Of a DNA stretch of 62,745 nt, positions 1 to 62,745 are shown one piece after another. Source of the stretch: a virus (taxonomy: Duplodnaviria > Caudoviricetes). The notes beneath the pieces were generated by a model. The model saw only the letters and a list, made by a program, of their open reading frames with translations, was not told the origin of the DNA and searched no databases. The position numbers were made by a program, and so were the translations under genes. The stretch is taken from the IMG/VR virus record IMGVR_UViG_3300030090_000213, positions 1 through 62,745 of that record. One strand, written 5' to 3'. Position 1 is the first letter of the stretch. The number at the start of each line of letters is the position of its first letter.

Positions 1-2207
1 AATCAGCAGACGGAGTATTGGATTTAGTTTCTGATACTGAAATAGAAATTAATGCTACTACTATTGATATAAATGGTGCAGCAGATGTATCAGGAGCTTT
101 AACTGCTGGTACAGTTAATGGCGTAGGTATATCTTCTAATATATCTAACTTTACTAGCAGTATATTAATAAGTAACGATGCTGGCACAGGTACTTTAAGT
201 AGTGCTAATTACAATACAGGTTTAGGTTGGGAAGTATTTGATGACTTAACATCTGGCGATAATAATGTTGGTTTAGGTTATCAAGCACTTACAAAATTAA
301 CTACAGGTCTTGCCAATACAGCAGTAGGCTCTGGTGCTTTAGCTGCAAATACTACAGCTAACTCTAATATTGCTATTGGTACAGATGCTTTAAATGATAA
401 TACTACTGGAGCTTTAAATACAGCAGTAGGAACTTATGCACTAGACACAAACACAACAGCAGAAAGAAATACAGCTATTGGTTATGCTGCTATGGATGCA
501 AACACAACAGGGCAATACAACACAGCACTTGGAGCTAATGCTTTAGACGCTAATACTACTGCAGATAATAATGTAGCTGTTGGTTATAATTCTTTAGGAG
601 CAAACACAACAGGTCATTCAAACACAGCATTAGGCTCTGCTGCTTTAGATGCCAATACAACTGGAAATAATAATGTTGCTATAGGAATTAATGCTTTAGG
701 TGCTAACACCACAGGTACTTATCAAGTAGCTATAGGTAGAAATGCTTTATTAAATTCTGATGGTGTAAACACAAATGTAGCTGTTGGTTATAATACATTA
801 CAAGCTGTAACAACAGGTTTACAAAATACTGCCGTGGGATATGTTTCTGGTGATGCCTTAACAACTGCGAACAATAATACTTCTTTAGGTTATGCTACCC
901 TATCAACAGCTTGTGGAAATCAAAATACTGCTTTAGGCTCACAAGCTCTTTTTGTCAATGAAGAAGCTAACAACACAGCAGTTGGATATGCTGCTCTTTT
1001 TGCTAATACTACAGGTGTTAATAATACGGCAGTTGGTAGTGAAGCTGCGATTGCTAATACCACAGGTGGATATAATGTAGCAGTTGGTTATCAATCATTA
1101 GATGCTAATACCACAGGAGGTAGTAATACAGCCATAGGTTATAATACTCTAGGAGCTAATACCACAGCTGATAACAATACGGCAGTTGGCTCTAACTGCT
1201 TAAAATTAAATACCACAGGTCATAGTAATACTGGCGTTGGAGTAGCTTGTTTAGATGCTAATACAACAGCTATACATAACACGGCAGTAGGTAGAAATGC
1301 TTTAGGTGGAGCAACAACTGGTGGATATAATACTGCTGTTGGAAGCTCAGCTCTAATTACTTGTTCTACAGGAGCTAGAAATACAGCAGTTGGTTATGAT
1401 GCTCTTGATGCAGTTACAACAGGCGATGACAATACAGGAATAGGTACGATTGCAGGAGCTGCAATAACCACAGGTTCTGATAATACAATAGTTGGTGCTT
1501 ATGCAGCAAACCAAATAACAACAGGTAGTACTAATACAGCTATGGGGTATGATGCTTTAACTCGTTGTACTACAGGTGGTGGTAACTCTTGTTTTGGTAA
1601 AGATGCTGGGGATAATGTAACTACTGGAGGTCAAAATGTATGTATCGGTCAAGATGCAGGTACTACTATTGCCCAAGGAGATTATAATATCTGTGTAGGT
1701 TCAATAGCTGATGTAAGTAGTGGAACTAATGCAAACAGTATTGCTATAGGTCATAACATTGCAGCATCTGGTAATACTTTTAGTTTTGGTAAAGCAAGTA
1801 ATGTTGTTTCTAACACATTTACCTCAGATGCCACTTGGTCAAGAAGTTCAGATATTAATAAAAAGACTAATATAGAAAATACAGATTTAGGTTTAAGTTT
1901 TATTAATGAATTAAGACCTGTAACATTTAATTGGAAACCTAATAGTGAATTTCCAAAACATTTTAAAGATTATTCTGAAACAGAAAACCACATGGACACA
2001 GAAACAAATCTGTATGGAATGATTGCACAAGATGTAGAAAAAGCATTAGATAAAGTAGGACATAAAAACTTTGGAGGTTGGTCAGAAGAAGAAGATGGCT
2101 CACAAAGACTTTCACAAAGTATGTTTATATATCCTCTTATTAATGCAGTAAAAGAACTTTCTGCACAAGTAGAAGAATTAAAAGCTAAATTAAACGAAGG
2201 AGAATAA
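1..2207 (+). CDS. Tail fibre/spike, 5'-truncated (version B); 14-aa NTAVGxxALxxNTTG beta-helical repeats and C-terminal peptidase S74 intramolecular chaperone
   Basis: Frame is open from the window edge; tandem NTA(V/I/L)G repeats; C-terminal SDINKKTNI...L.FINELRPV.F.W...YGMIAQDVE...coiled coil matches the S74 chaperone pattern. Confidence 0.85.
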   Translation, partial: SADGVLDLVSDTEIEINATTIDINGAADVSGALTAGTVNGVGISSNISNFTSSILISNDAGTGTLSSANYNTGLGWEVFDDLTSGDNNVGLGYQALTKLTTGLANTAVGSGALAANTTANSNIAIGTDALNDNTTGALNTAVGTYALDTNTTAERNTAIGYAAMDANTTGQYNTALGANALDANTTADNNVAVGYNSLGANTTGHSNTALGSAALDANTTGNNNVAIGINALGANTTGTYQVAIGRNALLNSDGVNTNVAVGYNTLQAVTTGLQNTAVGYVSGDALTTANNNTSLGYATLSTACGNQNTALGSQALFVNEEANNTAVGYAALFANTTGVNNTAVGSEAAIANTTGGYNVAVGYQSLDANTTGGSNTAIGYNTLGANTTADNNTAVGSNCLKLNTTGHSNTGVGVACLDANTTAIHNTAVGRNALGGATTGGYNTAVGSSALITCSTGARNTAVGYDALDAVTTGDDNTGIGTIAGAAITTGSDNTIVGAYAANQITTGSTNTAMGYDALTRCTTGGGNSCFGKDAGDNVTTGGQNVCIGQDAGTTIAQGDYNICVGSIADVSSGTNANSIAIGHNIAASGNTFSFGKASNVVSNTFTSDATWSRSSDINKKTNIENTDLGLSFINELRPVTFNWKPNSEFPKHFKDYSETENHMDTETNLYGMIAQDVEKALDKVGHKNFGGWSEEEDGSQRLSQSMFIYPLINAVKELSAQVEELKAKLNEGE

Positions 2208-2208
2208 T

Positions 2209-2541
2209 ATGGCAGTATCAAAAGCAATAGTAAGTTGTGTACCCTACGTAAATTCAAATAGTAAGGTAGATAAATGGACTATAGACATGAAATATGAGAA
2301 CGATAATGAGGGCGATAGCACTTATTATACTGCTACTTATAGCAAAACAATCAAACAACTTGATGATGACGGAAACGCTAACTTTACATTAAAGGCTAAA
2401 GGTAGTTGGACAAATGCACAGCTTGTAGCATTATGTCCTGTATCACAATGGGACACAGTTTTTGCTAGTCAAGTAGATAGCGTTATAACTAATCCACCTG
2501 CTGTAAGCACACCAGATACAGATTTTAACGTACCTAGTTAA
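2209..2541 (+). CDS. Hypothetical protein, probable tail-fibre-associated/assembly protein
   Basis: 110-aa ORF directly after the fibre with AGGAG RBS; function inferred from position only. Confidence 0.6.
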   Translation: MAVSKAIVSCVPYVNSNSKVDKWTIDMKYENDNEGDSTYYTATYSKTIKQLDDDGNANFTLKAKGSWTNAQLVALCPVSQWDTVFASQVDSVITNPPAVSTPDTDFNVPS

Positions 2542-2543
2542 GT

Positions 2544-3248
2544 ATGACTGAAGGAGAGTTTCAGATTCATAATATGCCTTCGGTATATGTATTAGAAGCA
2601 CAAATGCCACAAGATATGATTGATAGTGTTAATGATTATATGGATGAGTATAGACAAGATAAAAACAAAGAATCATTAGCAAAAACTTTAGTAGGGCAAA
2701 TAAATAAAGGAGAACAATTACTGTTAGACCACAATGATAAAAGAATGGTTGAGTATAATAATTTTATCTGCAGCCTTGGTGCTGAATATATTAATCATTT
2801 TGCTGCTTCGGGTAATAGTATTAAAAGTGATAAACAAGTTCAAATAGATGAAACTTGGTCAGTACATAGTTATGATGGTGATTACAATCCAATACATGAC
2901 CACGGCACTAAAACTTTAATGGGTATATCTACTACAGCCTGGACTAAAGTACCTCCACAAATAGGTGCAAAAGCTACAGCTAATTCTCCTACTTATTCTC
3001 TTTATAATGAAAGTGGACATTCAGACGGATGTATAGCTTTTCAATACGGACAGGTATCAGTTATAGATAGTGAAAGATTAAAACCAGCTCAATCATTTGT
3101 TATGACTCCAGAAGTAGGAAAGTTATTAATTTTTCCTTCTTGGTTACAACATATGGTCTATCCCTTCAAAGGTGAAGGAGAAAGACGAACCATCGCATCT
3201 AACTTAAACTGTTGGGATGTGCAAAAAAAAGATACTTTAATAAGTTAG
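2544..3248 (+). CDS. 2OG-Fe(II) oxygenase superfamily protein
   Basis: YNPIHDH, LLIFPSWLQHMVYP and RRTIASN motifs typical of phage 2OG-Fe(II) oxygenases. Confidence 0.8.
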   Translation: MTEGEFQIHNMPSVYVLEAQMPQDMIDSVNDYMDEYRQDKNKESLAKTLVGQINKGEQLLLDHNDKRMVEYNNFICSLGAEYINHFAASGNSIKSDKQVQIDETWSVHSYDGDYNPIHDHGTKTLMGISTTAWTKVPPQIGAKATANSPTYSLYNESGHSDGCIAFQYGQVSVIDSERLKPAQSFVMTPEVGKLLIFPSWLQHMVYPFKGEGERRTIASNLNCWDVQKKDTLIS

Positions 3249-3305
3249 CTTTCAATTTGATTGCATAATGCTTATAATTAAATATTAATTAACTATAGGA
3301 ATATT

Positions 3306-3527
3306 ATGGAAGAAGAAAAAAAATTAACTAATGAGCAAGAATATTGCAAGGCTCAAATTGATGATTTAAATAAAAAAGCAGCAGCTTTAAATTTTCAACT
3401 TGACCAAGTAAAAGCAAGTTTATCAGTATTTACTAATATACTTGCAGAAACTACTTCTGATGTAGCAACAGAAGTTTTAAAAGAAAATAAAACTAAAAAA
3501 AAGGAAAATAAAAATGACAATACTTAA
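3306..3527 (+). CDS. Hypothetical coiled-coil protein
   Basis: 73-aa ORF with AGGA RBS and heptad character. Confidence 0.6.
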   Translation: MEEEKKLTNEQEYCKAQIDDLNKKAAALNFQLDQVKASLSVFTNILAETTSDVATEVLKENKTKKKENKNDNT

Positions 3528-3687
3528 TATATTAATGTGGATTACAGCTATTATTTCTATAGCTTCTGTTATAGCAGCAATTACACCTACTCCTAAAGAT
3601 GATGTATGGTTTGGTAAAATTTATAAAATTATAGATTGGTGTGCATTAAATGTTTTAAAAGCTAAAGATAAAGCACCAAAAAAGTAA
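3514..3687 (+). CDS. Small membrane protein, holin-like (57 aa, not in the ORF track)
   Basis: Translated by hand: MTILNILMWITAIISIASVIAAITPTPKDDVWFGKIYKIIDWCALNVLKAKDKAPKK; AAGGA RBS; TAATG stop/start coupling with the next gene. Confidence 0.65.
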   Translation: MTILNILMWITAIISIASVIAAITPTPKDDVWFGKIYKIIDWCALNVLKAKDKAPKK

Positions 3688-3872
3688 TGGCAACAATTAA
3701 AGATGCTTTAAATGCTATAGAATCTCACGAAAGAGAATGTAAAGCATTATACAAAAGCATTGACAAAAGATTAGAAGATGGCTCACAGCGTTTTGATAAA
3801 ATTGAAATGATGATATGGGCAGTCTATCCATTTATAGTAGCTACTGTAATAACAGCAGGATTTTTATCGTGA
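3687..3872 (+). CDS. Small coiled-coil protein with C-terminal TM helix (XhlA/holin-like)
   Basis: HEREC...RLEDGSQRFDKIE followed by a hydrophobic C-terminus. Confidence 0.55.
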   Translation: MATIKDALNAIESHERECKALYKSIDKRLEDGSQRFDKIEMMIWAVYPFIVATVITAGFLS

Positions 3873-4078
3873 ATAGAGCTAAAAGAAAAGTTACAGAATT
3901 TAAAAAAGGTAAAAGCACAGTAAATAAAGCTGGTAATTACACTAAACCAGGTATGCGTAAGCGTATATTTAATAGAATAAAAGCTGGTGGAAAAGGCGGT
4001 AGACCTGGACAATGGTCAGCAAGGAAAGCACAAATGTTAGCAAAAGCTTATAAAAAAGCAGGTGGTGGATATAAGTAA
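3870..4078 (+). CDS. Small very basic protein (GTG start)
   Basis: K/R/G-rich, GGRPGQWSARKAQMLAKAYKKAGGGYK; start site approximate. Confidence 0.6.
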
Positions 4079-4765
4079 ATGCCTTATTTACAAAGTAGCA
4101 TACCTTATTTTAAGTGTTGGGTTAGAAAAGAATATACACACAATCACGAAAAATATCATGGTGAATTTTTACACGCTATGGTTATTGGAGTTACAACAAT
4201 TCCAAAAAGATGTTTGTCTTTCCAAGTAATTTTTACAGGTGCAGAAACTTACGACACAGATGAACCAAATGTTCATGGTGGAGCAATGTGGGCAAGGATG
4301 CCAATTACAGCTCTTGTAGGCGATACTCCTTTTGAAGAATGGGCTGTACCTATGGAAGTATGGGAAGCTCAACCTTGGGATTGTGCATCTCGTACACATA
4401 GTATATATGTTTTAGAAAATTGTACTCCATGTCCTTGGTTAGCAAAAATAGATGGTAAATTTTATCCTGCAAAATATTATTTTACTGTTGATTATACAAA
4501 ATCTGATACATCTGATGACCCTGCTCAACATAAACAAAATCATGTACTTGAATTATTAGATGCAGGTAAATGGACAGGTAATATAGTAGCTTTACCAAAT
4601 AATAGAGTAAGAGTTACAAGACCTGCACAGTTTGAATTAGGAGAAGGTGCTCCAGATTTTAAACCTTCTCAGCATATTCATTATAGTAAATCTGATTTAG
4701 ATTACACTTTAGATGTAAATCAAGTATTTGATAATTTATATAATGATAATAATAAGGAAGATTAA
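4079..4765 (+). CDS. Conserved phage hypothetical protein
   Basis: 228-aa ORF tightly coupled to its neighbours. Confidence 0.65.
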   Translation: MPYLQSSIPYFKCWVRKEYTHNHEKYHGEFLHAMVIGVTTIPKRCLSFQVIFTGAETYDTDEPNVHGGAMWARMPITALVGDTPFEEWAVPMEVWEAQPWDCASRTHSIYVLENCTPCPWLAKIDGKFYPAKYYFTVDYTKSDTSDDPAQHKQNHVLELLDAGKWTGNIVALPNNRVRVTRPAQFELGEGAPDFKPSQHIHYSKSDLDYTLDVNQVFDNLYNDNNKED

Positions 4766-5007
4766 TGCCATTAAAAAAATCACAAAGGTCTTTAAAAAAA
4801 TGGACAGGTCAAAAGTGGACTACTCCTAGCGGAAAAAAATCATCTGAAACAGGTGAGGTATATGCACCAAAAGCACAAATAGATAGGTTAAAATCTACAC
4901 CAAAAGGTAGAAAAAAACTTGCAGCAGCTAATAGAAAAAAAAGAGCAGCTACAAGAAAAGGTAAACAACACGCAAGACATGGTTTACATAAAGGAAAAAA
5001 AAGATAA
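4765..5007 (+). CDS. Small very basic protein
   Basis: 80 aa, K/R-rich, SLKKWTGQKW motif; TAATG coupling. Confidence 0.6.
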   Translation: MPLKKSQRSLKKWTGQKWTTPSGKKSSETGEVYAPKAQIDRLKSTPKGRKKLAAANRKKRAATRKGKQHARHGLHKGKKR

Positions 5008-5387
5008 TGGCTAATGCACCAGATGCGTTTGTATATAACGCTACACTAGAAAGAATAGTAGATGGAGACACATTTGATTGTTGTCTTGATTTAGGCTTTG
5101 ATGTAAAACTACATAAACAGCGTGTTAGACTTGCAGGTATAGATACTCCTGAAAGTAGAACTAGAGATTTAGCTGAAAAAAAATTAGGACTTGCTGCTAA
5201 AGAAAGACTTAAAGAACTTTGTTGTGGCAGTATAAAAGTTAAATCTTTAGGTAAAGGTAAATATGGTCGTATATTAGGTATACCTTATACAGAAGATGGC
5301 AAAGACATTTGTCAAATGCTTATTAATGAAGGTCATGCTGTTGAATATCATGGAGGGAAAAAGGTTAAAGTTTGGGGTGATTATTAA
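5007..5387 (+). CDS. Thermonuclease (SNase-like) family nuclease
   Basis: IVDGDT, RVRLAGIDTPE, GKYGRILG and LINEGHA motifs. Confidence 0.9.
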   Translation: MANAPDAFVYNATLERIVDGDTFDCCLDLGFDVKLHKQRVRLAGIDTPESRTRDLAEKKLGLAAKERLKELCCGSIKVKSLGKGKYGRILGIPYTEDGKDICQMLINEGHAVEYHGGKKVKVWGDY

Positions 5388-5737
5388 TGGAATCAGCCGT
5401 TACTTTAATTCAAGAAGTTGGATTTCCTATTGCAGCTGCACTTGGTCTTGGTTGGTTTATTTATAAGCTTATCATGCGTATTGTGGATGGCATGGAGCAA
5501 AAACTAGATGTAGTTGATGAAAAAGTAGCTGGTCAAATACAAGCTATTGAAGAAAGATTAGGTACAAAATTGGATTCACAACATGGAATATTAGTAGCAT
5601 TAATAGATAGAATCCGTAGTTTAGATAATGAAATTATAAGACAAGATACTTTAATTAAAACCATATTAGGTGTACCACAACTTATTGATAGTAATAAAAT
5701 AGCAAAGGCTGATAGAGATGACCAAAGAAAAGATTGA
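5387..5737 (+). CDS. Membrane-anchored coiled-coil protein (holin/BhlA-like)
   Basis: N-terminal IQEVGFPIAAALGLGWFIY TM segment followed by coiled coil. Confidence 0.5.
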   Translation: MESAVTLIQEVGFPIAAALGLGWFIYKLIMRIVDGMEQKLDVVDEKVAGQIQAIEERLGTKLDSQHGILVALIDRIRSLDNEIIRQDTLIKTILGVPQLIDSNKIAKADRDDQRKD

Positions 5738-6218
5738 CCCACATGAATTAGAAAAAACTAGAATAGCTGTATGGGCTTTTTTTATTGGCATAATTATGTT
5801 TGTAGCTATTATAGGCATGAATTTAGCTGCTGATACTATAACTCATAAATTTAAAAACCCATCTTTTAGTGGTATTGGTACAAGTTCACACTATTTAACA
5901 ATAGAAAACCAAGAATTTAATCGTAAGATGTCTATCAAAGAAGAAATAAAAGCTATTCAAGAACAGTTAGAAAGAGATAAAGAAAATACTACATTAGCTA
6001 GATTTATTCGTAATTTAGAGTCAAGGATTTATGCACAGCTATCAAGACAGTTAGTAGAAAATTTATTTGGAGAAACACCAAGCACAGAGGGTACTTTAAC
6101 ATTAGAGGGTAATACTATCCAATATAGTATTAAAGATGGCATTATTACTCTTATAATAACGGATGAAAACGGAAATGTTACAGAAATACAACTACCTATT
6201 GGCGATTTTTCTTTCTAG
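5718..6218 (+). CDS. csgF: Curli production assembly/transport component CsgF-like protein
   Basis: Signal/TM segment then FKNPSFSG, and F..NLESRIYAQLS.QL...LFG; adjacent to csgG. Confidence 0.8.
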   Translation: MTKEKIDPHELEKTRIAVWAFFIGIIMFVAIIGMNLAADTITHKFKNPSFSGIGTSSHYLTIENQEFNRKMSIKEEIKAIQEQLERDKENTTLARFIRNLESRIYAQLSRQLVENLFGETPSTEGTLTLEGNTIQYSIKDGIITLIITDENGNVTEIQLPIGDFSF

Positions 6219-7032
6219 TTGTAGTTTAGCTCCTGTAGATACTAATTTACAACAAGGTAAAACTTTACCTAGTATTTTACAAATACAATCTGAAGAATTA
6301 TTAAATGTAGCACAACCTAAAATACCTATTGTTGTCGCAGTATATCCTAATAGTTTTACAGACCAAACAGGTCAAAGAAAAAGTAATAGTGAGTTTGCTT
6401 TGTTTTCATCTGCTATAACACAAGCACCAAGTCATTTATTAATTAGAACTCTTAAACATACTGCAGATGGTAAATTTTTTAGAGTAGCTGAAAGAGTTGG
6501 ATTAGATAATCTTACAAAAGAAAGACAACTAATTCGTTCTGCTAGAGAACAAAATGAAGCAACAGATGGACCTAAACCTATTATGCCTTTATTATTTGCA
6601 GGTGTTCTTATGGAAGGTGCCGTAATTGGATATGACACAAATATTAAAAGCGGTGGTATAGGTGCTAGATATTTAGGGATTGGTAGTAGTAAACAATATC
6701 GTATAGACAATATAACAGTTGCCTTGCGTATGGTTTCCATAGCTACAGGAGAAGTATTAATTGATGTTTTAGTAAATAAACAAATTTATAGTTATGGACA
6801 ATCACAAGATGTTTTTAGGTTTATTGAAGCAGGTACGGAACTTGTAGAAATAGAAACAGGAGATGCAGAAAACGAGCCTACAACTTTAGCTTTACAAAAA
6901 GCTATAGAAGAAGCTGTTTTCCAAATCGTTAAAATAGGTTATAACAAAGGTTTCTGGGAGAAAAAAAATGAAACAATTAAAATTAATGAGCCTGATTGTG
7001 ATGCTGACTGCATTGACAATATACGGGGCTGA
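6175..7032 (+). CDS. csgG: Curli secretion channel CsgG-like lipoprotein
   Basis: Lipobox IFLSSC; FTDQTGQRK, F.VAERVGLDNLTKERQLIR, EGAVIGYDTN.KSGG.GARYLGIG motifs (ORF track start 6163). Confidence 0.9.
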   Translation: MLQKYNYLLAIFLSSCSLAPVDTNLQQGKTLPSILQIQSEELLNVAQPKIPIVVAVYPNSFTDQTGQRKSNSEFALFSSAITQAPSHLLIRTLKHTADGKFFRVAERVGLDNLTKERQLIRSAREQNEATDGPKPIMPLLFAGVLMEGAVIGYDTNIKSGGIGARYLGIGSSKQYRIDNITVALRMVSIATGEVLIDVLVNKQIYSYGQSQDVFRFIEAGTELVEIETGDAENEPTTLALQKAIEEAVFQIVKIGYNKGFWEKKNETIKINEPDCDADCIDNIRG

Positions 7033-7684
7033 TAACGAAATTTATGTTGACCAATCAGGTGCAACAGCTAATATAGATTTAGAACAAGTTGGTTCTGGAA
7101 ATATTATTGGTGGTCTTAATTCTGTAGCAGGAACTCTTACTGCTTTAGATTTAGATGGTATTACTATGACGCTAGATATAAACCAAATAGGTGATACAAA
7201 CAAATTTCTTGGTGATATATTAGGAGATTCTGTAACAGGTTTTTTTGAATTTGATGGTGATAGTAATACTTTTACTATTCAAGGCGACCCTACTAATACT
7301 TATGGTATTGATAGTTCAAATTATAATGTTGATGTTACAGGTAGTTCTAACACATTTACATTAGACCATGGGACAAGTGCATTGGCTGCTACATTAGATT
7401 TAGATTGGATTATACAGGGTGAAAGTAATACTTTTGATTTTGATATAAATTATGATGGCGGCACTTCTTATGTTGATGTTGATGGTGATAGCAACACAAT
7501 AAACTTTACAGGCTCTGGTTATGCTGGTGGTTATTTTTATTTAGACCAAGCAGGTAATAGTAGAACATTTAATATTACACAAGCAAGTACCCAAGATAAT
7601 GACTGGCTTAAAATTCTATCTATTGGCAATAGTGGTACTGTGTGCGTTATTCAAAACGACCAAGGTACAAGCACAAGCTGCTGA
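6968..7684 (+). CDS. Secreted curlin-like beta-repeat protein
   Basis: Signal peptide; repeated beta-strand-Q/G-x-S-N units (DQSG, EQVGSGN, NQIGDTN, DGDSN, QAGNS); follows csgG. Confidence 0.55.
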   Translation: MKQLKLMSLIVMLTALTIYGADNEIYVDQSGATANIDLEQVGSGNIIGGLNSVAGTLTALDLDGITMTLDINQIGDTNKFLGDILGDSVTGFFEFDGDSNTFTIQGDPTNTYGIDSSNYNVDVTGSSNTFTLDHGTSALAATLDLDWIIQGESNTFDFDINYDGGTSYVDVDGDSNTINFTGSGYAGGYFYLDQAGNSRTFNITQASTQDNDWLKILSIGNSGTVCVIQNDQGTSTSC

Positions 7685-8714
7685 TATTGGAGATATATCT
7701 GAACTAAATGGTTCAGCACAAATTGTAAGAGATAAACCTTACGAAGCTAATTTAAAGTTTGCTATACAAAGCAATGATGAAGCTATAACTAAAAATGGTC
7801 GTATGGCTATTACTTTTTTAGATGATTCAACTGTAAAGCTAACTGAACACTCACAGCTTTTAATAGATGAATATATCTATGACCCTGACCCAAGCAAAGC
7901 AAAGATGGCTCTTACCTTTGGGCTTGGTACAGCAAGGTTTATTACTGGTAATCTAAACCGCATAGATAAGCAAAATATATCTTTAAAAACACCTACTGCA
8001 AATATAGCAATTAGAGGGACTGATTTTACGGCTACAGTTGATGAACTAGGGCGTAGCCTTATAATATTGCTACCAGACGCTCTAGGGCTTTCTAGTGGCG
8101 AAATAGAGGTAGTTACAGCTATGGGTACAGTTTTATTAAATAAACCTTATCAAGCCACTACTGTAGATGTATTTGAGAGCTCACCTACTAAACCTGTAAT
8201 ATTAGATTTAACATTAGATATTATAGATAATATGTTAATTGTTACACCACCTAAAGAAGAAGATATTGCACAAGAAGAAACAGCAACAACTAAAACAGTT
8301 AATTTATTAGATTTTAATGATTTAGATATAGATTATTTAGCAGAAGATTTTTTAGAAGATAATAGTTTAGAGTTTACAGAATTAGATATTAACTATTTAG
8401 ATGTTAATTTTCTTGAAGATTTATTAAATGTTTTAGATGCTTTAGCAATAGAAAAAGAAGAGGACCAATTAGCTTTAGCTACAGGTGTAAATATTTCTGG
8501 TACTTTAATTGGTCAAGATACAGACACACAGATAACTACAATAGTAACAGGACAAGTTATAAGTTTGCGTAGAAAAATAAGCGAATCAGTACAAATAGAT
8601 TTAAACTCAGGAAATGGCTATACAGTAATTTTGATACAAGATGGAGTATCTAATATAGTAAAAATAAATGGTGGAGGAGACTCTGTTATAACAATTAATC
8701 AAAGTAGCGGATGA
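7599..8714 (+). CDS. FecR-domain protein
   Basis: Signal peptide; ITFLDDSTVKLTEHSQL and KTPTANIAIRGTDF motifs. Confidence 0.8.
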   Translation: MTGLKFYLLAIVVLCALFKTTKVQAQAADIGDISELNGSAQIVRDKPYEANLKFAIQSNDEAITKNGRMAITFLDDSTVKLTEHSQLLIDEYIYDPDPSKAKMALTFGLGTARFITGNLNRIDKQNISLKTPTANIAIRGTDFTATVDELGRSLIILLPDALGLSSGEIEVVTAMGTVLLNKPYQATTVDVFESSPTKPVILDLTLDIIDNMLIVTPPKEEDIAQEETATTKTVNLLDFNDLDIDYLAEDFLEDNSLEFTELDINYLDVNFLEDLLNVLDALAIEKEEDQLALATGVNISGTLIGQDTDTQITTIVTGQVISLRRKISESVQIDLNSGNGYTVILIQDGVSNIVKINGGGDSVITINQSSG

Positions 8715-10465
8715 AAAAACTATTATTGCCTATACTTATAATATTAGCATTACCTCTAGTATTCCAAAGTACACCTACAGAAATATTAAAACTTAAAGTG
8801 TATGACACTTTTATAAAAATACCAGAAGAATCAGGCAATTTTGTCATACTTAATATTACTGAAGAAGATGTAGAGCGAGAAGGTGGTTATCCATTACCAA
8901 GACAAAGACTAGCTGAAATACAAATAGATTTACTTAATAAAGGTGCAGTAGGTATTGGTTGGGTTATATCTTTTCCACAAGCTGACAGAATGGGTGGTGA
9001 TGAAGTATTTGCTGCAGCACTAGAATATGCACCATCTGTAATAGCTATGTTTGAAGATGGCAAAGGTATTTATCCTGCTACATCTGGAACTGTTGTGCTT
9101 GGCGAAGATAATGGTGGTATAATAAGTTTGGGAGTGAAGGAAAACCATCCTCTCTTGTCAAATAAAACACTTCAAGGGTTAGCCATTGCTCCCACAGATG
9201 TTGACCAACTTGTAAGAAGAATACCTCTTTTAGTAAAAACTCCTAATAATGAATGGATTCCTAGTTTTGGAACACAGATATATAAAGCTTTATTTAATGT
9301 CAAAACTTACATTATAAAAACTAATGATAATGGTATATCAGAAATATCAATAAGAGGAATACCACCAGTTAAAACAGATAGTCTTGGGCGTAAGTGGATT
9401 TCTTGGGTTAATACTCCAGAAACTACATTACAAGAAATGGATGTTGCGGGTAAGTTTGTTTTTGTTGGTGTTACTGCAAATGGCGTTATGCCACAAATAG
9501 CAACACCTGTTGGTTTATTAGAACCACATAAAATTCAAACTGCACTTGCTGAATCAATATTAATACAAGATAGTCCTTATATACCTGATTGGCATTTAGC
9601 AGTTGAATTATTAATTTTAGTGATAACAGTAAGTTTGGTTTGGTTATGTGTAAATATTTTTGGAATGACGCTAGGAATAATATTTACTGGTCTATTATTT
9701 TTTTTAACAATATTTTCTGGACACTATCTAATACAGCTTGGAATACTAATAGATGTAAGTTGGACACTAATTTCACAATTTATAACAGCGTCAATAGGAT
9801 TTTATATAAGATTTAGAGAGCAATATAAATTAAGACAACAGATTAAAAAACAATTTGAACATTATTTAGACCCTAGACAAGTTAAAAAATTACAAGATAA
9901 CCCAGATTCTTTAGTATTAGGTGGTGAACGCAGATATTGTACATTTTTGTTTACAGATGTTAGAGGTTTTACTGCTATGTCTGAAAAGTTAGAACCAGAA
10001 GAAGTTACAGAAATAATGAATAAAGCCCTTACTATACAAGCAGATGCAGTTAAAAAGTATGGTGGTATGGTAGATAAATATATTGGTGATGCCATGATGG
10101 CTATTTTTAACGCACCGATTAACCTTCCAGACCATGAAACTTTATCTGTGTTATGTGCTGAAGAAATACAAGAAAATATTAAAAAAGCTAATTTAGGTGT
10201 TGAAATAGGAATAGGTGTTAATACTGGATATGCTGTTATAGGCAATATGGGAAGCGAAACTAGGTTTGATTATACCGCTATAGGTGATGCAGTAAACCTT
10301 GCTGCTAGGCTTGAAAGCTCTACAAAGGAAGTTGGAGAAGATATTGTTATTGGATATAATACAATTCATGTAGAAAATTTTAGTTCTGAAATAATATTAA
10401 AAGAATTAAAAAGTATATATGTAAAAGGTAAAGAAAAACCAATACAAATATATACAATAGATTAA
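8711..10465 (+). CDS. CHASE2-sensor class III adenylate/guanylate cyclase
   Basis: N-terminal sensor, three TM helices, FTDVRGFT, DKYIGDAMMA, DYTAIGDAVNLAARLES catalytic motifs; K/D residues suggest ATP specificity. Confidence 0.9.
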   Translation: MKKLLLPILIILALPLVFQSTPTEILKLKVYDTFIKIPEESGNFVILNITEEDVEREGGYPLPRQRLAEIQIDLLNKGAVGIGWVISFPQADRMGGDEVFAAALEYAPSVIAMFEDGKGIYPATSGTVVLGEDNGGIISLGVKENHPLLSNKTLQGLAIAPTDVDQLVRRIPLLVKTPNNEWIPSFGTQIYKALFNVKTYIIKTNDNGISEISIRGIPPVKTDSLGRKWISWVNTPETTLQEMDVAGKFVFVGVTANGVMPQIATPVGLLEPHKIQTALAESILIQDSPYIPDWHLAVELLILVITVSLVWLCVNIFGMTLGIIFTGLLFFLTIFSGHYLIQLGILIDVSWTLISQFITASIGFYIRFREQYKLRQQIKKQFEHYLDPRQVKKLQDNPDSLVLGGERRYCTFLFTDVRGFTAMSEKLEPEEVTEIMNKALTIQADAVKKYGGMVDKYIGDAMMAIFNAPINLPDHETLSVLCAEEIQENIKKANLGVEIGIGVNTGYAVIGNMGSETRFDYTAIGDAVNLAARLESSTKEVGEDIVIGYNTIHVENFSSEIILKELKSIYVKGKEKPIQIYTID

Positions 10466-10478
10466 TTAAAGGAATTTT

Positions 10479-10958
10479 ATGAAAGCAATATTAAAAAATA
10501 TAGTAGGTGCTGTTGCACCAACATTAGGCACAGCAATTAGTGGACCTTTAGGTGGAATGGCTATGGGTAAAATAGCTGAAGTGTTAGGCGTATCTAATGA
10601 CCAAAAATCTATACAACAAGCTATACAAAATGCTACACCAGAGCAAATGCTAGAACTTAAAAAAGCTGAACAAGAGTTTGAAGTACAAATGAAAGAACTT
10701 GATGTAGATGTATTTAAGTTAGAAGTAGCAGATAAACAAAATGCTAGAGGTATGTTTAGCAAAGACTGGACTGCCCGTATTATAGGTTTATTTACCATAG
10801 GTGGTTTTTTAGGTTATATATTTTTAGTTACTTTACAACCACCAGAACAAAATTCTGAAGCACTTATAAATTTAGTGTTAGGTTATTTAGGAGGGTTAGC
10901 AAGTGCAATTATTTCGTTTTATTTCGGAGCATCTCATACCAGCGACAAAGGAGAATAA
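10479..10958 (+). CDS. Putative holin / membrane protein
   Basis: Two C-terminal TM helices ending ISFYFGAS; immediately upstream of the lysozyme. Confidence 0.6.
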   Translation: MKAILKNIVGAVAPTLGTAISGPLGGMAMGKIAEVLGVSNDQKSIQQAIQNATPEQMLELKKAEQEFEVQMKELDVDVFKLEVADKQNARGMFSKDWTARIIGLFTIGGFLGYIFLVTLQPPEQNSEALINLVLGYLGGLASAIISFYFGASHTSDKGE

Positions 10959-10959
10959 C

Positions 10960-11409
10960 ATGAATATATCACAAGAGGGTTTATCTTTAATTAAAAAGTT
11001 TGAGGGTTGTGAGCTTGAAGCTTACAAATGTGCAGCAGGAGTTTGGACAATAGGTTATGGTTCAACTAAAGGTGTAAAAGAGGGTGATACTATTACCCAA
11101 GAAGAAGCTGATGAATTGTTATTACACGAAATGGAAGAATACGAAGGTTATATAAATGACTTGGTTGAAACTAATTTAAAACAAAACGAATTTGATGCTA
11201 TGGTTTCATGGGTATTTAATCTTGGACCAGCTAATTTAAAAAATTCAACTTTGTTAAAAGTGTTAAATAGTTCACATCCAGATTGGAATGATGTACCAGC
11301 ACAAATAAAAAGATGGAATAAAGCTGGTGGAAAGGTTTTACAAGGTCTAATAAGAAGAAGAGAAGCAGAAGCCTTACTATTTGAAGGCAAAGAATGGCAT
11401 GAGGTTTAA
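10960..11409 (+). CDS. Endolysin, GH24 (lambda/T4-type) lysozyme
   Basis: GLSLIKKFEG, AGVWTIGYG, FNLG, RWNKAGGKVLQGLIRRREAE; ATG at 10960 after AGGAG. Confidence 0.92.
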   Translation: MNISQEGLSLIKKFEGCELEAYKCAAGVWTIGYGSTKGVKEGDTITQEEADELLLHEMEEYEGYINDLVETNLKQNEFDAMVSWVFNLGPANLKNSTLLKVLNSSHPDWNDVPAQIKRWNKAGGKVLQGLIRRREAEALLFEGKEWHEV

Positions 11410-11411
11410 CT

Positions 11412-13268
11412 ATGCCATTAGCAAAGTATGTATTTAAACCAGGTATAAATAAAGAAGGTACTAATTATAGTAATGAAGGTGGCTGGTTTGATGCAGATAA
11501 AGTTAGATTTCGTAAAGGTAGACCTGAAAGAATAGGTGGTTGGCAAAAACAAAGCACAGATAGTTTTATAGGTACTTGTAGAAAAATTTATCCTTATAAA
11601 GTAGCTGATGGTACTGATTATATAACTTTAGGCACTCATCAAAAATTTTATGTATTACAAGGTAATGTTTATTACGATGTAACACCTATTAGAAGTACAA
11701 CATCTGCAGGAGATGTAACATTTGCAGCAACAGATGGAAGTACAACTATTACAGCTACAGATACTTCTCATGGTGCAGTAGAAGGAGATTTTGTTACATT
11801 TAGTAATGCTGCTAGTCTAGGTGGTAATATTACTGCTGCAGTTTTAAATCAAGAGTATCAAATAGATAGTGTTCCAACTGCTAACACATTTACTTTTACA
11901 GCTACTGCAACTGCTAATTCAAGTGATGAAAGTGGTAATGGTGGTAGTTCTACAGTTGGTACATATCAATTAAATTCTGGATTAGATGTTTATGTTAAAT
12001 CTACTGGCTGGGGTTCAGGTACATGGGGTGCTGGAAGTTGGGGTGCTGCTACTGATTTATCTTTTACTAATCAATTAAGATTATGGTCAATAGATAATTT
12101 TGGTGATGATACAGTATTAAATCCAAGAGCTGGTGGTATTTTTTATTGGGATGAATCTTCTGGATTAAGCACAAGAGCAGTTAATATTTCTACTTTAAGT
12201 GGTGCTAGTGATGTACCAACAGCAGTATTACAAACAATGATTTCTGATGTTGATAAACACGCAATAGCTTTTGGTTGTAATCCAATAGGTTCTTCTGCTA
12301 TTGACCCTTTATTAGTAAGATTTTCAGATACAGAAAGTATTACAGATTGGACACCAACTGCAATAAATCAAGCAGGTGGAGTTCAACTATCTATGGGTTC
12401 AACCATTATAGGTGCATTAAGAACAAGACAAGAAATACTTATTTGGACAGACGCAGGTATAATTTCCATGAGATTTGTAGGTGCACCATTTGTATTTTCA
12501 TTTAATGAAGTAGCTCATGGACCATCTTTAATTGGACCTAATGCAGCAGTAAATGCTAATAATAGTGTTTATTTTATGGATAATGGTGGATTTTATATTT
12601 ATTCAGGTTCTGCACAAAGACTACCTTGTACTGTATTAGATTATGTTTTAAGTGATTTGAATCAAGGACAGGCACATAAAGTATTTGGTGCAGTCAATGA
12701 TAGTGCTAATGAAATTATGTGGTTTTATCCTTCAGGTACAAATACAGAAATAGATAAATATGTTATGTATAACTATTTAGAACAAGTATGGTCTATTGGT
12801 ACAACATCAGATAATTTTGTAAGAACTGCTTGGGATGAAGCTTTAATTTTAAATAACCCAATAGCAGCAAGTAAAAATGATAGTACAGTAAATGTTAATT
12901 ATCTTTATGCACATGAAATAGGACATGGAGACGATGGTAGTAATTTTAGTGCATATATAGAATCTAGTGATTTTGACTTAGACCCTGATGGTGAAAAGTT
13001 TATAGCGGTAAATAGAATAATACCTGATATACAATTTAGAGACCAACAATCTACATCTGATGATGTAACTATTACAATTAAAGGTAGAAATTATCCATTA
13101 GAAGATTTATCTACTTTATCTACTGTATCAGTTACACCAGCTTCAACATTTACTAATACAAGAGCTAGAAGTAGACAATGTGCAATAAGAGTATCTAATT
13201 CATCTAATGATTATGGTTGGAGACTTGGTGATTTAAGATTAGATATAAGACCAGATGGTAAAAGATAA
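11412..13268 (+). CDS. Tail/packaged-DNA stabilisation protein (P22 gp10-like nozzle)
   Basis: 618-aa beta-rich protein ending RARSRQ...WRLGDLRLDIRPDGKR, typical of podovirus tail hub proteins; inference. Confidence 0.6.
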   Translation: MPLAKYVFKPGINKEGTNYSNEGGWFDADKVRFRKGRPERIGGWQKQSTDSFIGTCRKIYPYKVADGTDYITLGTHQKFYVLQGNVYYDVTPIRSTTSAGDVTFAATDGSTTITATDTSHGAVEGDFVTFSNAASLGGNITAAVLNQEYQIDSVPTANTFTFTATATANSSDESGNGGSSTVGTYQLNSGLDVYVKSTGWGSGTWGAGSWGAATDLSFTNQLRLWSIDNFGDDTVLNPRAGGIFYWDESSGLSTRAVNISTLSGASDVPTAVLQTMISDVDKHAIAFGCNPIGSSAIDPLLVRFSDTESITDWTPTAINQAGGVQLSMGSTIIGALRTRQEILIWTDAGIISMRFVGAPFVFSFNEVAHGPSLIGPNAAVNANNSVYFMDNGGFYIYSGSAQRLPCTVLDYVLSDLNQGQAHKVFGAVNDSANEIMWFYPSGTNTEIDKYVMYNYLEQVWSIGTTSDNFVRTAWDEALILNNPIAASKNDSTVNVNYLYAHEIGHGDDGSNFSAYIESSDFDLDPDGEKFIAVNRIIPDIQFRDQQSTSDDVTITIKGRNYPLEDLSTLSTVSVTPASTFTNTRARSRQCAIRVSNSSNDYGWRLGDLRLDIRPDGKR

Positions 13269-13471
13269 TGGCAAATCCTAAATCAATAGTATTACCTTTA
13301 GCACAACAAGAATATAGTTCCGCAGATGAGGCAGTTACAAGAAGAATAATGGAACAAGCAATACAAGATTTAGCTATAGAAGTAGATAAATTACAAAGAT
13401 TACAAAGTGTTGTAGTTAGTAAAGGTTTAAAAAGACATCAATTTTTATTAATGGGAATGAAGCATGGCTGA
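13268..13471 (+). CDS. Hypothetical protein
   Basis: 67-aa coupled ORF. Confidence 0.55.
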   Translation: MANPKSIVLPLAQQEYSSADEAVTRRIMEQAIQDLAIEVDKLQRLQSVVVSKGLKRHQFLLMGMKHG

Positions 13472-13805
13472 TAATTTAAAAGTTTTAGGTCAAGTTGACC
13501 CTGCAGCAACAACAACAACTACACTTTATACTGTGCCTAATATGACACAAACAACAGTTAGCTCTATAGTTGCAGCAAATAGAACAGGTTCTGCAATAAC
13601 ATTTAGATTAAGTGTTCATGTAGCTGGTGCAGGTGCAGATGATAAACAATATCTTTATTATGATAAATCAGTAGCAGCAAATGATTCTTTAGCAATAGTT
13701 TTAGGCATTACATTAAATCAGACAGATGTCGTAAAAGTTTATACAAGTGCAGTAGATATGAGTTTCAATATGTTTGGTTGTGAAACCAAAGAGGAAGATA
13801 GATAA
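13464..13805 (+). CDS. Hypothetical virion protein
   Basis: 113-aa beta-rich ORF in the tail cluster. Confidence 0.6.
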   Translation: MADNLKVLGQVDPAATTTTTLYTVPNMTQTTVSSIVAANRTGSAITFRLSVHVAGAGADDKQYLYYDKSVAANDSLAIVLGITLNQTDVVKVYTSAVDMSFNMFGCETKEEDR

Positions 13806-13807
13806 AT

Positions 13808-16258
13808 ATGGATATAAAACAACAAACCAAAAATGTAGCAGCACAAGGTCGTTTTGGCGATTCTATGTTACTTCATGTAAATCCTGCAGAAGTTAAAGGG
13901 TTAGCATCTGCTATGCCTATAACAATGAATCCAGAAACAGGACAGCCAGAGGCTTTTTTACCTTTCTTAGCACCTATGTTAGGTAGTTTAATAGCACCAA
14001 CAATTTTAGCTGGAACAGGATTATCAGCAGCAGCTATGGCAGGTATAGGAGCAGGTTTAGCTACTTATGCACAAACAGGTGGTTCTGGAAGTAAAGCATT
14101 AATATCAGGTCTTACAGCAGGTTTAGGAACAAAAGCTTTAGAAGGTGTAGCAAATCCAGGTTTAGATGCAGCTATAGCCGATGCACAAGTTACAGCAGGT
14201 ATAGGTACACCTGTTGACCCAAGTTTTGTTGGACCTGTAACACCACCTACAAGTTTTGCACAAACACCACCTACAACTTTAGCTGGTCAACAAGCTGCAG
14301 AACAAGCAGTAAGACAAACTGTAGGTGGACCAGTATCATCTTTACAAAAAATATTTAGTCCTGGATTAGATGAAGGTGTAAAATCATTAGGAAGTGCAGC
14401 AATGACTCCTACTGGTATGTTAGCAGGAACTGCAGCAGGTACTGGAGCTGTAATGCAATCACAAGAAGAGTTTGAAAGACAAATGGCTGAACTTGCATTA
14501 GATGAAGAAGAGCGTAAAAAAAGAATGTATGAAATGTACCCTGAACAAATACCAATAGCTTCAGGTGGTAGCACTAATTTTGCAGATGGCGGTAAAACAG
14601 GTTTTCAAAGAGGTCGTAATGTTTATTCAAACTATGACCCAATGATGAATATGAATTTTAATCCAATTCAAAATAGTTACCAAACTACTACTAGACAAGT
14701 TAGACCAATTACACCTGGATTTATGGCAGGTTTTTCTCCTGAATATAGATATTTTCAAGGCAATGACCCAAAAAGATATTTAACAAGATATGCTGGAAAT
14801 ATAGAAGATAGTAGTAATCCACAAACTTATGGATTTCAACCACCAGTACAACCATTATCTCCTCGTCAATTTATTAACGAAGGTAGATATATGCCTCCTC
14901 TAAGATTTGGTGGATATGGCAATCCTTTTATGCAAACACCAAGTTATAGAAGTTTTTATGGTAATCCTCAAATGGGTGGCATGATTAATCCTTATGCAAG
15001 ATTTAGACAACAACCTATACAACCATATTTCCCACCACCTCCAGTTTATACACCACCACCTAGAGATGATGTACCTCCTCCAAGAGATGATATACCACCA
15101 CCAGATATTCCACCACCTGATGATAATATAGGTCGTAAAGGTACACCTAGAAATATAACACCTATAATTCCACCAGATGATTTTGTTACTCGTGGACCTG
15201 TAAGAGGAGGTATGAATCGTGAAAATCCAGTACCTATAACTACACCACCTCCTACAATAACAATACCTATTGAAGGTGGAGCAGATGTAACAATACCTGA
15301 TTTTAGTAAAATAAATACTCCAATAACTCCTCCTATGATTAAAGGTTTAGAAGATAGAGATGCTATGCGTCAAGAACGACCATTAGGAAGTTTTGAAAAT
15401 CCTTTGTTTACTCAGATAGGTGTAGGATTAACAGGCACACCAATAGAGGAAAGAAATAAGCGTCTGTTGAGACCAATAGAAATTCCTAAAGGTAGTGATG
15501 AAATGTCTATAGATAGAGTAGCACCTACAGATGATATGGCTAGATTACCTGGACTACCATTACAAGCAAACCCAGCACCGATTATACCGCCTCCTGTAAC
15601 ACCTCCAACTCTTCCAACTCCATCAGCACCAGCTAATAATCCTCCTCAAATGTCTATTGGTGGACCAGGTGGTTCTAAAAATGATATGTTTAGATTTGTT
15701 AAACCAACAGCTATGTTTGCAGAAGGTAAAGATACTGATAAAGAATTACCTAATGAAGGATTAAAAGCTTTAGCTAAAACAGAAAAAGGTAAAAAAGTTG
15801 TAGAAGCAATGGGTTATCAAGAAGGTGGACCAACAGATATAATGCAAGACCCAATAACACAAGAAGTTATACAGTTTATTCTTGGTGAATCTGATAATAG
15901 CGATATAGTTAATCAATTTTTACAAAAATATGGTCAAGAACAATTTTTAATGTTAAGAGATATGATATTAAAACAAGCTGCAGGTAATGTAGATGCACAA
16001 ACAGAAGGACTAATACAAGGTGTTGGTAATAGTGGCATGGCAGATGATTTACCTATGAATATAGGTAATAAACCTATAGCTGCTGTATCACAAGATGAAT
16101 ATATTATTCCAGCAGATGTTGTATCTATGTTAGGCGATGGTAGTTCTGATGCAGGTTCTAAACAATTAGATGGTATGTTAGATAGAGTTAGAATGGCTAA
16201 GACTGGTGGTAAAACACAAGCTCCACCATTAAATCCAAATAAGGTATTACCAGCATGA
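13808..16258 (+). CDS. Putative internal virion/ejection protein with long Pro-rich central region
   Basis: GRFGDSMLLHVNPAE N-terminus, TM-like segment, Pro-rich middle, C-terminal SQDEYIIPADVVS.LGDGSSDAG domain. Confidence 0.6.
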   Translation: MDIKQQTKNVAAQGRFGDSMLLHVNPAEVKGLASAMPITMNPETGQPEAFLPFLAPMLGSLIAPTILAGTGLSAAAMAGIGAGLATYAQTGGSGSKALISGLTAGLGTKALEGVANPGLDAAIADAQVTAGIGTPVDPSFVGPVTPPTSFAQTPPTTLAGQQAAEQAVRQTVGGPVSSLQKIFSPGLDEGVKSLGSAAMTPTGMLAGTAAGTGAVMQSQEEFERQMAELALDEEERKKRMYEMYPEQIPIASGGSTNFADGGKTGFQRGRNVYSNYDPMMNMNFNPIQNSYQTTTRQVRPITPGFMAGFSPEYRYFQGNDPKRYLTRYAGNIEDSSNPQTYGFQPPVQPLSPRQFINEGRYMPPLRFGGYGNPFMQTPSYRSFYGNPQMGGMINPYARFRQQPIQPYFPPPPVYTPPPRDDVPPPRDDIPPPDIPPPDDNIGRKGTPRNITPIIPPDDFVTRGPVRGGMNRENPVPITTPPPTITIPIEGGADVTIPDFSKINTPITPPMIKGLEDRDAMRQERPLGSFENPLFTQIGVGLTGTPIEERNKRLLRPIEIPKGSDEMSIDRVAPTDDMARLPGLPLQANPAPIIPPPVTPPTLPTPSAPANNPPQMSIGGPGGSKNDMFRFVKPTAMFAEGKDTDKELPNEGLKALAKTEKGKKVVEAMGYQEGGPTDIMQDPITQEVIQFILGESDNSDIVNQFLQKYGQEQFLMLRDMILKQAAGNVDAQTEGLIQGVGNSGMADDLPMNIGNKPIAAVSQDEYIIPADVVSMLGDGSSDAGSKQLDGMLDRVRMAKTGGKTQAPPLNPNKVLPA

Positions 16259-16734
16259 ATCAAATAGCAGAAAAAATAGAACTAGAAACAGAACATAATT
16301 TTGAAATATCACTTGTGCCAGATGATAGATTAACTTTAGTTTGGAAACAATGTGAAAAACATTTACAAAAATCTTGTAATCGTTCTAATGGTAGAGCTTT
16401 ACCTAAAGATATATTTTATGACTGTTTAAATAAACAAGCTTCTTTATGGATTATATTTGATAAAGAAACATTAGATATATTTGGATGTTCTATAACAAAG
16501 ATAGTTGAATATCCAACTGGTAAAAGAATGTTAAATATAGACCATATTGGCGGTAAAAAAATGGATGAATGGATTGATAGAGGTCTTGAAGTTATAAACA
16601 AATGGGCTAAAAGTAATGAATGTGTAGGCATAGAAGGTATTGGTAGAGCAGGTTTTTGGAATTGGATTAAAGATAGACAAGGATGGGAAAAAACAGCAAT
16701 CTTTTTTGAATATGAATTTAAGGAGAATGAATAA
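16255..16734 (+). CDS. Hypothetical protein, possible GNAT-like fold
   Basis: HIGG..MDEW...WAK..EC..IEG.GR.G.W pattern; located in the ejection-protein cluster. Confidence 0.5.
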   Translation: MNQIAEKIELETEHNFEISLVPDDRLTLVWKQCEKHLQKSCNRSNGRALPKDIFYDCLNKQASLWIIFDKETLDIFGCSITKIVEYPTGKRMLNIDHIGGKKMDEWIDRGLEVINKWAKSNECVGIEGIGRAGFWNWIKDRQGWEKTAIFFEYEFKENE

Positions 16735-18161
16735 TGGGTGGAAGAAGTAAAAGCTCACCAGCACCAACAGAAACAAGAGTAACTCAAACAGATTTACCAG
16801 AATATGTACAACCATATTTTGAACGACTCCTAAAAAGAGGAGAAGCTGAATCTAATCAACCATATACTCCATATGGTGGTGAAAGAATAGCTTATTTTTC
16901 TCCTGATGAATTAGCTAGTCAAGGTATGACAAGAGGTTATGCACAAGCAGGAACTCCACCAGAATATCAACTAGCTTCACAAAGAGCTGCTATGTTAGGT
17001 GGACCATATGGTTCTGGTTATCAAGCTGATTATTTAGGCAATACATATGATGCACAAGGATATGGCTCTGGCTATCAAGCTGGTTTAGTAGGTTCTGATT
17101 ATCAAGCAGCAGCTATGGGTCCAGGTTATCAAGCACAACAATATACACCTACATATCAAGCAAGAAGTGCTGGACCTGATTATAATGTTTTAGGCTATGA
17201 ATCTAATATAAATAGATTTATGAGTCCTTATCAACAAGCTGTAACTGATATACAAAAAAGAGAAGCTATAAGACAATCAGAAATGATAGGTGATAAAACT
17301 GCTGATTCTGCAGCTATGTCTGGTGGTCTTGGTGGTTATCGTGAAGCTATTTTACAAGCAGAAAGAGAGCGTAATTTAGGTCAACAACTTGATGATATTC
17401 AAGCAAAAGGTAGTTTAGGTGCTTTTCAGTCAGCACAAGCACAACTTGCAGCAGAAAGAGCAGCACAATTAGATGCTTCAAGATTTGGTTTGCAACAATT
17501 TACTGCAGAAGAACAAGCAAGACAAGCACAAGAAAGATTTGGACAAAGTGCATATGGATTAGAAGAAGGTTCTTTCCAAAGACAAACACAATTAGATACA
17601 CAAAGATATCAAGCAGGTGAAGCTGCAAGACAAGCAGCAGCTAAATTAGGATTAACAGCAGCACAACAAAACGAAGCAGCACGACAAGCACAAGAAAAAT
17701 ATATGCAAAGTGCATATGCTCAATCAGAAAAAGCTTTCCAAGAACAAGGAAAACAAGATATTGCTGCTTACCAAGCTAGAGAAGCTGCTAGACAAGCACA
17801 AGAAAAACTTGGTCAATCAGCTTATGATATGTCTCAACGATATGGTTTGGCATCTGTAGATGCTCTTAGAGATGTTGGTGGAGATATACAAGATGATGTA
17901 AGACAAAGAATAGCTGCATTAACAGGTATAGGTGCACAACAAAGAGCAATGCAACAAGCATCTATGGATATGGGTTATCAAGACTTTTTAAGACAACAAG
18001 GTTTTGGTCAACAACAATTAGGTTTCTTAGGTGGATTATTAAGAGGTGTGCCTGTTCAACCACAACAACAAATAAGCACTTTTCAACAACAACCAGGATT
18101 ATTCCAATCAGCTTTAGGTATGGGATTACAAGGACTGGGTTTATATAAAGGATTAGCATAA
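16734..18161 (+). CDS. Putative DNA-transfer/ejection protein
   Basis: Q/A-rich helical protein, FMSPYQQAV, repeated AARQAQEK, C-terminal glycine-rich amphipathic tail. Confidence 0.6.
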   Translation: MGGRSKSSPAPTETRVTQTDLPEYVQPYFERLLKRGEAESNQPYTPYGGERIAYFSPDELASQGMTRGYAQAGTPPEYQLASQRAAMLGGPYGSGYQADYLGNTYDAQGYGSGYQAGLVGSDYQAAAMGPGYQAQQYTPTYQARSAGPDYNVLGYESNINRFMSPYQQAVTDIQKREAIRQSEMIGDKTADSAAMSGGLGGYREAILQAERERNLGQQLDDIQAKGSLGAFQSAQAQLAAERAAQLDASRFGLQQFTAEEQARQAQERFGQSAYGLEEGSFQRQTQLDTQRYQAGEAARQAAAKLGLTAAQQNEAARQAQEKYMQSAYAQSEKAFQEQGKQDIAAYQAREAARQAQEKLGQSAYDMSQRYGLASVDALRDVGGDIQDDVRQRIAALTGIGAQQRAMQQASMDMGYQDFLRQQGFGQQQLGFLGGLLRGVPVQPQQQISTFQQQPGLFQSALGMGLQGLGLYKGLA

Positions 18162-19582
18162 TGGCAAATTTAATAGAACTATCAAATGAATTAGAGTTTG
18201 TTCCAAAAGAACAGTTAATACAAATGTCGCAAGACCCTAATGCTACTTATCCCTCTTATTTAGTATTATCTGAAATACAACGAAGAACACAAATGGAAAA
18301 GATGTATGAGGCTCAACAACCTAAACCAGAAACAACTGTTGCTGAAGAGGTAGTTAATGAGTTTGCATCTAGTCCTGCAGGTTTAGGAGCTATGGCTCAA
18401 TCATCTGATACACCAAATGCTTTCCAATCAGGTGATATGGGTAACATGGCTCCGCCTTCTCCTATGCAAATGATGGCTTCTGGTGGTAGAACTGGTTATC
18501 AAGCAGGTAGTACGACTGAACAAGAAATGTTAAAAAATCAATTTCTACAAAGTGCAGGAATAGGTGGCGGCATAGAATCAACACTTAATAATCCAATGCA
18601 AGAACAAATAACAGAAGAACAAAAAGGTTTTCTTAAAAAAAGATATACAAAACCAGATGGAAGCATTGATTTTGGAAGAGCAGCACTAGATGGTTTTAAT
18701 ACTGCAACATTAGCAATGATATTAGCTCCAGAACCGACAACAACTGTTGTAGGTGGTGCTTTAAGAGGTATTGTTGGTGCTGGTAAAGGATTATTTAATC
18801 TTGTAAGAAATCCTAAACAAACTATAGATAAAGGTTTATCTTCTTTAGGAAGATTAAAATCAAGAATTACAGAAGGTAAAAGATTTAACAATCCAATAGC
18901 TTCACCACAATCTACAAGCAATCTACCAGTACCTGCAAGTAAATTTAGAGATATGGGATTAGAAGTTGTAAAAGATGTAACTCCAAGAGCTATTGGAGCT
19001 GGAATTATAATTCCTCAATTATTACCTGATAAAATAAAAACAACAGAAACAGAAACAGAAACAGCAGAAGAAAGAGCAGCTAGATTAAAAGCAGAAGCTG
19101 CTGCAAAATTAGAAGCAGATATAGCAGCAAGACAAAAAGCTGCAGCAGATAAAGAAGCTGAATTACTTGCACAAGCTAAAAAATCTCGTCAAGCAGATAT
19201 GTTAATAGGACTTGGTGGTGCTATAGGTTCTGCTAGAAATCTAGGAGAATTAAGTAGCGGTATATCTGATGCTTACTTTGGAGTTAAATCAGCAGAACAA
19301 GCTTCAGAATTAAAAGGCTTACAAGGTAGATTATTAGAAGCACAAGCTGCTAAATATGAAGCAGATGTAGCTAATATGCCATTAGATGCTGTTCTTACAA
19401 GTTTATCTACAGCACAAAAACAATTAGAATATTTACAAGATTCAGGTGATACAGAATCAGCAAAAGAGTTAATATTATATATAGACGCATTAAATGAAAG
19501 AGCTGCACAATTACAAGGGATAACTATTGCTCAAAAAGACCAAAGAAATAAATTATTAGGTTTAGTTGAAGAATTAGGATAA
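18161..19582 (+). CDS. Putative internal virion/ejection protein
   Basis: 473-aa helical, Ala-rich protein between ejection genes. Confidence 0.55.
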   Translation: MANLIELSNELEFVPKEQLIQMSQDPNATYPSYLVLSEIQRRTQMEKMYEAQQPKPETTVAEEVVNEFASSPAGLGAMAQSSDTPNAFQSGDMGNMAPPSPMQMMASGGRTGYQAGSTTEQEMLKNQFLQSAGIGGGIESTLNNPMQEQITEEQKGFLKKRYTKPDGSIDFGRAALDGFNTATLAMILAPEPTTTVVGGALRGIVGAGKGLFNLVRNPKQTIDKGLSSLGRLKSRITEGKRFNNPIASPQSTSNLPVPASKFRDMGLEVVKDVTPRAIGAGIIIPQLLPDKIKTTETETETAEERAARLKAEAAAKLEADIAARQKAAADKEAELLAQAKKSRQADMLIGLGGAIGSARNLGELSSGISDAYFGVKSAEQASELKGLQGRLLEAQAAKYEADVANMPLDAVLTSLSTAQKQLEYLQDSGDTESAKELILYIDALNERAAQLQGITIAQKDQRNKLLGLVEELG

Positions 19583-19588
19583 TAAATT

Positions 19589-22500
19589 ATGGCTGAATAC
19601 GATATTGGCAAAGGGAAAAAAATAAAAATTCCAGATAATTTAGACCCAGAAACAAGATTACAATTAGCTGAAGTTGTTAAAGATAAATATGGCATTGATA
19701 TAAATCAAACATCAGCACTAGGACAAGTAGGCGAGTTTATAAAAGCAATACCAAGAGGTGCTGCTGGATTAGCTTTAGATGTGCCTACAGGTATTGTTGG
19801 TTTATTTGATATTGGCAACGACAGTAACTTATATAAAGGTCTTGAAGGATTACAAGATAGATTAAGAGAAGATTCTGCATTAGCAGCAGACCCACGATAT
19901 GCTGATAAGTATTCTACAAAACTAGGAGAAGGTATAGGTTCATTCGGACCATTCTTAGGTGCAGGTATGGTAGGTAGAGCACTAGCTAAAGCACCAGGAG
20001 CAGCTAAGGGCATACTATCACCAACATTTACAGCACCAACAGCTTTAGCAATACCAACAGGTATAGCAGCACAAGGCGATAGACTACAGATGGCTAGAGA
20101 AATGGGCGAAGATGTAAGTGGTTTAACTGAAACTACTGCTGAATTATTTGGTGGTCTTATAGGTATAACTGAAGTATTACCTGTTGCTAGTATTTTAGGT
20201 AAAGTATCTAGTAAAACAGATTTAAACATAAAAGAAAGATTAGTATCTGCATTACAATCAGGTGCATTTGAAGGTGGACAAGAGGTAGCTGCAAGTATAT
20301 TGCAAGATTTAACAGCTAAAGGTCTTTATAGTGAGGACTTACCTATAGCAGATAGTATGTTTGAAGAGTTTACTATTGGCGGTATTATTGGTGGTGCTGC
20401 TGATTTAGTTGTTACTAGCATGGCAGGTAAAAGTTCTGCTAGAAGAAAACAACTAGAAGAAGATAATTTAAGAGCTGATGAAAATAAAGCTCAGTTAATA
20501 AATGCAAAAAAAGCTGACCTTGCAATGGAACAAGGCACTCTTGAAGAAATACAAGATATACCACCTACTATAGTTCCACAACTTATAGCACCTGAAGAAC
20601 TTGGAGTAGAGCCTTCAGTAGAAGTAATAATGACTCCACAAGAACAATTTGCTGTTGTTGATATTACTAATCCTGAAGCTCCTGCACAAGTTGATATAAA
20701 AGATACAGAAATAGAAGCTATAAAAGTAAGAGATAAGATAACAAAAGACTTTAATAATAAAAAATTAAAATCAAAACTAGATAACGATACATATAACTTA
20801 GGACTAATTAATAGTTCTACTGCTTACGAAATAGGGCAAAGTTTAGAAGATAGTAGAGCTAGTGATGTAACTATTCAACAATTAATAAATAGTGTGCCTA
20901 AAGATTCTAAACAAGAGGTAATTCTTAGAGGTTTAGTAAATAGTTTTGTTGCACAAAATCCAGGCAAAACTTCTCGTAGCTATCCTAGATTATCTATGAC
21001 AAAAGCTAAAGAATTACTAACGCCTAAACAGTTTAATGAATTTGCATCTGCATATGCACAAGGAGTATTTAAAGCTTCTGAAAAAAATGGTGAGCCTTCT
21101 ATTGTTGCAGATAAAGATAAACCAAATACATCAGCTAAATATATAAAAGAAATAGCTGAATCTAAAAATATAGATTTAGATTTTCAATCACCTGCTGTTC
21201 AATATGCAGCAGAAAAATACACAGGTACGCCTGAGTTTAAAAAAATGAAAAAAGGTCAAAAAGAATTATTTTTGGCTAAACTTCATTCACTTCCTAAGTT
21301 CAATTCAAGAACAACTTTCCCAGACTTTAGACCAAGAGATTATTCTGCACAAGATATGGCAGATTTTGTTGCTGAAATGAAAAGCAATAATATGACTTTT
21401 AATAAAGCATCCTTAAAACAAATGGATAGGAATGAACAATTCCTTGATGATTTAATTTATAGCAATAGAGCAGAAAAAATAGAAGGCACTAATAACTATA
21501 AGATAAGAGATAACTTTGAGTTTGATATAGCTAGAAGAGCAGAAGGTTTTAATGAAACACCAGAAGAGTTTGGTGCAAGACTTACTGCAGAAGGTAAGTT
21601 GCCTCCAGAAACTATTGCAGAATTAGTACAACAAGAAACAACAAAACAAGAAAGATTATTACCACCTGCAGAAGTAATACCTAAAACTATTAATTATGCT
21701 GAGACTTTAGAGCAAGGCAAAACTAATAAGTTTGCACAAGAAATAAGAAAAACAATGGATGCTAGAGGTCTTAAAGAGACTGGTATTGTTATAAGTGATG
21801 ACATAATCTCTACTAGCACATTAAGACAAATAGAAGGTGAAATAAAGTACGACCCTAGTCAAGTTAGAGCAACAGAAACACAAGGAGCTGTAGAAGGAGA
21901 ATATGATAGAAATACAGATACTATTTTCTTATCTCTTAATGCAGTAAATCCTGATGGTAGTGCTACTGATGTAGAGATACAAGAAAGACTTAACAAAGTA
22001 TTAGACCATGAGATGATTCATGCTCTTCGTGCAAAAGATTTAATTACTAAAGCAGAATATAGTTATTTAACTAAAATGGTTAAGCAAACTAAATTTCCTA
22101 AACAAAATCAAACTTTTTATCAAGAAGCTATTAATAGAACTAAGCGTGAGTTTGAAAATAGAAATTTAACAGATGCGTTTAAAGAAGAATATATTGTAGA
22201 AGAAGCTATAGCAGAACTATTTAGACAAAAAGATTTACTGGTTAATACTCCTCCTAAAGTAGAAGGTATCTACAATAAGATTATTGAGTTCTTTAAATCT
22301 ATGGGTCAAGCTATGCGTAGCTCAGGATATAAGAGTGCTACAGAAATATTTAATGATATTGAATCAGGCAGGATTGGCAGAAGAGAAAGAGGTGTAGTAA
22401 GAACTACTAGGATTGGAGATAAGGGATTACAATCATTTAACTTTGCTACAGACTTTTCACAATTAGATGAATCTGCGGTTAGACCAACAATAATTCCTGG

Positions 22501-25500
22501 TGATGAAATAAAACAAACTCTAAAGCCTACAGGTATTAGACCTTTAACTATACCAAAGCCTAAACCAACACCTCCTACGCCTCCAGCAGGTCCTACAACT
22601 CCTCCTGCAACACCTTCTACAACACCTACAACTATTTATAATACTAAAAAATTAACAGATAAAGAGTATATAGCTGAAAGGTCAAAAATTCTTAAAGGAT
22701 TGCAAGATGCAAAAGTATTAGATAAAGATATATTTGATAAAGATGGTAATGTAACTAAAACTATTAAAGGTAATAATGATTCTATAAAAATGATGAAATG
22801 GTTAATTGATAATTCACCAAGTCAAGATTACAAAATTATTGCACAAAAAGTTCATAAATCTTTATTAGCATTAAAAAAACAAGGTAGAACATTTCCTCTT
22901 AAATTAGAAGTAGGTGAAAAACAACCTGATATGCGAGGTACAGGACAAGCTGCTATACAGCCAAGTGATATGAATCCAATGGAACCATATAATTATAAAA
23001 CATTCACTATGCTTGTTAATGATGGTAGCTTAAAAAGAATAAATGCATTTGCTAATACTTCTGAATGGAGAAGAGGCAATGGAGTTCATTTTGAAGCTTT
23101 ATTACATGAAGGAATACATCAAGCTACATTAGCTCAAATATATGCTGCTCAACATAATTTAATTACTAGAAAAGGAACTAAAACATTTCAAGAAAGTGCA
23201 TCAGGTAAAAAAGTTAAAGCTGCACATAAAGAACTTGCTATACAAGCAAATAGAGTAAAAGGTTATTATCAAGAAAGAATGAGATTTTATAAAAATCTTG
23301 CTGCAAAAATAACAAAAAGAGAGACAGCCGAAATACAAAAAAAAGCAATAGAAGAGTACAAATCTATTTATAATAATGCACCTACTATAGAAAAAGATTT
23401 AGCAGATATTTATATTATTAAAGATTCAACAGGTTTTATATATGCTAGAGATGACAACTCTTTTAATGGCGTATCTGTTCAAAAGAGAATGTTTAATGAT
23501 TATAGAATTAAATATCAATTATTTTCTAATGAAGCTCAATATAATGAAGATGTATCAGAGTTATTAACTTTTGGATTAACAAATAGAGACTTCCAAGAAA
23601 TGCTTGAATATATACCTTTAGGCAAAGATGCTACTAATAGTGTATGGAATAAATTTGTAGAAACAATTAGAAAATTATTAGAGATACCTGCAAAATTAAA
23701 TACAGAATTATCTGCATTTCTTAAAAATGCTTCTACTTTATTAGACCTTAAAACAGAAGGTTTAATAGCACCAACTCCTGTAGGAGAAACTGCTGCTCCT
23801 ATAGATAAAGAAATACCTACATTTAGTAGAGCAGCAGACCAAGCTTATTTTAATAGAGAAAGAAGAAATCAAATAATATCTAATTTAGAAGCAGGTATAA
23901 AAAATAAACAAGCACAGTTAAATCAAGAAAGAGGACTTATGACTGATGCTACTGCTAAAAGATTAGAAAGAGAAATAATAAATCAAAGAAATGAAATAGC
24001 TGAGTTAAAAGCTGGAGATTTACCTTTTTTTAGTAGAGCAGCTACAGAAACACAACCTCCATACATGGACTTTAATCGTCAACAAATTAGAGACTTTAGT
24101 AGTAATAAAGTTGGTTTTTATAATGGAGTAGAAATACCTTTAACTCATGTTACAAGAATGAATGTTGATGATTTTTTAAAACTTAGCACAATTAGTCAAA
24201 ATCAAATTGATGAAATAATAGAAGAAGGTCCATCAGTTTTTGGTTTTTCTCAACAAGATGAACCTGGCTCATTTAAACCTATAAATAATAGAAGAATGGC
24301 TGATGCTGTATTTGACCCAGAAATTGCAGATACTGCATTAACTGCTTCATTGCCAAGTTTACAAATTAAAAATGATGGTCAAGTAATTAGCCATGAAGGC
24401 AGACATAGAGTTGCATTAATAAAACAAGGTGGTGGTAGAACTGTTCCTGTATTTATACATTTTCCTGAAGGTAATGTAGAACAAAATATACCTAATCCTA
24501 GTGGTCAAACTTTGCAAGAACAGGGTGTTACTTTTTTAAAAAATCAATATCCTGGAATATTTAAAGATGAATATGGTGATTTTCAAACAAATGAATTTAG
24601 TAGATTTGCTGTTCCTATAAATAAACTAAGAGAAATTGCACCTTTACATAGAGATAGTGCCCAAACTAAAGATAAATTAGATTATGCAGTACAAGTTGCT
24701 ACTGCTCCTGATATTTTAGAAAGCACAAAAGATACAGTTGCAAGTGCATCTGAATATGATATTAGGATGGCAAGATTTTTAGCATCACAAGATATACCTA
24801 CATTTAGTAGAACTAATTTAATACCTAAAGATACTGAAGTTCCTTTTGATTGGGCAAGTAATAATCGTTTTGAAACTGGTGCAATAATAGACCAATTAAA
24901 AATGAGTAGAGAAGAAGGTGGTAATAGAGATAATCCTGCACCACTTAAAATGGCTATAGTTGAAGCATTTAAAGGTAGGAAAAACAGACCTTTACTAAGA
25001 GCTAGTAAAAAATTCTTAGAAAAGTTTACAAACAAAAAAGGTAATTTAGTTTTATTTAGAGCTTTAAATATTCCTGAAGGTGAAAAGATTAAAAACTATG
25101 GACAGCTTCCACAAGATTTATTTGCAAGTACAACATTAGATAGTAGAAAAGCATTAGAAATAGGTCGTATGTTATTTAATAGAGCAAAAGAAGAAAGAAG
25201 TGAAACATGGAATATTGAAATACTTAGATATGAAGTTCCTATGAGTAAGGTAAAAGGTTATGTGCCTATGTTACTTAAAGCTATGGAATCAGATTATATT
25301 ACAGACTTTAGAAGTGATATGGCTGGTTCAGGAATTATGTACCAAGAAGAATTAGATGCAGCAATAGAAGAAGCAGATGCAAAAGGAGATTTCTATAAAT
25401 ATCAAGGAGAACAAACAATAGAAGAATTATTTGCCGATGCTATGTATAAATATGAAGAATATATAGCAGAAGCAGAAGTTGTTGCTGACCTTCGTGGCAT

Positions 25501-28500
25501 CAAACCAACATATCAATATTCTCCAGAAATAAAAGATAGACAAGCTAGTTTAATTAATGATGTGCCATTATTTAGTAGAGGTAGAAGAGATAGTAAAAGA
25601 AAGTGGGATGAACAATATTATTATGTTGCTAAAAAAGAAGATGCTAATAGAATTTTAAAAGAAGGTTTTGCTGTTGATGATTCACAATTTTTTTATAATC
25701 CAGATACAGAAATAGAAACTCCAGGATTAGTAGTATTTACTAATCCAGTAGATGCTATTGCTTATCATAGAAGCGTAGATTGGAGAGAAGAACTATCTGA
25801 TTTAGTTTTAATAGCTGTTAAAAAAGGTACTGACAGAGATATTGGTGCTTTAAATTGGCAACCTAATCCAAATTCTCTTGGATTACAAGGTCAACTACGA
25901 GGTCTTAGTGGAGAAAAAACTAAAGGATTACTTAAAGATGAAACAAATACATCTTTATATTTAGATGCAGATAATAATTTAGATTATTTTAAAAATGTTA
26001 ATAACATATTAGGTAGTGCTACATTAGAAGAACTTACTCAAACAAAAATTAATCCATACTTTGGTAGAGCAATAGATAGAACTGGTGAAGTTCCGCAAAG
26101 ATTTTATAGTCCTGAAATGACTGATATGGGAGACCCATTACCTTCAGAACAAGTTAAATCTGTTATGGAAGGTAAAGGATTACCTATGAAACCAATAGGT
26201 AATGAAACAAGAGGTTTAGCTTCATCAAAAGAAGAACTTGCAAATATTGTTACTAAATATATGAATGATATTGCTAATATATTAAATCCACCACCAAATA
26301 CACAAAAAAATATACAATTAAAACAAGCAATAGAAGAAGCCGAAGAAACAGTTAAACAAACACCTAGGGGTTCAATACCTTATTATAATTTAAATGCCTC
26401 AGACACAGCTTTAAAGATTGCTATAGACTTTAATAAAGACTTATCTGCTAAGGCACCTGATGATATACCTAATTTTTCAAGACCTACTCTTGATGGATTG
26501 CAAGATAATCTACAAGAGTTTATTAAAAGAACAGGTGGAGAAATATTACCTGACCAATCTTGGGGTGCAAGAGTAATAGAAATTGTCAAAGACCCTATTA
26601 CATCTATTAAAAATTTCTTTAAAGAGTTTAGACAAAGATATATTGACCAATACGATACTGCTACCAAAGTACTATTAGCTGGTAAAAATAAAGAATGGTA
26701 TTTAAAAATAGATGAAAGAACAGGTAAATTAAGAATAAATCCTAAAACTGGAAAACCTTGGACAGAAGAAGAAGCAATAGCAGCAGCAGAACAAGTAACT
26801 CTTGCTAATATGTTTGCAAATGCAGGTGCAGAACAATCAGTAAGAATGTCTGATAAATCAAGAGGTGTATTTCAAGGTATGCTTACAAGAGGAATACCAA
26901 CTGATTTAATAGATGGAGTTGAATCTTTAGTAAAAACAATACCTTTACCTCTTGTTGATGCTAATGGTAATAAAACTGGTAAAACAGGTGGTCTTATACA
27001 AATACTTGCACCATTATTTTCTAATCTTAAATTAAATTTAGAAGCTGTTTTTAAAAGTTATGCTATGTTAAAAAGAGCAAAAAGTCTTGATGAAAGTGGT
27101 AGAGAAATAGATACACCAGTTAAACCTAAAGACTATGTTCTTATACAGCAAATAGAACAACAACATCCTGAAGTGGTAGAAGTTTATAATAATTATCAAA
27201 ATTGGAATAATGCTTTAATTAAACTTGCAGAAAGAAAAGGTATTTTAAGTGCAGAACAATCTGCATTATGGAGAGAACATTCTTCTTATTATCCTTTCTA
27301 TAGGCAAATGGTTGATGATAGTGGCATTAAAGGACCTAAAATTGCAGGTGGTTCACTACCAGGAAATCCATTAGATATACAAATAAAAGGTTCAGAAGAA
27401 ATTATTGACGCAGACCCAATAGAAGCTATATCAAGAAACTCATTATCTATTCTTACAGCAGCATTAAAAAATGATGCAATGAATAAAATAGTTACAAACT
27501 TAGAAACAATGGGATTAGCTCAAAAAATATCTGCAAAAAACGCAGGTACAACTGATAGCTTATTCTTCTTTGAAAATGGTAACAAGCAACACTATCAGGT
27601 AGATGACCCTAGACTGGTCTATAGTTTACAAAATGTTGGAGGAGTAGCTCCAGGTGCTATAGGAAAATTTTTAGCAGTACCAGCAGGGCTACTTAGAGAT
27701 ACAGTTACAAGAGACCCAGGCTTTGTTGTTATAAATATTTTAAGAGATACCTTATCTTCTGCTGTAACAAGTGGTGCACCATATACGCCTATCATTGATT
27801 CAGTTAAAAATATGTTTGGTAGCATGGAAGAATTAGAACAGTTTGGTGTTCTTGGTGGCTATGACTATTCTGTTGATGAGGGTAGTGTAAAGCAATTTAT
27901 TACTAGAACTATGCGACAACAGGGACTTACACCAAATAATGGTATGTCTCCTACAAGTGCTTTCTTTAAGCTATGGGATGGTCTTGGAGCACTTACTACT
28001 AAATCAGATGGTGCAACTCGTAAAGCAGTCTATGATGGTGTTTATAAACAGTTAAAAGAGCAAGTTTATAGAAATCCTAAAACTGGTAAATACGAAAATA
28101 TGCCTGAAGCAGTTGCACAATCAGAAGCGGCTTATCAAGCACAAGAAATAATTAACTTTGGAAGGCGTGGTTCTGATTCATTATTTAGAATTATTACTGC
28201 TGCAATACCATTCTTAAATGCAAGAATACAAGGTCTTGATGTATTACATAGAGGATTAACTGGACAATATTCTGCTGTAGAAAAACAACAAGTTGGAGAA
28301 TCACTAAAAGATGTGCAATCAAGAATATTTAGAAGAACATTCTTTAATGCAGGATTACTTGTAAGTCTAACAGCACTTTACTACATGATGGTAAGTGATA
28401 CAGATGAATACAAAAATCTTAAACGAGAAGTAAGAGATGATAACTGGGTCATGCCTATAGGCAATGGTAATGCAGTTAAGATACCTATTCCATTTGAAGT

Positions 28501-29329
28501 AGGTATGTTATTTAAAGCTATACCAGAAAGAGTATTTGATATGACTATGGGCGATGATGCTTTTACAAGAAAGTCTGTTGATGAAGCTATGACATCTATT
28601 GGCAGACAGGCTCAAACTTCTTTCAACATACCATTCTTTCAACCTGGTGGTGGAATACAATTATTAAAACCAATATCAGAAGTAATAAATAACAGAAATA
28701 CTTTTACTAATACAGAGATTGTTCCCTACTATCAACAAAAGAAAGAACCTGGACTACAATCAAGACCAACTACCAATGAGTTTGCAAGAGTATTAGGTGA
28801 AGCTCTTAATTTATCTCCTGCAAAGATAGAGCATGTTATGAGAGGTTATACAGGAACACTTGGTGGATATGTATTAAGTGTTATAGATACTATCACTAGA
28901 GGAGCTACAGGAAGTCCTCTAATACCTTCCAACTATCAACTAAGTAAAATGCCAGTCTTTAATAGACTATTACTTGATTTAGATAAGTCGGGTGGTTATC
29001 AGCAACAGTTTTATGAGTTAAGAAATGAGGTTGACAGGGCAGTAGCAACTATCAACTCTCTACAAAAACAAAGAAGATTTGATGAACTATCAGCTTACAG
29101 AAGCAATATGCAAGGTGTGTTGAATGTCAAAGGTCAAGTGAGAGCGATAGAAAGATACTTAGATAACTGGAGAAAGCGTAGAGATAGAATCTATCAAGAT
29201 GAAAACCTATCTATAACAGTCAAGTCAGATATGATAAGAGATTTAGAACTAGAAAGAGATATGCGACTAGCTATGGTTCCTGAATTGAGGAAGAAAGCTA
29301 ACATTCCTATTTTCAGTCTTAACCTCTAA
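19589..29329 (+). CDS. Giant polyvalent internal virion protein (3246 aa): two zincin-like HExxH motifs, ParB-like motif, ADP-ribosyltransferase-like segments, C-terminal LPD38-like domain
   Basis: HEMIH and HEGIH; SHEGRHRV; LFRAL...FASTT...EAEV; C-terminal IPFLNARIQG, KIPIPFEVG, SPAKIEH...GYTG motifs. Confidence 0.75.
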   Translation: MAEYDIGKGKKIKIPDNLDPETRLQLAEVVKDKYGIDINQTSALGQVGEFIKAIPRGAAGLALDVPTGIVGLFDIGNDSNLYKGLEGLQDRLREDSALAADPRYADKYSTKLGEGIGSFGPFLGAGMVGRALAKAPGAAKGILSPTFTAPTALAIPTGIAAQGDRLQMAREMGEDVSGLTETTAELFGGLIGITEVLPVASILGKVSSKTDLNIKERLVSALQSGAFEGGQEVAASILQDLTAKGLYSEDLPIADSMFEEFTIGGIIGGAADLVVTSMAGKSSARRKQLEEDNLRADENKAQLINAKKADLAMEQGTLEEIQDIPPTIVPQLIAPEELGVEPSVEVIMTPQEQFAVVDITNPEAPAQVDIKDTEIEAIKVRDKITKDFNNKKLKSKLDNDTYNLGLINSSTAYEIGQSLEDSRASDVTIQQLINSVPKDSKQEVILRGLVNSFVAQNPGKTSRSYPRLSMTKAKELLTPKQFNEFASAYAQGVFKASEKNGEPSIVADKDKPNTSAKYIKEIAESKNIDLDFQSPAVQYAAEKYTGTPEFKKMKKGQKELFLAKLHSLPKFNSRTTFPDFRPRDYSAQDMADFVAEMKSNNMTFNKASLKQMDRNEQFLDDLIYSNRAEKIEGTNNYKIRDNFEFDIARRAEGFNETPEEFGARLTAEGKLPPETIAELVQQETTKQERLLPPAEVIPKTINYAETLEQGKTNKFAQEIRKTMDARGLKETGIVISDDIISTSTLRQIEGEIKYDPSQVRATETQGAVEGEYDRNTDTIFLSLNAVNPDGSATDVEIQERLNKVLDHEMIHALRAKDLITKAEYSYLTKMVKQTKFPKQNQTFYQEAINRTKREFENRNLTDAFKEEYIVEEAIAELFRQKDLLVNTPPKVEGIYNKIIEFFKSMGQAMRSSGYKSATEIFNDIESGRIGRRERGVVRTTRIGDKGLQSFNFATDFSQLDESAVRPTIIPGDEIKQTLKPTGIRPLTIPKPKPTPPTPPAGPTTPPATPSTTPTTIYNTKKLTDKEYIAERSKILKGLQDAKVLDKDIFDKDGNVTKTIKGNNDSIKMMKWLIDNSPSQDYKIIAQKVHKSLLALKKQGRTFPLKLEVGEKQPDMRGTGQAAIQPSDMNPMEPYNYKTFTMLVNDGSLKRINAFANTSEWRRGNGVHFEALLHEGIHQATLAQIYAAQHNLITRKGTKTFQESASGKKVKAAHKELAIQANRVKGYYQERMRFYKNLAAKITKRETAEIQKKAIEEYKSIYNNAPTIEKDLADIYIIKDSTGFIYARDDNSFNGVSVQKRMFNDYRIKYQLFSNEAQYNEDVSELLTFGLTNRDFQEMLEYIPLGKDATNSVWNKFVETIRKLLEIPAKLNTELSAFLKNASTLLDLKTEGLIAPTPVGETAAPIDKEIPTFSRAADQAYFNRERRNQIISNLEAGIKNKQAQLNQERGLMTDATAKRLEREIINQRNEIAELKAGDLPFFSRAATETQPPYMDFNRQQIRDFSSNKVGFYNGVEIPLTHVTRMNVDDFLKLSTISQNQIDEIIEEGPSVFGFSQQDEPGSFKPINNRRMADAVFDPEIADTALTASLPSLQIKNDGQVISHEGRHRVALIKQGGGRTVPVFIHFPEGNVEQNIPNPSGQTLQEQGVTFLKNQYPGIFKDEYGDFQTNEFSRFAVPINKLREIAPLHRDSAQTKDKLDYAVQVATAPDILESTKDTVASASEYDIRMARFLASQDIPTFSRTNLIPKDTEVPFDWASNNRFETGAIIDQLKMSREEGGNRDNPAPLKMAIVEAFKGRKNRPLLRASKKFLEKFTNKKGNLVLFRALNIPEGEKIKNYGQLPQDLFASTTLDSRKALEIGRMLFNRAKEERSETWNIEILRYEVPMSKVKGYVPMLLKAMESDYITDFRSDMAGSGIMYQEELDAAIEEADAKGDFYKYQGEQTIEELFADAMYKYEEYIAEAEVVADLRGIKPTYQYSPEIKDRQASLINDVPLFSRGRRDSKRKWDEQYYYVAKKEDANRILKEGFAVDDSQFFYNPDTEIETPGLVVFTNPVDAIAYHRSVDWREELSDLVLIAVKKGTDRDIGALNWQPNPNSLGLQGQLRGLSGEKTKGLLKDETNTSLYLDADNNLDYFKNVNNILGSATLEELTQTKINPYFGRAIDRTGEVPQRFYSPEMTDMGDPLPSEQVKSVMEGKGLPMKPIGNETRGLASSKEELANIVTKYMNDIANILNPPPNTQKNIQLKQAIEEAEETVKQTPRGSIPYYNLNASDTALKIAIDFNKDLSAKAPDDIPNFSRPTLDGLQDNLQEFIKRTGGEILPDQSWGARVIEIVKDPITSIKNFFKEFRQRYIDQYDTATKVLLAGKNKEWYLKIDERTGKLRINPKTGKPWTEEEAIAAAEQVTLANMFANAGAEQSVRMSDKSRGVFQGMLTRGIPTDLIDGVESLVKTIPLPLVDANGNKTGKTGGLIQILAPLFSNLKLNLEAVFKSYAMLKRAKSLDESGREIDTPVKPKDYVLIQQIEQQHPEVVEVYNNYQNWNNALIKLAERKGILSAEQSALWREHSSYYPFYRQMVDDSGIKGPKIAGGSLPGNPLDIQIKGSEEIIDADPIEAISRNSLSILTAALKNDAMNKIVTNLETMGLAQKISAKNAGTTDSLFFFENGNKQHYQVDDPRLVYSLQNVGGVAPGAIGKFLAVPAGLLRDTVTRDPGFVVINILRDTLSSAVTSGAPYTPIIDSVKNMFGSMEELEQFGVLGGYDYSVDEGSVKQFITRTMRQQGLTPNNGMSPTSAFFKLWDGLGALTTKSDGATRKAVYDGVYKQLKEQVYRNPKTGKYENMPEAVAQSEAAYQAQEIINFGRRGSDSLFRIITAAIPFLNARIQGLDVLHRGLTGQYSAVEKQQVGESLKDVQSRIFRRTFFNAGLLVSLTALYYMMVSDTDEYKNLKREVRDDNWVMPIGNGNAVKIPIPFEVGMLFKAIPERVFDMTMGDDAFTRKSVDEAMTSIGRQAQTSFNIPFFQPGGGIQLLKPISEVINNRNTFTNTEIVPYYQQKKEPGLQSRPTTNEFARVLGEALNLSPAKIEHVMRGYTGTLGGYVLSVIDTITRGATGSPLIPSNYQLSKMPVFNRLLLDLDKSGGYQQQFYELRNEVDRAVATINSLQKQRRFDELSAYRSNMQGVLNVKGQVRAIERYLDNWRKRRDRIYQDENLSITVKSDMIRDLELERDMRLAMVPELRKKANIPIFSLNL

Positions 29330-29647
29330 CATAGCCATATCCTTTTCTTCTTTCAATGGTTTCAAGGTAAAGAAGTCTTTATGTTGTGGATGTCTAGCAT
29401 GGAATAAACGGGCATAGAAACAGATGTAATCATTACTTATCTTGAAGTCCCCACCTTTAGTTTCTATCTCATTGTGCCAACGAATACGATTGATTATCGC
29501 CCAATGCGAATACTTTTTCCTACCACTATTGATAGCCTCCAATGTGTATTTCTCAAACTTATCCCAAACTTGTGGATTTTTCTTATGCCACTCCCACCAT
29601 TTCTTTTTTCGTTTATCTAACTTTTCTTGTAGTATATCTTTTAGCAT
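29267..29647 (-). CDS. Hypothetical protein
   Basis: GGGAGG RBS before ATG at 29647; WHKKNP...RIRW...FKISNDY..FYARLF; 3' end overlaps the giant gene convergently by 63 nt. Confidence 0.65.
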   Translation of the reverse strand: MLKDILQEKLDKRKKKWWEWHKKNPQVWDKFEKYTLEAINSGRKKYSHWAIINRIRWHNEIETKGGDFKISNDYICFYARLFHARHPQHKDFFTLKPLKEEKDMAMLEVKTENRNVSFLPQFRNHS

Positions 29648-29722
29648 TTGCTTTCCTCCCAGAAAACAATTGACTGGTAAATATTTTTTGGAGCTGCAAC
29701 CCAGCAGCGTCAAAAATATTAT

Positions 29723-30106
29723 TTACTGGTCTATTTTTTTTATCACCAATTCACATCTAGGATTTTCTTTATCAATCCCACCATATTTATAAATAACTTT
29801 TTTAATTTGTTTACTACTATCATCCTCTAACACACCTGCTTTAACTAAAGCATCGCAAGTAAACTTGTCAATAATAGAACAAGGATTACTTACATCTAGT
29901 CTTCTTTTACTTTTTGCATAATAGGTATAAATCAATACAACAGGTTCTTCGTATTTAGGATGACTAATCCTATCAACTAAATTGTCTGCATAAATCTTCT
30001 TGGCATTTGATAGTGTTCTGTAATGAGCATTACGATAGTTGTTTAAGTTAAGGATAAACTTCTTATTCTTTGTGTAGTAAACCTCTAGGGGTAAATCAAT
30101 CTTCAT
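29723..30106 (-). CDS. RusA-like Holliday junction resolvase
   Basis: RRLDVSN...KFTCDALVKAGVLEDD catalytic aspartate pattern. Confidence 0.8.
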   Translation of the reverse strand: MKIDLPLEVYYTKNKKFILNLNNYRNAHYRTLSNAKKIYADNLVDRISHPKYEEPVVLIYTYYAKSKRRLDVSNPCSIIDKFTCDALVKAGVLEDDSSKQIKKVIYKYGGIDKENPRCELVIKKIDQ

Positions 30107-30398
30107 CTAACAACTTATTAACTTGCTCTAATAACTCTTCTTCTGTGCCGTAAGCTTCCTCAAATCTTTTCTTATATGGATGTCTGCTTATAGGTCTAAA
30201 TCTATTGCCTTTACGATGATGGTCAAAGCAAAGAGGTAATACAGAAAAATGTGCATTTGGTTTTGTTTTGCCAATAACATGATGAATTTCAGCAGGAGTT
30301 ATACATCCATTAGTATTTCTACAAACAATGCAACCTAGCTGACTTACCTTGTCCATGTGTTCAGCTTCTTTCTTTGTTGGTTTTCTACCTTTAATCAA
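30096..30398 (-). CDS. Ref-like / DUF968-type HNH nuclease
   Basis: GCIVC...AEIHH...LPLCFDHHR motif. Confidence 0.7.
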   Translation of the reverse strand: MIKGRKPTKKEAEHMDKVSQLGCIVCRNTNGCITPAEIHHVIGKTKPNAHFSVLPLCFDHHRKGNRFRPISRHPYKKRFEEAYGTEEELLEQVNKLLDED

Positions 30399-30849
30399 AA
30401 CGAATACCTGTATTTATGTTTACTACTCTTCTTATGGGTCTTATCTTATGAGTTTTATTATATTTTGGTATATAACTCTCTATTAGTTTTTTTTCCCAAT
30501 GTCTTTTTCTACTTTCTTTACAATATAAAATCCTAAACGAATCAAATTTTTTTTCAGATTTAATGTGAGTACATACCCTAGCATAAGGATTTATACTTTC
30601 TCCTACATAAACAACAACATTCTTCATAAATAAAATATATACTCCATGTTTAAATATTTCGTTGACTTTAAACTTTCTTCTATGTGATGCTGTCGTAGAG
30701 TATTGAGTTTTTATTTCCTTTTCTGAAAGATAATGATGTGTCAACATTCCTGTTGAACCTACTGTATCTACTGAAATAGTATTACCACAAGATGTTGTTC
30801 CTAATTCTAATTTTCCTGTTGAACTTATATGATTAACATTTATGCCCAT
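30391..30849 (-). CDS. GIY-YIG-like nuclease
   Basis: GVYIL...VVYVGES...R...H...E..LI....PKYN. Confidence 0.7.
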   Translation of the reverse strand: MGINVNHISSTGKLELGTTSCGNTISVDTVGSTGMLTHHYLSEKEIKTQYSTTASHRRKFKVNEIFKHGVYILFMKNVVVYVGESINPYARVCTHIKSEKKFDSFRILYCKESRKRHWEKKLIESYIPKYNKTHKIRPIRRVVNINTGIRFD

Positions 30850-30945
30850 TTTTTATTTTCTTTTTCTTTCTCTTGTTCCCAAATATCTTCTCAAAGTTCT
30901 CGTTATACTTATCTTTGTCGTAGGGTCTTTGTCTGCTACCCTTTG

Positions 30946-31284
30946 TCATGCTCCATATCTCTTTCTTTCTTCTCTAGCATTAACCATTTTAGTTCTCCAT
31001 TCCTCAAACCCTACTTCTAAGGCTCTTAACTCAACCTTGACTGCACTTAGTTGACCTTTAGCAACCGCCACAGCTAACCTAGATTGATACACTTCTTCTT
31101 TGTTTTCTGCAAAGTTATCTTGACCACTTGCAGTTTTAATGCCCTCAGAAAGAGCAACAGCTTTCCATAAAGCTATTACTCTTTTAACATCTGCTTCTGA
31201 CTTTAATAACTCGTATTCTGCTTTCTGCATCATAGGAGCAATGTTTCTTATTTGAACTTGCCAATTCTCTATCTGTTCATCCAT
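30946..31284 (-). CDS. Hypothetical coiled-coil protein
   Basis: GGAG RBS before ATG at 31284. Confidence 0.6.
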   Translation of the reverse strand: MDEQIENWQVQIRNIAPMMQKAEYELLKSEADVKRVIALWKAVALSEGIKTASGQDNFAENKEEVYQSRLAVAVAKGQLSAVKVELRALEVGFEEWRTKMVNAREERKRYGA

Positions 31285-31465
31285 TAGCTTTTCTCCAACC
31301 AACAACTAAGAAATCTATATCTTCAAAGTTTTCATCTTCTAAAGCTTCATCGGGCAACCATTGAGATAGTTGTTCGTGAGATGTACCACCAAACCAAGCG
31401 AAGCCCTGTTCACTTTGCATTGGTTTCCAACCTTCTTTTCTAATATCTTTAATATTTGCTGACAT
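31277..31465 (-). CDS. Hypothetical protein
   Basis: 62-aa ORF with GGGGG/AAGGGGGA RBS, coupled to the next gene. Confidence 0.55.
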   Translation of the reverse strand: MSANIKDIRKEGWKPMQSEQGFAWFGGTSHEQLSQWLPDEALEDENFEDIDFLVVGWRKANG

Positions 31466-31646
31466 TTATTTCCCCCTTATATCTTTTTCGTTTACATAAA
31501 TTGTTGCTATCAATACTATTGAAAGTATTGAGTAAGAAATTATTTCAATTATTGTCATAACTACCTCACTCTGAAAATGTAAAACAAACATCTTAAACGC
31601 CATTCAGATAGATGGCGTAAGTGTTTTGGTATCTTTGTTCTATCCA

Positions 31647-31910
31647 TTATTCAATCCCCATCTTGTTTTTAAAGTGTTCATCTCTTGCTTCTTCTATCTT
31701 AAAAAACAGATAGTCCATAAGATGTTCGTGAGATGTAGTTCCAACACCATCTTTAACATCTTTAATTTGTTCAATCAAAGTTCTGTACGCAGACATAAAC
31801 TCAAAAAATATATACTCGTCTATGTTTTCTTCAATTTGCACTACCAAATCTTTTCCGTAGGTATATTTATCATCAGAAATGATTTGGGTTTTTCCACTTG
31901 GATTTGCCAT
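31647..31910 (-). CDS. Hypothetical protein
   Basis: 87-aa ORF with GGGAG RBS. Confidence 0.6.
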   Translation of the reverse strand: MANPSGKTQIISDDKYTYGKDLVVQIEENIDEYIFFEFMSAYRTLIEQIKDVKDGVGTTSHEHLMDYLFFKIEEARDEHFKNKMGIE

Positions 31911-32046
31911 TGTTCTTCTCCCTTTTATTTGGTTTATCTAAGTCTAGTGAATCAATGAGCAGATGTGATTCTATCCACTCATTTTTCACTCCCTCTTTCT
32001 TCAAAGCATCTTCCAATGCTTTCTTAAATGCTTTTGATTTACCCAT
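31873..32046 (-). CDS. Small hypothetical protein (57 aa, not in the ORF track)
   Basis: AAGGAGGGAG RBS; MGKSKAFKKALEDALKKEGVKNEW... Confidence 0.5.
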   Translation of the reverse strand: MGKSKAFKKALEDALKKEGVKNEWIESHLLIDSLDLDKPNKREKNNGKSKWKNPNHF

Positions 32047-32057
32047 TACTCCCTCCT

Positions 32058-32369
32058 TTAAAATGGAATTTCATCATCTGTAAAGGTTTCAATATCATCG
32101 CTTGAATCCTTTACTGGCTCTTCTTTAGGCTCTTCTTTCTTCTGTGGAATGTCTAATCTAGCATACTTGTATTCTTTGCCATTCTTAGAAGTTCTATTCC
32201 ATAAAGCCACTCTTAGTTCTCCAGTCCCGCCATCTTTGACAATACTGACTAATTCTTTAAGCATATCCCTACTAATAACTACCTTACCAGTCCAGTCGGG
32301 CTGTTTATCATTCTGTTTATAGTCATTAGTGTAGATTGCTCCATCACTTTGGTTTTTGTTGTCGTACAT
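32058..32369 (-). CDS. Putative single-stranded DNA-binding protein
   Basis: KQPDWTG, VALWNRTSKNG and acidic C-terminal tail ending DDEIPF; follows the Sak-like gene. Confidence 0.7.
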   Translation of the reverse strand: MYDNKNQSDGAIYTNDYKQNDKQPDWTGKVVISRDMLKELVSIVKDGGTGELRVALWNRTSKNGKEYKYARLDIPQKKEEPKEEPVKDSSDDIETFTDDEIPF

Positions 32370-32370
32370 A

Positions 32371-33081
32371 TTAATCCTCCTTTAGGTTTGATACGATTGT
32401 TTTAAGTTCACTATCCAAGTCAGCTTTCATATTAGGAAAGTTATCCCTCAATGTAGCCAAATCTTTAGTGTTATTTTTGTAGTAAGATGTCATAGCTTCT
32501 TTAGTCTTGCTAAGTTTTGACAACTCTAAAAAGCTTTTGACAAATAACTCCGCCCATTCTTCCGTGCCATAACCTTTATCTGCTTCAACATCCTCTGTTG
32601 GAGTTTCTACTGGTGTTGGCTCTTCTTTAACAGGTTTTTCTTTAACAGGCTTTTCTTTTTTAACAGGCTCTTTGTCTGCACTAGGTACATCTTCTCCCGC
32701 ATAGATATAATGACCAAGACCATACATGGCTAAACACTTAACCAAGCATCGCATCTTAGTATCATTAACTTGTCTTGAATTTGGGTTTTGTACTGCATTG
32801 TTCTTGTAGTCCATAACACTTAGTGTCATTTCTCTATTTAAGTTATCTATAGATACCCTACATCTAACTTCTGCTGTACCATCGGGATATTGAACATAAG
32901 GCACATCGCCCTCGCCTTGATAGAATAAGTATTGTGCTTGTGGATAATGCTCTTGCAAAACTCCCCATGCCCAAGCCCAAGATAAGTAAGATAAGTTCAT
33001 CTTCTTTTCTATTTTATCAGAACAATCTATCTTAGATAGCTTGTCCCACACTTCTTTATAAGTAAGTTCTTTATCACTCAT
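32371..33081 (-). CDS. Sak-like (Rad52 family, DUF1071) single-strand annealing protein
   Basis: LSYLSWAWAW...MRCLVKCLAMYGLGHYIYAGEDVP. Confidence 0.85.
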   Translation of the reverse strand: MSDKELTYKEVWDKLSKIDCSDKIEKKMNLSYLSWAWAWGVLQEHYPQAQYLFYQGEGDVPYVQYPDGTAEVRCRVSIDNLNREMTLSVMDYKNNAVQNPNSRQVNDTKMRCLVKCLAMYGLGHYIYAGEDVPSADKEPVKKEKPVKEKPVKEEPTPVETPTEDVEADKGYGTEEWAELFVKSFLELSKLSKTKEAMTSYYKNNTKDLATLRDNFPNMKADLDSELKTIVSNLKED

Positions 33082-33416
33082 TCGCTTTCTCCATAATAAA
33101 ATTCATATTCCCATTCGTATTTAGGGTTTTTGTGATGTTGCCACATTAATTCATACTCTTTTTCAGCATAATCTCCTAAAGGCATACCCTCTTCTGTTTG
33201 TTCATCTAAAACAGGTTTAACCTCTTCCCAGTTGTGTATATAAGAAATAGGTAGATAATCGCCTATACACCCAAATATTTCCCATTCAATACCTTTCTTT
33301 GTGCCAATTCCCACATCAATAATTTCTTCTGTTGACCATTCTTCCGTTAGCCAATAGATTATGTCTATGCTTAGTACCATCTTCTTTTTAATTGGTTTTG
33401 CTTGTAGTTCAATCAT
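33078..33416 (-). CDS. Hypothetical protein
   Basis: 112-aa coupled ORF. Confidence 0.55.
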   Translation of the reverse strand: MIELQAKPIKKKMVLSIDIIYWLTEEWSTEEIIDVGIGTKKGIEWEIFGCIGDYLPISYIHNWEEVKPVLDEQTEEGMPLGDYAEKEYELMWQHHKNPKYEWEYEFYYGESE

Positions 33417-34300
33417 TTGCTTTCCTCGTTATATTGATTACAAAATTCAGCCACATCACAATAGTTAGCACATCTAACGCACTCGCCTTTGGCTTCTACG
33501 ACTTTCAGCAACTTACTATCTTTATGACCACCTATATACTCATTAGCTTCTTCTTGGGTATCAAGCACTCTAACAGCAGTCTTTCTACCTTTCTTTTCCA
33601 CTCTATAAGTATCTTTTCTTCTCCACCTTTCTGCATCAGTACATAATGGAAGCTTATCATTGATAAGGTAATCCACTTCTGCTTCTTGATGGATTGAAAC
33701 TCTTTGTTTGATGAAAGCTTCTTGCTCTTCATCACTCCATAAATCTATATTTAAAACTGTAATTGGTGATGGCGGATAATCTCCACCGCTACGAAGATAC
33801 TGATTTTTGTTCCAGTCCCTAGCTATCGCAATAATATTTAACTGGTCTATAGTTTTTCCTGTGTTTTGCTTGTAGAGATACGCATAGATATTAAGTTGTT
33901 GTTCCCATTCTGCTTTACCCTCTTTCAAAGCAGATACAATAGACCAAACAGAAGTTACTTTGTAATCCTTTAGTGTGTTACTTTTAACATCTATGCTGTC
34001 TGTCTGACCACTAACAGTCCAGTCTTTAACTGTTGCAAACATTCTTTGTTCTGTAATGGTGTCCTCGTTATCCTCATTGGCTCTTTCTAATATGGTATGA
34101 ACTGATTGTCCTAGTAGTTTCCATATTTCATCTGATACATCTATTGTAAGCTTGTCGTAATGTTCTTGTGCCAATAATCTAATCCTTGGAGGTTGTAACA
34201 AACCAGTAGCAGATATAGTAGCCTTACCTCTGCTGTAGTTATCATTGTGTACCGCATTAATTATTTCTTGCGGGATGTTATGTTTATTCGTGTATTTCAC
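33413..34300 (-). CDS. PD-(D/E)XK exonuclease (Cas4/RecB-like)
   Basis: SATGL, G.SVH..LE, E.R...SGQTD...LKDYK, QLNIY and C-terminal C..C...C cluster. Confidence 0.8.
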   Translation of the reverse strand: MKYTNKHNIPQEIINAVHNDNYSRGKATISATGLLQPPRIRLLAQEHYDKLTIDVSDEIWKLLGQSVHTILERANEDNEDTITEQRMFATVKDWTVSGQTDSIDVKSNTLKDYKVTSVWSIVSALKEGKAEWEQQLNIYAYLYKQNTGKTIDQLNIIAIARDWNKNQYLRSGGDYPPSPITVLNIDLWSDEEQEAFIKQRVSIHQEAEVDYLINDKLPLCTDAERWRRKDTYRVEKKGRKTAVRVLDTQEEANEYIGGHKDSKLLKVVEAKGECVRCANYCDVAEFCNQYNEESK

Positions 34301-34472
34301 TTTCCAGTTTACTTTGACGAAACTCTAATTCTTCTTTTAGTTCTTTTGCTTCTACTTCCATACAAAAAACTATGTCTTGCATTTTTTGTACCATAGCTTT
34401 ACTTTCATCAAGTATCTTCTTGGCTTTAACAAGTTGCTCTTGAATAATATCCATGTCTTTTATAGCCTCCAT
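34284..34472 (-). CDS. Hypothetical coiled-coil protein
   Basis: 62-aa coupled ORF. Confidence 0.5.
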   Translation of the reverse strand: MEAIKDMDIIQEQLVKAKKILDESKAMVQKMQDIVFCMEVEAKELKEELEFRQSKLESEIHE

Positions 34473-34702
34473 ATGCCTACTCCATCTTCTAGTTGTCTTA
34501 CAGTAAATTTATAGTTAGGATGTTTGTGTGTAAACCTTAAACAAGCATTTCTAATTATCTTTACCTCAGAAGCTATCTTAGACTTCGCTAGAGGAACTTT
34601 TACAGTTTGTCCCTTGTTCATGTCCTCCAAGGGTAAGTCATACTTCCTAGGCTTTCCTACTCCTCTTGGTATAGGGATGCCATCTTTAATTTCAAATTCC
34701 AT
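34460..34702 (-). CDS. Small putative DNA-binding protein
   Basis: IKDGIPIPR...KYDLPLEDM..G...GVGIWR pattern; AGGAG RBS. Confidence 0.6.
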   Translation of the reverse strand: MEFEIKDGIPIPRGVGKPRKYDLPLEDMNKGQTVKVPLAKSKIASEVKIIRNACLRFTHKHPNYKFTVRQLEDGVGIWRL

Positions 34703-34705
34703 TTT

Positions 34706-34864
34706 TTATTCTCCTTTTGGTAAAAAATTAAGTTTGGTTGATAAACCTTTTACATAGTTTAAGTCCACATTTAACATAGTTCTAATGTGAGCCATTTGTT
34801 GTGGTGTGATTTTGTCTAACAAGATTTGTAGCAAAAGAATCTCTTTTTCATCTAGTGTTGTCAT
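34706..34864 (-). CDS. Small hypothetical protein (52 aa, not in the ORF track)
   Basis: AGGAGGG RBS; MTTLDEKEILLLQILLDKITPQQMAHIRTMLNVDLNYVKGLSTKLNFLPKGE. Confidence 0.55.
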   Translation of the reverse strand: MTTLDEKEILLLQILLDKITPQQMAHIRTMLNVDLNYVKGLSTKLNFLPKGE

Positions 34865-35230
34865 ATGCTTTCCCTCCTATAAATGCTAGTTTTTTTGGTT
34901 TGGGAGTTGTAAAACTAGCAAAACACTAGACCCGCAAATTATGGCTTTGTTGTTTTAGTCTGTACAAGCCACCTCGCAACGAGGAAAAATCAGACTGGTA
35001 ATTTAGTTATAGCAGTTTATAGTCGGCTAAACTTCATCTTGTAAACGACTTACCATCATCGCCATAAGAACAAATTCAGACTTGTAAGGCGTTGTTTATA
35101 GGATGCTTATATAAACCCATCCAACAGGAATATTCCTTTAAGTGCCTTCCTGTACTAATCGCTTAGTAGCACACCTCAACGACACCAAATTTAAACTCTT
35201 AGTTAGTTCAATCCTTTGATGTCTTATATA

Positions 35231-35258
35231 AGTGTAGTTGATGTGTTGATAATGTCAA
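35231..35258 (-). promoter_or_regulatory. Sigma70-like promoter for the leftward recombination operon
   Basis: TTGACA-16 nt-TACACT on the minus strand. Confidence 0.55.
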
Positions 35259-35280
35259 GAGTTTAATGTAATATATTTTA

Positions 35281-35574
35281 ATGCTTCAGACAGACCACAT
35301 TGATTCAGATACAGACCAAAAAACTTTAGATGGTCTTGTGGTTAAACAAGCTGTTAGAGATGTTGCTAGTAAACATCCTAAGTTATCTAACGAAGCTTTA
35401 TTATACTTTATGTCTGATGACTTTTCCAATTTATGCAATCGTAATGACATCCAATCAGATGGCATTGTAGAAGCAATTAAGGAATTAAATACCTATCCAG
35501 TATTATCTAAGAAGAGACTTGCAGAAGATGTCTGCGATATTGTTGATAAGTATTTTGGTATATATAGTAAGTAG
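35281..35574 (+). CDS. Hypothetical protein
   Basis: 97-aa ORF starting the rightward replication block. Confidence 0.6.
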   Translation: MLQTDHIDSDTDQKTLDGLVVKQAVRDVASKHPKLSNEALLYFMSDDFSNLCNRNDIQSDGIVEAIKELNTYPVLSKKRLAEDVCDIVDKYFGIYSK

Positions 35575-35587
35575 ATACTTACTATAT
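35562..35587. repeat. Perfect 12-bp inverted repeat upstream of the primase-helicase
   Basis: ATATAGTAAGTA-GA-TACTTACTATAT. Confidence 0.7.
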
Positions 35588-35644
35588 TTTAATATTAGGT
35601 AGTACATACTACATAGTAAGTATATACATACTATAGGAGGTTTC

Positions 35645-37426
35645 ATGTATGTCAAGAGCGAAATAGATAAAAGGGACTTTTTAAGTCATATAAATAATCA
35701 ATCAAGAACAAGCGGTATGAAGCTTGGTCAACATAAAATATTATGTCCCTCATGCCAAAGTGAGAGGAGTAAAAACAAACACGATAAACCTTTGTCAGTA
35801 AATATTGAAGCTGATAAGGTTATATATCATTGTCATCATTGCGGTATCAATGGTTTAGTATCAAGGAGAGAGGAATACCATATGAAATTAGTAAAACAAG
35901 AAGTAAAAAAAGAAGTAAAAAAACCAGTAGAAACACCAAAAAATATACCCAATGACAAAGCTAGTGATTGGTTGCAGGATAGAGGTATAAGTATTACAGC
36001 CTCAGAAACGGCAGGAGTCGTCCAGACGGAAAAAAATAATAAACCAGTCATTGGTTTTACCTTCGTTAGCGATGGAGAGGTGGAAGCAGTTAAGTATAGG
36101 AGTGCAAATGGGACAAAGAGTTTTTGGTGGGATGGGAACGCACAAAAGCTTTGGGGACAACAGGTTTATGATAGCAAATTGCCAACATTAGAAAGCACAA
36201 TCATCATAACTGAGGGAGAAATGGACACACTAGCTATCAAAACAGCCTTTGAGGGTGTGATGAATGTAGATTGTTATTCAGTTCCCAATGGTGCTCCAAA
36301 CAAGATTACTGATAACAAGATAGACCCAAGTGAAGATGGGAGATTTAAGTATGTATGGAATGATAGAGATAAGTTTGATGGTGTTGAAAGGGTTATTCTT
36401 TGCACAGATGCAGATGAAAACGGAAATATACTGGCAGATGAATTAGCTAGAAGATTAAACAAGGCTAGATGTTATAGAGTAAATAACCTTGATTGCAAGG
36501 ATGCTAATGATGTATTAATTAAACATGGAGCAGAAAAGTTAAGGGATGTAATTATAAACGCAGAGCCAATCCCATTACACGGATTAAATAACCTAGACCA
36601 TTATGCAGATGAATTTCAAAGCTTGTATGAAAAAGGTATGCCAAGTGGTGTATCAACAGGCTATTCAAGTGTAGATGAAATTTTTACCCTATCTACAGGT
36701 AATTTAGTTGTTACAACTGGTCATGCGGGAGATGGCAAGTCAGCCTTTATAGACCAACTTGTAGTCAATGTAGCTAGGAACAATGGGTGGAAAACTTGCT
36801 TCTGTTCGTTTGAAAAGCCAGTTCAACTTCATGCAGTTCAGTTATCTCAAATCCTTGTAGGTAAGCCATTTTTTGAGGGTTTTAACGCAAGAATGACCCA
36901 AGAAGAAAAAGACTTTGCAGAAACTTGGATAAGAGAACACATACTATTTCAAGATTATCAAGATGGTGGGTTGCCAACAATAGAAGCTATCCTAGAAAAG
37001 GGAGCAAGTGCAGTTATGAGATATGGTGTTAGGATTTTAGTCATAGACCCATTCAACTTTATACATACAGACCATACAGGATTAGAAACTGATATGGTTA
37101 GCGAAATGCTAACAAAGGTGCAACTGTTCGCAAAGCAACATGATGTATTAGTATTCTTTGTTGCACATCCAACTAAACCATTTATTAGGGATGGCAAAAA
37201 GAATGTATGTACAGGAGTTGATGTAGCTAAATCATATGCTTGGTTTAGTAAGGCTGATACAGGATTAACAGTCTATAGAGGAGAAGAGGGAGTTGAAATA
37301 CATAACTGGAAGGCTCGTTGGGGTTGGCAAGGTAAGTTAGGAAGTGTTAATATGACCTTTAATCCAGTCAATGGGAGATATGCAGAAATTGAAGAAGTTG
37401 AAGATAACTTTGACTGGGAGTTCTGA
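35645..37426 (+). CDS. Bifunctional DNA primase-helicase (T7 gp4/Twinkle-like)
   Basis: Zn finger CPSC...CHHC, TOPRIM ITEGEMD and DADENG, Walker A TGHAGDGKS, LVIDP, VAHP. Confidence 0.92.
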   Translation: MYVKSEIDKRDFLSHINNQSRTSGMKLGQHKILCPSCQSERSKNKHDKPLSVNIEADKVIYHCHHCGINGLVSRREEYHMKLVKQEVKKEVKKPVETPKNIPNDKASDWLQDRGISITASETAGVVQTEKNNKPVIGFTFVSDGEVEAVKYRSANGTKSFWWDGNAQKLWGQQVYDSKLPTLESTIIITEGEMDTLAIKTAFEGVMNVDCYSVPNGAPNKITDNKIDPSEDGRFKYVWNDRDKFDGVERVILCTDADENGNILADELARRLNKARCYRVNNLDCKDANDVLIKHGAEKLRDVIINAEPIPLHGLNNLDHYADEFQSLYEKGMPSGVSTGYSSVDEIFTLSTGNLVVTTGHAGDGKSAFIDQLVVNVARNNGWKTCFCSFEKPVQLHAVQLSQILVGKPFFEGFNARMTQEEKDFAETWIREHILFQDYQDGGLPTIEAILEKGASAVMRYGVRILVIDPFNFIHTDHTGLETDMVSEMLTKVQLFAKQHDVLVFFVAHPTKPFIRDGKKNVCTGVDVAKSYAWFSKADTGLTVYRGEEGVEIHNWKARWGWQGKLGSVNMTFNPVNGRYAEIEEVEDNFDWEF

Positions 37427-37919
37427 AACATTACAAGTTAATGACATTGGAAGTCCCTATCTACATTTCAGAAACCAAGTTGCAATAACCAAAATAGGTA
37501 AAAGCAAAGTTGGTAGGGCAATCGTGTTTGACCAACACATCATAGATAAATCTTTCCTAGAACAAAAACTAACAGCAGAACAGCACAATGTCTGTAATAA
37601 ATACCTTGAATTGATAGCAAAAAGTGGAGCTTTGGGAAAATCCTTCGGGCTGGGAAAAGAAATATTTACCAGTCATAGTTTTAATCAAGCTCCGCCAAGA
37701 GCTGTAATGCTTTCAAGAATACAGAAAAAACTTGTGAATGACTGTGGATATGAGAGAGAAAAGGTTTTTTGGAAGATTATGATAGATAATCCTAAAGAAA
37801 TATGCGAAACAAAGGAGTTAGTAATGCAAGAATGTTCTAATGCACTACTAACTTTTTGGTATATTAGTCAGAAAAATCCTGTTTCTTTGTTTCAACAATC
37901 CCTTGTAAGCCAAGTTTAG
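37371..37919 (+). CDS. Hypothetical protein
   Basis: 182-aa ORF overlapping the helicase end; true start uncertain. Confidence 0.55.
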   Translation: MGDMQKLKKLKITLTGSSETLQVNDIGSPYLHFRNQVAITKIGKSKVGRAIVFDQHIIDKSFLEQKLTAEQHNVCNKYLELIAKSGALGKSFGLGKEIFTSHSFNQAPPRAVMLSRIQKKLVNDCGYEREKVFWKIMIDNPKEICETKELVMQECSNALLTFWYISQKNPVSLFQQSLVSQV

Positions 37920-38127
37920 CTTCATAATTATCACTTGTAATCGCTCCACTAAAGATAGCTTTGCCCTCTTGTTCAGCAGTATCTTCTTCAATAGATATGT
38001 TCTGCTTATCAGCTTCACTATGTATCATATGAATAATTTGCTTGTTAAGTGAGCGACTTTCTTTCTTAGCCAAAGAATGTGCCAATTCGTAGGTTTCTTC
38101 CGAACATCTAATGAATAGACTTTTCAT
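37864..38127 (-). CDS. Arc-like ribbon-helix-helix transcriptional regulator
   Basis: MKSLFIRCSEETYELAHSLAKKESRSLNKQIIHMI matches the Arc/Mnt pattern (RSLN.QI); AAGGA RBS. Confidence 0.75.
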   Translation of the reverse strand: MKSLFIRCSEETYELAHSLAKKESRSLNKQIIHMIHSEADKQNISIEEDTAEQEGKAIFSGAITSDNYEAKLGLQGIVETKKQDFSD

Positions 38128-38422
38128 AGTTATCATCCTTAAAAATAATTTGCGGACTATCTTGCACTTCTGCAATAGCAACACTTTCTCTACCAACTTG
38201 ATAATACCTATCTTCTTCTAATTGCTTTATGGCACTTTCAATTAACCATTCGTTAGACATAATTAAAGGGTCATCTAAAAGAGATATAGCAAAGGCAAGA
38301 GCATCTAGTTCAGTTTCAAATATCCATACAAAATGTTTCCATTTAGCACTAGATTTAGTTGAATAAGCATTACTTGGCTCAGGTATATCTAAATGATATG
38401 TGTGTCTTATTACCGCATACAT
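38108..38422 (-). CDS. Hypothetical protein (possibly near-leaderless)
   Basis: ATG at 38422, about 8 nt below a TATAAT box. Confidence 0.55.
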   Translation of the reverse strand: MYAVIRHTYHLDIPEPSNAYSTKSSAKWKHFVWIFETELDALAFAISLLDDPLIMSNEWLIESAIKQLEEDRYYQVGRESVAIAEVQDSPQIIFKDDNYEKSIH

Positions 38423-38430
38423 AAGCAATT

Positions 38431-38459
38431 ATTATACTGCAAAATGCTATCAAAGTGAA
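38431..38459 (-). promoter_or_regulatory. Sigma70-like promoter for the hypothetical + Arc-like genes
   Basis: TTCACT-17 nt-TATAAT on the minus strand; spacer contains the TTTGATAGCA motif. Confidence 0.5.
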
Positions 38460-38716
38460 ATACATATTGTTCCACATGGAACATTTATCCTACTGCTGTG
38501 TTTCCGACACCCGTGGTATTTCCTGACAAAAATAAAATATTTACCAGTCTATTGTTTTACAACGCCTCATCACGCCTACTGCTGTATTATTAAACACTAC
38601 AGGTTTCTGTCATCTCTGGACTCAGGCTAAAAAAATATTATTTACCAGTCAGGGATTTTTTGATAGCAGGACTTGGTGGTATGTCAACTATCTTTATAGA
38701 CTATCAACCGACTACC

Positions 38717-38747
38717 AAAAAAAAAGGGACAATCTTGCGACTATCCC
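38717..38747 (-). terminator. Intrinsic terminator of the putative sRNA
   Basis: GGGAUAGUC-GCAA-GAUUGUCCC followed by U9. Confidence 0.8.
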
Positions 38748-38833
38748 TTTAAACTTATAAACATAAGCTTGGAGGTTAATATATGAAATTGTATTGGAAA
38801 TAAAATTAAAAAATCACGCAATCAAATATTAGT
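38717..38833 (-). ncRNA. Putative ~115-nt antisense sRNA complementary to the shared RBS of the early genes
   Basis: Bounded by a sigma70 promoter and an intrinsic terminator; contains UUUCAUAUAUUAACCUCCAAG; no ORF on this strand; 5' end estimated. Confidence 0.6.
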
Positions 38834-38839
38834 TTCAAT

Positions 38840-38868
38840 AATATAATGTATTTGATAGCAAATTGCAA
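38840..38868 (-). promoter_or_regulatory. Sigma70-like promoter of the putative sRNA
   Basis: TTGCAA-17 nt-TATATT on the minus strand. Confidence 0.6.
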
Positions 38869-38871
38869 GAG

Positions 38872-38914
38872 TTATTAACAACTTTTTAACACTTTTTCCA
38901 CAGACTTATCCACG
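38872..38914 (+). promoter_or_regulatory. DnaA-box-like array
   Basis: TTATTAACA, TTTTTAACA, TTTTCCACA (fits TTWTNCACA), TTATCCACG at 11-12-bp spacing. Confidence 0.4.
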
Positions 38915-39069
38915 GCTTAAAAACCAGTAAATATATTATCTTCAGTCCACTTCAGAAATATCAATGTCAACACGACCCCACCCCAAACAACACCAGTAAA
39001 AACAATATACCAGTAAATATTTTTACCATCAATTTTTTTGATGGTAAACACATCCACTTTTTTTAGACC

Positions 39070-39114
39070 AAAAAAAAAGGCGGGACACTACCTTTTACAG
39101 TAGCATCCCGCCTT
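39070..39114 (-). terminator. Intrinsic terminator closing the early operon
   Basis: GGCGGGAUGCUACU-loop-GGUAGUGUCCCGCC followed by U9, directly after the last ORF. Confidence 0.85.
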
Positions 39115-39121
39115 AATTTAT

Positions 39122-39424
39122 TTATATATCTTGCACTTCAACTTCTTCAATTTCATCTTTAGCTGTAAATCCAACAACCTCTACAATGTCATCATTAGCT
39201 GTAAATCCAAAATGTTTTGGGTTAGGGATGTTTAAGTTTTCCCTTTCCTTATATAAAACATCTTGCACTTTATGATTAATTGAAACCAAAGTATTAAAAT
39301 ATTTAACTAGAGCCAAATCAATATCTGATTTTTCTTCTAGTTCCCTATTAATCTTTGTATAGATTTCGTTGCAAGTTCCTATGTTTACTTTCAAAGTAAA
39401 TTCTAACAATTCCCTATTAGTCAT
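39122..39424 (-). CDS. Hypothetical early protein
   Basis: 100 aa, ATGA-coupled to the upstream gene; short duplicated GFTA.D.I.EV motif. Confidence 0.6.
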   Translation of the reverse strand: MTNRELLEFTLKVNIGTCNEIYTKINRELEEKSDIDLALVKYFNTLVSINHKVQDVLYKERENLNIPNPKHFGFTANDDIVEVVGFTAKDEIEEVEVQDI

Positions 39425-39648
39425 TCTAAACCCCCCATACCTTTTAATGTTCCAAAACTATGGGTAAGAACAAATTCATCATCATCTAAATTAGTATCAA
39501 GTTCTGCAGATAACAACTCGTTAAATTCTTTTGGATTTTCTTCTTTAAGTGTTTCTGCCATTTCAATACATCCCTTAAAAGATGATATATTGTCTGTTGC
39601 TTGAAATAATATTTCTGCAACTGTTTCTATGTCGTTATTAATACTCAT
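39421..39648 (-). CDS. Hypothetical acidic early protein
   Basis: 75 aa; CTTGGAGG RBS. Confidence 0.65.
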   Translation of the reverse strand: MSINNDIETVAEILFQATDNISSFKGCIEMAETLKEENPKEFNELLSAELDTNLDDDEFVLTHSFGTLKGMGGLE

Positions 39649-39682
39649 AATAATTACCCCTCCAAGGGCAGTTAAGTTAAAT

Positions 39683-39741
39683 AAACTGTTTCATGCCTTT
39701 AGGCAATCATCAGTAGAAAATACACATTTTCTATACAGTTT
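39683..39741 (-). ncRNA. Hammerhead ribozyme, type III (HH1)
   Basis: AAACUG-UA^-UAGAAAAU-GUGU-AUUUUCUA-CUGAUGA-U-UGCC-UAAA-GGCA-U-GAAA-CAGUUU; predicted GUA cut between 39734/39733. Confidence 0.85.
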
Positions 39742-39874
39742 TGGCAAAATTGTCGCTAGGAGAACTCGCCTGTTGCAAAGTTAAGAGTAGGTTAAGGGCA
39801 TAAGATACCCTAAAAAACCCTACTCTTAAATCGCATTAGAAAATTTCTATCTGTGTTTAGTCAGATAAAAATAT

Positions 39875-40570
39875 TTACCAGTCAATGGTTTTATCAGCAT
39901 AAATGATTTCATCTTCATTCCTATTACTTAAATACGCAATAGCTTCTGATTTATTAATAGTCTTTTCAAAAACTTCATAATCAAAATTAAATCTATTAGC
40001 AAACCATTCAGCTATTTCTTTGCTTAAAGTCCAAGACAATCCTTTATCATTAAGACCACCTCTATAGATTTTTATTTTATTAGGAAGTTTATCAAAGTAT
40101 TTTTTATCATCATCGCACATAATTAAATGTTTATCTTTGATAAAATAATCGTTTAACAAAAAATACCAATAATCTAAATTTTCATAGACATTTTCAGTAT
40201 CACACCAAATATATCTAATTAAATCCCAATACTCATCAGCTTTTGGCTTCCACCATTGCTGTATGGCATCGTAAACAAAAGGCACTCTATAAGGTCTTGT
40301 AATAAAATTTACAATTTCCATATCGTTATTTGATTTAGCTTCTTGAAATGCTTTGCTTTTAGCTTCATAACTTTTATTAGCTATATCTATTTGCAAAGGA
40401 TGTTCGCTGTAATATCCAACATAAAACTTATGATGTATCATTTTCATTCCACTTGACAATGTAATAACACATTTAGCTAGTTCGCTGTTAAGTTTTATAT
40501 CTTCATCAACATCATTAATATTTTTAATGCTATAAATTATATCTTCATTGAGTTTTTTATTTATATCCAT
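39875..40570 (-). CDS. Hypothetical early protein, C-terminal ADP-ribosyltransferase-like motif
   Basis: True start ATG 40570 after CTTGGAGG; IYRG...GLSWT...A.WFA...RNEDEII resembles the R-S-E ART pattern (inference). Confidence 0.6.
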   Translation of the reverse strand: MDINKKLNEDIIYSIKNINDVDEDIKLNSELAKCVITLSSGMKMIHHKFYVGYYSEHPLQIDIANKSYEAKSKAFQEAKSNNDMEIVNFITRPYRVPFVYDAIQQWWKPKADEYWDLIRYIWCDTENVYENLDYWYFLLNDYFIKDKHLIMCDDDKKYFDKLPNKIKIYRGGLNDKGLSWTLSKEIAEWFANRFNFDYEVFEKTINKSEAIAYLSNRNEDEIIYADKTIDW

Positions 40571-40604
40571 AATAAAAGACCCTCCAAGGTCAGTTAAGTT
40601 AAAA

Positions 40605-40657
40605 TCCTGTTTCATGGTTTCCCAATCATCAGTTGCAATACACATTGCAAAACAGAA
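40605..40657 (-). ncRNA. Hammerhead ribozyme, type III (HH2)
   Basis: UUCUG-UU^-UUGCAAU-GUGU-AUUGCAA-CUGAUGA-U-UGG-GAAA-CCA-U-GAAA-CAGGA; predicted GUU cut 40651/40650. Confidence 0.82.
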
Positions 40658-40726
40658 AATTTGACTAGCAAAGAGAAAAATATTTACTGGTAAATACTTT
40701 TCTCAACGCTAATCTGCTAGAAATTT

Positions 40727-41548
40727 CTAGGCTTTTTTCTTCCTTGGTCTAGGATAGATTTCAGAAGTTCCAAATAACTTCTTCTTTTCTTCTGCAGTTC
40801 CAAAGTGAACTATAGCTTTAAACAATCTTCTAACCATGGACTGTATTGCTAAAGTTTTTTGTTCGCCAGTTCTAGCACACACTTTAGGCTGTAATCTAAC
40901 AACTTGTCTTATGGTTAGTTGTTTTTCTTCATCAGACCAAAGACCCAAGGCTTGATTATGCAAAGAAGCATACAATCCATTCATAAATCCACCACGAAGA
41001 TTATCTTCTTGTAGAATTTTGTACCCTCTTATTGCCATACCAAGAACATCTAAATCTGAATATCTATAAGACCCAAATGATGTCCAATCAATAATTTCAT
41101 CAGACACACTTGATTTACTTACAGCTTCTTCAAGTTTAGACTTCATTGCAGTATTAATATCAGAATTTTCATCTAAACATTTATTAATGATGTTAGTTGT
41201 TTTATCAACTGTTGATTTTTTCTTTGCAGAAAATACATCAACGACATTTGCATTTACAACTGGCACCATTCTTGATGTAAGTTCATCAATAACATTTGTT
41301 TCAATACCCAATTCTCTAGCCATTTCTCGTAAAGCATTACCTCTACTTTCATGGTCATCTAGTAAACTGGCAACTACAATCTTTTCTAATTGCTTTTCAG
41401 ATTTAATCATCTTTGAAAACACATAAAAAAGTTGTGTTGAAATATCAATACTATATTTATTCTTCACATTTTCTAACCATGTTTTAGTTTCATCTGAAAC
41501 ATGAGTAGAAACTGGAGAACACTCGTTTTTATAATTATCATTTTTCAT
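40727..41548 (-). CDS. Hypothetical early protein
   Basis: ATG at 41548 after CTTGGAGG; possible N-terminal ribbon-helix-helix. Confidence 0.65.
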   Translation of the reverse strand: MKNDNYKNECSPVSTHVSDETKTWLENVKNKYSIDISTQLFYVFSKMIKSEKQLEKIVVASLLDDHESRGNALREMARELGIETNVIDELTSRMVPVVNANVVDVFSAKKKSTVDKTTNIINKCLDENSDINTAMKSKLEEAVSKSSVSDEIIDWTSFGSYRYSDLDVLGMAIRGYKILQEDNLRGGFMNGLYASLHNQALGLWSDEEKQLTIRQVVRLQPKVCARTGEQKTLAIQSMVRRLFKAIVHFGTAEEKKKLFGTSEIYPRPRKKKA

Positions 41549-41580
41549 AATTATATGTCCCTCCAAGGACAGTTTTTAAG

Positions 41581-41637
41581 TTTCTGATTTCATGCTTTTG
41601 CAATCATCAGCCAAGATACACATCTTGATATCAGAAA
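41581..41637 (-). ncRNA. Hammerhead ribozyme, type III (HH3)
   Basis: UUUCUGA-UA^-UCAAGAU-GUGU-AUCUUGG-CUGAUGA-U-UGC-AAAA-GCA-U-GAAA-UCAGAAA; predicted AUA cut 41629/41628. Confidence 0.85.
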
Positions 41638-41701
41638 TTTGATGCGGGAAGAAAAAATATTTACTGGTAAATACTTTTTCCTCCCCACCATGTTGTCGTG
41701 A

Positions 41702-43030
41702 TTAAAGACTAGAGAAATCTATAGCAACTTTTTCTCCAAAAGGAAGTTCATTGCTCCAATTATTCTCGCCACCACTTAATGCCCATATTACTGGAACATT
41801 TGGCTCAACTTCTGAACTACATTGTCCATACGCATCTGTAAAGTAGATAAATGCTATCACATCATCTGTATCATCAGTATAGTCATTGTATAAGTTGAAA
41901 GGCGGGTCAAAATCAGTTCCGCCACCGCCACGACAGACAAGTTCCAACTCTTCACAATCCAAGTCGTATTCATCCCACCACTCGCCTTTTGAGTTTTTGT
42001 GGACAGTAGTATCACAATAACAAACTCTAATTTTATTGATACCGCACTCTTCCGCTAGGGAATTGATTTCAGTTGCAAAAACATTAAGTTCTTCTTCTGA
42101 AACACTACCGCTTGTATCAATAGCAATAACAAGTTCTCCGCCTTTTGGCTCTTTATCTCTACTAGGTAAATTAATCCCTCGCCAAGAATGTCTTTTATTC
42201 AATCTTGTCCAAGTAGGATTATTAGAGTAAACACTTTGCAATAAATCTCGCATCACATCTACCCAATCAACATAACTTTCGTTTAGCTGTTCCATAGCTT
42301 TTCCAAAACCACCAGTAGGATTTTCTCCAATACTATCTAGCTTGTCAGCCATTGTGATAGTTCTTTGAAGTTCCTCTTGTAGTTCAGCCATTTCAGTAGG
42401 CGATAATTCTTGTCCATTTTCATTAGTTGGCATCCAAACTTCGCCACTAGGTAATTCAACATCAGCAAGTTTCTCTTCAAGAGATTTACTTTGTCCATTA
42501 CCAGTAGCATCAGTATCAGCATCTTCGTTAGCATCCGCATCAGTATCAGCATCAGCATCGCTATCAGAATTGCCATTATCAGAATTAGATTGCAAATTCT
42601 CTAAAGCATCGTTTAAAGCATCTTCATCATTAGATAAAGTTCTATAAACTTGCTCTGCACTTTGTCCCTTATACTTCCTATCAATTAATCCGCCCTCTGG
42701 TAAAGGCATATCTAAATCGTATGCTATCCAAGAGTTAATTACATAGTCAGTTGCTATGTTCCAAAGTTCGTGATTTCGCTTCCCTTTTCTTAAAGGATGT
42801 TCCCAAATAACATGACTTGCTTCGTGAACTAATACTGCTTGGATTTCTTCATCTGATATTGATTTAACAAATTCATCATTCCAATAAATATTAATTCCAT
42901 TTGTAGCCATAGTTTTACATCGCTCATTATCCTCAATCAAAGTAAGTTTTAATAACATAGTAGCCATACCAACATTACCTTTCATAAGTTTCGCTCTAGC
43001 TTTAATCATTCGCTCTTCACTATTTAACAT
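41702..43030 (-). CDS. Metallopeptidase + VWA domain protein (DUF2201-like)
   Basis: MATNG, VLVHEASH, WNIATDYVIN, acidic linker, MIDAS IDTSGS, GGGGTDF, YFTD; ATG 43030. Confidence 0.85.
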   Translation of the reverse strand: MLNSEERMIKARAKLMKGNVGMATMLLKLTLIEDNERCKTMATNGINIYWNDEFVKSISDEEIQAVLVHEASHVIWEHPLRKGKRNHELWNIATDYVINSWIAYDLDMPLPEGGLIDRKYKGQSAEQVYRTLSNDEDALNDALENLQSNSDNGNSDSDADADTDADANEDADTDATGNGQSKSLEEKLADVELPSGEVWMPTNENGQELSPTEMAELQEELQRTITMADKLDSIGENPTGGFGKAMEQLNESYVDWVDVMRDLLQSVYSNNPTWTRLNKRHSWRGINLPSRDKEPKGGELVIAIDTSGSVSEEELNVFATEINSLAEECGINKIRVCYCDTTVHKNSKGEWWDEYDLDCEELELVCRGGGGTDFDPPFNLYNDYTDDTDDVIAFIYFTDAYGQCSSEVEPNVPVIWALSGGENNWSNELPFGEKVAIDFSSL

Positions 43031-43062
43031 AATTAATTCCTCCAAGAATTTTATTTATGAGT

Positions 43063-43115
43063 TTCTGTTTCATGGTTTCCCAATCATCAGTTGCGATACA
43101 CATCGCAAGACAGAA
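43063..43115 (-). ncRNA. Hammerhead ribozyme, type III (HH4)
   Basis: UUCUG-UC^-UUGCGAU-GUGU-AUCGCAA-CUGAUGA-U-UGG-GAAA-CCA-U-GAAA-CAGAA; canonical GUC cut 43109/43108. Confidence 0.87.
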
Positions 43116-43166
43116 GCAAAGAAAAAATATTTACTGGTAAATAGTTTTTCCCTGCAACTCATTGGC

Positions 43167-44141
43167 TTACTTTTTATACATATCGTTTAAAAATCCGCCT
43201 TTCATTTCATCTGCTAAATCACTAACACTATCTTTTAAATCATCTGCAAGTTGTTTTCGCTTCTTGTCAGTATAATCATCATCATCACGAAGTGAATTAA
43301 CATCATTTATTTTTGCAAAGACAGTAACTAAATTTTGATGTGCTTCCGCTATCTTTTTGTCATTCCCTAGAATGTCAGAATTGATACTTGGAAGAGTATC
43401 TAAAAATTGTCTAAACTTATCAAAAGATGAATTTTTGAAAAACCCTCCACCTTTTGTTTTTGGGTCATAAGAACTTAACTTATCAGCTAAATGTTCTACA
43501 CTTTCCAAAAGAGTTTCAACAGTAGTTCTAGTTATTGCTTCAACATTTTTAGTTGCTCTTTTTAATGCATCGCTTTCAATCTTCTTGCGAAGTTTTTGTG
43601 ATACATTTAAACGAATATCCTTACTATTAAATTGTGGAACAGTACCAAGTTCAAAATCAAATCTGAATTTAGTCGCTATTTCATCTTTAGTTGGATAATC
43701 AGACAACTTAAAAGCATCGCCAAGTTTGTATTTATTCGCTTCAATCAAATTATCATAATTATCAAGAAACTCTTTAACTTCTTTATCAAAGTCAACTTTA
43801 GCATCGTTCACTTTATCCATAAGTGTATCAAGTTCTTGATTGGGACATAATCTCCAACCGCTTAAAACTTTACCCTCAAAGTCGCTAGTATTATCATCCC
43901 AAGGGACAGTCATAGGATAAAAATAGTTATACCTAAACTGATTGATAATTCTACGAAAATACTTATTCGTTTCCTTACCAAAGATATACTTCGCAACATG
44001 AAGTGAACTTTCATATGCTTTTTGGTCTATTGCTAGACCCTCTTTTAAATCCTTATCTGATTTAATACCGCTTGGATGCTTCGTTGTAAGTCGCACTAAA
44101 GTTGCATTTTCAGATAAAGTATTTGCATTTTCTTTTTTCAT
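43167..44141 (-). CDS. Helical phage protein (DUF3150-like), partner of the AAA/VWA pair
   Basis: T.PW.D...GWRL.P...F...Y......LG..F...DYP pattern; ATG 44141 after CTTGGAGG. Confidence 0.6.
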   Translation of the reverse strand: MKKENANTLSENATLVRLTTKHPSGIKSDKDLKEGLAIDQKAYESSLHVAKYIFGKETNKYFRRIINQFRYNYFYPMTVPWDDNTSDFEGKVLSGWRLCPNQELDTLMDKVNDAKVDFDKEVKEFLDNYDNLIEANKYKLGDAFKLSDYPTKDEIATKFRFDFELGTVPQFNSKDIRLNVSQKLRKKIESDALKRATKNVEAITRTTVETLLESVEHLADKLSSYDPKTKGGGFFKNSSFDKFRQFLDTLPSINSDILGNDKKIAEAHQNLVTVFAKINDVNSLRDDDDYTDKKRKQLADDLKDSVSDLADEMKGGFLNDMYKK

Positions 44142-44173
44142 AATTAATTCCTCCAAGAATTATTTATTAATAA

Positions 44174-44229
44174 ATTCTGATTTCATGCTTTTGCAATCAT
44201 CAGTTGGGACTACATCCCAATATCAGAAT
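44174..44229 (-). ncRNA. Hammerhead ribozyme, type III (HH5)
   Basis: AUUCUGA-UA^-UUGGGA-UGUAG-UCCCAA-CUGAUGA-U-UGC-AAAA-GCA-U-GAAA-UCAGAAU; predicted AUA cut 44221/44220. Confidence 0.85.
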
Positions 44230-44286
44230 GAGCGGAAAAGGAATATTTACCAGTCAATAATAAATATTCCTAGTCGCTTCGTGAGT

Positions 44287-45351
44287 TTAGATTTCTAAAT
44301 CTTGGTTATCAATTTTGAATTTAGAATATACATCGCACTCTTTGAGTTCGTTTCTTAATCCAGTAATTTTTCTAACAAAGAATATAGAAAATTCTACAGT
44401 TGAAAGTTGCTTCAAATAATTTAAAGCATTTTCAAAGTAGTCATAAACATCGTTGTCATTCGCTCCATTAATTGCAGTTGTTAATGCAATCGTTGTCGCA
44501 TAGCAAAGACCCGCATTATCTACAACTTCAACATTTTTGCCCTTACATATATCAGATATGTTTGGCACATCATTTTGAAGTGAAATAAAGTTCATAAGTT
44601 CAATCGCACTTTCTTGACCAACATCGCCCTCAAACAATTTTTGCATCAATCGTTTTGGCGGGTCAGTTTTCAAAGTATCGCTTAACCTTGTCCAACTTCT
44701 TGGACTTGGCTGTGGGTCATTACATTTAGGGTCAAAGTCCCATAGTAGCTGTGGCATAAATCTAATAAGTCCTTGAACATTTAAGTCAATGTCGTTCTTA
44801 TCAGCCCACTCTAACCAATCATCTACATCGTGAGTAAACTGGATAGCAGTAGTTCTATCTTGGCAATGCCTTAATATCTTATTTGCTCCGCTTCTATCAG
44901 TATGTCTATTACCCGCTAAAACAATTTTCCACCCACTAGGAAAAACATAATCGCCTATTCTTCGCTCTTCGTTTTTTCCTTTTGGGTCTAGTAATTGTCC
45001 TATCGTTGCTTGAACTGATGAATGTGCTTGTGCAAATTCATCCAAGAAAAATAGACCCTCGCCACCTCTAGGCAAGTTGCCTAAAAATGCTTTCTTTTGA
45101 GTTCCCTCTTCAATGTAAGGCAACCCTCCCAAGTCAATACTTTCAACTAATCCCAATCTAAAAGAGATAAAACCAAATTCATCTTCTTTTGGATTAGTGT
45201 TATCAGTCAAAGTACGACCATTTGCTATTTCCTCCGCAATCTCTTTAACTATTGCGGATTTACCAACTCCAGTACCACCAATTAAAAATGGAATATTACT
45301 CCCTTTTAAAATATGTAGACATGAAGTTTTTGCTTCACTAGGTTTAAACAT
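44287..45351 (-). CDS. MoxR-like AAA+ ATPase
   Basis: Walker A GGTGVGKS, Walker B LFFLDE, DLGGLP, VLAGNR, PSPRSW; ATG 45351. Confidence 0.88.
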   Translation of the reverse strand: MFKPSEAKTSCLHILKGSNIPFLIGGTGVGKSAIVKEIAEEIANGRTLTDNTNPKEDEFGFISFRLGLVESIDLGGLPYIEEGTQKKAFLGNLPRGGEGLFFLDEFAQAHSSVQATIGQLLDPKGKNEERRIGDYVFPSGWKIVLAGNRHTDRSGANKILRHCQDRTTAIQFTHDVDDWLEWADKNDIDLNVQGLIRFMPQLLWDFDPKCNDPQPSPRSWTRLSDTLKTDPPKRLMQKLFEGDVGQESAIELMNFISLQNDVPNISDICKGKNVEVVDNAGLCYATTIALTTAINGANDNDVYDYFENALNYLKQLSTVEFSIFFVRKITGLRNELKECDVYSKFKIDNQDLEI

Positions 45352-45403
45352 AATTAATTCCTCCAAGAATTTTAAGTTTAATATTTGTTAGCAATTTGCT
45401 AAC

Positions 45404-45464
45404 ACCAATAACATCCCAAATAGTTGAGATGTTTTCATAGCATTTCAGCTAATCATCAGTTGGT
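45404..45464 (-). ncRNA. Hammerhead ribozyme, type I (HH6)
   Basis: ACCAA-CUGAUGA-U-UAGC-UGAAAU-GCUA-U-GAAA-ACAUCUCAA-CUAU-UUGGGAUGU-UA^-UUGGU; predicted UUA cut 45409/45408. Confidence 0.8.
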
Positions 45465-45599
45465 TTGAATTACCTTATCTATTTCTTTGATAAGTTCTTT
45501 AGCACTAGAAGTTTCTTTTAAAGTTTCCCACTCTTCACTATCAACTATGTGTTCAAGTGTATCTTTAATATCTTCTAATAGTTCTTTATCAATTTTCAT
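45456..45599 (-). CDS. Small acidic early protein (47 aa, not in the ORF track), first gene of the early operon
   Basis: CTTGGAGG RBS; MKIDKELLEDIKDTLEHIVDSEEWETLKETSSAKELIKEIDKVIQTN; stop UGA lies in the HH6 core. Confidence 0.7.
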   Translation of the reverse strand: MKIDKELLEDIKDTLEHIVDSEEWETLKETSSAKELIKEIDKVIQTN

Positions 45600-45617
45600 A
45601 ATTTAACCCTCCAAGGT

Positions 45618-45695
45618 CAGTTTCTTGTACCCAACCATTTACTAACACCATGTTAGTAAACTGGACACTCATTCAGCACGTTAATTCGTGGACTG
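45618..45695 (-). ncRNA. Divergent hammerhead-like element (HH7) with core insertions
   Basis: CAG-UC^-CACG-AAUUAA-CGUG-CUGAAUGA-long stem II-AA-GAAA-CUG, in the same position relative to the RBS as the others. Confidence 0.5.
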
Positions 45696-46052
45696 TTGGA
45701 GCAGTCCCAAAAGTTATATATCTTTAAGATTGATTATTAAAATTAATTAGTCTTTATAAGTTCCTTTATCTATAAAGCAAAAAGATACTTTCCTCTTGGT
45801 TTTGCGGGTCTTGTTAAAATCATCACGACTTGAACTAACCTATTGTTACGCACTAGCTACTTTAAGAGCGAATTCCTTATTGGACTGGACTGACCTTTTC
45901 TTCCCAATAAATCTTGTTGGACTTTTTTAACACCCTCCAACACTAGCACTAGGGCTGTTGATTTAACAACTCTTCAACTTTACCTTTTTCAAGACCCTTG
46001 CGGGTAGTTGGCTACAGTTTAAAGACATAATCGTTTTGGTCTGTGTAGAAAC

Positions 46053-46081
46053 AGTATAAGGCAAGTGAACATCATCTGCAA
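46053..46081 (-). promoter_or_regulatory. Sigma70-like promoter of the early operon
   Basis: TTGCAG-17 nt-TATACT on the minus strand. Confidence 0.6.
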
Positions 46082-46168
46082 CATCATATTAAATATTTAC
46101 CAGTCCACTATTTTTGCTATCGTTTTGTGAGCATTATATTTTCTTCATATCTGCGATAAGATTTATGC

Positions 46169-46648
46169 ATGAGCAAAGATGAAAAACCAAATCTGAAAGT
46201 AGTCAAAAAAGAAATTGATTTGACCATAAAGCAAAGGCAGTTCGTGGATGAAATTATTAAGGGCAAGTTGGGTAGTTATAAAGAAGCATATGCAAAAGTT
46301 TATGATGTTACTCTAACGAAGCAAGGCAAGATACCTAAATGGGTAGAAGTGGAAGCATCCAAGTTAGTAGCTAACCCTAAAATAACCATAAGCATACAAA
46401 GGGCTATTGAACGCAAAGAGCAGTCAGCAGTAGCTAGTAGTATCAGAACAAGGAACTATGTCATAGACCAACTGTATCGTGAAAGCAAAGAAGCGGATAG
46501 CGATGCGACTAGAGTTAGAGCATTGGAACTGCTAGGCAAAAGTGTATCGCTGTTTAGTGATGTCGTTGAAACCAAAGAAGCAAGAACAAGCGATGAAGTT
46601 GAAGCGGATATTGAAGAGCGAATACAAGCATTACTTAATAAACAATAG
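46169..46648 (+). CDS. Terminase small subunit
   Basis: LTIKQRQFV...AY...ASKL..NPKI...RVRALELLGK; upstream of TerL. Confidence 0.8.
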   Translation: MSKDEKPNLKVVKKEIDLTIKQRQFVDEIIKGKLGSYKEAYAKVYDVTLTKQGKIPKWVEVEASKLVANPKITISIQRAIERKEQSAVASSIRTRNYVIDQLYRESKEADSDATRVRALELLGKSVSLFSDVVETKEARTSDEVEADIEERIQALLNKQ

Positions 46649-47114
46649 TCAATCATCAACCAACTATCTAATAGAGCATTGTGTGTGCTGTGTGTGTGCT
46701 GTGCGACACATATATAAGGGCTAGTTCGTTTGCGGTTTCCCGCTATTAATAGACCACCCTCCCCCCTTTCACGCAGTCGGCTACCTGACTATCATATATA
46801 CATAGTGATTTACTCATAATATGACCTATTTTCATAGACCCCCCCCTATGTATTGCATTTTGATAGCGTTTTTTGTAGATTTAATATATAATTTTTCTAG
46901 GAAACGGCTAAGGGACCCTAGACCCCCCATATTATTTTTAAAAAATAGTTGTTTTTCCTGTGAAGATGTGTAATTATGTTAAAATCTAGCGTGATTTACA
47001 TCCAGTAGGTACCTACTTGTAAGGTATTTACTTGCTAAGTGCCACTAACTGGTAGGAACTTAGTAAGTTTTTAACTTTAGGAAGTGTCTACTTACTATCT
47101 AGTATAGGAGATGT

Positions 47115-48611
47115 ATGAGTAACCAAATATTAAGTCAAGTACAAAACCTTTCTTTGGATGAAAAGAGAGAGTTATTAGGCTTATTGGATGAATTAGAGGA
47201 AGCTAAGTCCAGAGAAAAGTGTGCAGACGACTATATGGCGTTTGTTAAGGAGATGTGGACTGCTTTTATAGAGGGTCCCCATCATAAAATTATGGCGGAT
47301 GCCTTTGAAAGGGTAGCTAATGGCGATTTAAAGCGTCTAATTATCAATATGCCACCTAGACATACCAAATCCGAGTTTGCATCTTACCTATTACCTGCAT
47401 GGTTTCTAGGAAGTAAGCCAGAAAAGAAGATTATTCAGACCGCACACACCGCAGAACTAGCTGTAGGCTTTGGTAGGAAGGTTAGAAACCTTGTAGGAAG
47501 CAAAGATTTTAAGAAAATATTCCCCAATGTTAGTTTGCAGTCGGATTCCAAAGCTGCGGGTCGTTGGAATACGAATAAAGGCGGTGAATATTTCGCTATC
47601 GGTGTAGGAGGAGCAGTTACTGGTAAAGGTGCTGACCTACTCATCATAGATGACCCGCACTCAGAGCAAGAAGGAGCTTCAGCAGACATAAATGTCTTTA
47701 ATCGTACCTATGAATGGTACACATCTGGTCCTAGACAGCGTTTACAGCCTAATGGTGCAATCGTTGTAGTGATGACAAGATGGCATAACAAGGATTTAAC
47801 GGGTCAAGTGGTAGATGCTAGTATAAAGCGTGGCGGAGCCGACCAATGGGAAGTAATTGAACTACCTGCAATCTTACCTTCTGGTAAACCTTTGTGGGAT
47901 GCTTTCTGGAAATTGGAAGAGTTAGAAGCTTTGAAGGCTGAATTGCCTAGTTCTAAGTGGATGGCTCAATATCAACAAGACCCTACTTCTGAAGAAGGTG
48001 CTCTTGTTAAAAGAGAATGGTGGAGAACATGGGAAGGTAGAAATCCTCCTGATTGTGAGTTTATTATCCAATCATGGGACACAGCTTTCTTAAAAACACA
48101 AAGAGCTGACTATTCAGCTTGTACCAGTTGGGGAGTGTTTTATAAAGAAAACGATGAAGGACTTGTTGCTCCACAACTAATACTACTAGATGCCTATAAA
48201 GAGCGTTTAGAGTTCCCAGATTTAAAGAAAATGGCTTTAGAGAAGTATAATGCCTATAAACCTGATGCTTTTATTGTAGAGGCTAAGGCTGCAGGACTGC
48301 CTTTAATCTTTGAACTTAGACAAACAGGCATACCAGTACAAGAATATACACCTAGTCGTGGTAATGACAAAATATCAAGAGTTAATGCTGTATCAGATTT
48401 GTTTGCTTCAGGAGTTGTTTGGGCACCTGAAACAAGATGGGCAGAAGAAGTTATAGAAGAGTTTGCTGGATTTCCTAATATGGAACATGATGATTTAGTT
48501 GATAGCAGTACACAAGCATTATTAAGATTTAGGCAAGGTGGTTTTGTTCCTCTTGATTCAGATGAAGAAGATGAACCACTAGAACACAATAGAACAGCAG
48601 ATTATTACTAG
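47115..48611 (+). CDS. Terminase large subunit
   Basis: IINMPPRHTKS, GKGADLLIIDDP, VMTRW, YQQDP, QSWDTA, HDDLVDS. Confidence 0.95.
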   Translation: MSNQILSQVQNLSLDEKRELLGLLDELEEAKSREKCADDYMAFVKEMWTAFIEGPHHKIMADAFERVANGDLKRLIINMPPRHTKSEFASYLLPAWFLGSKPEKKIIQTAHTAELAVGFGRKVRNLVGSKDFKKIFPNVSLQSDSKAAGRWNTNKGGEYFAIGVGGAVTGKGADLLIIDDPHSEQEGASADINVFNRTYEWYTSGPRQRLQPNGAIVVVMTRWHNKDLTGQVVDASIKRGGADQWEVIELPAILPSGKPLWDAFWKLEELEALKAELPSSKWMAQYQQDPTSEEGALVKREWWRTWEGRNPPDCEFIIQSWDTAFLKTQRADYSACTSWGVFYKENDEGLVAPQLILLDAYKERLEFPDLKKMALEKYNAYKPDAFIVEAKAAGLPLIFELRQTGIPVQEYTPSRGNDKISRVNAVSDLFASGVVWAPETRWAEEVIEEFAGFPNMEHDDLVDSSTQALLRFRQGGFVPLDSDEEDEPLEHNRTADYY

Positions 48612-48620
48612 GAGATTATA

Positions 48621-51092
48621 TTGGCTATAGACAAACAATTCGTTCCTGCTACACCAATAGATGGTCTAGTAGAAATGGACCCTGAACCAGAATTAGATAT
48701 AGAAGTTGAAACAACTGAAACTGATGATGGTGGCATGATTATTGATTTTGACCCTAGTGCATCACAAATGACAGATGCTAATTTTGATTCTAACTTAGTA
48801 GATTTTATTGATGAAGATGAATTAACTTCTATAGGTAATGAATTAATAGGTGCATATCAATCAGATAAAGATTCAAGGTCAGACTGGGAAGAAACCTATG
48901 TTAAAGGCTTAGACCAGCTAGGATTAAAAATAGAAGAAAGAACTACACCTTGGTCTGGAGCCTGTGGTGTATTTCACCCTATGTTAAGTGAAGCTGTTAT
49001 TAAATTTCAATCACAAGCTATATCAGAAATATTCCCTGCTGCAGGTCCTGTAAGAACTAAAATAGTAGGCAATATAGACTCTGATAAAGAAAAACAAAGT
49101 CAAAGAGTACAAGATTATCTTAATTACTTGCTTACTTATGAGATGACTGAATACAGAAGTGAAACAGAAAAAATGTTATTTTCACTACCACTTGCAGGTT
49201 CAGCGTTTAGAAAAATTTATTTTGACCCAACATTAAATAGACCAAGCGGTATTTTTGTACCAGCAGAAGATGTAGTAGTTAATTATGGTGCAAGTGATTT
49301 AGAAACTTGTGAAAGAGCTACTCATGTAATGAAGAAGTCATCTAATGATATAAGAAAGATGCAGGTCAATGGGTTCTATAGAGATATAGAGCTACCTGAT
49401 GCTACACCAACATCATCTGATATTACTAAAAAGTATAACGAGATGACTGGTGAGTCAGAAAGCTACGACTATGATACAAGACATACTATCTTAGAAATGC
49501 AGGTAGACTTAGACCTCAAAGGTTTTGAAGATAAAGATGCTAATGGTCAAGACACAGGTATAGCATTACCTTATGTTGTAACAATAGATAGTCCTTCAGG
49601 CATTATTCTTAGCATCAGAAGAAACTATTACGAAGATGACCAAGCAAAATTAAGAAGGATGCACTTTGTTCACTATCAGTATCTACCAGGATTAGGCTTC
49701 TATGGCTTTGGTTTGATACATATGATTGGTGGATTAGCTAAATCAGCTACATCAATACTAAGACAATTAGTAGATGCAGGTACTTTAAGTAACCTACCAG
49801 GTGGTTTAAAAGCTAGAGGACTGCGTATAAAAGGAGACGATAGTCCCATTATGCCTGGTGAGTTTAGAGATGTGGATGTGCCAGGTGGTGCTATTAGAGA
49901 CAATATTACATTTTTACCTTATAAAGAGCCATCAGGAACTTTGTTTCAGCTATTAGGCAATATAGTAGAAGAAGGTAAAAGGTTTGCAAGTATTTCAGAC
50001 ATGAAAACATCTGATATGAATAGTCAAGCACCTGTGGGTACAACACTAGCATTACTTGAAAGAAACATGAAAGTTATGTCAGCAGTACAAGCTAGACTTC
50101 ATGCTTCAATGAAAAGAGAGTTTGAGATATTAGTTGGTGTTATTAAGGACTTTACAGAACCAGCTTATCCATATGAAGTGGAAGAAGGTGAACAAATTAA
50201 GATACAAGACTTTGATGCAAGAGTAGATGTATTGCCTGTATCAGACCCAAATGCAGCAACTATGGCTCAAAGAATTATGCAGTATCAAGCTGCTATGCAG
50301 TTAGCACAACAAGCACCGCAGTTATATGATTTAGGTCAACTACATAGACAAATGCTTGAAGTATTAGGTATTAAAGATGCAGAAACAATAGTACCTCCAC
50401 AAGATGAAGTACCTCCAGTTGACCCAGTAACAGCAGTACAAAATATTTTAAATGGTAAACCTGTACAAGCTTATGAGTTCCAAGACCATCAAGCTCATAT
50501 ACAAACATTAACTTCTGCACAGCAAGACCCTAATGTTCAAGCTAAAGTACAACAAAGTCCAAATGCACAAGTTATACAAAGTGCTGGTTCTGATTATATT
50601 ATGCAACATCTTGCATTACAGTTTAGAGACCAAGTTGAAAGAGAGATGGGTGTAGAGCTACCTCCAGTAGGAGAACCTCTACCAGCAGATGTAGAAAAAC
50701 GAATTTCATCTCTTGTAGCTGAAGCTGCACAAAGAGTAGCAACTACAAATGCTGCACAAGCAGAACAACAAAGAATACAAGAACAAGCACAAGACCCATT
50801 AATATTAGCTAAACAAAAAGAACTTGAAATTAAAGAAAAACAAGTTGAAGGTAAGTTAAAAATTGATGAAAGTAAATTAGCTATAGATGCTGCTAAAGCT
50901 GTAGCTAATAAAGAACTTGAAGAAAAAAGAATTGATGCTCAACAAGAATCAACTGGTTTAAAAATAGGACAGCAGATTGCTAGTGATTTGCTAGATAGAG
51001 AAGAAAAAGCAGAAGATAAAGTTTTAGATGATTATAAAAAAGGTCTTGACATTGCTAAAGATATGGTTAATGATAGCAAATTGAATGAGTAA
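48621..51092 (+). CDS. Portal protein
   Basis: 823 aa (TTG start after GGAG) immediately after TerL; PGLGFYG, LVDAGTLSNLPGG; long helical C-terminus of P22-type portals. Confidence 0.8.
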   Translation: MAIDKQFVPATPIDGLVEMDPEPELDIEVETTETDDGGMIIDFDPSASQMTDANFDSNLVDFIDEDELTSIGNELIGAYQSDKDSRSDWEETYVKGLDQLGLKIEERTTPWSGACGVFHPMLSEAVIKFQSQAISEIFPAAGPVRTKIVGNIDSDKEKQSQRVQDYLNYLLTYEMTEYRSETEKMLFSLPLAGSAFRKIYFDPTLNRPSGIFVPAEDVVVNYGASDLETCERATHVMKKSSNDIRKMQVNGFYRDIELPDATPTSSDITKKYNEMTGESESYDYDTRHTILEMQVDLDLKGFEDKDANGQDTGIALPYVVTIDSPSGIILSIRRNYYEDDQAKLRRMHFVHYQYLPGLGFYGFGLIHMIGGLAKSATSILRQLVDAGTLSNLPGGLKARGLRIKGDDSPIMPGEFRDVDVPGGAIRDNITFLPYKEPSGTLFQLLGNIVEEGKRFASISDMKTSDMNSQAPVGTTLALLERNMKVMSAVQARLHASMKREFEILVGVIKDFTEPAYPYEVEEGEQIKIQDFDARVDVLPVSDPNAATMAQRIMQYQAAMQLAQQAPQLYDLGQLHRQMLEVLGIKDAETIVPPQDEVPPVDPVTAVQNILNGKPVQAYEFQDHQAHIQTLTSAQQDPNVQAKVQQSPNAQVIQSAGSDYIMQHLALQFRDQVEREMGVELPPVGEPLPADVEKRISSLVAEAAQRVATTNAAQAEQQRIQEQAQDPLILAKQKELEIKEKQVEGKLKIDESKLAIDAAKAVANKELEEKRIDAQQESTGLKIGQQIASDLLDREEKAEDKVLDDYKKGLDIAKDMVNDSKLNE

Positions 51093-51288
51093 TGATATAA
51101 ATGAGCAATCACTATCTACTTTCTTAGTTAAAAAATTAAGAGAAATGATGAATGAATGTTCAGACCATATCTCAACAGGAAGTTGTAAAGACTTTGCTGA
51201 TTACAAAAAAATGACAGGAGTTATAGAAGGATTAGCTCTTGCAGAGCGTGAAGTTCTTGATTGGAAAGAACAACACTTAAAACAATAG
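51085..51288 (+). CDS. Hypothetical protein
   Basis: 67-aa ORF between portal and GroES-like gene. Confidence 0.6.
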   Translation: MSNDINEQSLSTFLVKKLREMMNECSDHISTGSCKDFADYKKMTGVIEGLALAEREVLDWKEQHLKQ

Positions 51289-51317
51289 GAACTCGGCACC
51301 TTAAAGTCGTGCAATAT

Positions 51318-51722
51318 ATGGATAAAGCAAAAAAAATAAATATCCCAAAACCAGAAAGTGTTAAAAAACCTGAACCTAGTGAAGATGTTAAAAGTCAACT
51401 TCCAGTTCCTAAAGGTTGGAGAATACTTATAGCTATGCCTGAAGCACAAGAAAAAACTGATGGCGGTATCATAAAAGCTAGTCAAACTAAAACAAACGAA
51501 GAAACTTCAAATATTTGTGGTTATGTTTTAAAGTTAGGCACAGAAGCTTATTGTGATGAAAATAGGTTTCCTACAGGACCTTGGTGCAAAGAAGGTGATT
51601 GGGTAATATTTAGAGCTTATTCAGGTACTCGTATGAAAATGTATGGTAAAGAGTTTCGTTTAATTAACGATGATACTGTGGAAGCAGTAGTTGATGACCC
51701 AACAGGAGTAGTTAGAGCATGA
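51318..51722 (+). CDS. GroES-like co-chaperonin
   Basis: P.GWRILI...EKTDGGII...G.VLKLG...GDWVIF..YSG......GKEFRLINDD.V.AVV. Confidence 0.85.
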   Translation: MDKAKKINIPKPESVKKPEPSEDVKSQLPVPKGWRILIAMPEAQEKTDGGIIKASQTKTNEETSNICGYVLKLGTEAYCDENRFPTGPWCKEGDWVIFRAYSGTRMKMYGKEFRLINDDTVEAVVDDPTGVVRA

Positions 51723-52741
51723 GTGAAAGTATAGAACAAGTAATAGATACAAACGCAGAACCAATACCTGAACAAACATCAGAAGATAAATTTTTTGGTG
51801 TAGCAAATGAAATTAATACCTCACCCTCAAAAGATATTGAAGTAGAAGTTATTGATGAAAGACCAGAAGAAGATAGACGACCTCCAAAAGTAAAAACTGC
51901 AGAAGAATCTGTAGATGATGAAGCTTTAGACCAAGAGATTGCAGACTATAGTAAAAAAGCTGGTGAAAGAATTAATAAAATTAAATATGAATATCACGAA
52001 GAGCGAAGAGCAAAAGAACAAGCTTTAAGGGAATCTGCAGAAGCTACAAAAGCTTTAAAAACTTTGATGTCAGAAAATCAAAAGTTACAAAGTGTAGTAA
52101 CACAAGGTGGCGATGTATTAAACCAACAGGCACTTAATAATGCTCAATGGGCAAAATATAACGCACAAGAAAAGTTTAAAAAAGCTTATGAAGAAGGTAA
52201 TGCAGATGAAATGGCTAGTGCACAAGCAGAATTAGCACAAGCTACTTTAGCAGAACAACAAGCTGGTAATTATGCAGAACAACTACAAACAGATGTTGCT
52301 TCTAAATATGTAGAATCAGAACAACAAATTCAAAAACCCTCTGACCCAGATATGGATGCATGGTCTAAAAAAAATCCTTGGTTTATGGGTACTGACCCAG
52401 TACATAAAGAAATGACATCATTTGCTATGTATTTAGACCAATCATTACAAGCTAGTGGGATTGACCCTGCAAAAGATTCTCAGAAATATTATTCTGAGAT
52501 TGATTTAAAAATGAAAGAACAATTTCCAAATTTTTTTGGTGTAACACAACAACAACCTGTGGAAACAGAAGAAGTTGAAATTACACCTAAAAGACAGGTA
52601 ACCAATCCTGTCGCACCCGCAACGAGGAATAGCGGTAAAAGCCCTCGCAAAATACATCTTACTCAGTCCCAAGTTGCTCTCGCAAAGCGACTTAATATAA
52701 CACCTGAGCAATATGCAAACCAATTATTAAAGGAGACTTAA
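51719..52741 (+). CDS. Putative capsid scaffolding protein
   Basis: Acidic coiled coil, W...NPWF, C-terminal LTQSQVALAKRL.ITPEQYA; upstream of the capsid genes. Confidence 0.65.
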   Translation: MSESIEQVIDTNAEPIPEQTSEDKFFGVANEINTSPSKDIEVEVIDERPEEDRRPPKVKTAEESVDDEALDQEIADYSKKAGERINKIKYEYHEERRAKEQALRESAEATKALKTLMSENQKLQSVVTQGGDVLNQQALNNAQWAKYNAQEKFKKAYEEGNADEMASAQAELAQATLAEQQAGNYAEQLQTDVASKYVESEQQIQKPSDPDMDAWSKKNPWFMGTDPVHKEMTSFAMYLDQSLQASGIDPAKDSQKYYSEIDLKMKEQFPNFFGVTQQQPVETEEVEITPKRQVTNPVAPATRNSGKSPRKIHLTQSQVALAKRLNITPEQYANQLLKET

Positions 52742-52742
52742 A

Positions 52743-53252
52743 ATGTCCGAAGAAAATAATATAGAAATAAAAAGTGATAGCGAAGAGCAATCACAAGAGC
52801 GTACCCCTAGGGAAATAGAAAGCCGAGAGGCTTCCCAACGTATTCAAAGTTGGGAAAATCCATCAAACTTACCAAATCCAACACCACAAGAAGGATGGGT
52901 ATTTAGGTATATTAGAACTAGCCTTTTAGGTCAAGCTGATAATCCTAATGTATCAAGAAAGTTGAGAGAAGGATGGGAACCTTGTAAATTAGAGGACCAC
53001 CCTGAACTTCAAATTCATATGATGGACCATAATTCTGAATGGTCGGTTAAAGGTAATGTTGAAATTGGTGGACAACTGTTATGTAAGATGCCAGAAGAAA
53101 AAGCGAAAGCTAGAGATGAATACTTTGCTAATTTAGCAGAATCTCAACTGGAATCTGTAGATAACACATATTTTAAGGACCAAGATTCTAGGATGGCTAC
53201 CAAACAAGTTTTTGAAAGAAAATCACGAACAACATTTGGTAAAGATTCATAG
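52743..53252 (+). CDS. Conserved head-region hypothetical protein
   Basis: GWVFRYIR...KLREGWEP...GGQLLCKMP. Confidence 0.6.
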   Translation: MSEENNIEIKSDSEEQSQERTPREIESREASQRIQSWENPSNLPNPTPQEGWVFRYIRTSLLGQADNPNVSRKLREGWEPCKLEDHPELQIHMMDHNSEWSVKGNVEIGGQLLCKMPEEKAKARDEYFANLAESQLESVDNTYFKDQDSRMATKQVFERKSRTTFGKDS

Positions 53253-53289
53253 TTTCTTGATATATTAATTATTTGATTAGGAGACAATT

Positions 53290-53877
53290 ATGTCATCAAG
53301 TGCAACTCCCCACGGAGCCAGACCAGTTGGTACTATAGTTGGAAGTCCATATCAAGGAAAAGTTACACATTATAAAATTAAAAATGCGTATGGTACAGAC
53401 ATATTCTATGGCGATTTTGTAAAGTGGGGTGATGATAACCCTAATACCACTATCCAAAAAGATACTGGTACTACAGCTTGTACACCTATTGGTGTATTCC
53501 TTGGTTGTGCTTACACAGACCCATCAACAGGTCAATTTACACCAAATCAATATTTCCCAGCTTCAACTGCTGCGGATGATATTGTTGCATATGTTGCTTC
53601 TGACCCATTCATACTAATGCAAATGCAATGCGATGGTGCAGCCGACCAAGACGACCTTGGTAAGAACTGTGCTGTTGTGCAAACTGCAGGAAGTACAGCA
53701 ATAGGCACAAGCAAAAATTCGGTTGATATATCTACTGTAGCAACCACTAATACACTACCTGTTAAAATCGTTGATTTTGTTGACGGACCAGATAGTGCAG
53801 TTGGTGATTCTTACACAGATGTATTAGTAATGTTTAATGTCGGACACCAGTTGTTAAATACAACAGGTATAGGTTAA
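53290..53877 (+). CDS. Putative capsid decoration/minor capsid protein
   Basis: Beta-rich 195-aa ORF directly upstream of the major capsid gene. Confidence 0.55.
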   Translation: MSSSATPHGARPVGTIVGSPYQGKVTHYKIKNAYGTDIFYGDFVKWGDDNPNTTIQKDTGTTACTPIGVFLGCAYTDPSTGQFTPNQYFPASTAADDIVAYVASDPFILMQMQCDGAADQDDLGKNCAVVQTAGSTAIGTSKNSVDISTVATTNTLPVKIVDFVDGPDSAVGDSYTDVLVMFNVGHQLLNTTGIG

Positions 53878-53887
53878 GGAGTAAATT

Positions 53888-54802
53888 ATGGCAGCTATTT
53901 CAAGAGCTAATGAGTTAAAACAACTCTTACCTGGTCTTAACGCATTATTCGGTGAAGAATACAATCGTTATGAGAACGAGCATGAAGAAATCTATGTAAC
54001 TGAAAATTCTGAAAGAAGTTTTGAAGAAGAATTGAAGTTATCTGGTTTCGGAGCAGCTCCAGTAAAAGATGAAGGTTCAGCTATCAATTATGATACTGCA
54101 CAAGAATCTTTTGTCGCTAGATATACGCATGAAACTATTGGTTTAGGATTCAGCATTACAGAAGAAGCTATGGAGGATAACCTCTATGTTTCTGTATCTG
54201 CTAGATATACTAAAGCATTAGCAAGAGCTATGTCTTATACAAAACAAGTAAAAGCAGCTTATCCATTAAATAATGGATTCTCAACTACTTTTTCTTCTGG
54301 TGATGGTGTCGCTTTATTTAGCACAGCTCACCCACTTGTAAGTGGCGGTACTAATAGTAATAGACCATCAACAGGTGCTGACTTAAATGAAACATCTTTA
54401 GAAGATGCAATCATTCAAATCGGCAAATGGACTGATGAAAGAGGTCTAAAAATTGCAGCAAAAGCTAGAAAGCTTATTATTCCTTCTGACTTGCAGTTTG
54501 TAGCAACTAGATTGTTACAAAGTGATTACAGAGTAGGAACTGCTGACAATGATATAAATGCAGTCAAAACTAATGGAGTGATTCCAGAAGGTTATTCAGT
54601 TAATCATTATTTAACTGATACTAATGCTTTCTTTATCACTACTGATGTTCCTGACGGAATGAAGCATTTTGTTAGAGCTCCTATGACTACTACTATGGAT
54701 GGAGACTTCGATACTGGTAATGTTAGATATAAAGCGAGAGAAAGATATTCTTTCGGTGTATCTGACCCACTAGGTATCTTTGGTTCACCAGGTAGTTCGT
54801 AA
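53888..54802 (+). CDS. Major capsid protein
   Basis: 304 aa, strong AAGGAG RBS, followed by terminator; LLPGLNALFG, DFDTGNVRYKARERYSFG motifs. Confidence 0.85.
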   Translation: MAAISRANELKQLLPGLNALFGEEYNRYENEHEEIYVTENSERSFEEELKLSGFGAAPVKDEGSAINYDTAQESFVARYTHETIGLGFSITEEAMEDNLYVSVSARYTKALARAMSYTKQVKAAYPLNNGFSTTFSSGDGVALFSTAHPLVSGGTNSNRPSTGADLNETSLEDAIIQIGKWTDERGLKIAAKARKLIIPSDLQFVATRLLQSDYRVGTADNDINAVKTNGVIPEGYSVNHYLTDTNAFFITTDVPDGMKHFVRAPMTTTMDGDFDTGNVRYKARERYSFGVSDPLGIFGSPGSS

Positions 54803-54810
54803 GAACTGTT

Positions 54811-54838
54811 AAGGGGAGCACACGCTCCCCTTTTTTTT
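54811..54838 (+). terminator. Intrinsic terminator after the major capsid gene
   Basis: GGGGAGC-ACAC-GCTCCCC-T8. Confidence 0.9.
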
Positions 54839-54937
54839 ATGTTATATTATATAACTCTAGGTACTTTATTAATCAATCTATCAACTGACCTAGCAGACTT
54901 TGCCAAGATGATAGATTATTTCTTTTAGGAGAAACAA

Positions 54938-55462
54938 ATGGCTAACACAACTTTTAATGGACCAGTTAGGTCCGAAAACGGCTTTCAAGTCGTATCTAAA
55001 AATTCATCTACAGGTGCTGTAACTACTGAGTTCACTTTAAATGGTGATGGTATGCAAGTTACTCCTGTAGCTTTAGCTGATACAACAGCTATTTCTTTAA
55101 CAGCAACTGCTCATGGTGGTAGAGTTTCTGTAGTTCCAGCACTTTCAGCTAACTGCACATTAACATTACCTTCTCCATCAGCAGGTGTATATTTTAAATT
55201 AATTTATGGCGGTGCTGCAGAAGAAACAGAAAATTTAATTATTAGCACAGGGTCTAATACTAATTTCTATATTGGCGGTATTGTTCATTTAGATTCTAAT
55301 GCAGACAATCTTTCTGTATATTCAGATGGTAACTCAAACTCTATATTAACTCTTACAGACTTTGGTTTGTTTGAAATTAATATATTAGCTAAAGATAGTA
55401 CTAATTGGTACATCTGGGGTAATCAAGAAGGTGCAGATGTACCAGCATTTTCTGACGCTTAA
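54938..55462 (+). CDS. Virion structural protein (head fibre/decoration-like)
   Basis: MANTTFNGPVRSENGF N-terminus; beta-rich. Confidence 0.55.
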   Translation: MANTTFNGPVRSENGFQVVSKNSSTGAVTTEFTLNGDGMQVTPVALADTTAISLTATAHGGRVSVVPALSANCTLTLPSPSAGVYFKLIYGGAAEETENLIISTGSNTNFYIGGIVHLDSNADNLSVYSDGNSNSILTLTDFGLFEINILAKDSTNWYIWGNQEGADVPAFSDA

Positions 55463-55475
55463 TTAGGAGTAAATT

Positions 55476-55883
55476 ATGGCTGACGCAGTAACATCACAAA
55501 CCATTATTGATGGTGAAAGAAATTGTGTTATGAAGTTTACAAATGTCAGCGATGGCACGGGAGAATCCGCAGTAGCTAAGGTAGATGTATCTGCCTTAGC
55601 TTCTAACTCAGCAGGTACAGCTTGTTCAGAAGTTAGAGTTATGCGTATTAGCCATGCTATCGTAGGTATGTCTGTTCAATTATTTTTAAATGCTACTTCT
55701 AATGTTTTATTAGTAGAACTTGCTGAAAGTAGTAATGGACATATGGACTTTAAAGATTTTGGTGGACTTCCAAATAATGCAGGTAGTGGTAAAAATGGAG
55801 ATATTCTATTTACTACTAAAGGACACTCTTCAGGAGACACTTATTCTATTACTTTAGAAATGGTAAAAGTGTATTCTGATTAA
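55476..55883 (+). CDS. Hypothetical virion protein
   Basis: 135 aa, AGGAG RBS. Confidence 0.6.
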   Translation: MADAVTSQTIIDGERNCVMKFTNVSDGTGESAVAKVDVSALASNSAGTACSEVRVMRISHAIVGMSVQLFLNATSNVLLVELAESSNGHMDFKDFGGLPNNAGSGKNGDILFTTKGHSSGDTYSITLEMVKVYSD

Positions 55884-55895
55884 TAGGATTTAATT

Positions 55896-56210
55896 ATGGC
55901 AAAAAGTAAAAATTATATAATTTCAGAAACTGGTCAATTTCCACCACAATATAAAGTTTTAGAAGCTTCAGATGATGGTATATGGAAACCAATATTTGGT
56001 CCTGACCCAGATTTAGAAGATGCACAACGAAAGTGTGATGAAATGAATGGTGAAAGGGCAAGAAACGAAAAAGGACAACTTATCGGTGATGACCCATCTA
56101 CGCCAGATATTAATGAAGCTTATGTTGGTGGTAAAAAACCAAAAAAGAAAATAACTAAAAAACCCGCAGCTAAAAAAAGAGGGCGACCTAAAAAAGCTGC
56201 ATCTAAGTAA
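55896..56210 (+). CDS. Hypothetical protein with basic AT-hook-like tail
   Basis: DDPSTPDINEAY and C-terminal KKRGRPKK. Confidence 0.6.
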   Translation: MAKSKNYIISETGQFPPQYKVLEASDDGIWKPIFGPDPDLEDAQRKCDEMNGERARNEKGQLIGDDPSTPDINEAYVGGKKPKKKITKKPAAKKRGRPKKAASK

Positions 56211-56221
56211 AGGAATTAATT

Positions 56222-56527
56222 ATGAAACCTAAAAGAGATATAGGGCAACCTAAAGCAACTGAAATGGGAACTGAATCTAATAAACAGTATGTTAAAAGAA
56301 TGTTTAGTATGGGTATGAATACTAAAATGACTAATGATATGCCTATGGAAAATAAAGGCTATCAGGCAGGTAAAAAAGTTGAAATGGGTAAAAGACCTAT
56401 GACAACTAAAGGCGGTATGTCTGGCGGTAAAGGCACAAAACGCATGATGAAAACCAAAGGTGGTATGCGTGGTGGTTATAAACGAGGCATGAAAACTAAA
56501 AGTTATGCTAGAGGCGGTAAGTCTTAA
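56222..56527 (+). CDS. Small basic Met/Lys/Gly-rich protein
   Basis: Repeated (M)xTKGGM motifs. Confidence 0.55.
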   Translation: MKPKRDIGQPKATEMGTESNKQYVKRMFSMGMNTKMTNDMPMENKGYQAGKKVEMGKRPMTTKGGMSGGKGTKRMMKTKGGMRGGYKRGMKTKSYARGGKS

Positions 56528-56536
56528 CTAATACTT

Positions 56537-56827
56537 ATGCCTATAAGAAAACAGGCTAAAATGCCTCCTAGAAATAAAAAGAACTTTCGTTCTACTAAAT
56601 CTGGTGCTGGTATGACTAAAGCTGGTGTTAAAGCTTATAGGCGTTTAAATCCTGGTTCTAAGTTAAAAACAGCAGTAACAGGTAAAGTAAAGAAAGGTAG
56701 TAAGGCTGCAAAACGCAGAAAGTCTTACTGTGCAAGGTCTTTAGGACAACTTAAAAGAAGTTCAGCTAAAACTAGAAACGACCCTAATTCAAGAATTAGA
56801 CAGGCTCGTAGAAGGTGGAAGTGTTAA
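56537..56827 (+). CDS. Small very basic protein
   Basis: GAGMTKAGV...NPGSKLK...RRKSYCAR...RRRWKC. Confidence 0.6.
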   Translation: MPIRKQAKMPPRNKKNFRSTKSGAGMTKAGVKAYRRLNPGSKLKTAVTGKVKKGSKAAKRRKSYCARSLGQLKRSSAKTRNDPNSRIRQARRRWKC

Positions 56828-56840
56828 TACAGGATAAACA

Positions 56841-57536
56841 ATGGCTACAAGCGGAACAACAACATTTACATTAGATTTAGCCGACATCATGGAAGAAGCC
56901 TATGATTTGTGCGGTAGTGAGTTGCGTTCTGGTTATGACTATAAAGGAGCTAAAAGAGCTTTAAATCTTATATTCTTAGAATGGCAAAATAAAGGATTAA
57001 ATCTTTGGAAAATAGAACAAGCTACTCAAACACTTACTGCTGGAACAAGTAGTTATGCAATAGAATCTTCTGCTTTAGAAGTTATAGATGCTTTTATTAG
57101 AACTGATGCAGGAGATACAGATAATCAGTTTGACCAAAGACTAAATAGAATATCAAGAACAGAATATAATCATCAAGCTGTAAAATTATTACAATCAAAA
57201 CCAACACAGTTTTACATAGATAAAGGTACTAGCTCTAATAATATTGTATTATGGGCAACTCCTGATTCTGCAGAAACATATACTTTAGTTTATGATTATA
57301 TTAAAAGAATAGAAGATGCAGGTAATGTAGCTAGTAATAATGCAGATGTTCCTAGTAGATATTTACCATGTCTTACTTATGCACTTGCATATAATTTAGC
57401 TTGTAAAATACCAGAAGCAGTAAATAGAGTTCCAATGATTAAACAAAGGTATGATGAACTTTGGAATGATGTAAGTGATGCAGATAGAGAGAGAGCACCA
57501 GTTAAATTTGTACCTGATATGAATGTTTATAGATGA
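56841..57536 (+). CDS. Putative head-tail connector/adaptor protein
   Basis: A.RALN....EWQN.GLNLW...YLPCL...LAY; position after head genes. Confidence 0.6.
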   Translation: MATSGTTTFTLDLADIMEEAYDLCGSELRSGYDYKGAKRALNLIFLEWQNKGLNLWKIEQATQTLTAGTSSYAIESSALEVIDAFIRTDAGDTDNQFDQRLNRISRTEYNHQAVKLLQSKPTQFYIDKGTSSNNIVLWATPDSAETYTLVYDYIKRIEDAGNVASNNADVPSRYLPCLTYALAYNLACKIPEAVNRVPMIKQRYDELWNDVSDADRERAPVKFVPDMNVYR

Positions 57537-57847
57537 GTTATGCACTAGGTAAAAAAGCTTTAGGAGACTGTGATAGATGCGGTTTTACTTATAAGTTAAA
57601 CGATTTAAAATACGAAATAGAAGATGGTATTCGTAATGGATTAAGAGTTTGTGATGATTGTTTAGATATAGACCATCCTCAATTAAAAATTGGTGAGGTA
57701 GATACATCAGACAATCAATCACTTTATAATCCAAGACCTGATAGAGGCGAAAAATCATCTACTGAATATTATGGATTTAATCCTGTATCAAGCACAGGTT
57801 TAGTTTTAAGAACAAAAACAGGAACAGTTAAAGTGAGTACAGAATAA
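57533..57847 (+). CDS. Zn-finger-like hypothetical protein
   Basis: CDRCG...VCDDC..HPQ. Confidence 0.6.
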   Translation: MSYALGKKALGDCDRCGFTYKLNDLKYEIEDGIRNGLRVCDDCLDIDHPQLKIGEVDTSDNQSLYNPRPDRGEKSSTEYYGFNPVSSTGLVLRTKTGTVKVSTE

Positions 57848-58488
57848 TGGCATGGACATTTACAACATTAAAAACAGCAATACAAGATTATACTAATAAT
57901 ACAGAAACTACTTTTACAAATAATTTAGATGAATTTATTGTTAATACTGAAGATAGAATACAAAAATTAGTATCTCTTCCAGTTTTTAGAAAAAATGTTA
58001 CAGGTACTTTAACATCTGGTAATCAATATCTATCAACACCTACAGATTTTTTATCAGCACATTCATTAGCTGTAGATAATAGTGGTTATGAATATTTATT
58101 ATTTAAAGATGTAGCTTTTATTAGAGAAGCATATCCTAGTAGTTCTACAACAGGAATACCTAAATATTATGCTAGATTTGATGAAGATAGTTTTATTGTA
58201 GCACCTACACCTAATGCAAATTTTACTGCAGAATTACACTATGAATATACACCTACATCTATTACAACAAGTGGTGATGGAACAAGTTATTTAGGTACAA
58301 ATGCACCAGATTGTTTATTATATGGTTCTTTAGTTGAAGCATATACTTTTATGAAAGGTGAACCAGATATTATGGTTAATTATGAAAAAAGATTTCAAGA
58401 AGCAATACAAAGATTAAAAGTATTTGCTGAAGGTAAAAATACTAAAGATAATTATAGGACTGGTCCTGTAAGACAACAGGTAACATAA
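57847..58488 (+). CDS. Putative tail tubular/adaptor protein
   Basis: G.PKYYA...APTP...PD.LLYGSL.EAY.FMK pattern. Confidence 0.6.
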   Translation: MAWTFTTLKTAIQDYTNNTETTFTNNLDEFIVNTEDRIQKLVSLPVFRKNVTGTLTSGNQYLSTPTDFLSAHSLAVDNSGYEYLLFKDVAFIREAYPSSSTTGIPKYYARFDEDSFIVAPTPNANFTAELHYEYTPTSITTSGDGTSYLGTNAPDCLLYGSLVEAYTFMKGEPDIMVNYEKRFQEAIQRLKVFAEGKNTKDNYRTGPVRQQVT

Positions 58489-58778
58489 TGTTTAGTTTAG
58501 ATGTAACAAGTAATGTTGGTGATATATCAGTTAAAACTACTAACAACAAAGGTTTAAGTCCTGAATATTGGACTGAAAGAATTATAGATAGATTAATATC
58601 TATTAGTGATAATGCTGACCCTATGGTTAAAGCACAAGCACAAGCATATAAAAATAGTATGACACAAGTTGTACTTTTATATTTAAAACAGGCTATAGCT
58701 AGTGATAGAGCTACTGTAGCAGGATTATTACAAAAACAAGGTCATAAAGATATGGCTGATATTATAAGGAGACTTTAA
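58488..58778 (+). CDS. Hypothetical protein
   Basis: 96-aa coupled ORF. Confidence 0.55.
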   Translation: MFSLDVTSNVGDISVKTTNNKGLSPEYWTERIIDRLISISDNADPMVKAQAQAYKNSMTQVVLLYLKQAIASDRATVAGLLQKQGHKDMADIIRRL

Positions 58779-59209
58779 TGGCAATTTCACAAGCAATGTG
58801 TACTTCATTTAAACAAGAATTATTAGAAGGAGTACATAATTTTAAGAATAGTGGCGGTAGTACTTTTCAATTAGCACTATATACAAGCTCTGCATCATTA
58901 GGTGCAGGTACAACTGCATATACAACTTCTAATGAAGTTAGCGGTACTAACTATACAGCTAAAGGTGGAACTCTAACAAGAGTTGACCCTTCAACATCAG
59001 GTACAACAGCATTAACAGATTTTGCTGATTTAACATTTAGTACAGCTACTATAACTGCTAATGGAGCAATGATATTTAATGATAGTGCATCAGGAGACCC
59101 TGCTGTTTGTATTCTTGCTTTTGGTGGAGATAAAACATCAACAGCAGGTGATTTTACTATTCAATTTCCAACAGCAGATGCATCAAACGCTATTATAAGA
59201 ATAGCTTAA
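58778..59209 (+). CDS. Virion structural protein (tail-associated)
   Basis: SFKQELL...LALYT...NEVSGTNYTA.G..L...FGGDKTST.G.FTIQFP. Confidence 0.6.
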   Translation: MAISQAMCTSFKQELLEGVHNFKNSGGSTFQLALYTSSASLGAGTTAYTTSNEVSGTNYTAKGGTLTRVDPSTSGTTALTDFADLTFSTATITANGAMIFNDSASGDPAVCILAFGGDKTSTAGDFTIQFPTADASNAIIRIA

Positions 59210-59212
59210 CAA

Positions 59213-59872
59213 ATGGCTGGATGGGGTCGTTCTGGCTGGGGGATTGGTCCTTGGGGTCAACCCGCAGTAACTACAGTAAGTGTAACAGGAGTTGCAGGTA
59301 CTTCTGCACTTGGTAGTGAAACAGTAATAGCAAAAGCTTTAGTTAGTGTAACTGGAGCTAGTGTTACATCAACACTTGGTAGTGAAACTGTTACTGGTAC
59401 GGCTAATATATCAGCTACAGGCAATGCAGGAACATCTGCATTAGGTAGTGAAATTGTTGCTGCTGAAGCTAACATTTCCGCTTCAGGTAATGCAGGAACA
59501 TCCGCACTAGGTAATGCTATAACAGCAGGTGCAGCAGTTACAGGAGTTTCTGGTTCAGCATCAGTAGGAACTCTTGGTGATGAATCTGTATCTGCAGCAG
59601 CTAATGTTAGTATTACTGGTATTTCTGCTACAAGTTCTTTAGGAAGTATATCTTTAGTAACAAATAATATACTTTCAATTACAGGTTTATCAGCAACAAC
59701 AGCTTTAGGTAATGAAACTGTTATAGCTAAAGCACTCATTGAAGTAACAGGACTATTTGGAACTGGTCAAATACAAGGTGTAAATATTTGGACTGTTATT
59801 GATGATTCACAAACACCAAATTATACAGAAGTTTCTACTTCACAAACTCCAAATTGGAGTGAAGTTGCATAA
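59213..59872 (+). CDS. Repeat-rich tail-associated protein
   Basis: GWG motifs then ~21-aa V.G..GTSALG repeats. Confidence 0.6.
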   Translation: MAGWGRSGWGIGPWGQPAVTTVSVTGVAGTSALGSETVIAKALVSVTGASVTSTLGSETVTGTANISATGNAGTSALGSEIVAAEANISASGNAGTSALGNAITAGAAVTGVSGSASVGTLGDESVSAAANVSITGISATSSLGSISLVTNNILSITGLSATTALGNETVIAKALIEVTGLFGTGQIQGVNIWTVIDDSQTPNYTEVSTSQTPNWSEVA

Positions 59873-59905
59873 AAAATAAATTATAATTTTTACGAGGAAT
59901 AAAAT

Positions 59906-62745
59906 ATGGCAAGTACATATGTAAACGATTTAAGATTAAATGAAATGGCTACTGGCGATGCTAGTGGAACATGGGGTACAACTACAAATACTAATCTTGA
60001 ATTAATAGCAGAAGCTTTTAGTTATGGCACAGAAGCCATTACAACTAATGCTGATACTCATACAACAACTATAGCAGATGGAGCAACAGACCCAGGTAGG
60101 TCTATGTTCTTAAAATATACAGGTACATTAGATTCTACTTGTACTATTACTATTGGACCAAATACAGTATCAAAACTATGGATTATAGAAAATGGAACAA
60201 GTGGTTCTCAATCTATAATAATTAAACAAGGTACTGGAGGTACAGTAACTATACCTTCAGGTAAAACTAAAGTTATTTATTCTGATGGTGCAGGTTCTGG
60301 TGGAGCAATGGTTGATGCTTTTGCTTCTTTAAATTTACAAACAAGTGGCATTATTGAAAGCAGTTCTTCCATACAAACTCCCCTGATAGAATATACTGAT
60401 GGAGATGATGCCATTACCATTGCAGATGGCGGTGGTGTTACTTTTGGCTCAACTATAGCTGCAAGTGCTGCATTAACCTCAACATCTACAATAGAAGGTA
60501 CAACAATTACTGCAACTACAGCTTTTGTACCAGATGCTTCTGATGGTGCTGCATTAGGTACAAGTTCTTTAGAATTTAGTGATTTATTTTTAGCAGATGC
60601 AGCTGTTATTAATTTAGGTGATGACCAAGATACTACTCTTACTCATGTTGCAGATACAGGTATTTTGTTAAACAGCACAAGACAATTACAATTTGGTGAT
60701 TCTGGCACATATATACACCAATCAGCAGATGGAGTATTGGATTTAGTTTCTGATACTGAAATAGAAATTAATGCTACTACTATTGATATAAATGGTGCAG
60801 CAGATGTATCAGGAGCTTTAACTGCTGGTACAGTTAATGGCGTAGGTATAATAGCTGATACAACAAACTTTACTGATAGCATATTAATAAGTCAAGATGC
60901 TGGTACAGGAACATTATCAAGTGCAGCTGACAATACAGGATTAGGTAATGATGTTTTTAATGTATTAACTTCTGGTATTAGAAATACAGCAGTAGGTTCT
61001 TCAGCAGGTTTAGCATTAACTACAGCATCTGAAGCAACATTAATAGGTAGACAAGCAGGTGCAGCATTAACTACTGGTAATAGTAATACTTTTGTTGGTG
61101 GTAGAGCAGGTTTAGCTGTTACTACAGGAACAGAAAACACAGCAGTTGGTCAAGCTGCATTATTTACTGACACTACAGGTAGTTATAACACAGCTATAGG
61201 TAGAGGTGCTTTGTTATCAAATGATACAGCAACTTTTAATACTGCTGTTGGTAGAAATGCTTTAAATTTAAATACCACAGGTGCTTCAAATGTTGCTGTT
61301 GGTGGTCAATCACTAGATGCTAATACGACAGGTGCGAACAACACAGCTGTTGGAACATCTGCTCTTGGTGCGTGTACTACAGGTGGAACTAATGTAGCTG
61401 TTGGTACTGATGCTTTATCTACAACAACTACACAAGGCGGAAACACAGCAGTTGGTTATGGTGCTGCAAAAGTTACAGCTACAACAGGAGTAACTGCTGT
61501 AGGGTATCAAACACTAATAGCTAATACGACTGGGTATGACCAGGTCGCTGTTGGTCAAAGTGCATTAACAGCAAATACAACAGGTTATCAAAATACTGCG
61601 GTTGGGTTTAATTCTTTATTGTCTAATACTACAGGCAATAATAATGTTGCTATTGGTAATTCTACAGGAGATAGTATTACAACAGGTAGTGGAAACACTA
61701 TTGTAGGACAAAATGCAGGTAGTGCAATAGATACAGGTGCTGGAAATACCCTTATAGGACAAAATGCAGGAGATGGATTAAATGGTGATAATGGTAAATG
61801 GAATGTTGCTGTAGGTCTTAATGCTTTAAGTGCATCAAGTGCAAACTTTCAAAATACTGCTGTTGGTCAAAATGCTTTAAATGTTAATGCTGCAAATGGT
61901 AATTCAGCAGTTGGTTCAAATTGTCTTGCTAGTAATACTAGCGGAAGTGGTAACAATGGATTTGGTTACTTTACTTTGAATGAATGTACCACTGGTGATG
62001 AGAATTGTGCATTTGGTACTGCTGCAGGTAGATATATTACTACAGGTGATGAAAACACCTGCATAGGAAACGCAGCAGGTAACGCTATAACAACTGGCTC
62101 TAAAAATACTCTTGTTGGTAAAGATTGTGCAAATCAAGTTACGACAGCTTCAAATAATACAGCAGTTGGTTGGGATGCTTTAACTCGTTGTACTACAGGT
62201 GCAAGTAACGCTTGTGTAGGATATGAGGCAGGAGATAATATTACAACTGGTTCTAATAATGTATGTGTTGGTATTGAGGCAGGTACTAATATTGCACAAG
62301 GAGATAATAATGTTTGTATAGGTAATGCTGTTGAAACATCGGGTGCAGCAACAGGAAATTGTATAACTATTGGTCATAATATTGCAGCTGCAGCTTCTAA
62401 CACTTTTAGTTTTGGTAAAGCTAGTAATGTTGTATCTAATACATTTACTTCAGATGCTACTTGGTCAAGAAGTTCAGATATTAATAAAAAAACTAATATA
62501 GAAAATACAGATTTAGGTTTAAGTTTTATTAATGAATTAAAACCCGTAACATTTAATTGGAAACCTAATACTGAATTTCCAACACATTTTAAGGATTATT
62601 CTGAAACAGAAAACCACATGGACACAGAAACAAATCTGTATGGAATGATTGCACAAGATGTAGAAAAGGCATTAGATAAAGTAGGACATAAAAACTTTGG
62701 AGGTTGGTCAGAAGAAGAAGATGGCTCACAAAGACTTTCACAAAG
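59906..62745 (+). CDS. Tail fibre/spike, 3'-truncated (version A; absent from the ORF track because it has no stop in the window)
   Basis: GAGG RBS, ATG 59906 (MASTYVNDLRLNEMATGDASGTWG...); in frame with the version at 18..2207; NTAVG repeats and S74 chaperone at the window end. Confidence 0.85.
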   Translation, partial: MASTYVNDLRLNEMATGDASGTWGTTTNTNLELIAEAFSYGTEAITTNADTHTTTIADGATDPGRSMFLKYTGTLDSTCTITIGPNTVSKLWIIENGTSGSQSIIIKQGTGGTVTIPSGKTKVIYSDGAGSGGAMVDAFASLNLQTSGIIESSSSIQTPLIEYTDGDDAITIADGGGVTFGSTIAASAALTSTSTIEGTTITATTAFVPDASDGAALGTSSLEFSDLFLADAAVINLGDDQDTTLTHVADTGILLNSTRQLQFGDSGTYIHQSADGVLDLVSDTEIEINATTIDINGAADVSGALTAGTVNGVGIIADTTNFTDSILISQDAGTGTLSSAADNTGLGNDVFNVLTSGIRNTAVGSSAGLALTTASEATLIGRQAGAALTTGNSNTFVGGRAGLAVTTGTENTAVGQAALFTDTTGSYNTAIGRGALLSNDTATFNTAVGRNALNLNTTGASNVAVGGQSLDANTTGANNTAVGTSALGACTTGGTNVAVGTDALSTTTTQGGNTAVGYGAAKVTATTGVTAVGYQTLIANTTGYDQVAVGQSALTANTTGYQNTAVGFNSLLSNTTGNNNVAIGNSTGDSITTGSGNTIVGQNAGSAIDTGAGNTLIGQNAGDGLNGDNGKWNVAVGLNALSASSANFQNTAVGQNALNVNAANGNSAVGSNCLASNTSGSGNNGFGYFTLNECTTGDENCAFGTAAGRYITTGDENTCIGNAAGNAITTGSKNTLVGKDCANQVTTASNNTAVGWDALTRCTTGASNACVGYEAGDNITTGSNNVCVGIEAGTNIAQGDNNVCIGNAVETSGAATGNCITIGHNIAAAASNTFSFGKASNVVSNTFTSDATWSRSSDINKKTNIENTDLGLSFINELKPVTFNWKPNTEFPTHFKDYSETENHMDTETNLYGMIAQDVEKALDKVGHKNFGGWSEEEDGSQRLSQ
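60720..60849 (+). repeat. Direct repeat of positions 1-130 (one mismatch seen)
   Basis: Direct visual alignment, offset 60719. Confidence 0.9.
62404..62745 (+). repeat. Near-identical direct repeat of ~1778-2119 (S74 chaperone region)
   Basis: Direct visual alignment, offset 60626; mostly synonymous differences. Confidence 0.9.

Follow-up and report, generated by a model that had tools for sequence, protein, structure and literature searches.

What does the non-coding DNA between the primase/helicase module and a seven-gene operon of this phage encode, and if it gives rise to a small RNA, on which genes could that RNA act? According to the original prediction, a short unit in this region would be transcribed into an RNA antisense to the ribosome-binding site (RBS) shared by all ribozyme-led genes of the phage. 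The window, that is the whole stretch of 62,745 nucleotides analysed here, is a complete phage record (62.7 kb), and its terminase is 59-61% identical to that of the HTVC027P-type SAR11 phages, which are its nearest catalogued relatives. A reading of the window ends as a terminal repeat was rejected, as only about 370 nt are alike, at 93-99%. The candidate RNA gene is part of 0.7 kb of non-coding sequence, located on the minus-strand side of the genome (Table 1). By the second promoter-like sequence, left of the unit, there are two small minus-strand genes, one of them with a weak Arc/RHH-like match. Comparison of the region with catalogued phages at the DNA level gave no match, and there is no cultured phage with this operon, because the relatives of its AAA ATPase among catalogued phages are all below 30% identity.

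Table 1. Features of the candidate small RNA unit, the operon and their surroundings, in positions of the window
Feature	Position	Strand	Remarks
Sigma-70-type promoter of small RNA	38840..38868	-	-35 TTGCAA 38868-38863, 17-nt spacer, -10 TATATT 38845-38840
Predicted small RNA, ~117 nt	38717..38835	-	Covariance model and folds
Intrinsic terminator	38717..38750	-	12-bp stem with G.U pairs (38750->38723), GCAA loop, U9
Single-stranded core ACCUCCA (plus strand TGGAGGT)	38770..38776	-	Alignment and folds
Hairpin 2, AAGCUUAU-GUUU-AUAAGUUU	38751..38770	-	Minimum-free-energy fold
DnaA-box-like 9-mers TTATTAACA, TTTTTAACA, TTTTCCACA, TTATCCACG	38870..38914	+	Putative; abut -35 upstream
Mini-ORF MKLYWK	38783..38803	+	7 nt past GGAGG
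Second promoter TTCACT-17-TATAAT, left of small RNA unit	38459->38431	-	Sequence match
Terminator of upstream ribozyme-punctuated operon	39077..39114	-	16 pairs, 8 G-C, T-run; kept in relatives
Seven-gene operon	45599->39122	-	Includes AAA/MoxR-like ATPase, DUF3150 protein, DUF2201 metallopeptidase/VWA protein
Hammerhead-like motif, type III	39683..39741	-	Three-way junction fold
Hammerhead-like motif, type III	40605..40657	-	Three-way junction fold
Hammerhead-like motif, type III	41581..41637	-	Three-way junction fold
Hammerhead-like motif, type III	43063..43115	-	Three-way junction fold
Hammerhead-like motif, type III	44174..44229	-	Three-way junction fold
Hammerhead-like motif, permuted type I	45404..45464	-	CUGAUGA overlaps stop codon of 47-aa gene; stem III hairpin flagged
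CUUGGAGG in RBS hairpin	39659..39666	-	Gene starting at 39648
CUUGGAGG in RBS hairpin	40581..40588	-	Gene starting at 40570
CUUGGAGG in RBS hairpin	41560..41567	-	Gene starting at 41548
CUUGGAGG in RBS hairpin	43039..43046	-	Gene starting at 43030, DUF2201 metallopeptidase/VWA-like
CUUGGAGG in RBS hairpin	44150..44157	-	Gene starting at 44141, DUF3150
CUUGGAGG in RBS hairpin	45360..45367	-	Gene starting at 45351, AAA/MoxR-like ATPase
CUUGGAGG upstream of 47-aa gene	45608..45615	-	Gene starting at 45599; without canonical hammerhead

Anatomy of the candidate small RNA unit

The individual parts named in the original prediction were all found in their places. The minus-strand promoter TTGCAA-17-TATATT has nine of 12 consensus matches, the terminator with its GCAA tetraloop and U9 is present with 12 pairs and nine A on the plus strand at 38717-38725, and the transcript, proposed to be about 115 nt long and free of ORFs, corresponds to a stretch of about 117 nt with no minus-strand ORF of at least 30 aa inside. 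The unit lies approximately 210 nt past the terminator at 39114-39077, in agreement with the suggested position just beyond the end of the operon, the early expression of which was assumed. The RNA probably starts at an A located 5-7 nt past the -10 hexamer (38835-38833) and would end within the U-run at 38725-38717. The quoted 21-mer UUUCAUAUAUUAACCUCCAAG is the reverse complement of the plus strand at 38768-38788, and the ACCUCCA core is extended in the window phage to CCUCCAAG (38768-38775). The last three bases of this seed had been proposed to join a AAGCUUAU/AUAAGUUU hairpin alternatively, and this hairpin is indeed part of the minimum-free-energy fold. No Rfam family matched anywhere in the window at the gathering threshold, and nothing matching 38717-38868 was obtained when the search was relaxed to E <= 5 over 37900-46300.

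The promoter match alone is at the level of chance, with 11 promoter-like sites in 2.5 kb compared to 12.2 +/- 2.9 in shuffled sequences. Therefore relatives were examined, and the reality of the promoter rests on its conservation in them.

The surroundings of the promoter also allow a reading in which the transcript would be a primer or an origin-activating RNA from a DnaA-box-flanked promoter, the core resembling an anti-Shine-Dalgarno sequence then being a protein or processing site or something similar. The conserved array of DnaA-box-like 9-mers adjoins the -35 hexamer, and an exact TTATCCACA is found in the array of most relatives. Repeats of the form GAC(T/A)A(T/C)C at 38699, 38710, 38728 and 38739, in the terminator and next to it, and the location between the primase/helicase module and the operon could likewise suit a function in replication. 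However, matches to the DnaA box are not enriched window-wide (28 vs 21.4 +/- 5.0), and the GC skew tracks gene direction and marks no origin at the small RNA region. The unit, with its invariant, single-stranded heptamer and a strong terminator placed 117 nt after the start, is built like a base-pairing RNA, and the primer model leaves the invariance of ACCUCCA unexplained, so we regard a role of this kind as quite improbable.

Conservation and folding in related phages

Relatives were gathered as 48 loci via the primase/helicase, at 60-98% protein identity. A rule-based search that demanded the -35 hexamer, the -10 hexamer not being part of the rule, detected the unit in the window and in 40 of the 48 loci, amounting to 31 distinct sequences; since the sequences of the relatives share ancestry and are not independent events, this and all other counts based on relatives overstate the number of events. 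In all 31 units a -10 hexamer (at least four of six matches, including A2 and T6) is located 16-18 nt from the -35, and the spacer of the promoter holds a conserved TnTGC(A/T)ATC. Variant units occur in three further loci (L030, L042 and L040), nothing convincing as a unit was seen in L033, L035 and L047, and the two other loci end short of the region. With a covariance model, the window and 37 loci each had a single strong hit (E <= 3.6e-4), 25 of the sequences with strong hits being those on which the model was trained. The strong hit of the window covers 38718-38804 with 79.1 bits and is the only one there; the next hit (E 0.43) is antisense to the start region of the 40570 gene, which agrees weakly with either a second contact between the RNA and its target or an origin of the unit by inverted duplication. 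The seed-terminator pattern was found in none of the four nearest catalogued phages (HTVC027P, HTVC023P, 023Pt_psg01 and DSL-LC04), and in the comparison with these phages there was no cultured relative with the unit.

Among 25 aligned sequences with a mean column identity of 42%, ACCTCCA is the sole invariant or near-invariant block besides the T-run, and the body of the small RNA drifts freely in length and sequence among relatives. The terminator has compensatory changes at five of its seven consensus pairs in these 25 relatives. RNAalifold on a MAFFT alignment recovered the terminator alone, because the hairpins are not alignable across clades, and folds of the individual sequences were used in place of a consensus. 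These folds have a shared architecture, in which a single-stranded linker that carries ACCUCCA comes after a 5' hairpin, and the terminator forms the 3' end, in most cases preceded by a second hairpin. The second hairpin has a counterpart of other sequence in most clades and is missing from the L004-L009 clade. The mean unpaired probability of ACCUCCA is 0.80 vs 0.41 for the whole RNA, and it exceeds 0.5 in 29 of the 31 units.

It is very likely that a minus-strand small RNA is made from this unit, and by comparative criteria the predicted RNA gene is real and belongs to a new family. As computed, the unit combines the features of a base-pairing small RNA, namely a promoter and a terminator of its own, no conserved ORF and an accessible seed. 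The opposite notion, that the unit is unexpressed and that its promoter-, terminator- and Shine-Dalgarno-like parts are kept for DNA-level reasons, gains something from the chance-level promoter match, but it has to contend with the compensatory changes in the terminator stem, with a strand-specific asymmetry of G.U pairs and with a -10 hexamer that is kept in 31/31 units while the body drifts, and it appears extremely improbable.

The asymmetry bears also on the question of which strand matters. The minus-strand fold is stabler than the plus-strand fold in 29 of the 31 units (on average -28.4 vs -21.6 kcal/mol), as would be expected because G.U pairs, if they matter, turn mismatched on the plus strand. 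A function on the plus strand would mean that UGGAGGU and the following ATG are the start of a mini-ORF and serve to load ribosomes or to make a leader peptide. In GGAGGU there is a perfect Shine-Dalgarno sequence of the canonical kind, an ATG is found 7-13 nt after GGAGG in 17 of 25 distinct contexts compared to 3.4 +/- 1.6 in shuffles, an enrichment that fits a real start site equally well, and ATGAA is recurrent in several clades. The peptides, on the other hand, are 2-26 aa long and have no sequence or length in common, and in five of the 31 units there is no ATG, GTG or TTG at 4-13 nt. A conserved upstream promoter was not seen on the plus strand, the conserved promoter and terminator both serve the minus strand, and the hairpin pairs are weakened on the plus strand as described above. 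We thus consider it highly doubtful that the mini-ORF is the functional element; it might also form a cis-antisense pair with the overlapping minus-strand RNA and be under its control. Our own reading of the plus-strand ATG is that it represents a second contact (CAU with AUG) or the trace of an inverted-duplication origin. A type I toxin-antitoxin pair was rejected, as it needs a conserved small hydrophobic toxin ORF and the peptides here lack conservation, can be only 2 aa long and are missing from five of the 31 units.

Complementarity to the hammerhead-led start regions

The putative targets share more than a Shine-Dalgarno sequence. CTTGGAGG has 11 copies in the window vs 1.06 +/- 0.92 in shuffles, none of 100 shuffles reaching 11, and seven of these copies each precede the ATG of one of the seven operon genes by 8-11 nt. 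That the shared RBS is followed by ...TTATG, as had been noted at the outset, is true of all seven operon starts. The claim that all seven genes are ribozyme-led proved right for six, which have a canonical hammerhead core and fold, whereas the first gene (ATG 45599) has only the deviant CUGAAUGAG. Five of the six hammerheads are of type III and one is of permuted type I, all with a CUGAUGA...GAAA core, a three-helix junction and a putative NUH cleavage site; none of the elements was matched by the Rfam hammerhead models, even at E <= 5. The CUU of CUUGGAGG is part of a small hairpin (C-G and U.G closing a UGGA loop), the outer stem of which co-varies between genes and phages (AAUUCU/GGAAUU, GACCU/GGGUC and others). 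Because these stems co-vary, the shared CUUGGAGG is largely explained structurally and the small RNA is not needed to account for CUU.

The ribozyme-UGGAGG pattern was absent from all four of the nearest catalogued phages, the same pattern giving five cassettes in the window. A search for loci based on the ATPase returned mostly the same contigs and in addition L076 (50% identical), which has few cassettes and no seed-like unit by the screen. In a collection-wide scan for ribozyme-UGGAGG, with at least 80 loci, seven passed a crude fold-plus-ATG filter, and two of these (L111 and L120) look like true cassettes; among the scan matches listed, these two belong to incomplete sequences (50% and 8% completeness) that lack the seed pattern.

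ACCUCCA is the complement of UGGAGGU, and the proposed perfect pairing over 8 nt with every RBS was confirmed as base complementarity, CCUCCAAG and CUUGGAGG forming 8 bp at the seven genes. The seed-only duplex is computed at -13.3 to -14.0 kcal/mol at the seven operon starts, and the other 55 starts do no better than -10.3. No further complementarity of at least 12 nt was found in the genome, runs of A/T only excepted. Once the costs of opening are paid, the 8-bp duplex would retain only some -4.3 to -5.5 kcal/mol, and part of the target is closed within the RBS hairpin.

ACCUCC is identical to the core of the 16S rRNA 3' end, and the RNA might be real and yet act as a general anti-Shine-Dalgarno element, binding strong Shine-Dalgarno sequences broadly (host mRNAs or any GGAGGU) or drawing off, as a decoy, a factor specific for the 16S tail. 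The conserved core is indeed ACCUCC with flanking A's. Its near-invariant 5' A would need a U after GGAGG, namely the last base of GGAGGU, by which pairing with 16S is canonically extended; such a U is present in only 60 of 135 hammerhead-led sites, and at the seven sites of the window the base is G or A, so that this A is left over at most of the targets. In the clades of L017, L018 and L046, moreover, other GGAGG starts match equally well or better. The 3' side of the core tells otherwise, as its invariant A pairs with the U of U-GGAGG, and the canonical A-GGAGG favoured by the 16S tail would need a U at this position. A U directly precedes GGAGG in 128 of the 135 distinct hammerhead-led contexts across all loci, compared to A 108, T 87, G 20 and C 13 at other GGAGG starts. 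Contiguous complementarity is longer for hammerhead-led than for other GGAGG starts in 24 of 27 phages (on average 8.6 vs 7.0 nt), and the other genes of the phage mostly use AGGAG(A)-type sites, which give only 4-5 bp with the seed. By these computations, the hammerhead-led starts are the preferred complement of the seed, and the general anti-Shine-Dalgarno function seems unlikely to us.

Beyond the seed, the predicted pairing is less convincing. RNAduplex on the full 117-nt RNA gave unrealistic long-range loops and was replaced by analyses of the seed and a 28-nt segment. The imperfect extension over the start codon that had been proposed did not hold in the window phage, where it is at chance (mean duplex energy -17.7 kcal/mol vs -17.0 +/- 1.4 after shuffling of the 22 nt on the 5' side of the seed, a fraction of 0.25 of the shuffles being as good). 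Pairing beyond the seed is better than in shuffles at the 0.05 level in only nine of 27 relatives, and the match of the seed flank to the phage's own targets vs those of other phages is mixed, with 8.0 vs 8.23 in the clade of the window and 9.2 vs 6.9 in the GACAT clade. The minus-strand, ORF-less RNA with an exposed anti-RBS seed is strongly supported by the comparison of relatives, but the extended pairing of the original prediction is at chance in the window phage.

A possible common off-switch and its relation to known RNAs

We consider a trans-acting small RNA that functions as a common off-switch for the ribozyme-led genes the best single explanation of these observations, and hold it tentatively, at slightly less than even confidence. 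In such a mechanism, the ACCUCCA of the linker would bind the UGGAGG that spans the loop and 3' arm of each RBS hairpin downstream of a hammerhead. The pairing would compete with the 30S subunit for the Shine-Dalgarno sequence and lower translation, and possibly it would also make the mRNAs prone to decay. As the RNA gene would replicate with the phage together with its DnaA-box-flanked promoter, the RNA could accumulate over time and turn the genes down jointly.

The sense strand of the unit resembles the start region of the targets (a Shine-Dalgarno sequence, 7-13 nt and an ATG) and therefore fits an inverted duplication of one cassette. A more far-reaching version of the off-switch could be built on this, in which the inverted copy of a start cassette has become a master antisense RNA that shuts all the ribozyme-processed, 5'-OH-capped mRNAs of the operon, with dosage and promoter coupling the switch to replication. 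We find this version speculative and rather unlikely as a whole. If it is true, ribozyme, RBS hairpin and small RNA would form an RNA circuit of three parts that is conserved over a clade of abundant marine phages.

Several hammerheads punctuating one prophage transcript have been taken to suggest processing to single-gene mRNAs, and the purpose of clustered phage hammerheads was stated as unknown (Perreault et al. 2011, PMC3088659). In the parts of that paper that deal with such clusters, a shared RBS hairpin after each ribozyme and a partner small RNA are unmentioned, in which the present system differs. The main text of the HTVC023P-type genome paper (PMC9599517) mentions none of ribozyme, hammerhead, small RNA, noncoding, MoxR and DnaA, and more generally, neither this RNA nor a stereotyped RBS hairpin after ribozymes nor a partner RNA was found described in the main texts of the literature. 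If the interaction is true, it would give a concrete regulatory role for ribozyme-processed phage mRNAs, and the RNA would represent a new small RNA family of uncultured marine phages, the nearest catalogued relatives of which are SAR11 phages. Even without the functional link there would still be a well-defined family of non-coding RNA, with 31 variants, a covariance model and no entry in Rfam.

Short terminated transcripts in phage control regions are familiar from other phages, and the candidate RNA resembles them in this respect. Lambda OOP and P22 sar are cis-antisense RNAs, and the P4 CI RNA acts on repeated target sequences and causes termination. In contrast to OOP and sar, the proposed target is located elsewhere and the RNA is not cis-antisense, and unlike with the P4 CI RNA, the proposed effect is occlusion of the RBS and not termination; no relationship to lambda OOP, P22 sar or P4 CI RNA was found by sequence or in Rfam. 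RNAs that occlude the Shine-Dalgarno sequence by a C-rich seed are known from bacteria, including RNAIII and the Rsa RNAs of Staphylococcus and RoxS and FsrA of Bacillus, which are chromosomal stress regulators. The likeness here lies in an unpaired C-rich motif by hairpins, multiple targets of the GGAGG type and an intrinsic terminator, whereas the RNA described here comes from a phage, has a core almost identical to the 16S anti-Shine-Dalgarno sequence and finds its best matches in ribozyme-led genes of the same phage.

The c4 RNA of phages P1 and P7 is processed from the transcript of its own target, upstream of which it lies, and it has one target (icd/ant) and functions in immunity. In the account of c4 given in PMC12197685, the antisense RNA binds around the RBS via exposed complementary sequences and blocks translation. 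As far as that account goes, both are phage small RNAs with an exposed complement to an RBS, the pairing being a predicted one in our case. They differ in that the present RNA would have a promoter and a terminator of its own, lies outside the target operon and has a seed that matches seven repeated start cassettes. Membership in the c4 family was rejected because of the own promoter, the location about 210 nt beyond the operon terminator and the lack of a sequence relationship. Nevertheless, among phages the closest example would be c4 of P1/P7, and a classical small RNA occluding the Shine-Dalgarno sequence is the best-supported mechanism for the predicted RNA.

Flanking elements and a putative repressor module

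On the upstream side of the small RNA gene (a predicted minus-strand transcript of ~117 nt), DnaA-box-like 9-mers in tandem, ~11-12 bp apart, adjoin the -35 element, and an exact TTATCCACA is present in most relatives (related phage loci found via primase/helicase). Such an array is a candidate replication origin, or alternatively a promoter under DnaA control. Four GAC(T/A)A(T/C)C repeats lie inside the terminator of the small RNA and just past it, and similar GACTATC repeats are found at the matching place in relatives.

A conserved predicted promoter, TTCACT-17-TATAAT, serves two small minus-strand genes with the leader nearly absent, and the perfect palindrome TGTTCCACATGGAACA adjoins it. 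The product of the second gene, 89 aa long, weakly matches Arc/RHH repressors (E 3.7e-4), and this stretch may be an autoregulated repressor module.

Repeated sequences and large ORFs

The motif TATTTAC(C/T)(A/G)GT occurs in 18 copies in the window, both strands counted, usually preceded by an A-run, and is also kept in relatives. Between operon genes it makes the near-palindrome TATTTACCAGTAAATA, followed by T-runs. We consider it a candidate terminator, operator or phage promoter.

The record closes with ~370 nt that recur, at 93-99% identity, close to where the 5'-open ORF ends. Full terminal redundancy of the record was rejected; this likeness is a local repeat common to two large ORFs. 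An ORF of 3246 aa has a single Pfam match, to the large polyvalent protein domain LPD38, in the vicinity of the C-terminus.

Window coordinates of the features
Feature	Position
Possible repressor module	37864-38483
Palindrome	38468-38483
DnaA-box-like array	38870-38914
GAC(T/A)A(T/C)C repeats	38699-38745
TATTTAC(C/T)(A/G)GT copies	9681, 28092, 29683, 29720, 37663, 38538, 38639, 38933, 39019, 39872, 40681, 41658, 43128, 44244, 46094 and others
Repeat copies	1750-2119, 62380-62745
3246-aa ORF	19589-29329
Hammerhead-like ribozymes (minus strand)	39683-45464
Type I CUGAUGA core	45453-45459
Shine-Dalgarno hairpins	39655-39670, 40578-40592, 41557-41571, 43036-43051, 44147-44162, 45357-45372

Hammerhead-like ribozymes and Shine-Dalgarno hairpins of the operon

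The seven-gene operon is punctuated by six hammerhead-like ribozymes, none of which was reported by the Rfam hammerhead models even at E <= 5. Five belong to type III; their stem-I loops read GUGU and they carry U.U at 10.1/11.1. The other is a permuted type I, the CUGAUGA core of which contains the stop codon of the operon's first gene (47 aa).

In every ribozyme-led gene the Shine-Dalgarno sequence sits within a small hairpin with a UGGA loop closed by C-G and U.G, and the outer stem co-varies across genes and phages (AAUUCU/GGAAUU, GACCU/GGGUC, AUACU/GGUAU and others). With GGA in the loop, these hairpins resemble CsrA/RsmA-type binding sites.

Follow-up and report, generated by a model that had tools for sequence, protein, structure and literature searches.

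Predicted hammerhead ribozymes between the genes of an AAA/DUF3150/DUF2201 operon in a marine tailed phage

Does a phage transcript that carries a hammerhead motif in each of its intergenic spacers cut itself into single-gene messages, or do such motifs fulfill another role? This question is raised by the minus strand of a complete phage record of 62,745 nucleotides (IMGVR_UViG_3300030090_000213, the whole of which is called the window hereafter). Between 39.7 and 45.7 kb, seven hammerhead elements are found within 6 kb, one per intergenic spacer: five of type III, one of type I and one core variant. The original prediction, which described a self-dicing polycistronic mRNA, had reported the same seven minus-strand elements, and all of them are present at the positions it gave.

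Seven hammerhead elements in a leftward operon

The array is best explained as belonging to a marine, HTVC023P-like tailed phage with a leftward AAA ATPase/DUF3150/DUF2201 operon. All genes of the unit lie on the minus strand. The first is a 47-amino-acid ORF for which no family was found (45456..45599), followed by an AAA_5 (MoxR-like) ATPase (44287..45351; phrog_1297, E 1.8e-61), a DUF3150 protein (43167..44141; E 4.3e-07) and a protein combining a DUF2201_N metallopeptidase-like domain with a DUF2201 VWA-like domain (41702..43030). Downstream are encoded a 273-amino-acid protein with no family match (40727..41548), a 232-amino-acid protein of phrog_4776, of unknown function, whose start was taken as the ATG next to GGAG (39875..40573), and two small ORFs of 75 and 100 amino acids (39122..39648) with no ribozyme between them. 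Translational coupling had been put forward for this last gene, and a 4-nt overlap between ORFs 39421-39648 and 39122-39424 was indeed confirmed.

The unit had also been proposed to be bracketed by one promoter and one terminator. An intrinsic terminator of 16 pairs followed by a T run is present at its end (39077-39114, minus strand) and is the only terminator-like site in the unit besides two ribosome-binding-site hairpins, the type I stem III and two intragenic sites, all of which have 3-4 G-C pairs. The sigma-70-like promoter candidate (46053..46081, minus strand) is less clear-cut: it falls below the threshold of the promoter scan, but an alignment of eight relatives shows both its -35 and its -10 to be conserved, and several of these relatives come closer to TATAAT than the window candidate does.

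The five type III hammerheads, all on the minus strand and all recovered by a descriptor search, are located at 39682..39741 (cut predicted after GUA, new 5' end 39733; 47.5 bits with the covariance model R1, of which this copy is not a seed), 40604..40657 (GUU, 40650; 78.5 bits), 41580..41637 (AUA, 41628; 77.7 bits), 43062..43115 (GUC, 43108; 80.6 bits) and 44173..44229 (AUA, 44220; 75.0 bits). The type I hammerhead (45404..45464, minus strand; UUA, 45408) was identified by descriptor and from the relatives. Stem sequences, NUH triplets and predicted 5' ends were obtained here exactly as they had been proposed. When R1, built from four window copies, was run over the whole window without filters, it returned the five type III copies alone, at 47.5-80.6 bits, the runner-up scoring 13.3 bits. 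The descriptor found these five copies against 0 matches in 100 dinucleotide shuffles. A chance origin of the window elements is excluded. The descriptor also gave one relaxed match at 10141-10210 on the plus strand, which is probably spurious.

In the type III copies, stems I and II are closed, while in the type I copy it is stem III. The CUGAUGA of the type I copy overlaps the TGA stop of the 47-amino-acid ORF, and energy minimization folds this copy as a hammerhead (z -3.6). The core C3 U4 G5 A6 N7 G8 A9 ... G12 A13 A14 is present in all six canonical window copies, with A, U, A, C, A and A as H17 (C in element 7). Stem II is short, with three pairs and a U.U mismatch: positions 10.1/11.1 are U.U in all six canonical copies instead of the usual G-C Watson-Crick pair, a feature absent from the original prediction. 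This lack of a Watson-Crick pair lowers hammerhead membership without excluding it, as natural hammerheads with U10.1-U11.1 have been reported to remain active (Perreault et al., 2011; PMC3088659; here and below, part of its text).

Conservation and covariation among related phages

It had been suggested that related phages be searched for the same arrangement. The same array is carried by 35 related viral contigs, chosen by DUF2201 protein similarity (36 contigs with the window included), among which R1 found 107 matches, at least one in each contig and every one on the gene strand. These family contigs are related to one another, some being nearly identical, and pairs were counted in alignments that had been fitted to the structure of the model; with this in mind, all three stems covary across 61 distinct type III sequences, as had been claimed from the window. 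Paired cells amount to 95.1% versus 68.2% after shuffling and 30-53% in slid controls, 14 of the 17 pairs show changes on both sides, and the observed covariation score was reached by 0 of 500 shuffles.

The core had been called invariant, which is true at most positions. C3, U4, G5, A6, G8, G12, A13, A14, A15.1 and U16.1 are each found in 61/61 copies and A9 in 60/61, but N7 is free to vary (U 46, C 7, A 5, G 3). At H17, 45 copies have A, 16 have C and none has G; 10.1/11.1 is U.U in 47/61 and G-C in 13/61. Loop I (GUGU, 52/56) and loop II (NAAA) are kept amid varying stems, and this may reflect a tertiary contact between stems I and II.

Placement is equally constrained. A hammerhead is present in the AAA|DUF3150 spacer in 36/36 cases, in DUF3150|DUF2201 in 36/36 and between DUF2201 and the next gene in 21/21, and 87 of 88 distinct contexts have GGAG and a start codon 22-39 nt downstream of the ribozyme. 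One spacer contains a type I hammerhead in six contigs and a type III in 30; this replacement of one topology by another at a fixed site points to selection for cutting at a given place rather than for a particular sequence. We regard it as very probable that the elements are true hammerheads.

Element 7 (45613..45702, minus strand; model R2, 77.9 bits) is a three-way junction that resembles a type III hammerhead; its predicted cut, after GUC, falls between 45691 and 45690. An extra A after A6 brings the core to 8 nt, two more A lie between C11.1 and G12, and loop II is extended by an inserted 27-nt hairpin. The extra A residues and the cut site do not figure in the original prediction. For the window copy, energy minimization yields a fold other than that of a hammerhead. 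With R2, this family was found in 33/36 family contigs, plus two copies in one contig outside the set. In an alignment fitted to the model's structure, 98% of its cells are paired, 7/15 pairs have changes on both sides and 0/500 shuffles reach the score. The family has AAUUAA in loop I, and AAUUA recurs in many of its loop II sequences, which would allow the two loops to pair. An insertion after A6 has been associated with low activity (PMC3088659); the part of that text considered here makes no mention of an AA insertion like that of element 7.

None of these copies is retrieved by standard annotation. The Rfam hammerhead search proposed for the window gave 0 matches at the gathering score, as it did in 16 relatives. 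The best individual score was obtained with Hammerhead_3 (RF00008), which aligns end to end with 43062-43116 (29.6 bits versus a gathering score of 48.5). Scored individually, the type I copy and element 7 had no Rfam hammerhead match, nor had a textbook-looking relative copy (L004:2166-2219). In relative L006, the canonical type I copy matches model positions 21-77 of RAGATH-1-hammerhead (RF03152), at 30.8 versus 56.3. As the Hammerhead_3 and RAGATH-1 scores are below threshold, an entire group of hammerheads, widespread in marine phages, goes unnoticed in standard Rfam annotation; it includes copies with U.U at 10.1/11.1 as well as the subclass in which two A are added between C11.1 and G12.

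From array to transcript processing

A sequence-invariant dyad hairpin, which had escaped the original prediction, precedes most hammerhead copies. In the window, a long hairpin with the invariant motif at its apex is located at 41644..41687 (minus strand), similar hairpins at ~44240-44270, 43116-43155 and 40673-40704, and half-motif copies at 39870-39882 and 46092-46104, the latter heading the unit in front of the promoter candidate. The motif occurs 18 times versus 1.0 expected and in 67 of the 88 distinct contexts precedes a type III hammerhead by 11-27 nt; its sequence is invariant while its flanking stems covary. In relatives L005-L010, the hairpin that bears the motif doubles as stem III of the type I ribozyme. 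The last long spacer additionally contains a structured RNA of three hairpins (39742..39872, minus strand; z -6.0), for which 0/200 shuffles gave an equally good fold and no Rfam family matched; a structure of this type is kept before the last hammerhead in relatives.

Motifs, conservation, covariation and fixed placement are thus observed, and from them we infer cleavage in vivo, one transcript spanning all elements and new ends that alter mRNA stability or translation. Each ribozyme would fold as the long transcript is made and cut after its NUH triplet, splitting the message into single-gene mRNAs, the last one with two coupled genes. The 5'-OH of the downstream product would immediately abut the stem I hairpin (in the type I case, a short hairpin instead), with the GGAG ribosome-binding site and start codon about 30 nt further on; the upstream product would end with a 2',3'-cyclic phosphate a few nucleotides past the long hairpin. 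The anatomy predicted for self-dicing fits in this respect: the spacing of GGAG and start codon, stem I as the 5'-terminal hairpin of the downstream product, and the long hairpin just upstream of the cut. The cutting in vivo, the single promoter, the "early" timing and the protection from RNase E that went with this prediction are presumed. Taken as a whole, the statement that genuine hammerheads split the leftward AAA/DUF3150/DUF2201 transcript into single-gene mRNAs appears to us somewhat better than an even bet.

Two other readings give the dyad motif a central place. The motif could be an internal promoter or operator, in which case the genes need not share one transcript. The abundance of the motif, its position before the type III copies, its copy at the head of the unit and its invariance amid covarying stems would all be consistent with each gene having its own transcription start at or next to the motif; the hammerhead would then do no more than trim a leader of 10-25 nt, so that the 5' triphosphate is lost and the 5' UTR is standardized in a RiboJ-like manner, with no polycistronic dicing. 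We consider this unlikely: no -35/-10 pair fits between motif and ribozyme, the motif at the unit's head is upstream of the conserved -35 and not at a start site, and no phage RNA polymerase gene was found. Moreover, since the motif hairpin of L005-L010 is type I stem III, that ribozyme needs transcription from upstream. Slightly less credible still is a two-part punctuation module, in which ribozyme and invariant hairpin would form a natural protein-gated array. A phage or host protein would recognize the hairpin apex and set when each ribozyme folds and cuts, and thereby the timing or balance of AAA/DUF3150/DUF2201 protein output, the 5'-OH and cyclic-phosphate ends being a deliberate shield against end-dependent host RNases.

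Other explanations deny cleavage a central role. The hairpin, ribozyme and ribosome-binding site might mainly be a recombination boundary for cassette swaps, cleavage being incidental or a relic. Such a reading would account for the gene after DUF2201, which differs among relatives (p273 in 14, p232 in 5, p75 in 2), for flanked genes that are not constant (PMC3088659), and for modules that are near-identical repeats of 50-100 nt. Still, it is improbable given full occupancy even between three constant genes, a ribozyme of different topology in the same spacer of some relatives, and catalytic nucleotides that all remain invariant, A9 excepted in a single copy, while stems drift and N7 varies. 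It is more doubtful yet, to the point of being hardly tenable, that these are non-catalytic look-alikes, such as protein-binding three-way junctions with tandem G.A pairs, inactivated by the U.U and the short stem II. Every Rfam score is below the gathering score, and matches with a 10.1-11.1 mispair have been rejected unless activity was measured (PMC3088659). Yet U.U is described there as the best-tolerated mispair, 13 of the 61 copies have the canonical G-C pair, and the conservation pattern, with its free N7, an H17 that is never G and an invariant A15.1-U16.1, is that of a hammerhead core.

Relation to known processing systems

In phage T7, the polycistronic early mRNA is cut between genes at hairpin signals by host RNase III, yielding hairpin-ended messages. 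The favored reading of self-cleavage at each spacer resembles this system, as a polycistronic phage transcript would be cut between genes into hairpin-ended messages, but here the RNA would cleave itself, with no need for a host enzyme, and the predicted ends are 5'-OH and 2',3'-cyclic phosphate instead of 5'-phosphate and 3'-OH. RiboJ is an engineered single insulator unit placed behind a promoter. Similarly to RiboJ, the succession of self-cleaving ribozyme, hairpin and ribosome-binding site would provide a standard 5' end independent of the upstream sequence; in contrast, the array described here is natural, serial and conserved.

A one-per-gene array had been suspected to be novel. The idea has in fact already been described and proposed by Perreault et al. 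(2011; PMC3088659), who reported multiple hammerheads flanking individual prophage genes, proposed single-gene mRNA processing, and showed in vitro cleavage for three tandem arrangements. The present array shares with their clusters several hammerheads of mixed types, on the gene strand and between individual phage genes, as well as the proposed role; their paper also describes both the U10.1-U11.1 mismatch and an insertion after A6. It differs from what is given in that part of the paper by its seven copies in 6 kb, one per spacer, known from sequence alone, by the full occupancy of AAA/DUF3150/DUF2201 spacers over 36 marine-phage contigs, by its link to this cassette and by the pairing of copies with an invariant dyad hairpin. 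Regarding the concept itself, it adds another example, clean and unusually complete, and no new principle.

What hammerhead arrays do in bacteria and phages has been called largely elusive (PMC6765202, part of the review). This lineage offers a tidy natural test case, since every spacer is filled, dozens of relatives are fully occupied, ribozyme topologies replace one another at a single fixed site, a constant hairpin accompanies the ribozymes and the array is linked to one gene cassette. A related situation is HHphage of haloviruses HF1/HF2, a hammerhead likewise located ahead of a phage gene, a few nucleotides before the start codon, in a polycistronic transcript. A mapped 5' end lies near its cleavage site. 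Unlike the array described here, it occurs in an archaeal virus as a single copy, its core contains an insertion near C3 and its activity depends on salt (PMC3088659).

Hammerhead ribozymes in the spacers of the operon

When the minus strand was read again between 39.0 and 46.2 kb, the elements of the original prediction were recovered base for base. Five of them read as type III hammerheads (minus strand, 39682-39741, 40604-40657, 41580-41637, 43062-43115 and 44173-44229), in which the stem III 5' strand is followed by U16.1, H17, the stem I hairpin, CUGAUGA, stem II, GAAA and the stem III 3' strand, the stem I loop being GUGU (GUAG in one copy) and the short stem II carrying an NAAA loop. 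The sixth (45404-45464, minus strand), identified by descriptor, is a type I hammerhead with stems II and III closed, the core of which overlaps the stop codon of the 47-aa ORF. The predicted new 5' ends obtained on this strand, at 39733, 40650, 41628, 43108, 44220 and 45408, are those already listed in the original prediction, from which one feature was absent: a U opposite U at positions 10.1/11.1 in all six canonical copies of the window. This U10.1-U11.1 mismatch has been described as natural and as the best-tolerated mispair (Perreault et al., 2011; PMC3088659).

A strict descriptor matched five type III copies in the window and none in 100 dinucleotide shuffles. R1, a covariance model built from four window copies and run unfiltered across all 62,745 bases, likewise returned only the five type III copies, with scores of 47.5-80.6 bits and the next match at 13.3 bits, the fifth copy being recovered although it was not a seed. 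A relaxed type III descriptor matched 10141-10210 (plus strand), which lies inside a coding ORF, is not found by R1 and was taken as chance, while a type II descriptor had no match in the window. Each folded in isolation, five of the six canonical copies adopt the hammerhead as minimum-energy or centroid structure; stem II was not recovered for 41580-41637.

At 62,745 bases, the window makes up a complete virus record. Its large terminase shares 52-61% identity with the terminases of Pelagibacter phages HTVC027P and HTVC023P and of two uncultured marine phages, and most of this stretch is present in marine-labelled DNA runs (20 entries, 5 named studies). A DUF2201 protein 60-93% identical to that of the window is encoded on 35 viral contigs, and the search for the same array in relatives, as had been suggested, was successful: R1 gave 107 matches on 35/35 contigs, all on the gene strand. 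Covariation was assessed on 61 distinct type III sequences in an alignment fitted to the model and drawn from related, sometimes nearly identical, contigs; standard pairs occupy 95.1% of pair cells (68.2% after shuffling, 30-53% with slid partners), both-sided changes occur at 14 of the 17 pairs, and the covariation score was reached by 0/500 shuffles. Positions C3, U4, G5, A6, G8, G12, A13, A14, A15.1 and U16.1 are invariant, and A9 is kept in 60 of the 61 sequences. N7 is unconstrained (U 46, C 7, A 5, G 3), H17 holds A in 45 and C in 16 but never G, and positions 10.1/11.1 hold U.U in 47, G-C in 13 and C.U in one, the loops being kept while the stems drift. As read from these aligned sequences, this pattern is the signature of a hammerhead. 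The elements are thus very probably hammerheads.

Gene order and the proposed processing of a shared transcript

The layout of the array is shared across the family. The AAA|DUF3150 spacer contains a hammerhead in 36/36 contigs (35 type III, one type I), as does the DUF3150|DUF2201 spacer (36/36; 30 type III, six type I), and a hammerhead comes after DUF2201 in all 21 contigs with a nameable next gene. Within 400 nt upstream of the ATPase gene, a type I ribozyme, element 7 (the hammerhead-like variant heading the array) or both are found in 28 of 33 contigs, the other five being possible descriptor misses. Two very different type I ribozymes, with stem I alone in common, alternate among relatives in this ATPase-upstream spacer, one with U.U like that of the window and the other a canonical GUC/G-C form. 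That one ribozyme can stand in for another at the same spacer speaks for selection for cutting at that point. Of the 88 distinct type III contexts, 87 have GGAG and a start codon 22-39 nt (median 32 nt) downstream of the ribozyme, the sole exception being cut off by the end of its locus.

A second element accompanies the ribozymes. The 13-nt dyad motif ACYRGTAAATATT has 18 sites in the window (9679-46104) against 1.0 expected, most of them on the minus strand at 37.6-46.1 kb, and is found at the tip of long hairpins as well as in half-site form. Relatives keep its sequence unchanged, which suggests that it may be read by a protein. Within the array, the motif tops a long hairpin whose outer stem varies by copy yet remains paired, as judged from visible examples, since coding-sequence matches and bulges made the mirror-position pair counts unusable. 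The motif precedes the type III hammerhead by 11-27 nt in 67 of the 88 distinct contexts and, in six related contigs (L005-L010), its hairpin doubles as stem III of a type I ribozyme. As the hairpin stands just before the ribozyme, the upstream cleavage product would end directly behind a long hairpin and its downstream counterpart would start with the stem I hairpin.

Whether the unit is read from one promoter or from each motif bears directly on this scheme. The promoter originally proposed was borne out in part: its -35/-10 positions at 46081-46053 are conserved in an alignment of eight relatives, but a simple scan did not list it. A copy of the motif lies directly upstream of this candidate. 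The proposed terminator proved sound, 39077-39114 being the strongest terminator-like site on the minus strand of the unit, with 16 pairs of which eight are G-C; the other such sites (two ribosome-binding-site hairpins, the type I stem III and two sites within genes) each have 3-4 G-C pairs. The unit itself sits between replication genes and divergently transcribed packaging genes. A promoter at each dyad motif is a competing explanation; no gene was found for a phage RNA polymerase that could use the motif in this way. Since the motif-containing type I ribozymes need transcription from upstream, read-through is favored over such a promoter. The idea that the products self-ligate into circular mRNAs was rejected: in our reading of the sequence, neighbouring ribozymes have stem III strands that do not pair with one another, and circular products from self-ligation were sought by Perreault et al. 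and none were seen (Perreault et al., 2011; PMC3088659). Our preferred reading is that a shared transcript dices itself into single-gene mRNAs with hairpin ends, which we consider fairly probable.

The findings of Perreault et al. (2011) already implied that long phage transcripts are processed into mRNAs spanning an operon or a single gene, and these authors also reported three tandem hammerhead arrangements cleaving during in vitro transcription (PMC3088659). The suggestion that the arrangement might be novel therefore fails, and the array is a very complete new example of an already known one. The roles of hammerheads in bacteria were described as largely elusive in a 2019 review (PMC6765202). 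Our literature searches found nothing specific on one-per-gene arrays or on the function of the AAA/DUF3150/DUF2201 cassette, and no link of hammerheads to pelagiphages, DUF3150 or DUF2201, although the supplementary alignments of Perreault et al. (2011) may include members of the present set.

Several further features were noted. A leader of about 330 nt (45720-46050, minus strand) extends from the candidate promoter to element 7, contains blocks kept in relatives, for instance around 46030-45990, and may be a non-coding RNA or the site of a divergent late promoter. The sole long spacer of the array is filled by a structured RNA of 131 nt with three hairpins (39742-39872, minus strand; z -6.0, 0/200 shuffles folding as well), which is kept before the last hammerhead in relatives and matches no Rfam family. 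Beyond the terminator lie about 600 nt of non-coding DNA (38430-39070, minus strand), which hold two further motif copies (38536-38548 and 38637-38649, minus strand) and a second terminator-like hairpin (38723-38750, minus strand), after which comes a conserved 104-aa ORF (38108-38422, minus strand). Two inverted copies of the motif also flank a hairpin of about five pairs at 29673-29730, where convergent transcription units meet.

Element 7

The variant at 45613-45702 (minus strand) was modeled separately (R2), and this model finds it in the window, in 32 of 35 relatives and, outside that set, in two copies in contig L078; the three relatives that lack it are cut off upstream. In this family, 98% of cells are paired, both-sided changes occur at 7 of the 15 pairs and 0/500 shuffles reach the score. 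Among the 27 distinct copies, 17 carry CUGANGA, the canonical 7-nt core, with U, C or A at N7, whereas nine, including that of the window, have an 8-nt core with an extra A after A6 (equivalently, before N7) and one has an aberrant core. Two A lie between C11.1 and G12 in 26 copies and one A in the remaining copy. Low activity has been reported for an insertion after A6 (Perreault et al., 2011; PMC3088659); no description of the AA insertion was found in the sections consulted of the same article. Loop I is AAUUAA and many loop II sequences contain AAUUA, so to judge from their bases the two loops could pair with each other. The copy of the window has a 27-nt hairpin within loop II, and its minimum-energy fold is not a hammerhead. 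Element 7 is best described as a hammerhead relative of uncertain, putative activity.

Rfam scores, distribution and neighbouring genes

The Rfam check suggested with the original prediction gave 0 matches for the whole window at gathering scores, and a permissive E-value search of 7.6 kb of the window gave no hammerhead. Searched alone, 43062-43116 gave a full-length alignment with Hammerhead_3 that scored 29.6 bits (gathering score 48.5), which shows that the filters lose these copies. No hammerhead match was obtained for the type I copy and element 7, nor at gathering score for 16 related loci, and a textbook-looking copy with GUC and G-C at 10.1/11.1 (positions 2166-2219 of related locus L004, L004:2166-2219) had no hammerhead match even when only 86 nt were searched. 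Against RAGATH-1-hammerhead, for which the gathering score is 56.3, the canonical type I copy of contig L006 scores 30.8 bits. By curated Rfam thresholds none of the copies is a member, so that the whole set would escape routine annotation. Opposite the type I hammerhead, a weak RAGATH-35 match was noted at 45422-45491 (plus strand; 24.1 bits, gathering score 38.9), the consensus of that family including the reverse complement of a hammerhead-like core. For specialists, the interest is that U.U predominates, that one subclass carries the AA insertion, that topologies are swapped within a fixed spacer, that the partner hairpin is invariant and that all of these escape Rfam.

When viral contigs were scanned for the core and stem II pattern, 99 stretches were obtained, from which 78 loci were taken and 71 searched with R1, yielding 136 matches, up to four per locus (at least one being present by construction). 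Homologues of the ATPase, DUF3150 or DUF2201 (23-96% identity) are encoded in 47 of the 78 loci, some of which are the same contigs as the 35 chosen by DUF2201. Cultured phages yielded no megablast match to the 7.2 kb, and Pelagibacter phage HTVC027P (TerL 59% identical) has a different replication module and no R1 match. Vibrio phage D520 and Acinetobacter phage At2 have distant ATPase and DUF2201 genes with spacers of about 10 nt, in which the descriptors found no hammerhead; the link with the array thus belongs to the marine group and not to the cassette as such.

Elsewhere in the window, a signaling pair unusual for a phage (7599-10465, plus strand; Pfam E 1.5e-27 and 5.1e-19) consists of a protein with a FecR domain and, after it, a CHASE2 sensor to which an adenylate/guanylate cyclase domain is fused. 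The structural genes end with a single ORF of 3246 aa (19589-29329, plus strand) that carries, towards its C-terminus, a domain of the LPD38 "large polyvalent protein" type; considered as a phage RNA polymerase, this protein showed no RNA polymerase signature and is an LPD38 polyvalent protein. Both record ends are open reading frames of one tail-spike-like family (phrog_4636; 3-2207 and 59906-62743, plus strand) sharing an identical stretch with the same weak R1 alignment (1887-1942 and 62513-62568), and the record may be circularly permuted or contain two paralogous spike genes. Auxiliary genes typical of marine phages, assigned by PHROGs on the plus strand, encode a 2OG-Fe(II) oxygenase (2544-3248), a ferredoxin-family protein (4079-4765) and a GroES-like co-chaperonin (51261-51722).

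Follow-up and report, generated by a model that had tools for sequence, protein, structure and literature searches.

On the minus strand of a marine phage genome we found a genuine type I hammerhead ribozyme, recognised by its sequence, predicted fold and covariation, that directly abuts the end of a small gene at the head of an operon. Self-cleavage itself we infer from these features. The best reading of the whole arrangement, and one that we hold to be fairly probable, is that ribozymes dice the polycistronic phage transcript, with the type I copy bounding a gene cassette.

The window, meaning the whole stretch of DNA that was analysed (62,745 nt), is a complete 62.7-kb virus record. Among named phages, the nearest by large terminase were 023Pt_psg01 (61% identity), Pelagibacter phage HTVC027P (59%), DSL-LC04 (58%) and Pelagibacter phage HTVC023P (52%), and matching DNA was found in marine metagenomes. 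The small gene (a 47-aa ORF) and the type I hammerhead stand at the head of a minus-strand operon. Divergent from the terminase/portal genes, this operon runs in the order 47-aa ORF, AAA_5/MoxR-like ATPase, DUF3150, DUF2201 metallopeptidase/VWA and three more genes. The AAA+ ATPase gene, which lies 3' of the predicted cut (44287–45351, minus strand), matched Pfam AAA_5 with 22.7 bits and phrog_1297 with E = 1.8e-61; in named phages the protein had distant matches only, at <30% identity. The same TIR, CTTGGAGG, and a start codon were found 5' of all 7 minus-strand genes of the operon. This TIR takes the form of a small hairpin, NNNC-UUGGAG-GNNN, followed by ATG, and its flanking stems covary among the seven genes (GACC/GGUC, GUCC/GGAC, AUUC/GAAU). 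Gene packing was tight throughout the phage. No sigma-70-like promoter was found in a scan of 45300–46250.

A type I hammerhead ribozyme on the minus strand

The predicted ribozyme occupies 45404–45464 (minus strand), as placed by its fold, by covariation and by model R1. Stem I pairs ACCAA with UUGGU (45464–45460 with 45408–45404), and the adjoining core CUGAUGA (45459–45453) has C3, U4, G5, A6, N7, G8 and A9 all present. Stem II (45452–45437) starts with U10.1·U11.1, continues as UAGC/GCUA and carries the loop UGAAAU. The GAAA at 45436–45433 supplies G12, A13, A14 and A15.1, and stem III (45433–45410) comprises 10 bp. A15.1 (45433) pairs with U16.1 (45410), the pair being A-U in 22/22 aligned copies, and next comes nucleotide 17 at the cleavage site (45409), which is A and hence not G. 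The three helices surround a junction that is open at stem I, the type I topology. This geometry puts the predicted self-cleavage 3' of A17, between 45409 and 45408, which is the site proposed in the first-pass annotation. The same annotation had viewed the element as a circular permutation of type III copies that share its U·U core, and sequence, minimum free energy (MFE) fold and covariation agree with that view; all five of the type III copies that it counted were located, with the same variant core.

The MFE fold of 45468–45384 (RNAfold) was exactly the hammerhead plus an adjoining hairpin, with −24.4 kcal/mol and z = −4.83, and 0/200 shuffles were as stable. The core pattern CTGATGAN{6,36}GAAA gave 15 matches in the phage record against 1.39 expected, a number reached in 0/100 shuffles. 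Nine of these 15 matches lay on the minus strand at 39689–45459 and correspond to six cores, each CUGAUGA-U...U-GAAA, three of which match the pattern twice through a second GAAA downstream. We aligned 22 distinct type I copies, which came from a scan whose criteria included some of the pairing, and 96.1% of cells paired; no shuffle out of 500 reached that value, and slid controls gave at most 45.7%. Compensatory changes were present in 12/19 pairs of this alignment (4 pairs of stem II and 8 of stem III), stem I having been set by the search pattern in loci L031 and later. Model R1, built in this analysis, scored the window copy at 76.1 bits (E = 6e-16).

The window copy lacks the G10.1-C11.1 closing pair of stem II and has U10.1·U11.1 in its place, all other core positions being present. 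This substitution is a published natural variant (PMC3088659), so it is compatible with membership of the hammerhead class. Stem I has just five AU-rich pairs, and its predicted pairing probability, 0.75 at first, dropped to 0.06 when longer flanks of the transcript were folded with it; stems II and III stayed at ≥0.92. Two metatranscriptomes, available as assembled contigs, yielded 4 and 5 short matches, mostly 90–95% identical and therefore from relatives. Such contigs are silent on RNA ends, and none of them bridged or ended at any predicted cleavage site.

The 47-aa gene and the position of its stop codon

The ORF that meets the ribozyme spans 45456–45599 (minus strand, stop included) and encodes a conserved small acidic protein. 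It runs from an ATG at 45599 to ...CAA ACC AAC UGA, in which ACCAA makes up the 5' strand of stem I; the stop codon (45458–45456) coincides with U4-G5-A6 of CUGAUGA, and the next in-frame codon (U7-G8-A9) is UGA too. Upstream lies the operon-type TIR (45600–45620, minus strand; CCUUGGAGGG), a GACC-UUGGAG-GGUU hairpin presenting the Shine-Dalgarno. We found 31 homologues at E ≤ 0.01, of 36–83 aa, with a strongly conserved N-terminal region of ~40 aa, a variable C-terminus and the invariant residues K5, L7, L8, E9, D10, T14, L15, S31, S32 and A33. Because of the operon TIR and these homologues, it is very probable that the ORF is a genuine gene and is translated, which bears out the earlier proposal of an unannotated gene at this place.

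Two different tails occur within this one protein family. The window protein ends in ...QTN, and five homologues end in ...KPTDD, which is GCCAACUGAUGAUUAG read in another frame; the family thus enters the ribozyme in two registers, and it is the ribozyme that dictates the last residues. One homologue, P0001, runs past QTN as WWLDEMLWKH, which is the hammerhead with three UGA read as W. Such an extension is consistent with gene calling under TGA=Trp rather than with a real protein.

How often the stop falls within the core was determined by taking, in each of 46 listed distinct type I contexts, the longest open frame whose end lay close to the core, with C3 as position 0. The commonest register among these was −8 (20/46), where the stop was always UAA and stood immediately 5' of stem I. 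The window arrangement, with the stop at +1 in the core, accounted for 8 of the 46, followed by +8 (5/46, a UAG in stem II), −12 (4/46) and −7 (3/46); six other positions were seen once each (6/46). Stops fell between −18 and +14 of C3 in 44 of the 46 listed contexts, and one of the two outliers was a spurious scan match. The first-pass annotation had made the catalytic core the stop codon of the gene. This holds for the window, but is not conserved, with +1 found in only 8/46 listed contexts and UAA at −8 the most frequent arrangement. Since the register varies in this way, what the compared sequences mark as the conserved trait is direct abutment of the ribozyme on the end of the preceding ORF, and not a stop within the core. 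Moreover, CUGAUGA contains UGAUGA, and over 15 nt of the window copy every reading frame meets a stop, so any ORF that reaches it ends there.

Other hammerheads of the operon

The five type III hammerheads, all on the minus strand and all with the U·U core, were located at 44174–44229 (A17, in the ATPase/DUF3150 gap, with a hairpin occupying the 57 nt that follow the ATPase stop), 43063–43115 (C17, in the DUF3150/DUF2201 gap), 41581–41637 (A17, 3' of the DUF2201 gene), 40605–40657 (U17) and 39683–39741 (A17). They lie 51–133 nt behind the upstream stop; the corresponding gap of the type I copy is −9. Between the upstream stop and each of the five type III copies is a hairpin of −12.8 to −42.8 kcal/mol, and the next start codon follows each copy after 32–34 nt. 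In four of the gaps between stop and type III copy (44230–44286, 43116–43166, 41638–41701 and 40658–40726, minus strand) we observed a conserved AU-rich hairpin with the core GUAUUUAC-CAG-UAAAUA and a longer outer stem that covaries. A similar motif, CUGGUAAAUAUU, occurs near 46095.

A candidate variant of the type III hammerhead lies 5' of the 47-aa ORF (45618–45708, minus strand) and is represented by 27 instances in related loci. It reads GUC, then the predicted cut (45691/45690), stem I CACG-AAUUAA-CGUG, CUGAAUGA with one extra core nucleotide, a long stem II and C-AA-GAAA-CUG. Two extra A precede G12, and AAGAAAC was invariant across the 27 distinct instances, six of which have the CUGAAUGA form. 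Stem I covaries (CACG/CGUG, CUUG/CAAG, UGUG/CACA, UCUG/CAGA), as does stem II; the element had no Rfam match. A hairpin, GGGACUG-CUCCAA-CAGUCC (45690–45708, minus strand), precedes it and ends at the predicted cut. The CUCCAA loop is the exact complement of the TIR UUGGAG (45609–45614, minus strand) and is lengthened to CCUCCAA in some relatives, and by this complementarity the hairpin could be an anti-Shine-Dalgarno that cleavage removes.

Proposed dicing of the operon transcript

In the reading that we prefer, the type I copy and the five type III copies, probably with the variant as a seventh, would cut the minus-strand transcript into single-gene mRNAs. Each type III copy would then stay at the 5' end of the mRNA that follows it, and the mRNA before it would be closed at its 3' end by a separate hairpin. 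The type I copy would remain on the mRNA of the 47-aa ORF as its whole 3' UTR, and a separate hairpin would stand by the 5'-OH of the ATPase mRNA. The type I ribozyme would, in addition, form the 3' boundary of exchangeable cassettes composed of TIR, small ORF, hammerhead and hairpin. Cleavage, protection by the hairpins and exchange of cassettes are the steps that we infer here.

Several observations fit such exchangeable cassettes. The ORF and the type I copy are both missing from L005, L009 and L026. Close relatives with an 84–97% identical ATPase have unrelated upstream ORFs. Tandem units of ORF and type I hammerhead occur, two in locus L003 and three each in L029 and L053. Metagenomic DNA contigs from other samples diverge from the window exactly at 45466, the edge of stem I. 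A ribozyme that bounds cassettes would be expected to start where the preceding ORF ends or a few nucleotides before that point; in the window phage the ORF extends 9 nt into it and stops at the UGA of CUGAUGA. Several points count against dicing. The closeness of stop and ribozyme is equally expected from a selected interplay of ribosome and ribozyme. The U·U mispair stands where the best-conserved stem pair is otherwise found, and catalysis may be slower for it. Stem I, with its 5 bp, is weak, its pairing probability falling as low as 0.06 in long context, and the window copy does not match any Rfam hammerhead model.

Possible interference by terminating ribosomes

The first of these objections corresponds to a functional overlap, which the first-pass annotation had proposed: terminating ribosomes would unfold the ribozyme and couple cleavage upstream of the ATPase gene to translation. 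The translation load on the 47-aa ORF would then gate cleavage, most simply by delaying or reducing it. We consider this possible but unlikely. Footprint and helicase data indicate that a ribosome with UGA in its A site covers ~13 nt downstream, here through the 5' strand of stem II, and a ribosome terminating at the window UGA must unwind stem I, the core and that strand. In the commoner register, with UAA at −8, the footprint would continue to include stem I and the greater part of the core. Given this footprint over stem I and the core, interference is physically expected across the type I family. The stop lay within reach of the ribosome in 44/46 listed contexts, tighter than mere adjacency needs; the ORF appears real, with a strong TIR; and stem I is weak and readily displaced.

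Against such coupling, the register is unconserved (−8, +1, +8, −12 and −7), one protein family using two. Five of the six clear operon hammerheads lie 51–133 nt past the upstream stop, so most cutting of the operon would take place beyond the reach of terminating ribosomes. Cleavage is irreversible, moreover, and a single folding event between ribosomes suffices. The phage packs its genes tightly, so the abutment needs no special selection.

A more specific version, to which we give equally little weight, is that the type I placement serves as a translation sensor, a terminating ribosome on stem I and the core letting the translation load decide whether a cassette remains attached to the mRNA of the gene that follows. 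If true, this would be a ribosome-gated self-cleaving ribozyme, and in the window phage the 47-aa ORF would also be freed as a 282-nt mini-mRNA (45690–45409) between two ribozymes.

The hairpin after the predicted cut

Under the dicing reading, the new 5' end of the ATPase mRNA would begin with a hairpin. A hairpin had been reported right after the cut, and it is present in the MFE fold: UGUUAGCA-AAU-UGCUAACA (45386–45404, minus strand), with 7–8 bp, directly abuts stem I and lies 4–5 nt from the predicted 5'-OH end. Its stem covaries among relatives (UGUUAGCA/UGCUAACA, UGCUAUCA/UGAUAGCA, UGUAAGUG/UGCUUACG), which supports selection on the hairpin in this phage lineage. That part of the earlier suggestion of a selected 5' hairpin on the product is retained. 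It does not extend to the wider family, where an abutting hairpin was present in just 23 of 43 listed type I contexts; its absence from the other 20 indicates that protection of the end by a hairpin is no general requirement.

We also weighed whether this hairpin could belong to the ribozyme instead of capping a 5' end, stacking on stem I and touching the stem II loop with its own loop for tertiary stabilisation. The hairpin does start at the last nucleotide of stem I, and in relatives of the G-C class its loop and the stem II loop have 5 complementary nucleotides that vary in concert (AGAUU/AAUCU in L004 and L010; AAAUU/AAUUU in L007, L015 and L027). However, the complementarity summed over 14 distinct loop pairs was 44, compared with 40.9 ± 2.4 after permutation, and 300/2000 permutations were as high. 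The window pair has only 3 complementary nucleotides, L028 breaks the pattern, and the L016–L024 clade does not have it at all. In addition, 20 of the 43 listed contexts do without the hairpin, and 5 + 7 stacked pairs would put its loop far from loop II. We consider a tertiary role of the hairpin rather improbable.

Distribution of the hammerhead family

The window hammerhead gave no match to the Rfam hammerhead families at gathering, nor at E ≤ 10, whether 62.7 kb, 1.4 kb or 96 nt were searched, and none of ten related loci reached gathering. The canonical relative L004 scored 30.0 bits on RF03152 (gathering 56.3), with a full-model alignment, and 25.6 bits on RF00008 (gathering 48.5). RF03152, the RAGATH-1 hammerhead, resembles the window copy in being type I, with a 5-bp stem I, a short stem II, a stem III of ~9 bp and phage-type genes nearby; unlike it, the RF03152 consensus has its own stem I sequence and an upstream AGGAG hairpin, both missing here. 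The window copy had no match to RF03152, for which 56.3 bits are needed, and the upstream hairpin of L004 aligned poorly. On the plus strand, 45422–45491 matched RAGATH-35 with 24.1 bits (gathering 38.9); this match runs antisense to the core and was judged to be chance.

The ATPase protein, used as a query, led to 28 related loci, 27 at 84–97% identity and one at 50%. The synteny set consisted of the window and 26 loci, L025 and L030 being excluded for missing upstream DNA. The 420 nt preceding the ATPase gene contained a type I hammerhead in 22 of the 26 loci as well as in the window. At this site, 10 loci shared the U·U 10.1/11.1 pair of the window and 9 had G-C there; L011, L013 and L014 had one extra nucleotide after A9 and then a G-C-closed stem II. 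Three loci (L005, L009 and L026) had a variant type III element directly 5' of the ATPase gene, with neither the ORF nor a type I copy, and L029 had three type I copies farther upstream.

A pattern scan of viral contigs added copies, bringing the type I total to at least 42 distinct sequences. Among those listed, 19 were U·U/A17, 22 G-C/C17 and 1 G-C/A17 (23 with G-C in all); among 56 distinct type III sequences, 38 were U·U/A17, 6 G-C/C17 and 12 other combinations. The type I subfamily, which is common in marine phage contigs, is characterised by a 5-bp stem I, (A/G)CCAA/UUGGU, a stem II loop UGARAU, and either U10.1·U11.1 with A17 or G10.1-C11.1 with C17. The Rfam models miss this marine-phage set, leaving at least 19 type I and 38 type III distinct sequences of the U·U/A17 kind unannotated. 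In three named phages (023Pt_psg01, HTVC027P and HTVC023P) there was no convincing type I match to the model (best E 0.14–0.83), and DSL-LC04 had no match; none of the four had a core with a following stem II hairpin, and no cultured system was found.

It is very improbable that the window copy is inactive, a hammerhead that has decayed or slowed and is retained only for its structure at the 3' end (as a stabiliser or weak terminator), with the U·U core as the mark of lost activity. For this reading, the copy has no Rfam hammerhead match, its G10.1-C11.1 pair is replaced, and stem III with the downstream U-rich run was flagged as terminator-like. Against it, the other catalytic positions are intact in the window and in all 19 listed distinct U·U type I copies, the stems covary around a fixed core, and U·U and canonical G-C copies alternate at the same syntenic site; section 8 of PMC3088659 reports natural U10.1-U11.1 hammerheads and cites earlier work in which U·U was the most active mispair. 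As a separate observation, the stem II closing pair and nucleotide 17 co-vary, a pattern that fits shared descent as well as functional linkage.

Relation to known systems

The operon is an unusually clean natural case, in that a ribozyme flanks every gene and two topologies occur in one transcript. A simple rule would state which product keeps the ribozyme and which gets the separate hairpin, and the habit of the family is to start at the preceding stop. With these regularities, two ideas become open to concrete and inexpensive testing: a role of ribozymes in fixing where phage mRNAs end and how stable they are, and an interference of translation with cleavage.

The early polycistronic mRNA of phage T7 is cut between genes by RNase III into single-gene mRNAs that end in stable hairpins. 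There, a host protein enzyme cuts within hairpins, whereas here the RNA would cut itself and leave a 2',3'-cyclic phosphate and a 5'-OH. The glmS ribozyme is a self-cleaving ribozyme in a bacterial mRNA, where the fate of the 5'-OH product (decay by RNase J1) decides expression. In contrast to the present case, glmS depends on a metabolite and its cleavage destabilises the downstream mRNA; here the hairpin by the 5'-OH end may protect it.

The main text of Perreault et al. 2011 (PMC3088659) describes clustered hammerheads of several types that flank single genes in prophages, proposes that hammerheads process long transcripts into single-gene mRNAs and, in section 8, presents a natural U10.1-U11.1 core variant. 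Compared with the prophages of that main text, the operon studied here has six clear copies and a variant seventh in ~6.3 kb of a marine phage. The terms 'stop codon', 'open reading frame' and 'overlap' do not occur in the main text of PMC3088659, so abutment on the stop and paired end hairpins are not described in that part of the paper. Gene-flanking prophage hammerheads and the U·U core are therefore already published, and, relative to that main text, stop abutment and paired hairpins are new regularities. In the literature we found no report of a hammerhead that abuts or overlaps a stop codon or is coupled to translation, though supplements may list such copies, and none of hammerheads in pelagiphages; RAGATH-1 does not occur in the main text of PMC5737381 (Weinberg 2017). 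A passage of a 2019 review (PMC6765202) calls the purpose of bacterial and phage hammerheads still undefined.

Other features of the operon

A nucleotide search of named phages with the operon returned a 62-nt repeat as its sole match. Inside the DUF2201 gene, a short repetitive stretch (42506–42567 and 42531–42566) was 82% identical to several unannotated Listeria phage contigs, and in two sequencing runs it had very high contig depth and showed loose ends of the GCATCA-type repeat. It is probably a simple repeat common to unrelated DNA.

Between the terminase operon and the first ribozyme lies a conserved leader of ~420 nt (45715–46130, minus strand) that contains no ORF and had no Rfam match. 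It was 69–90% identical among relatives, with compensatory changes in 11 of 51 predicted pairs, and may be a structured RNA that the first ribozyme frees.
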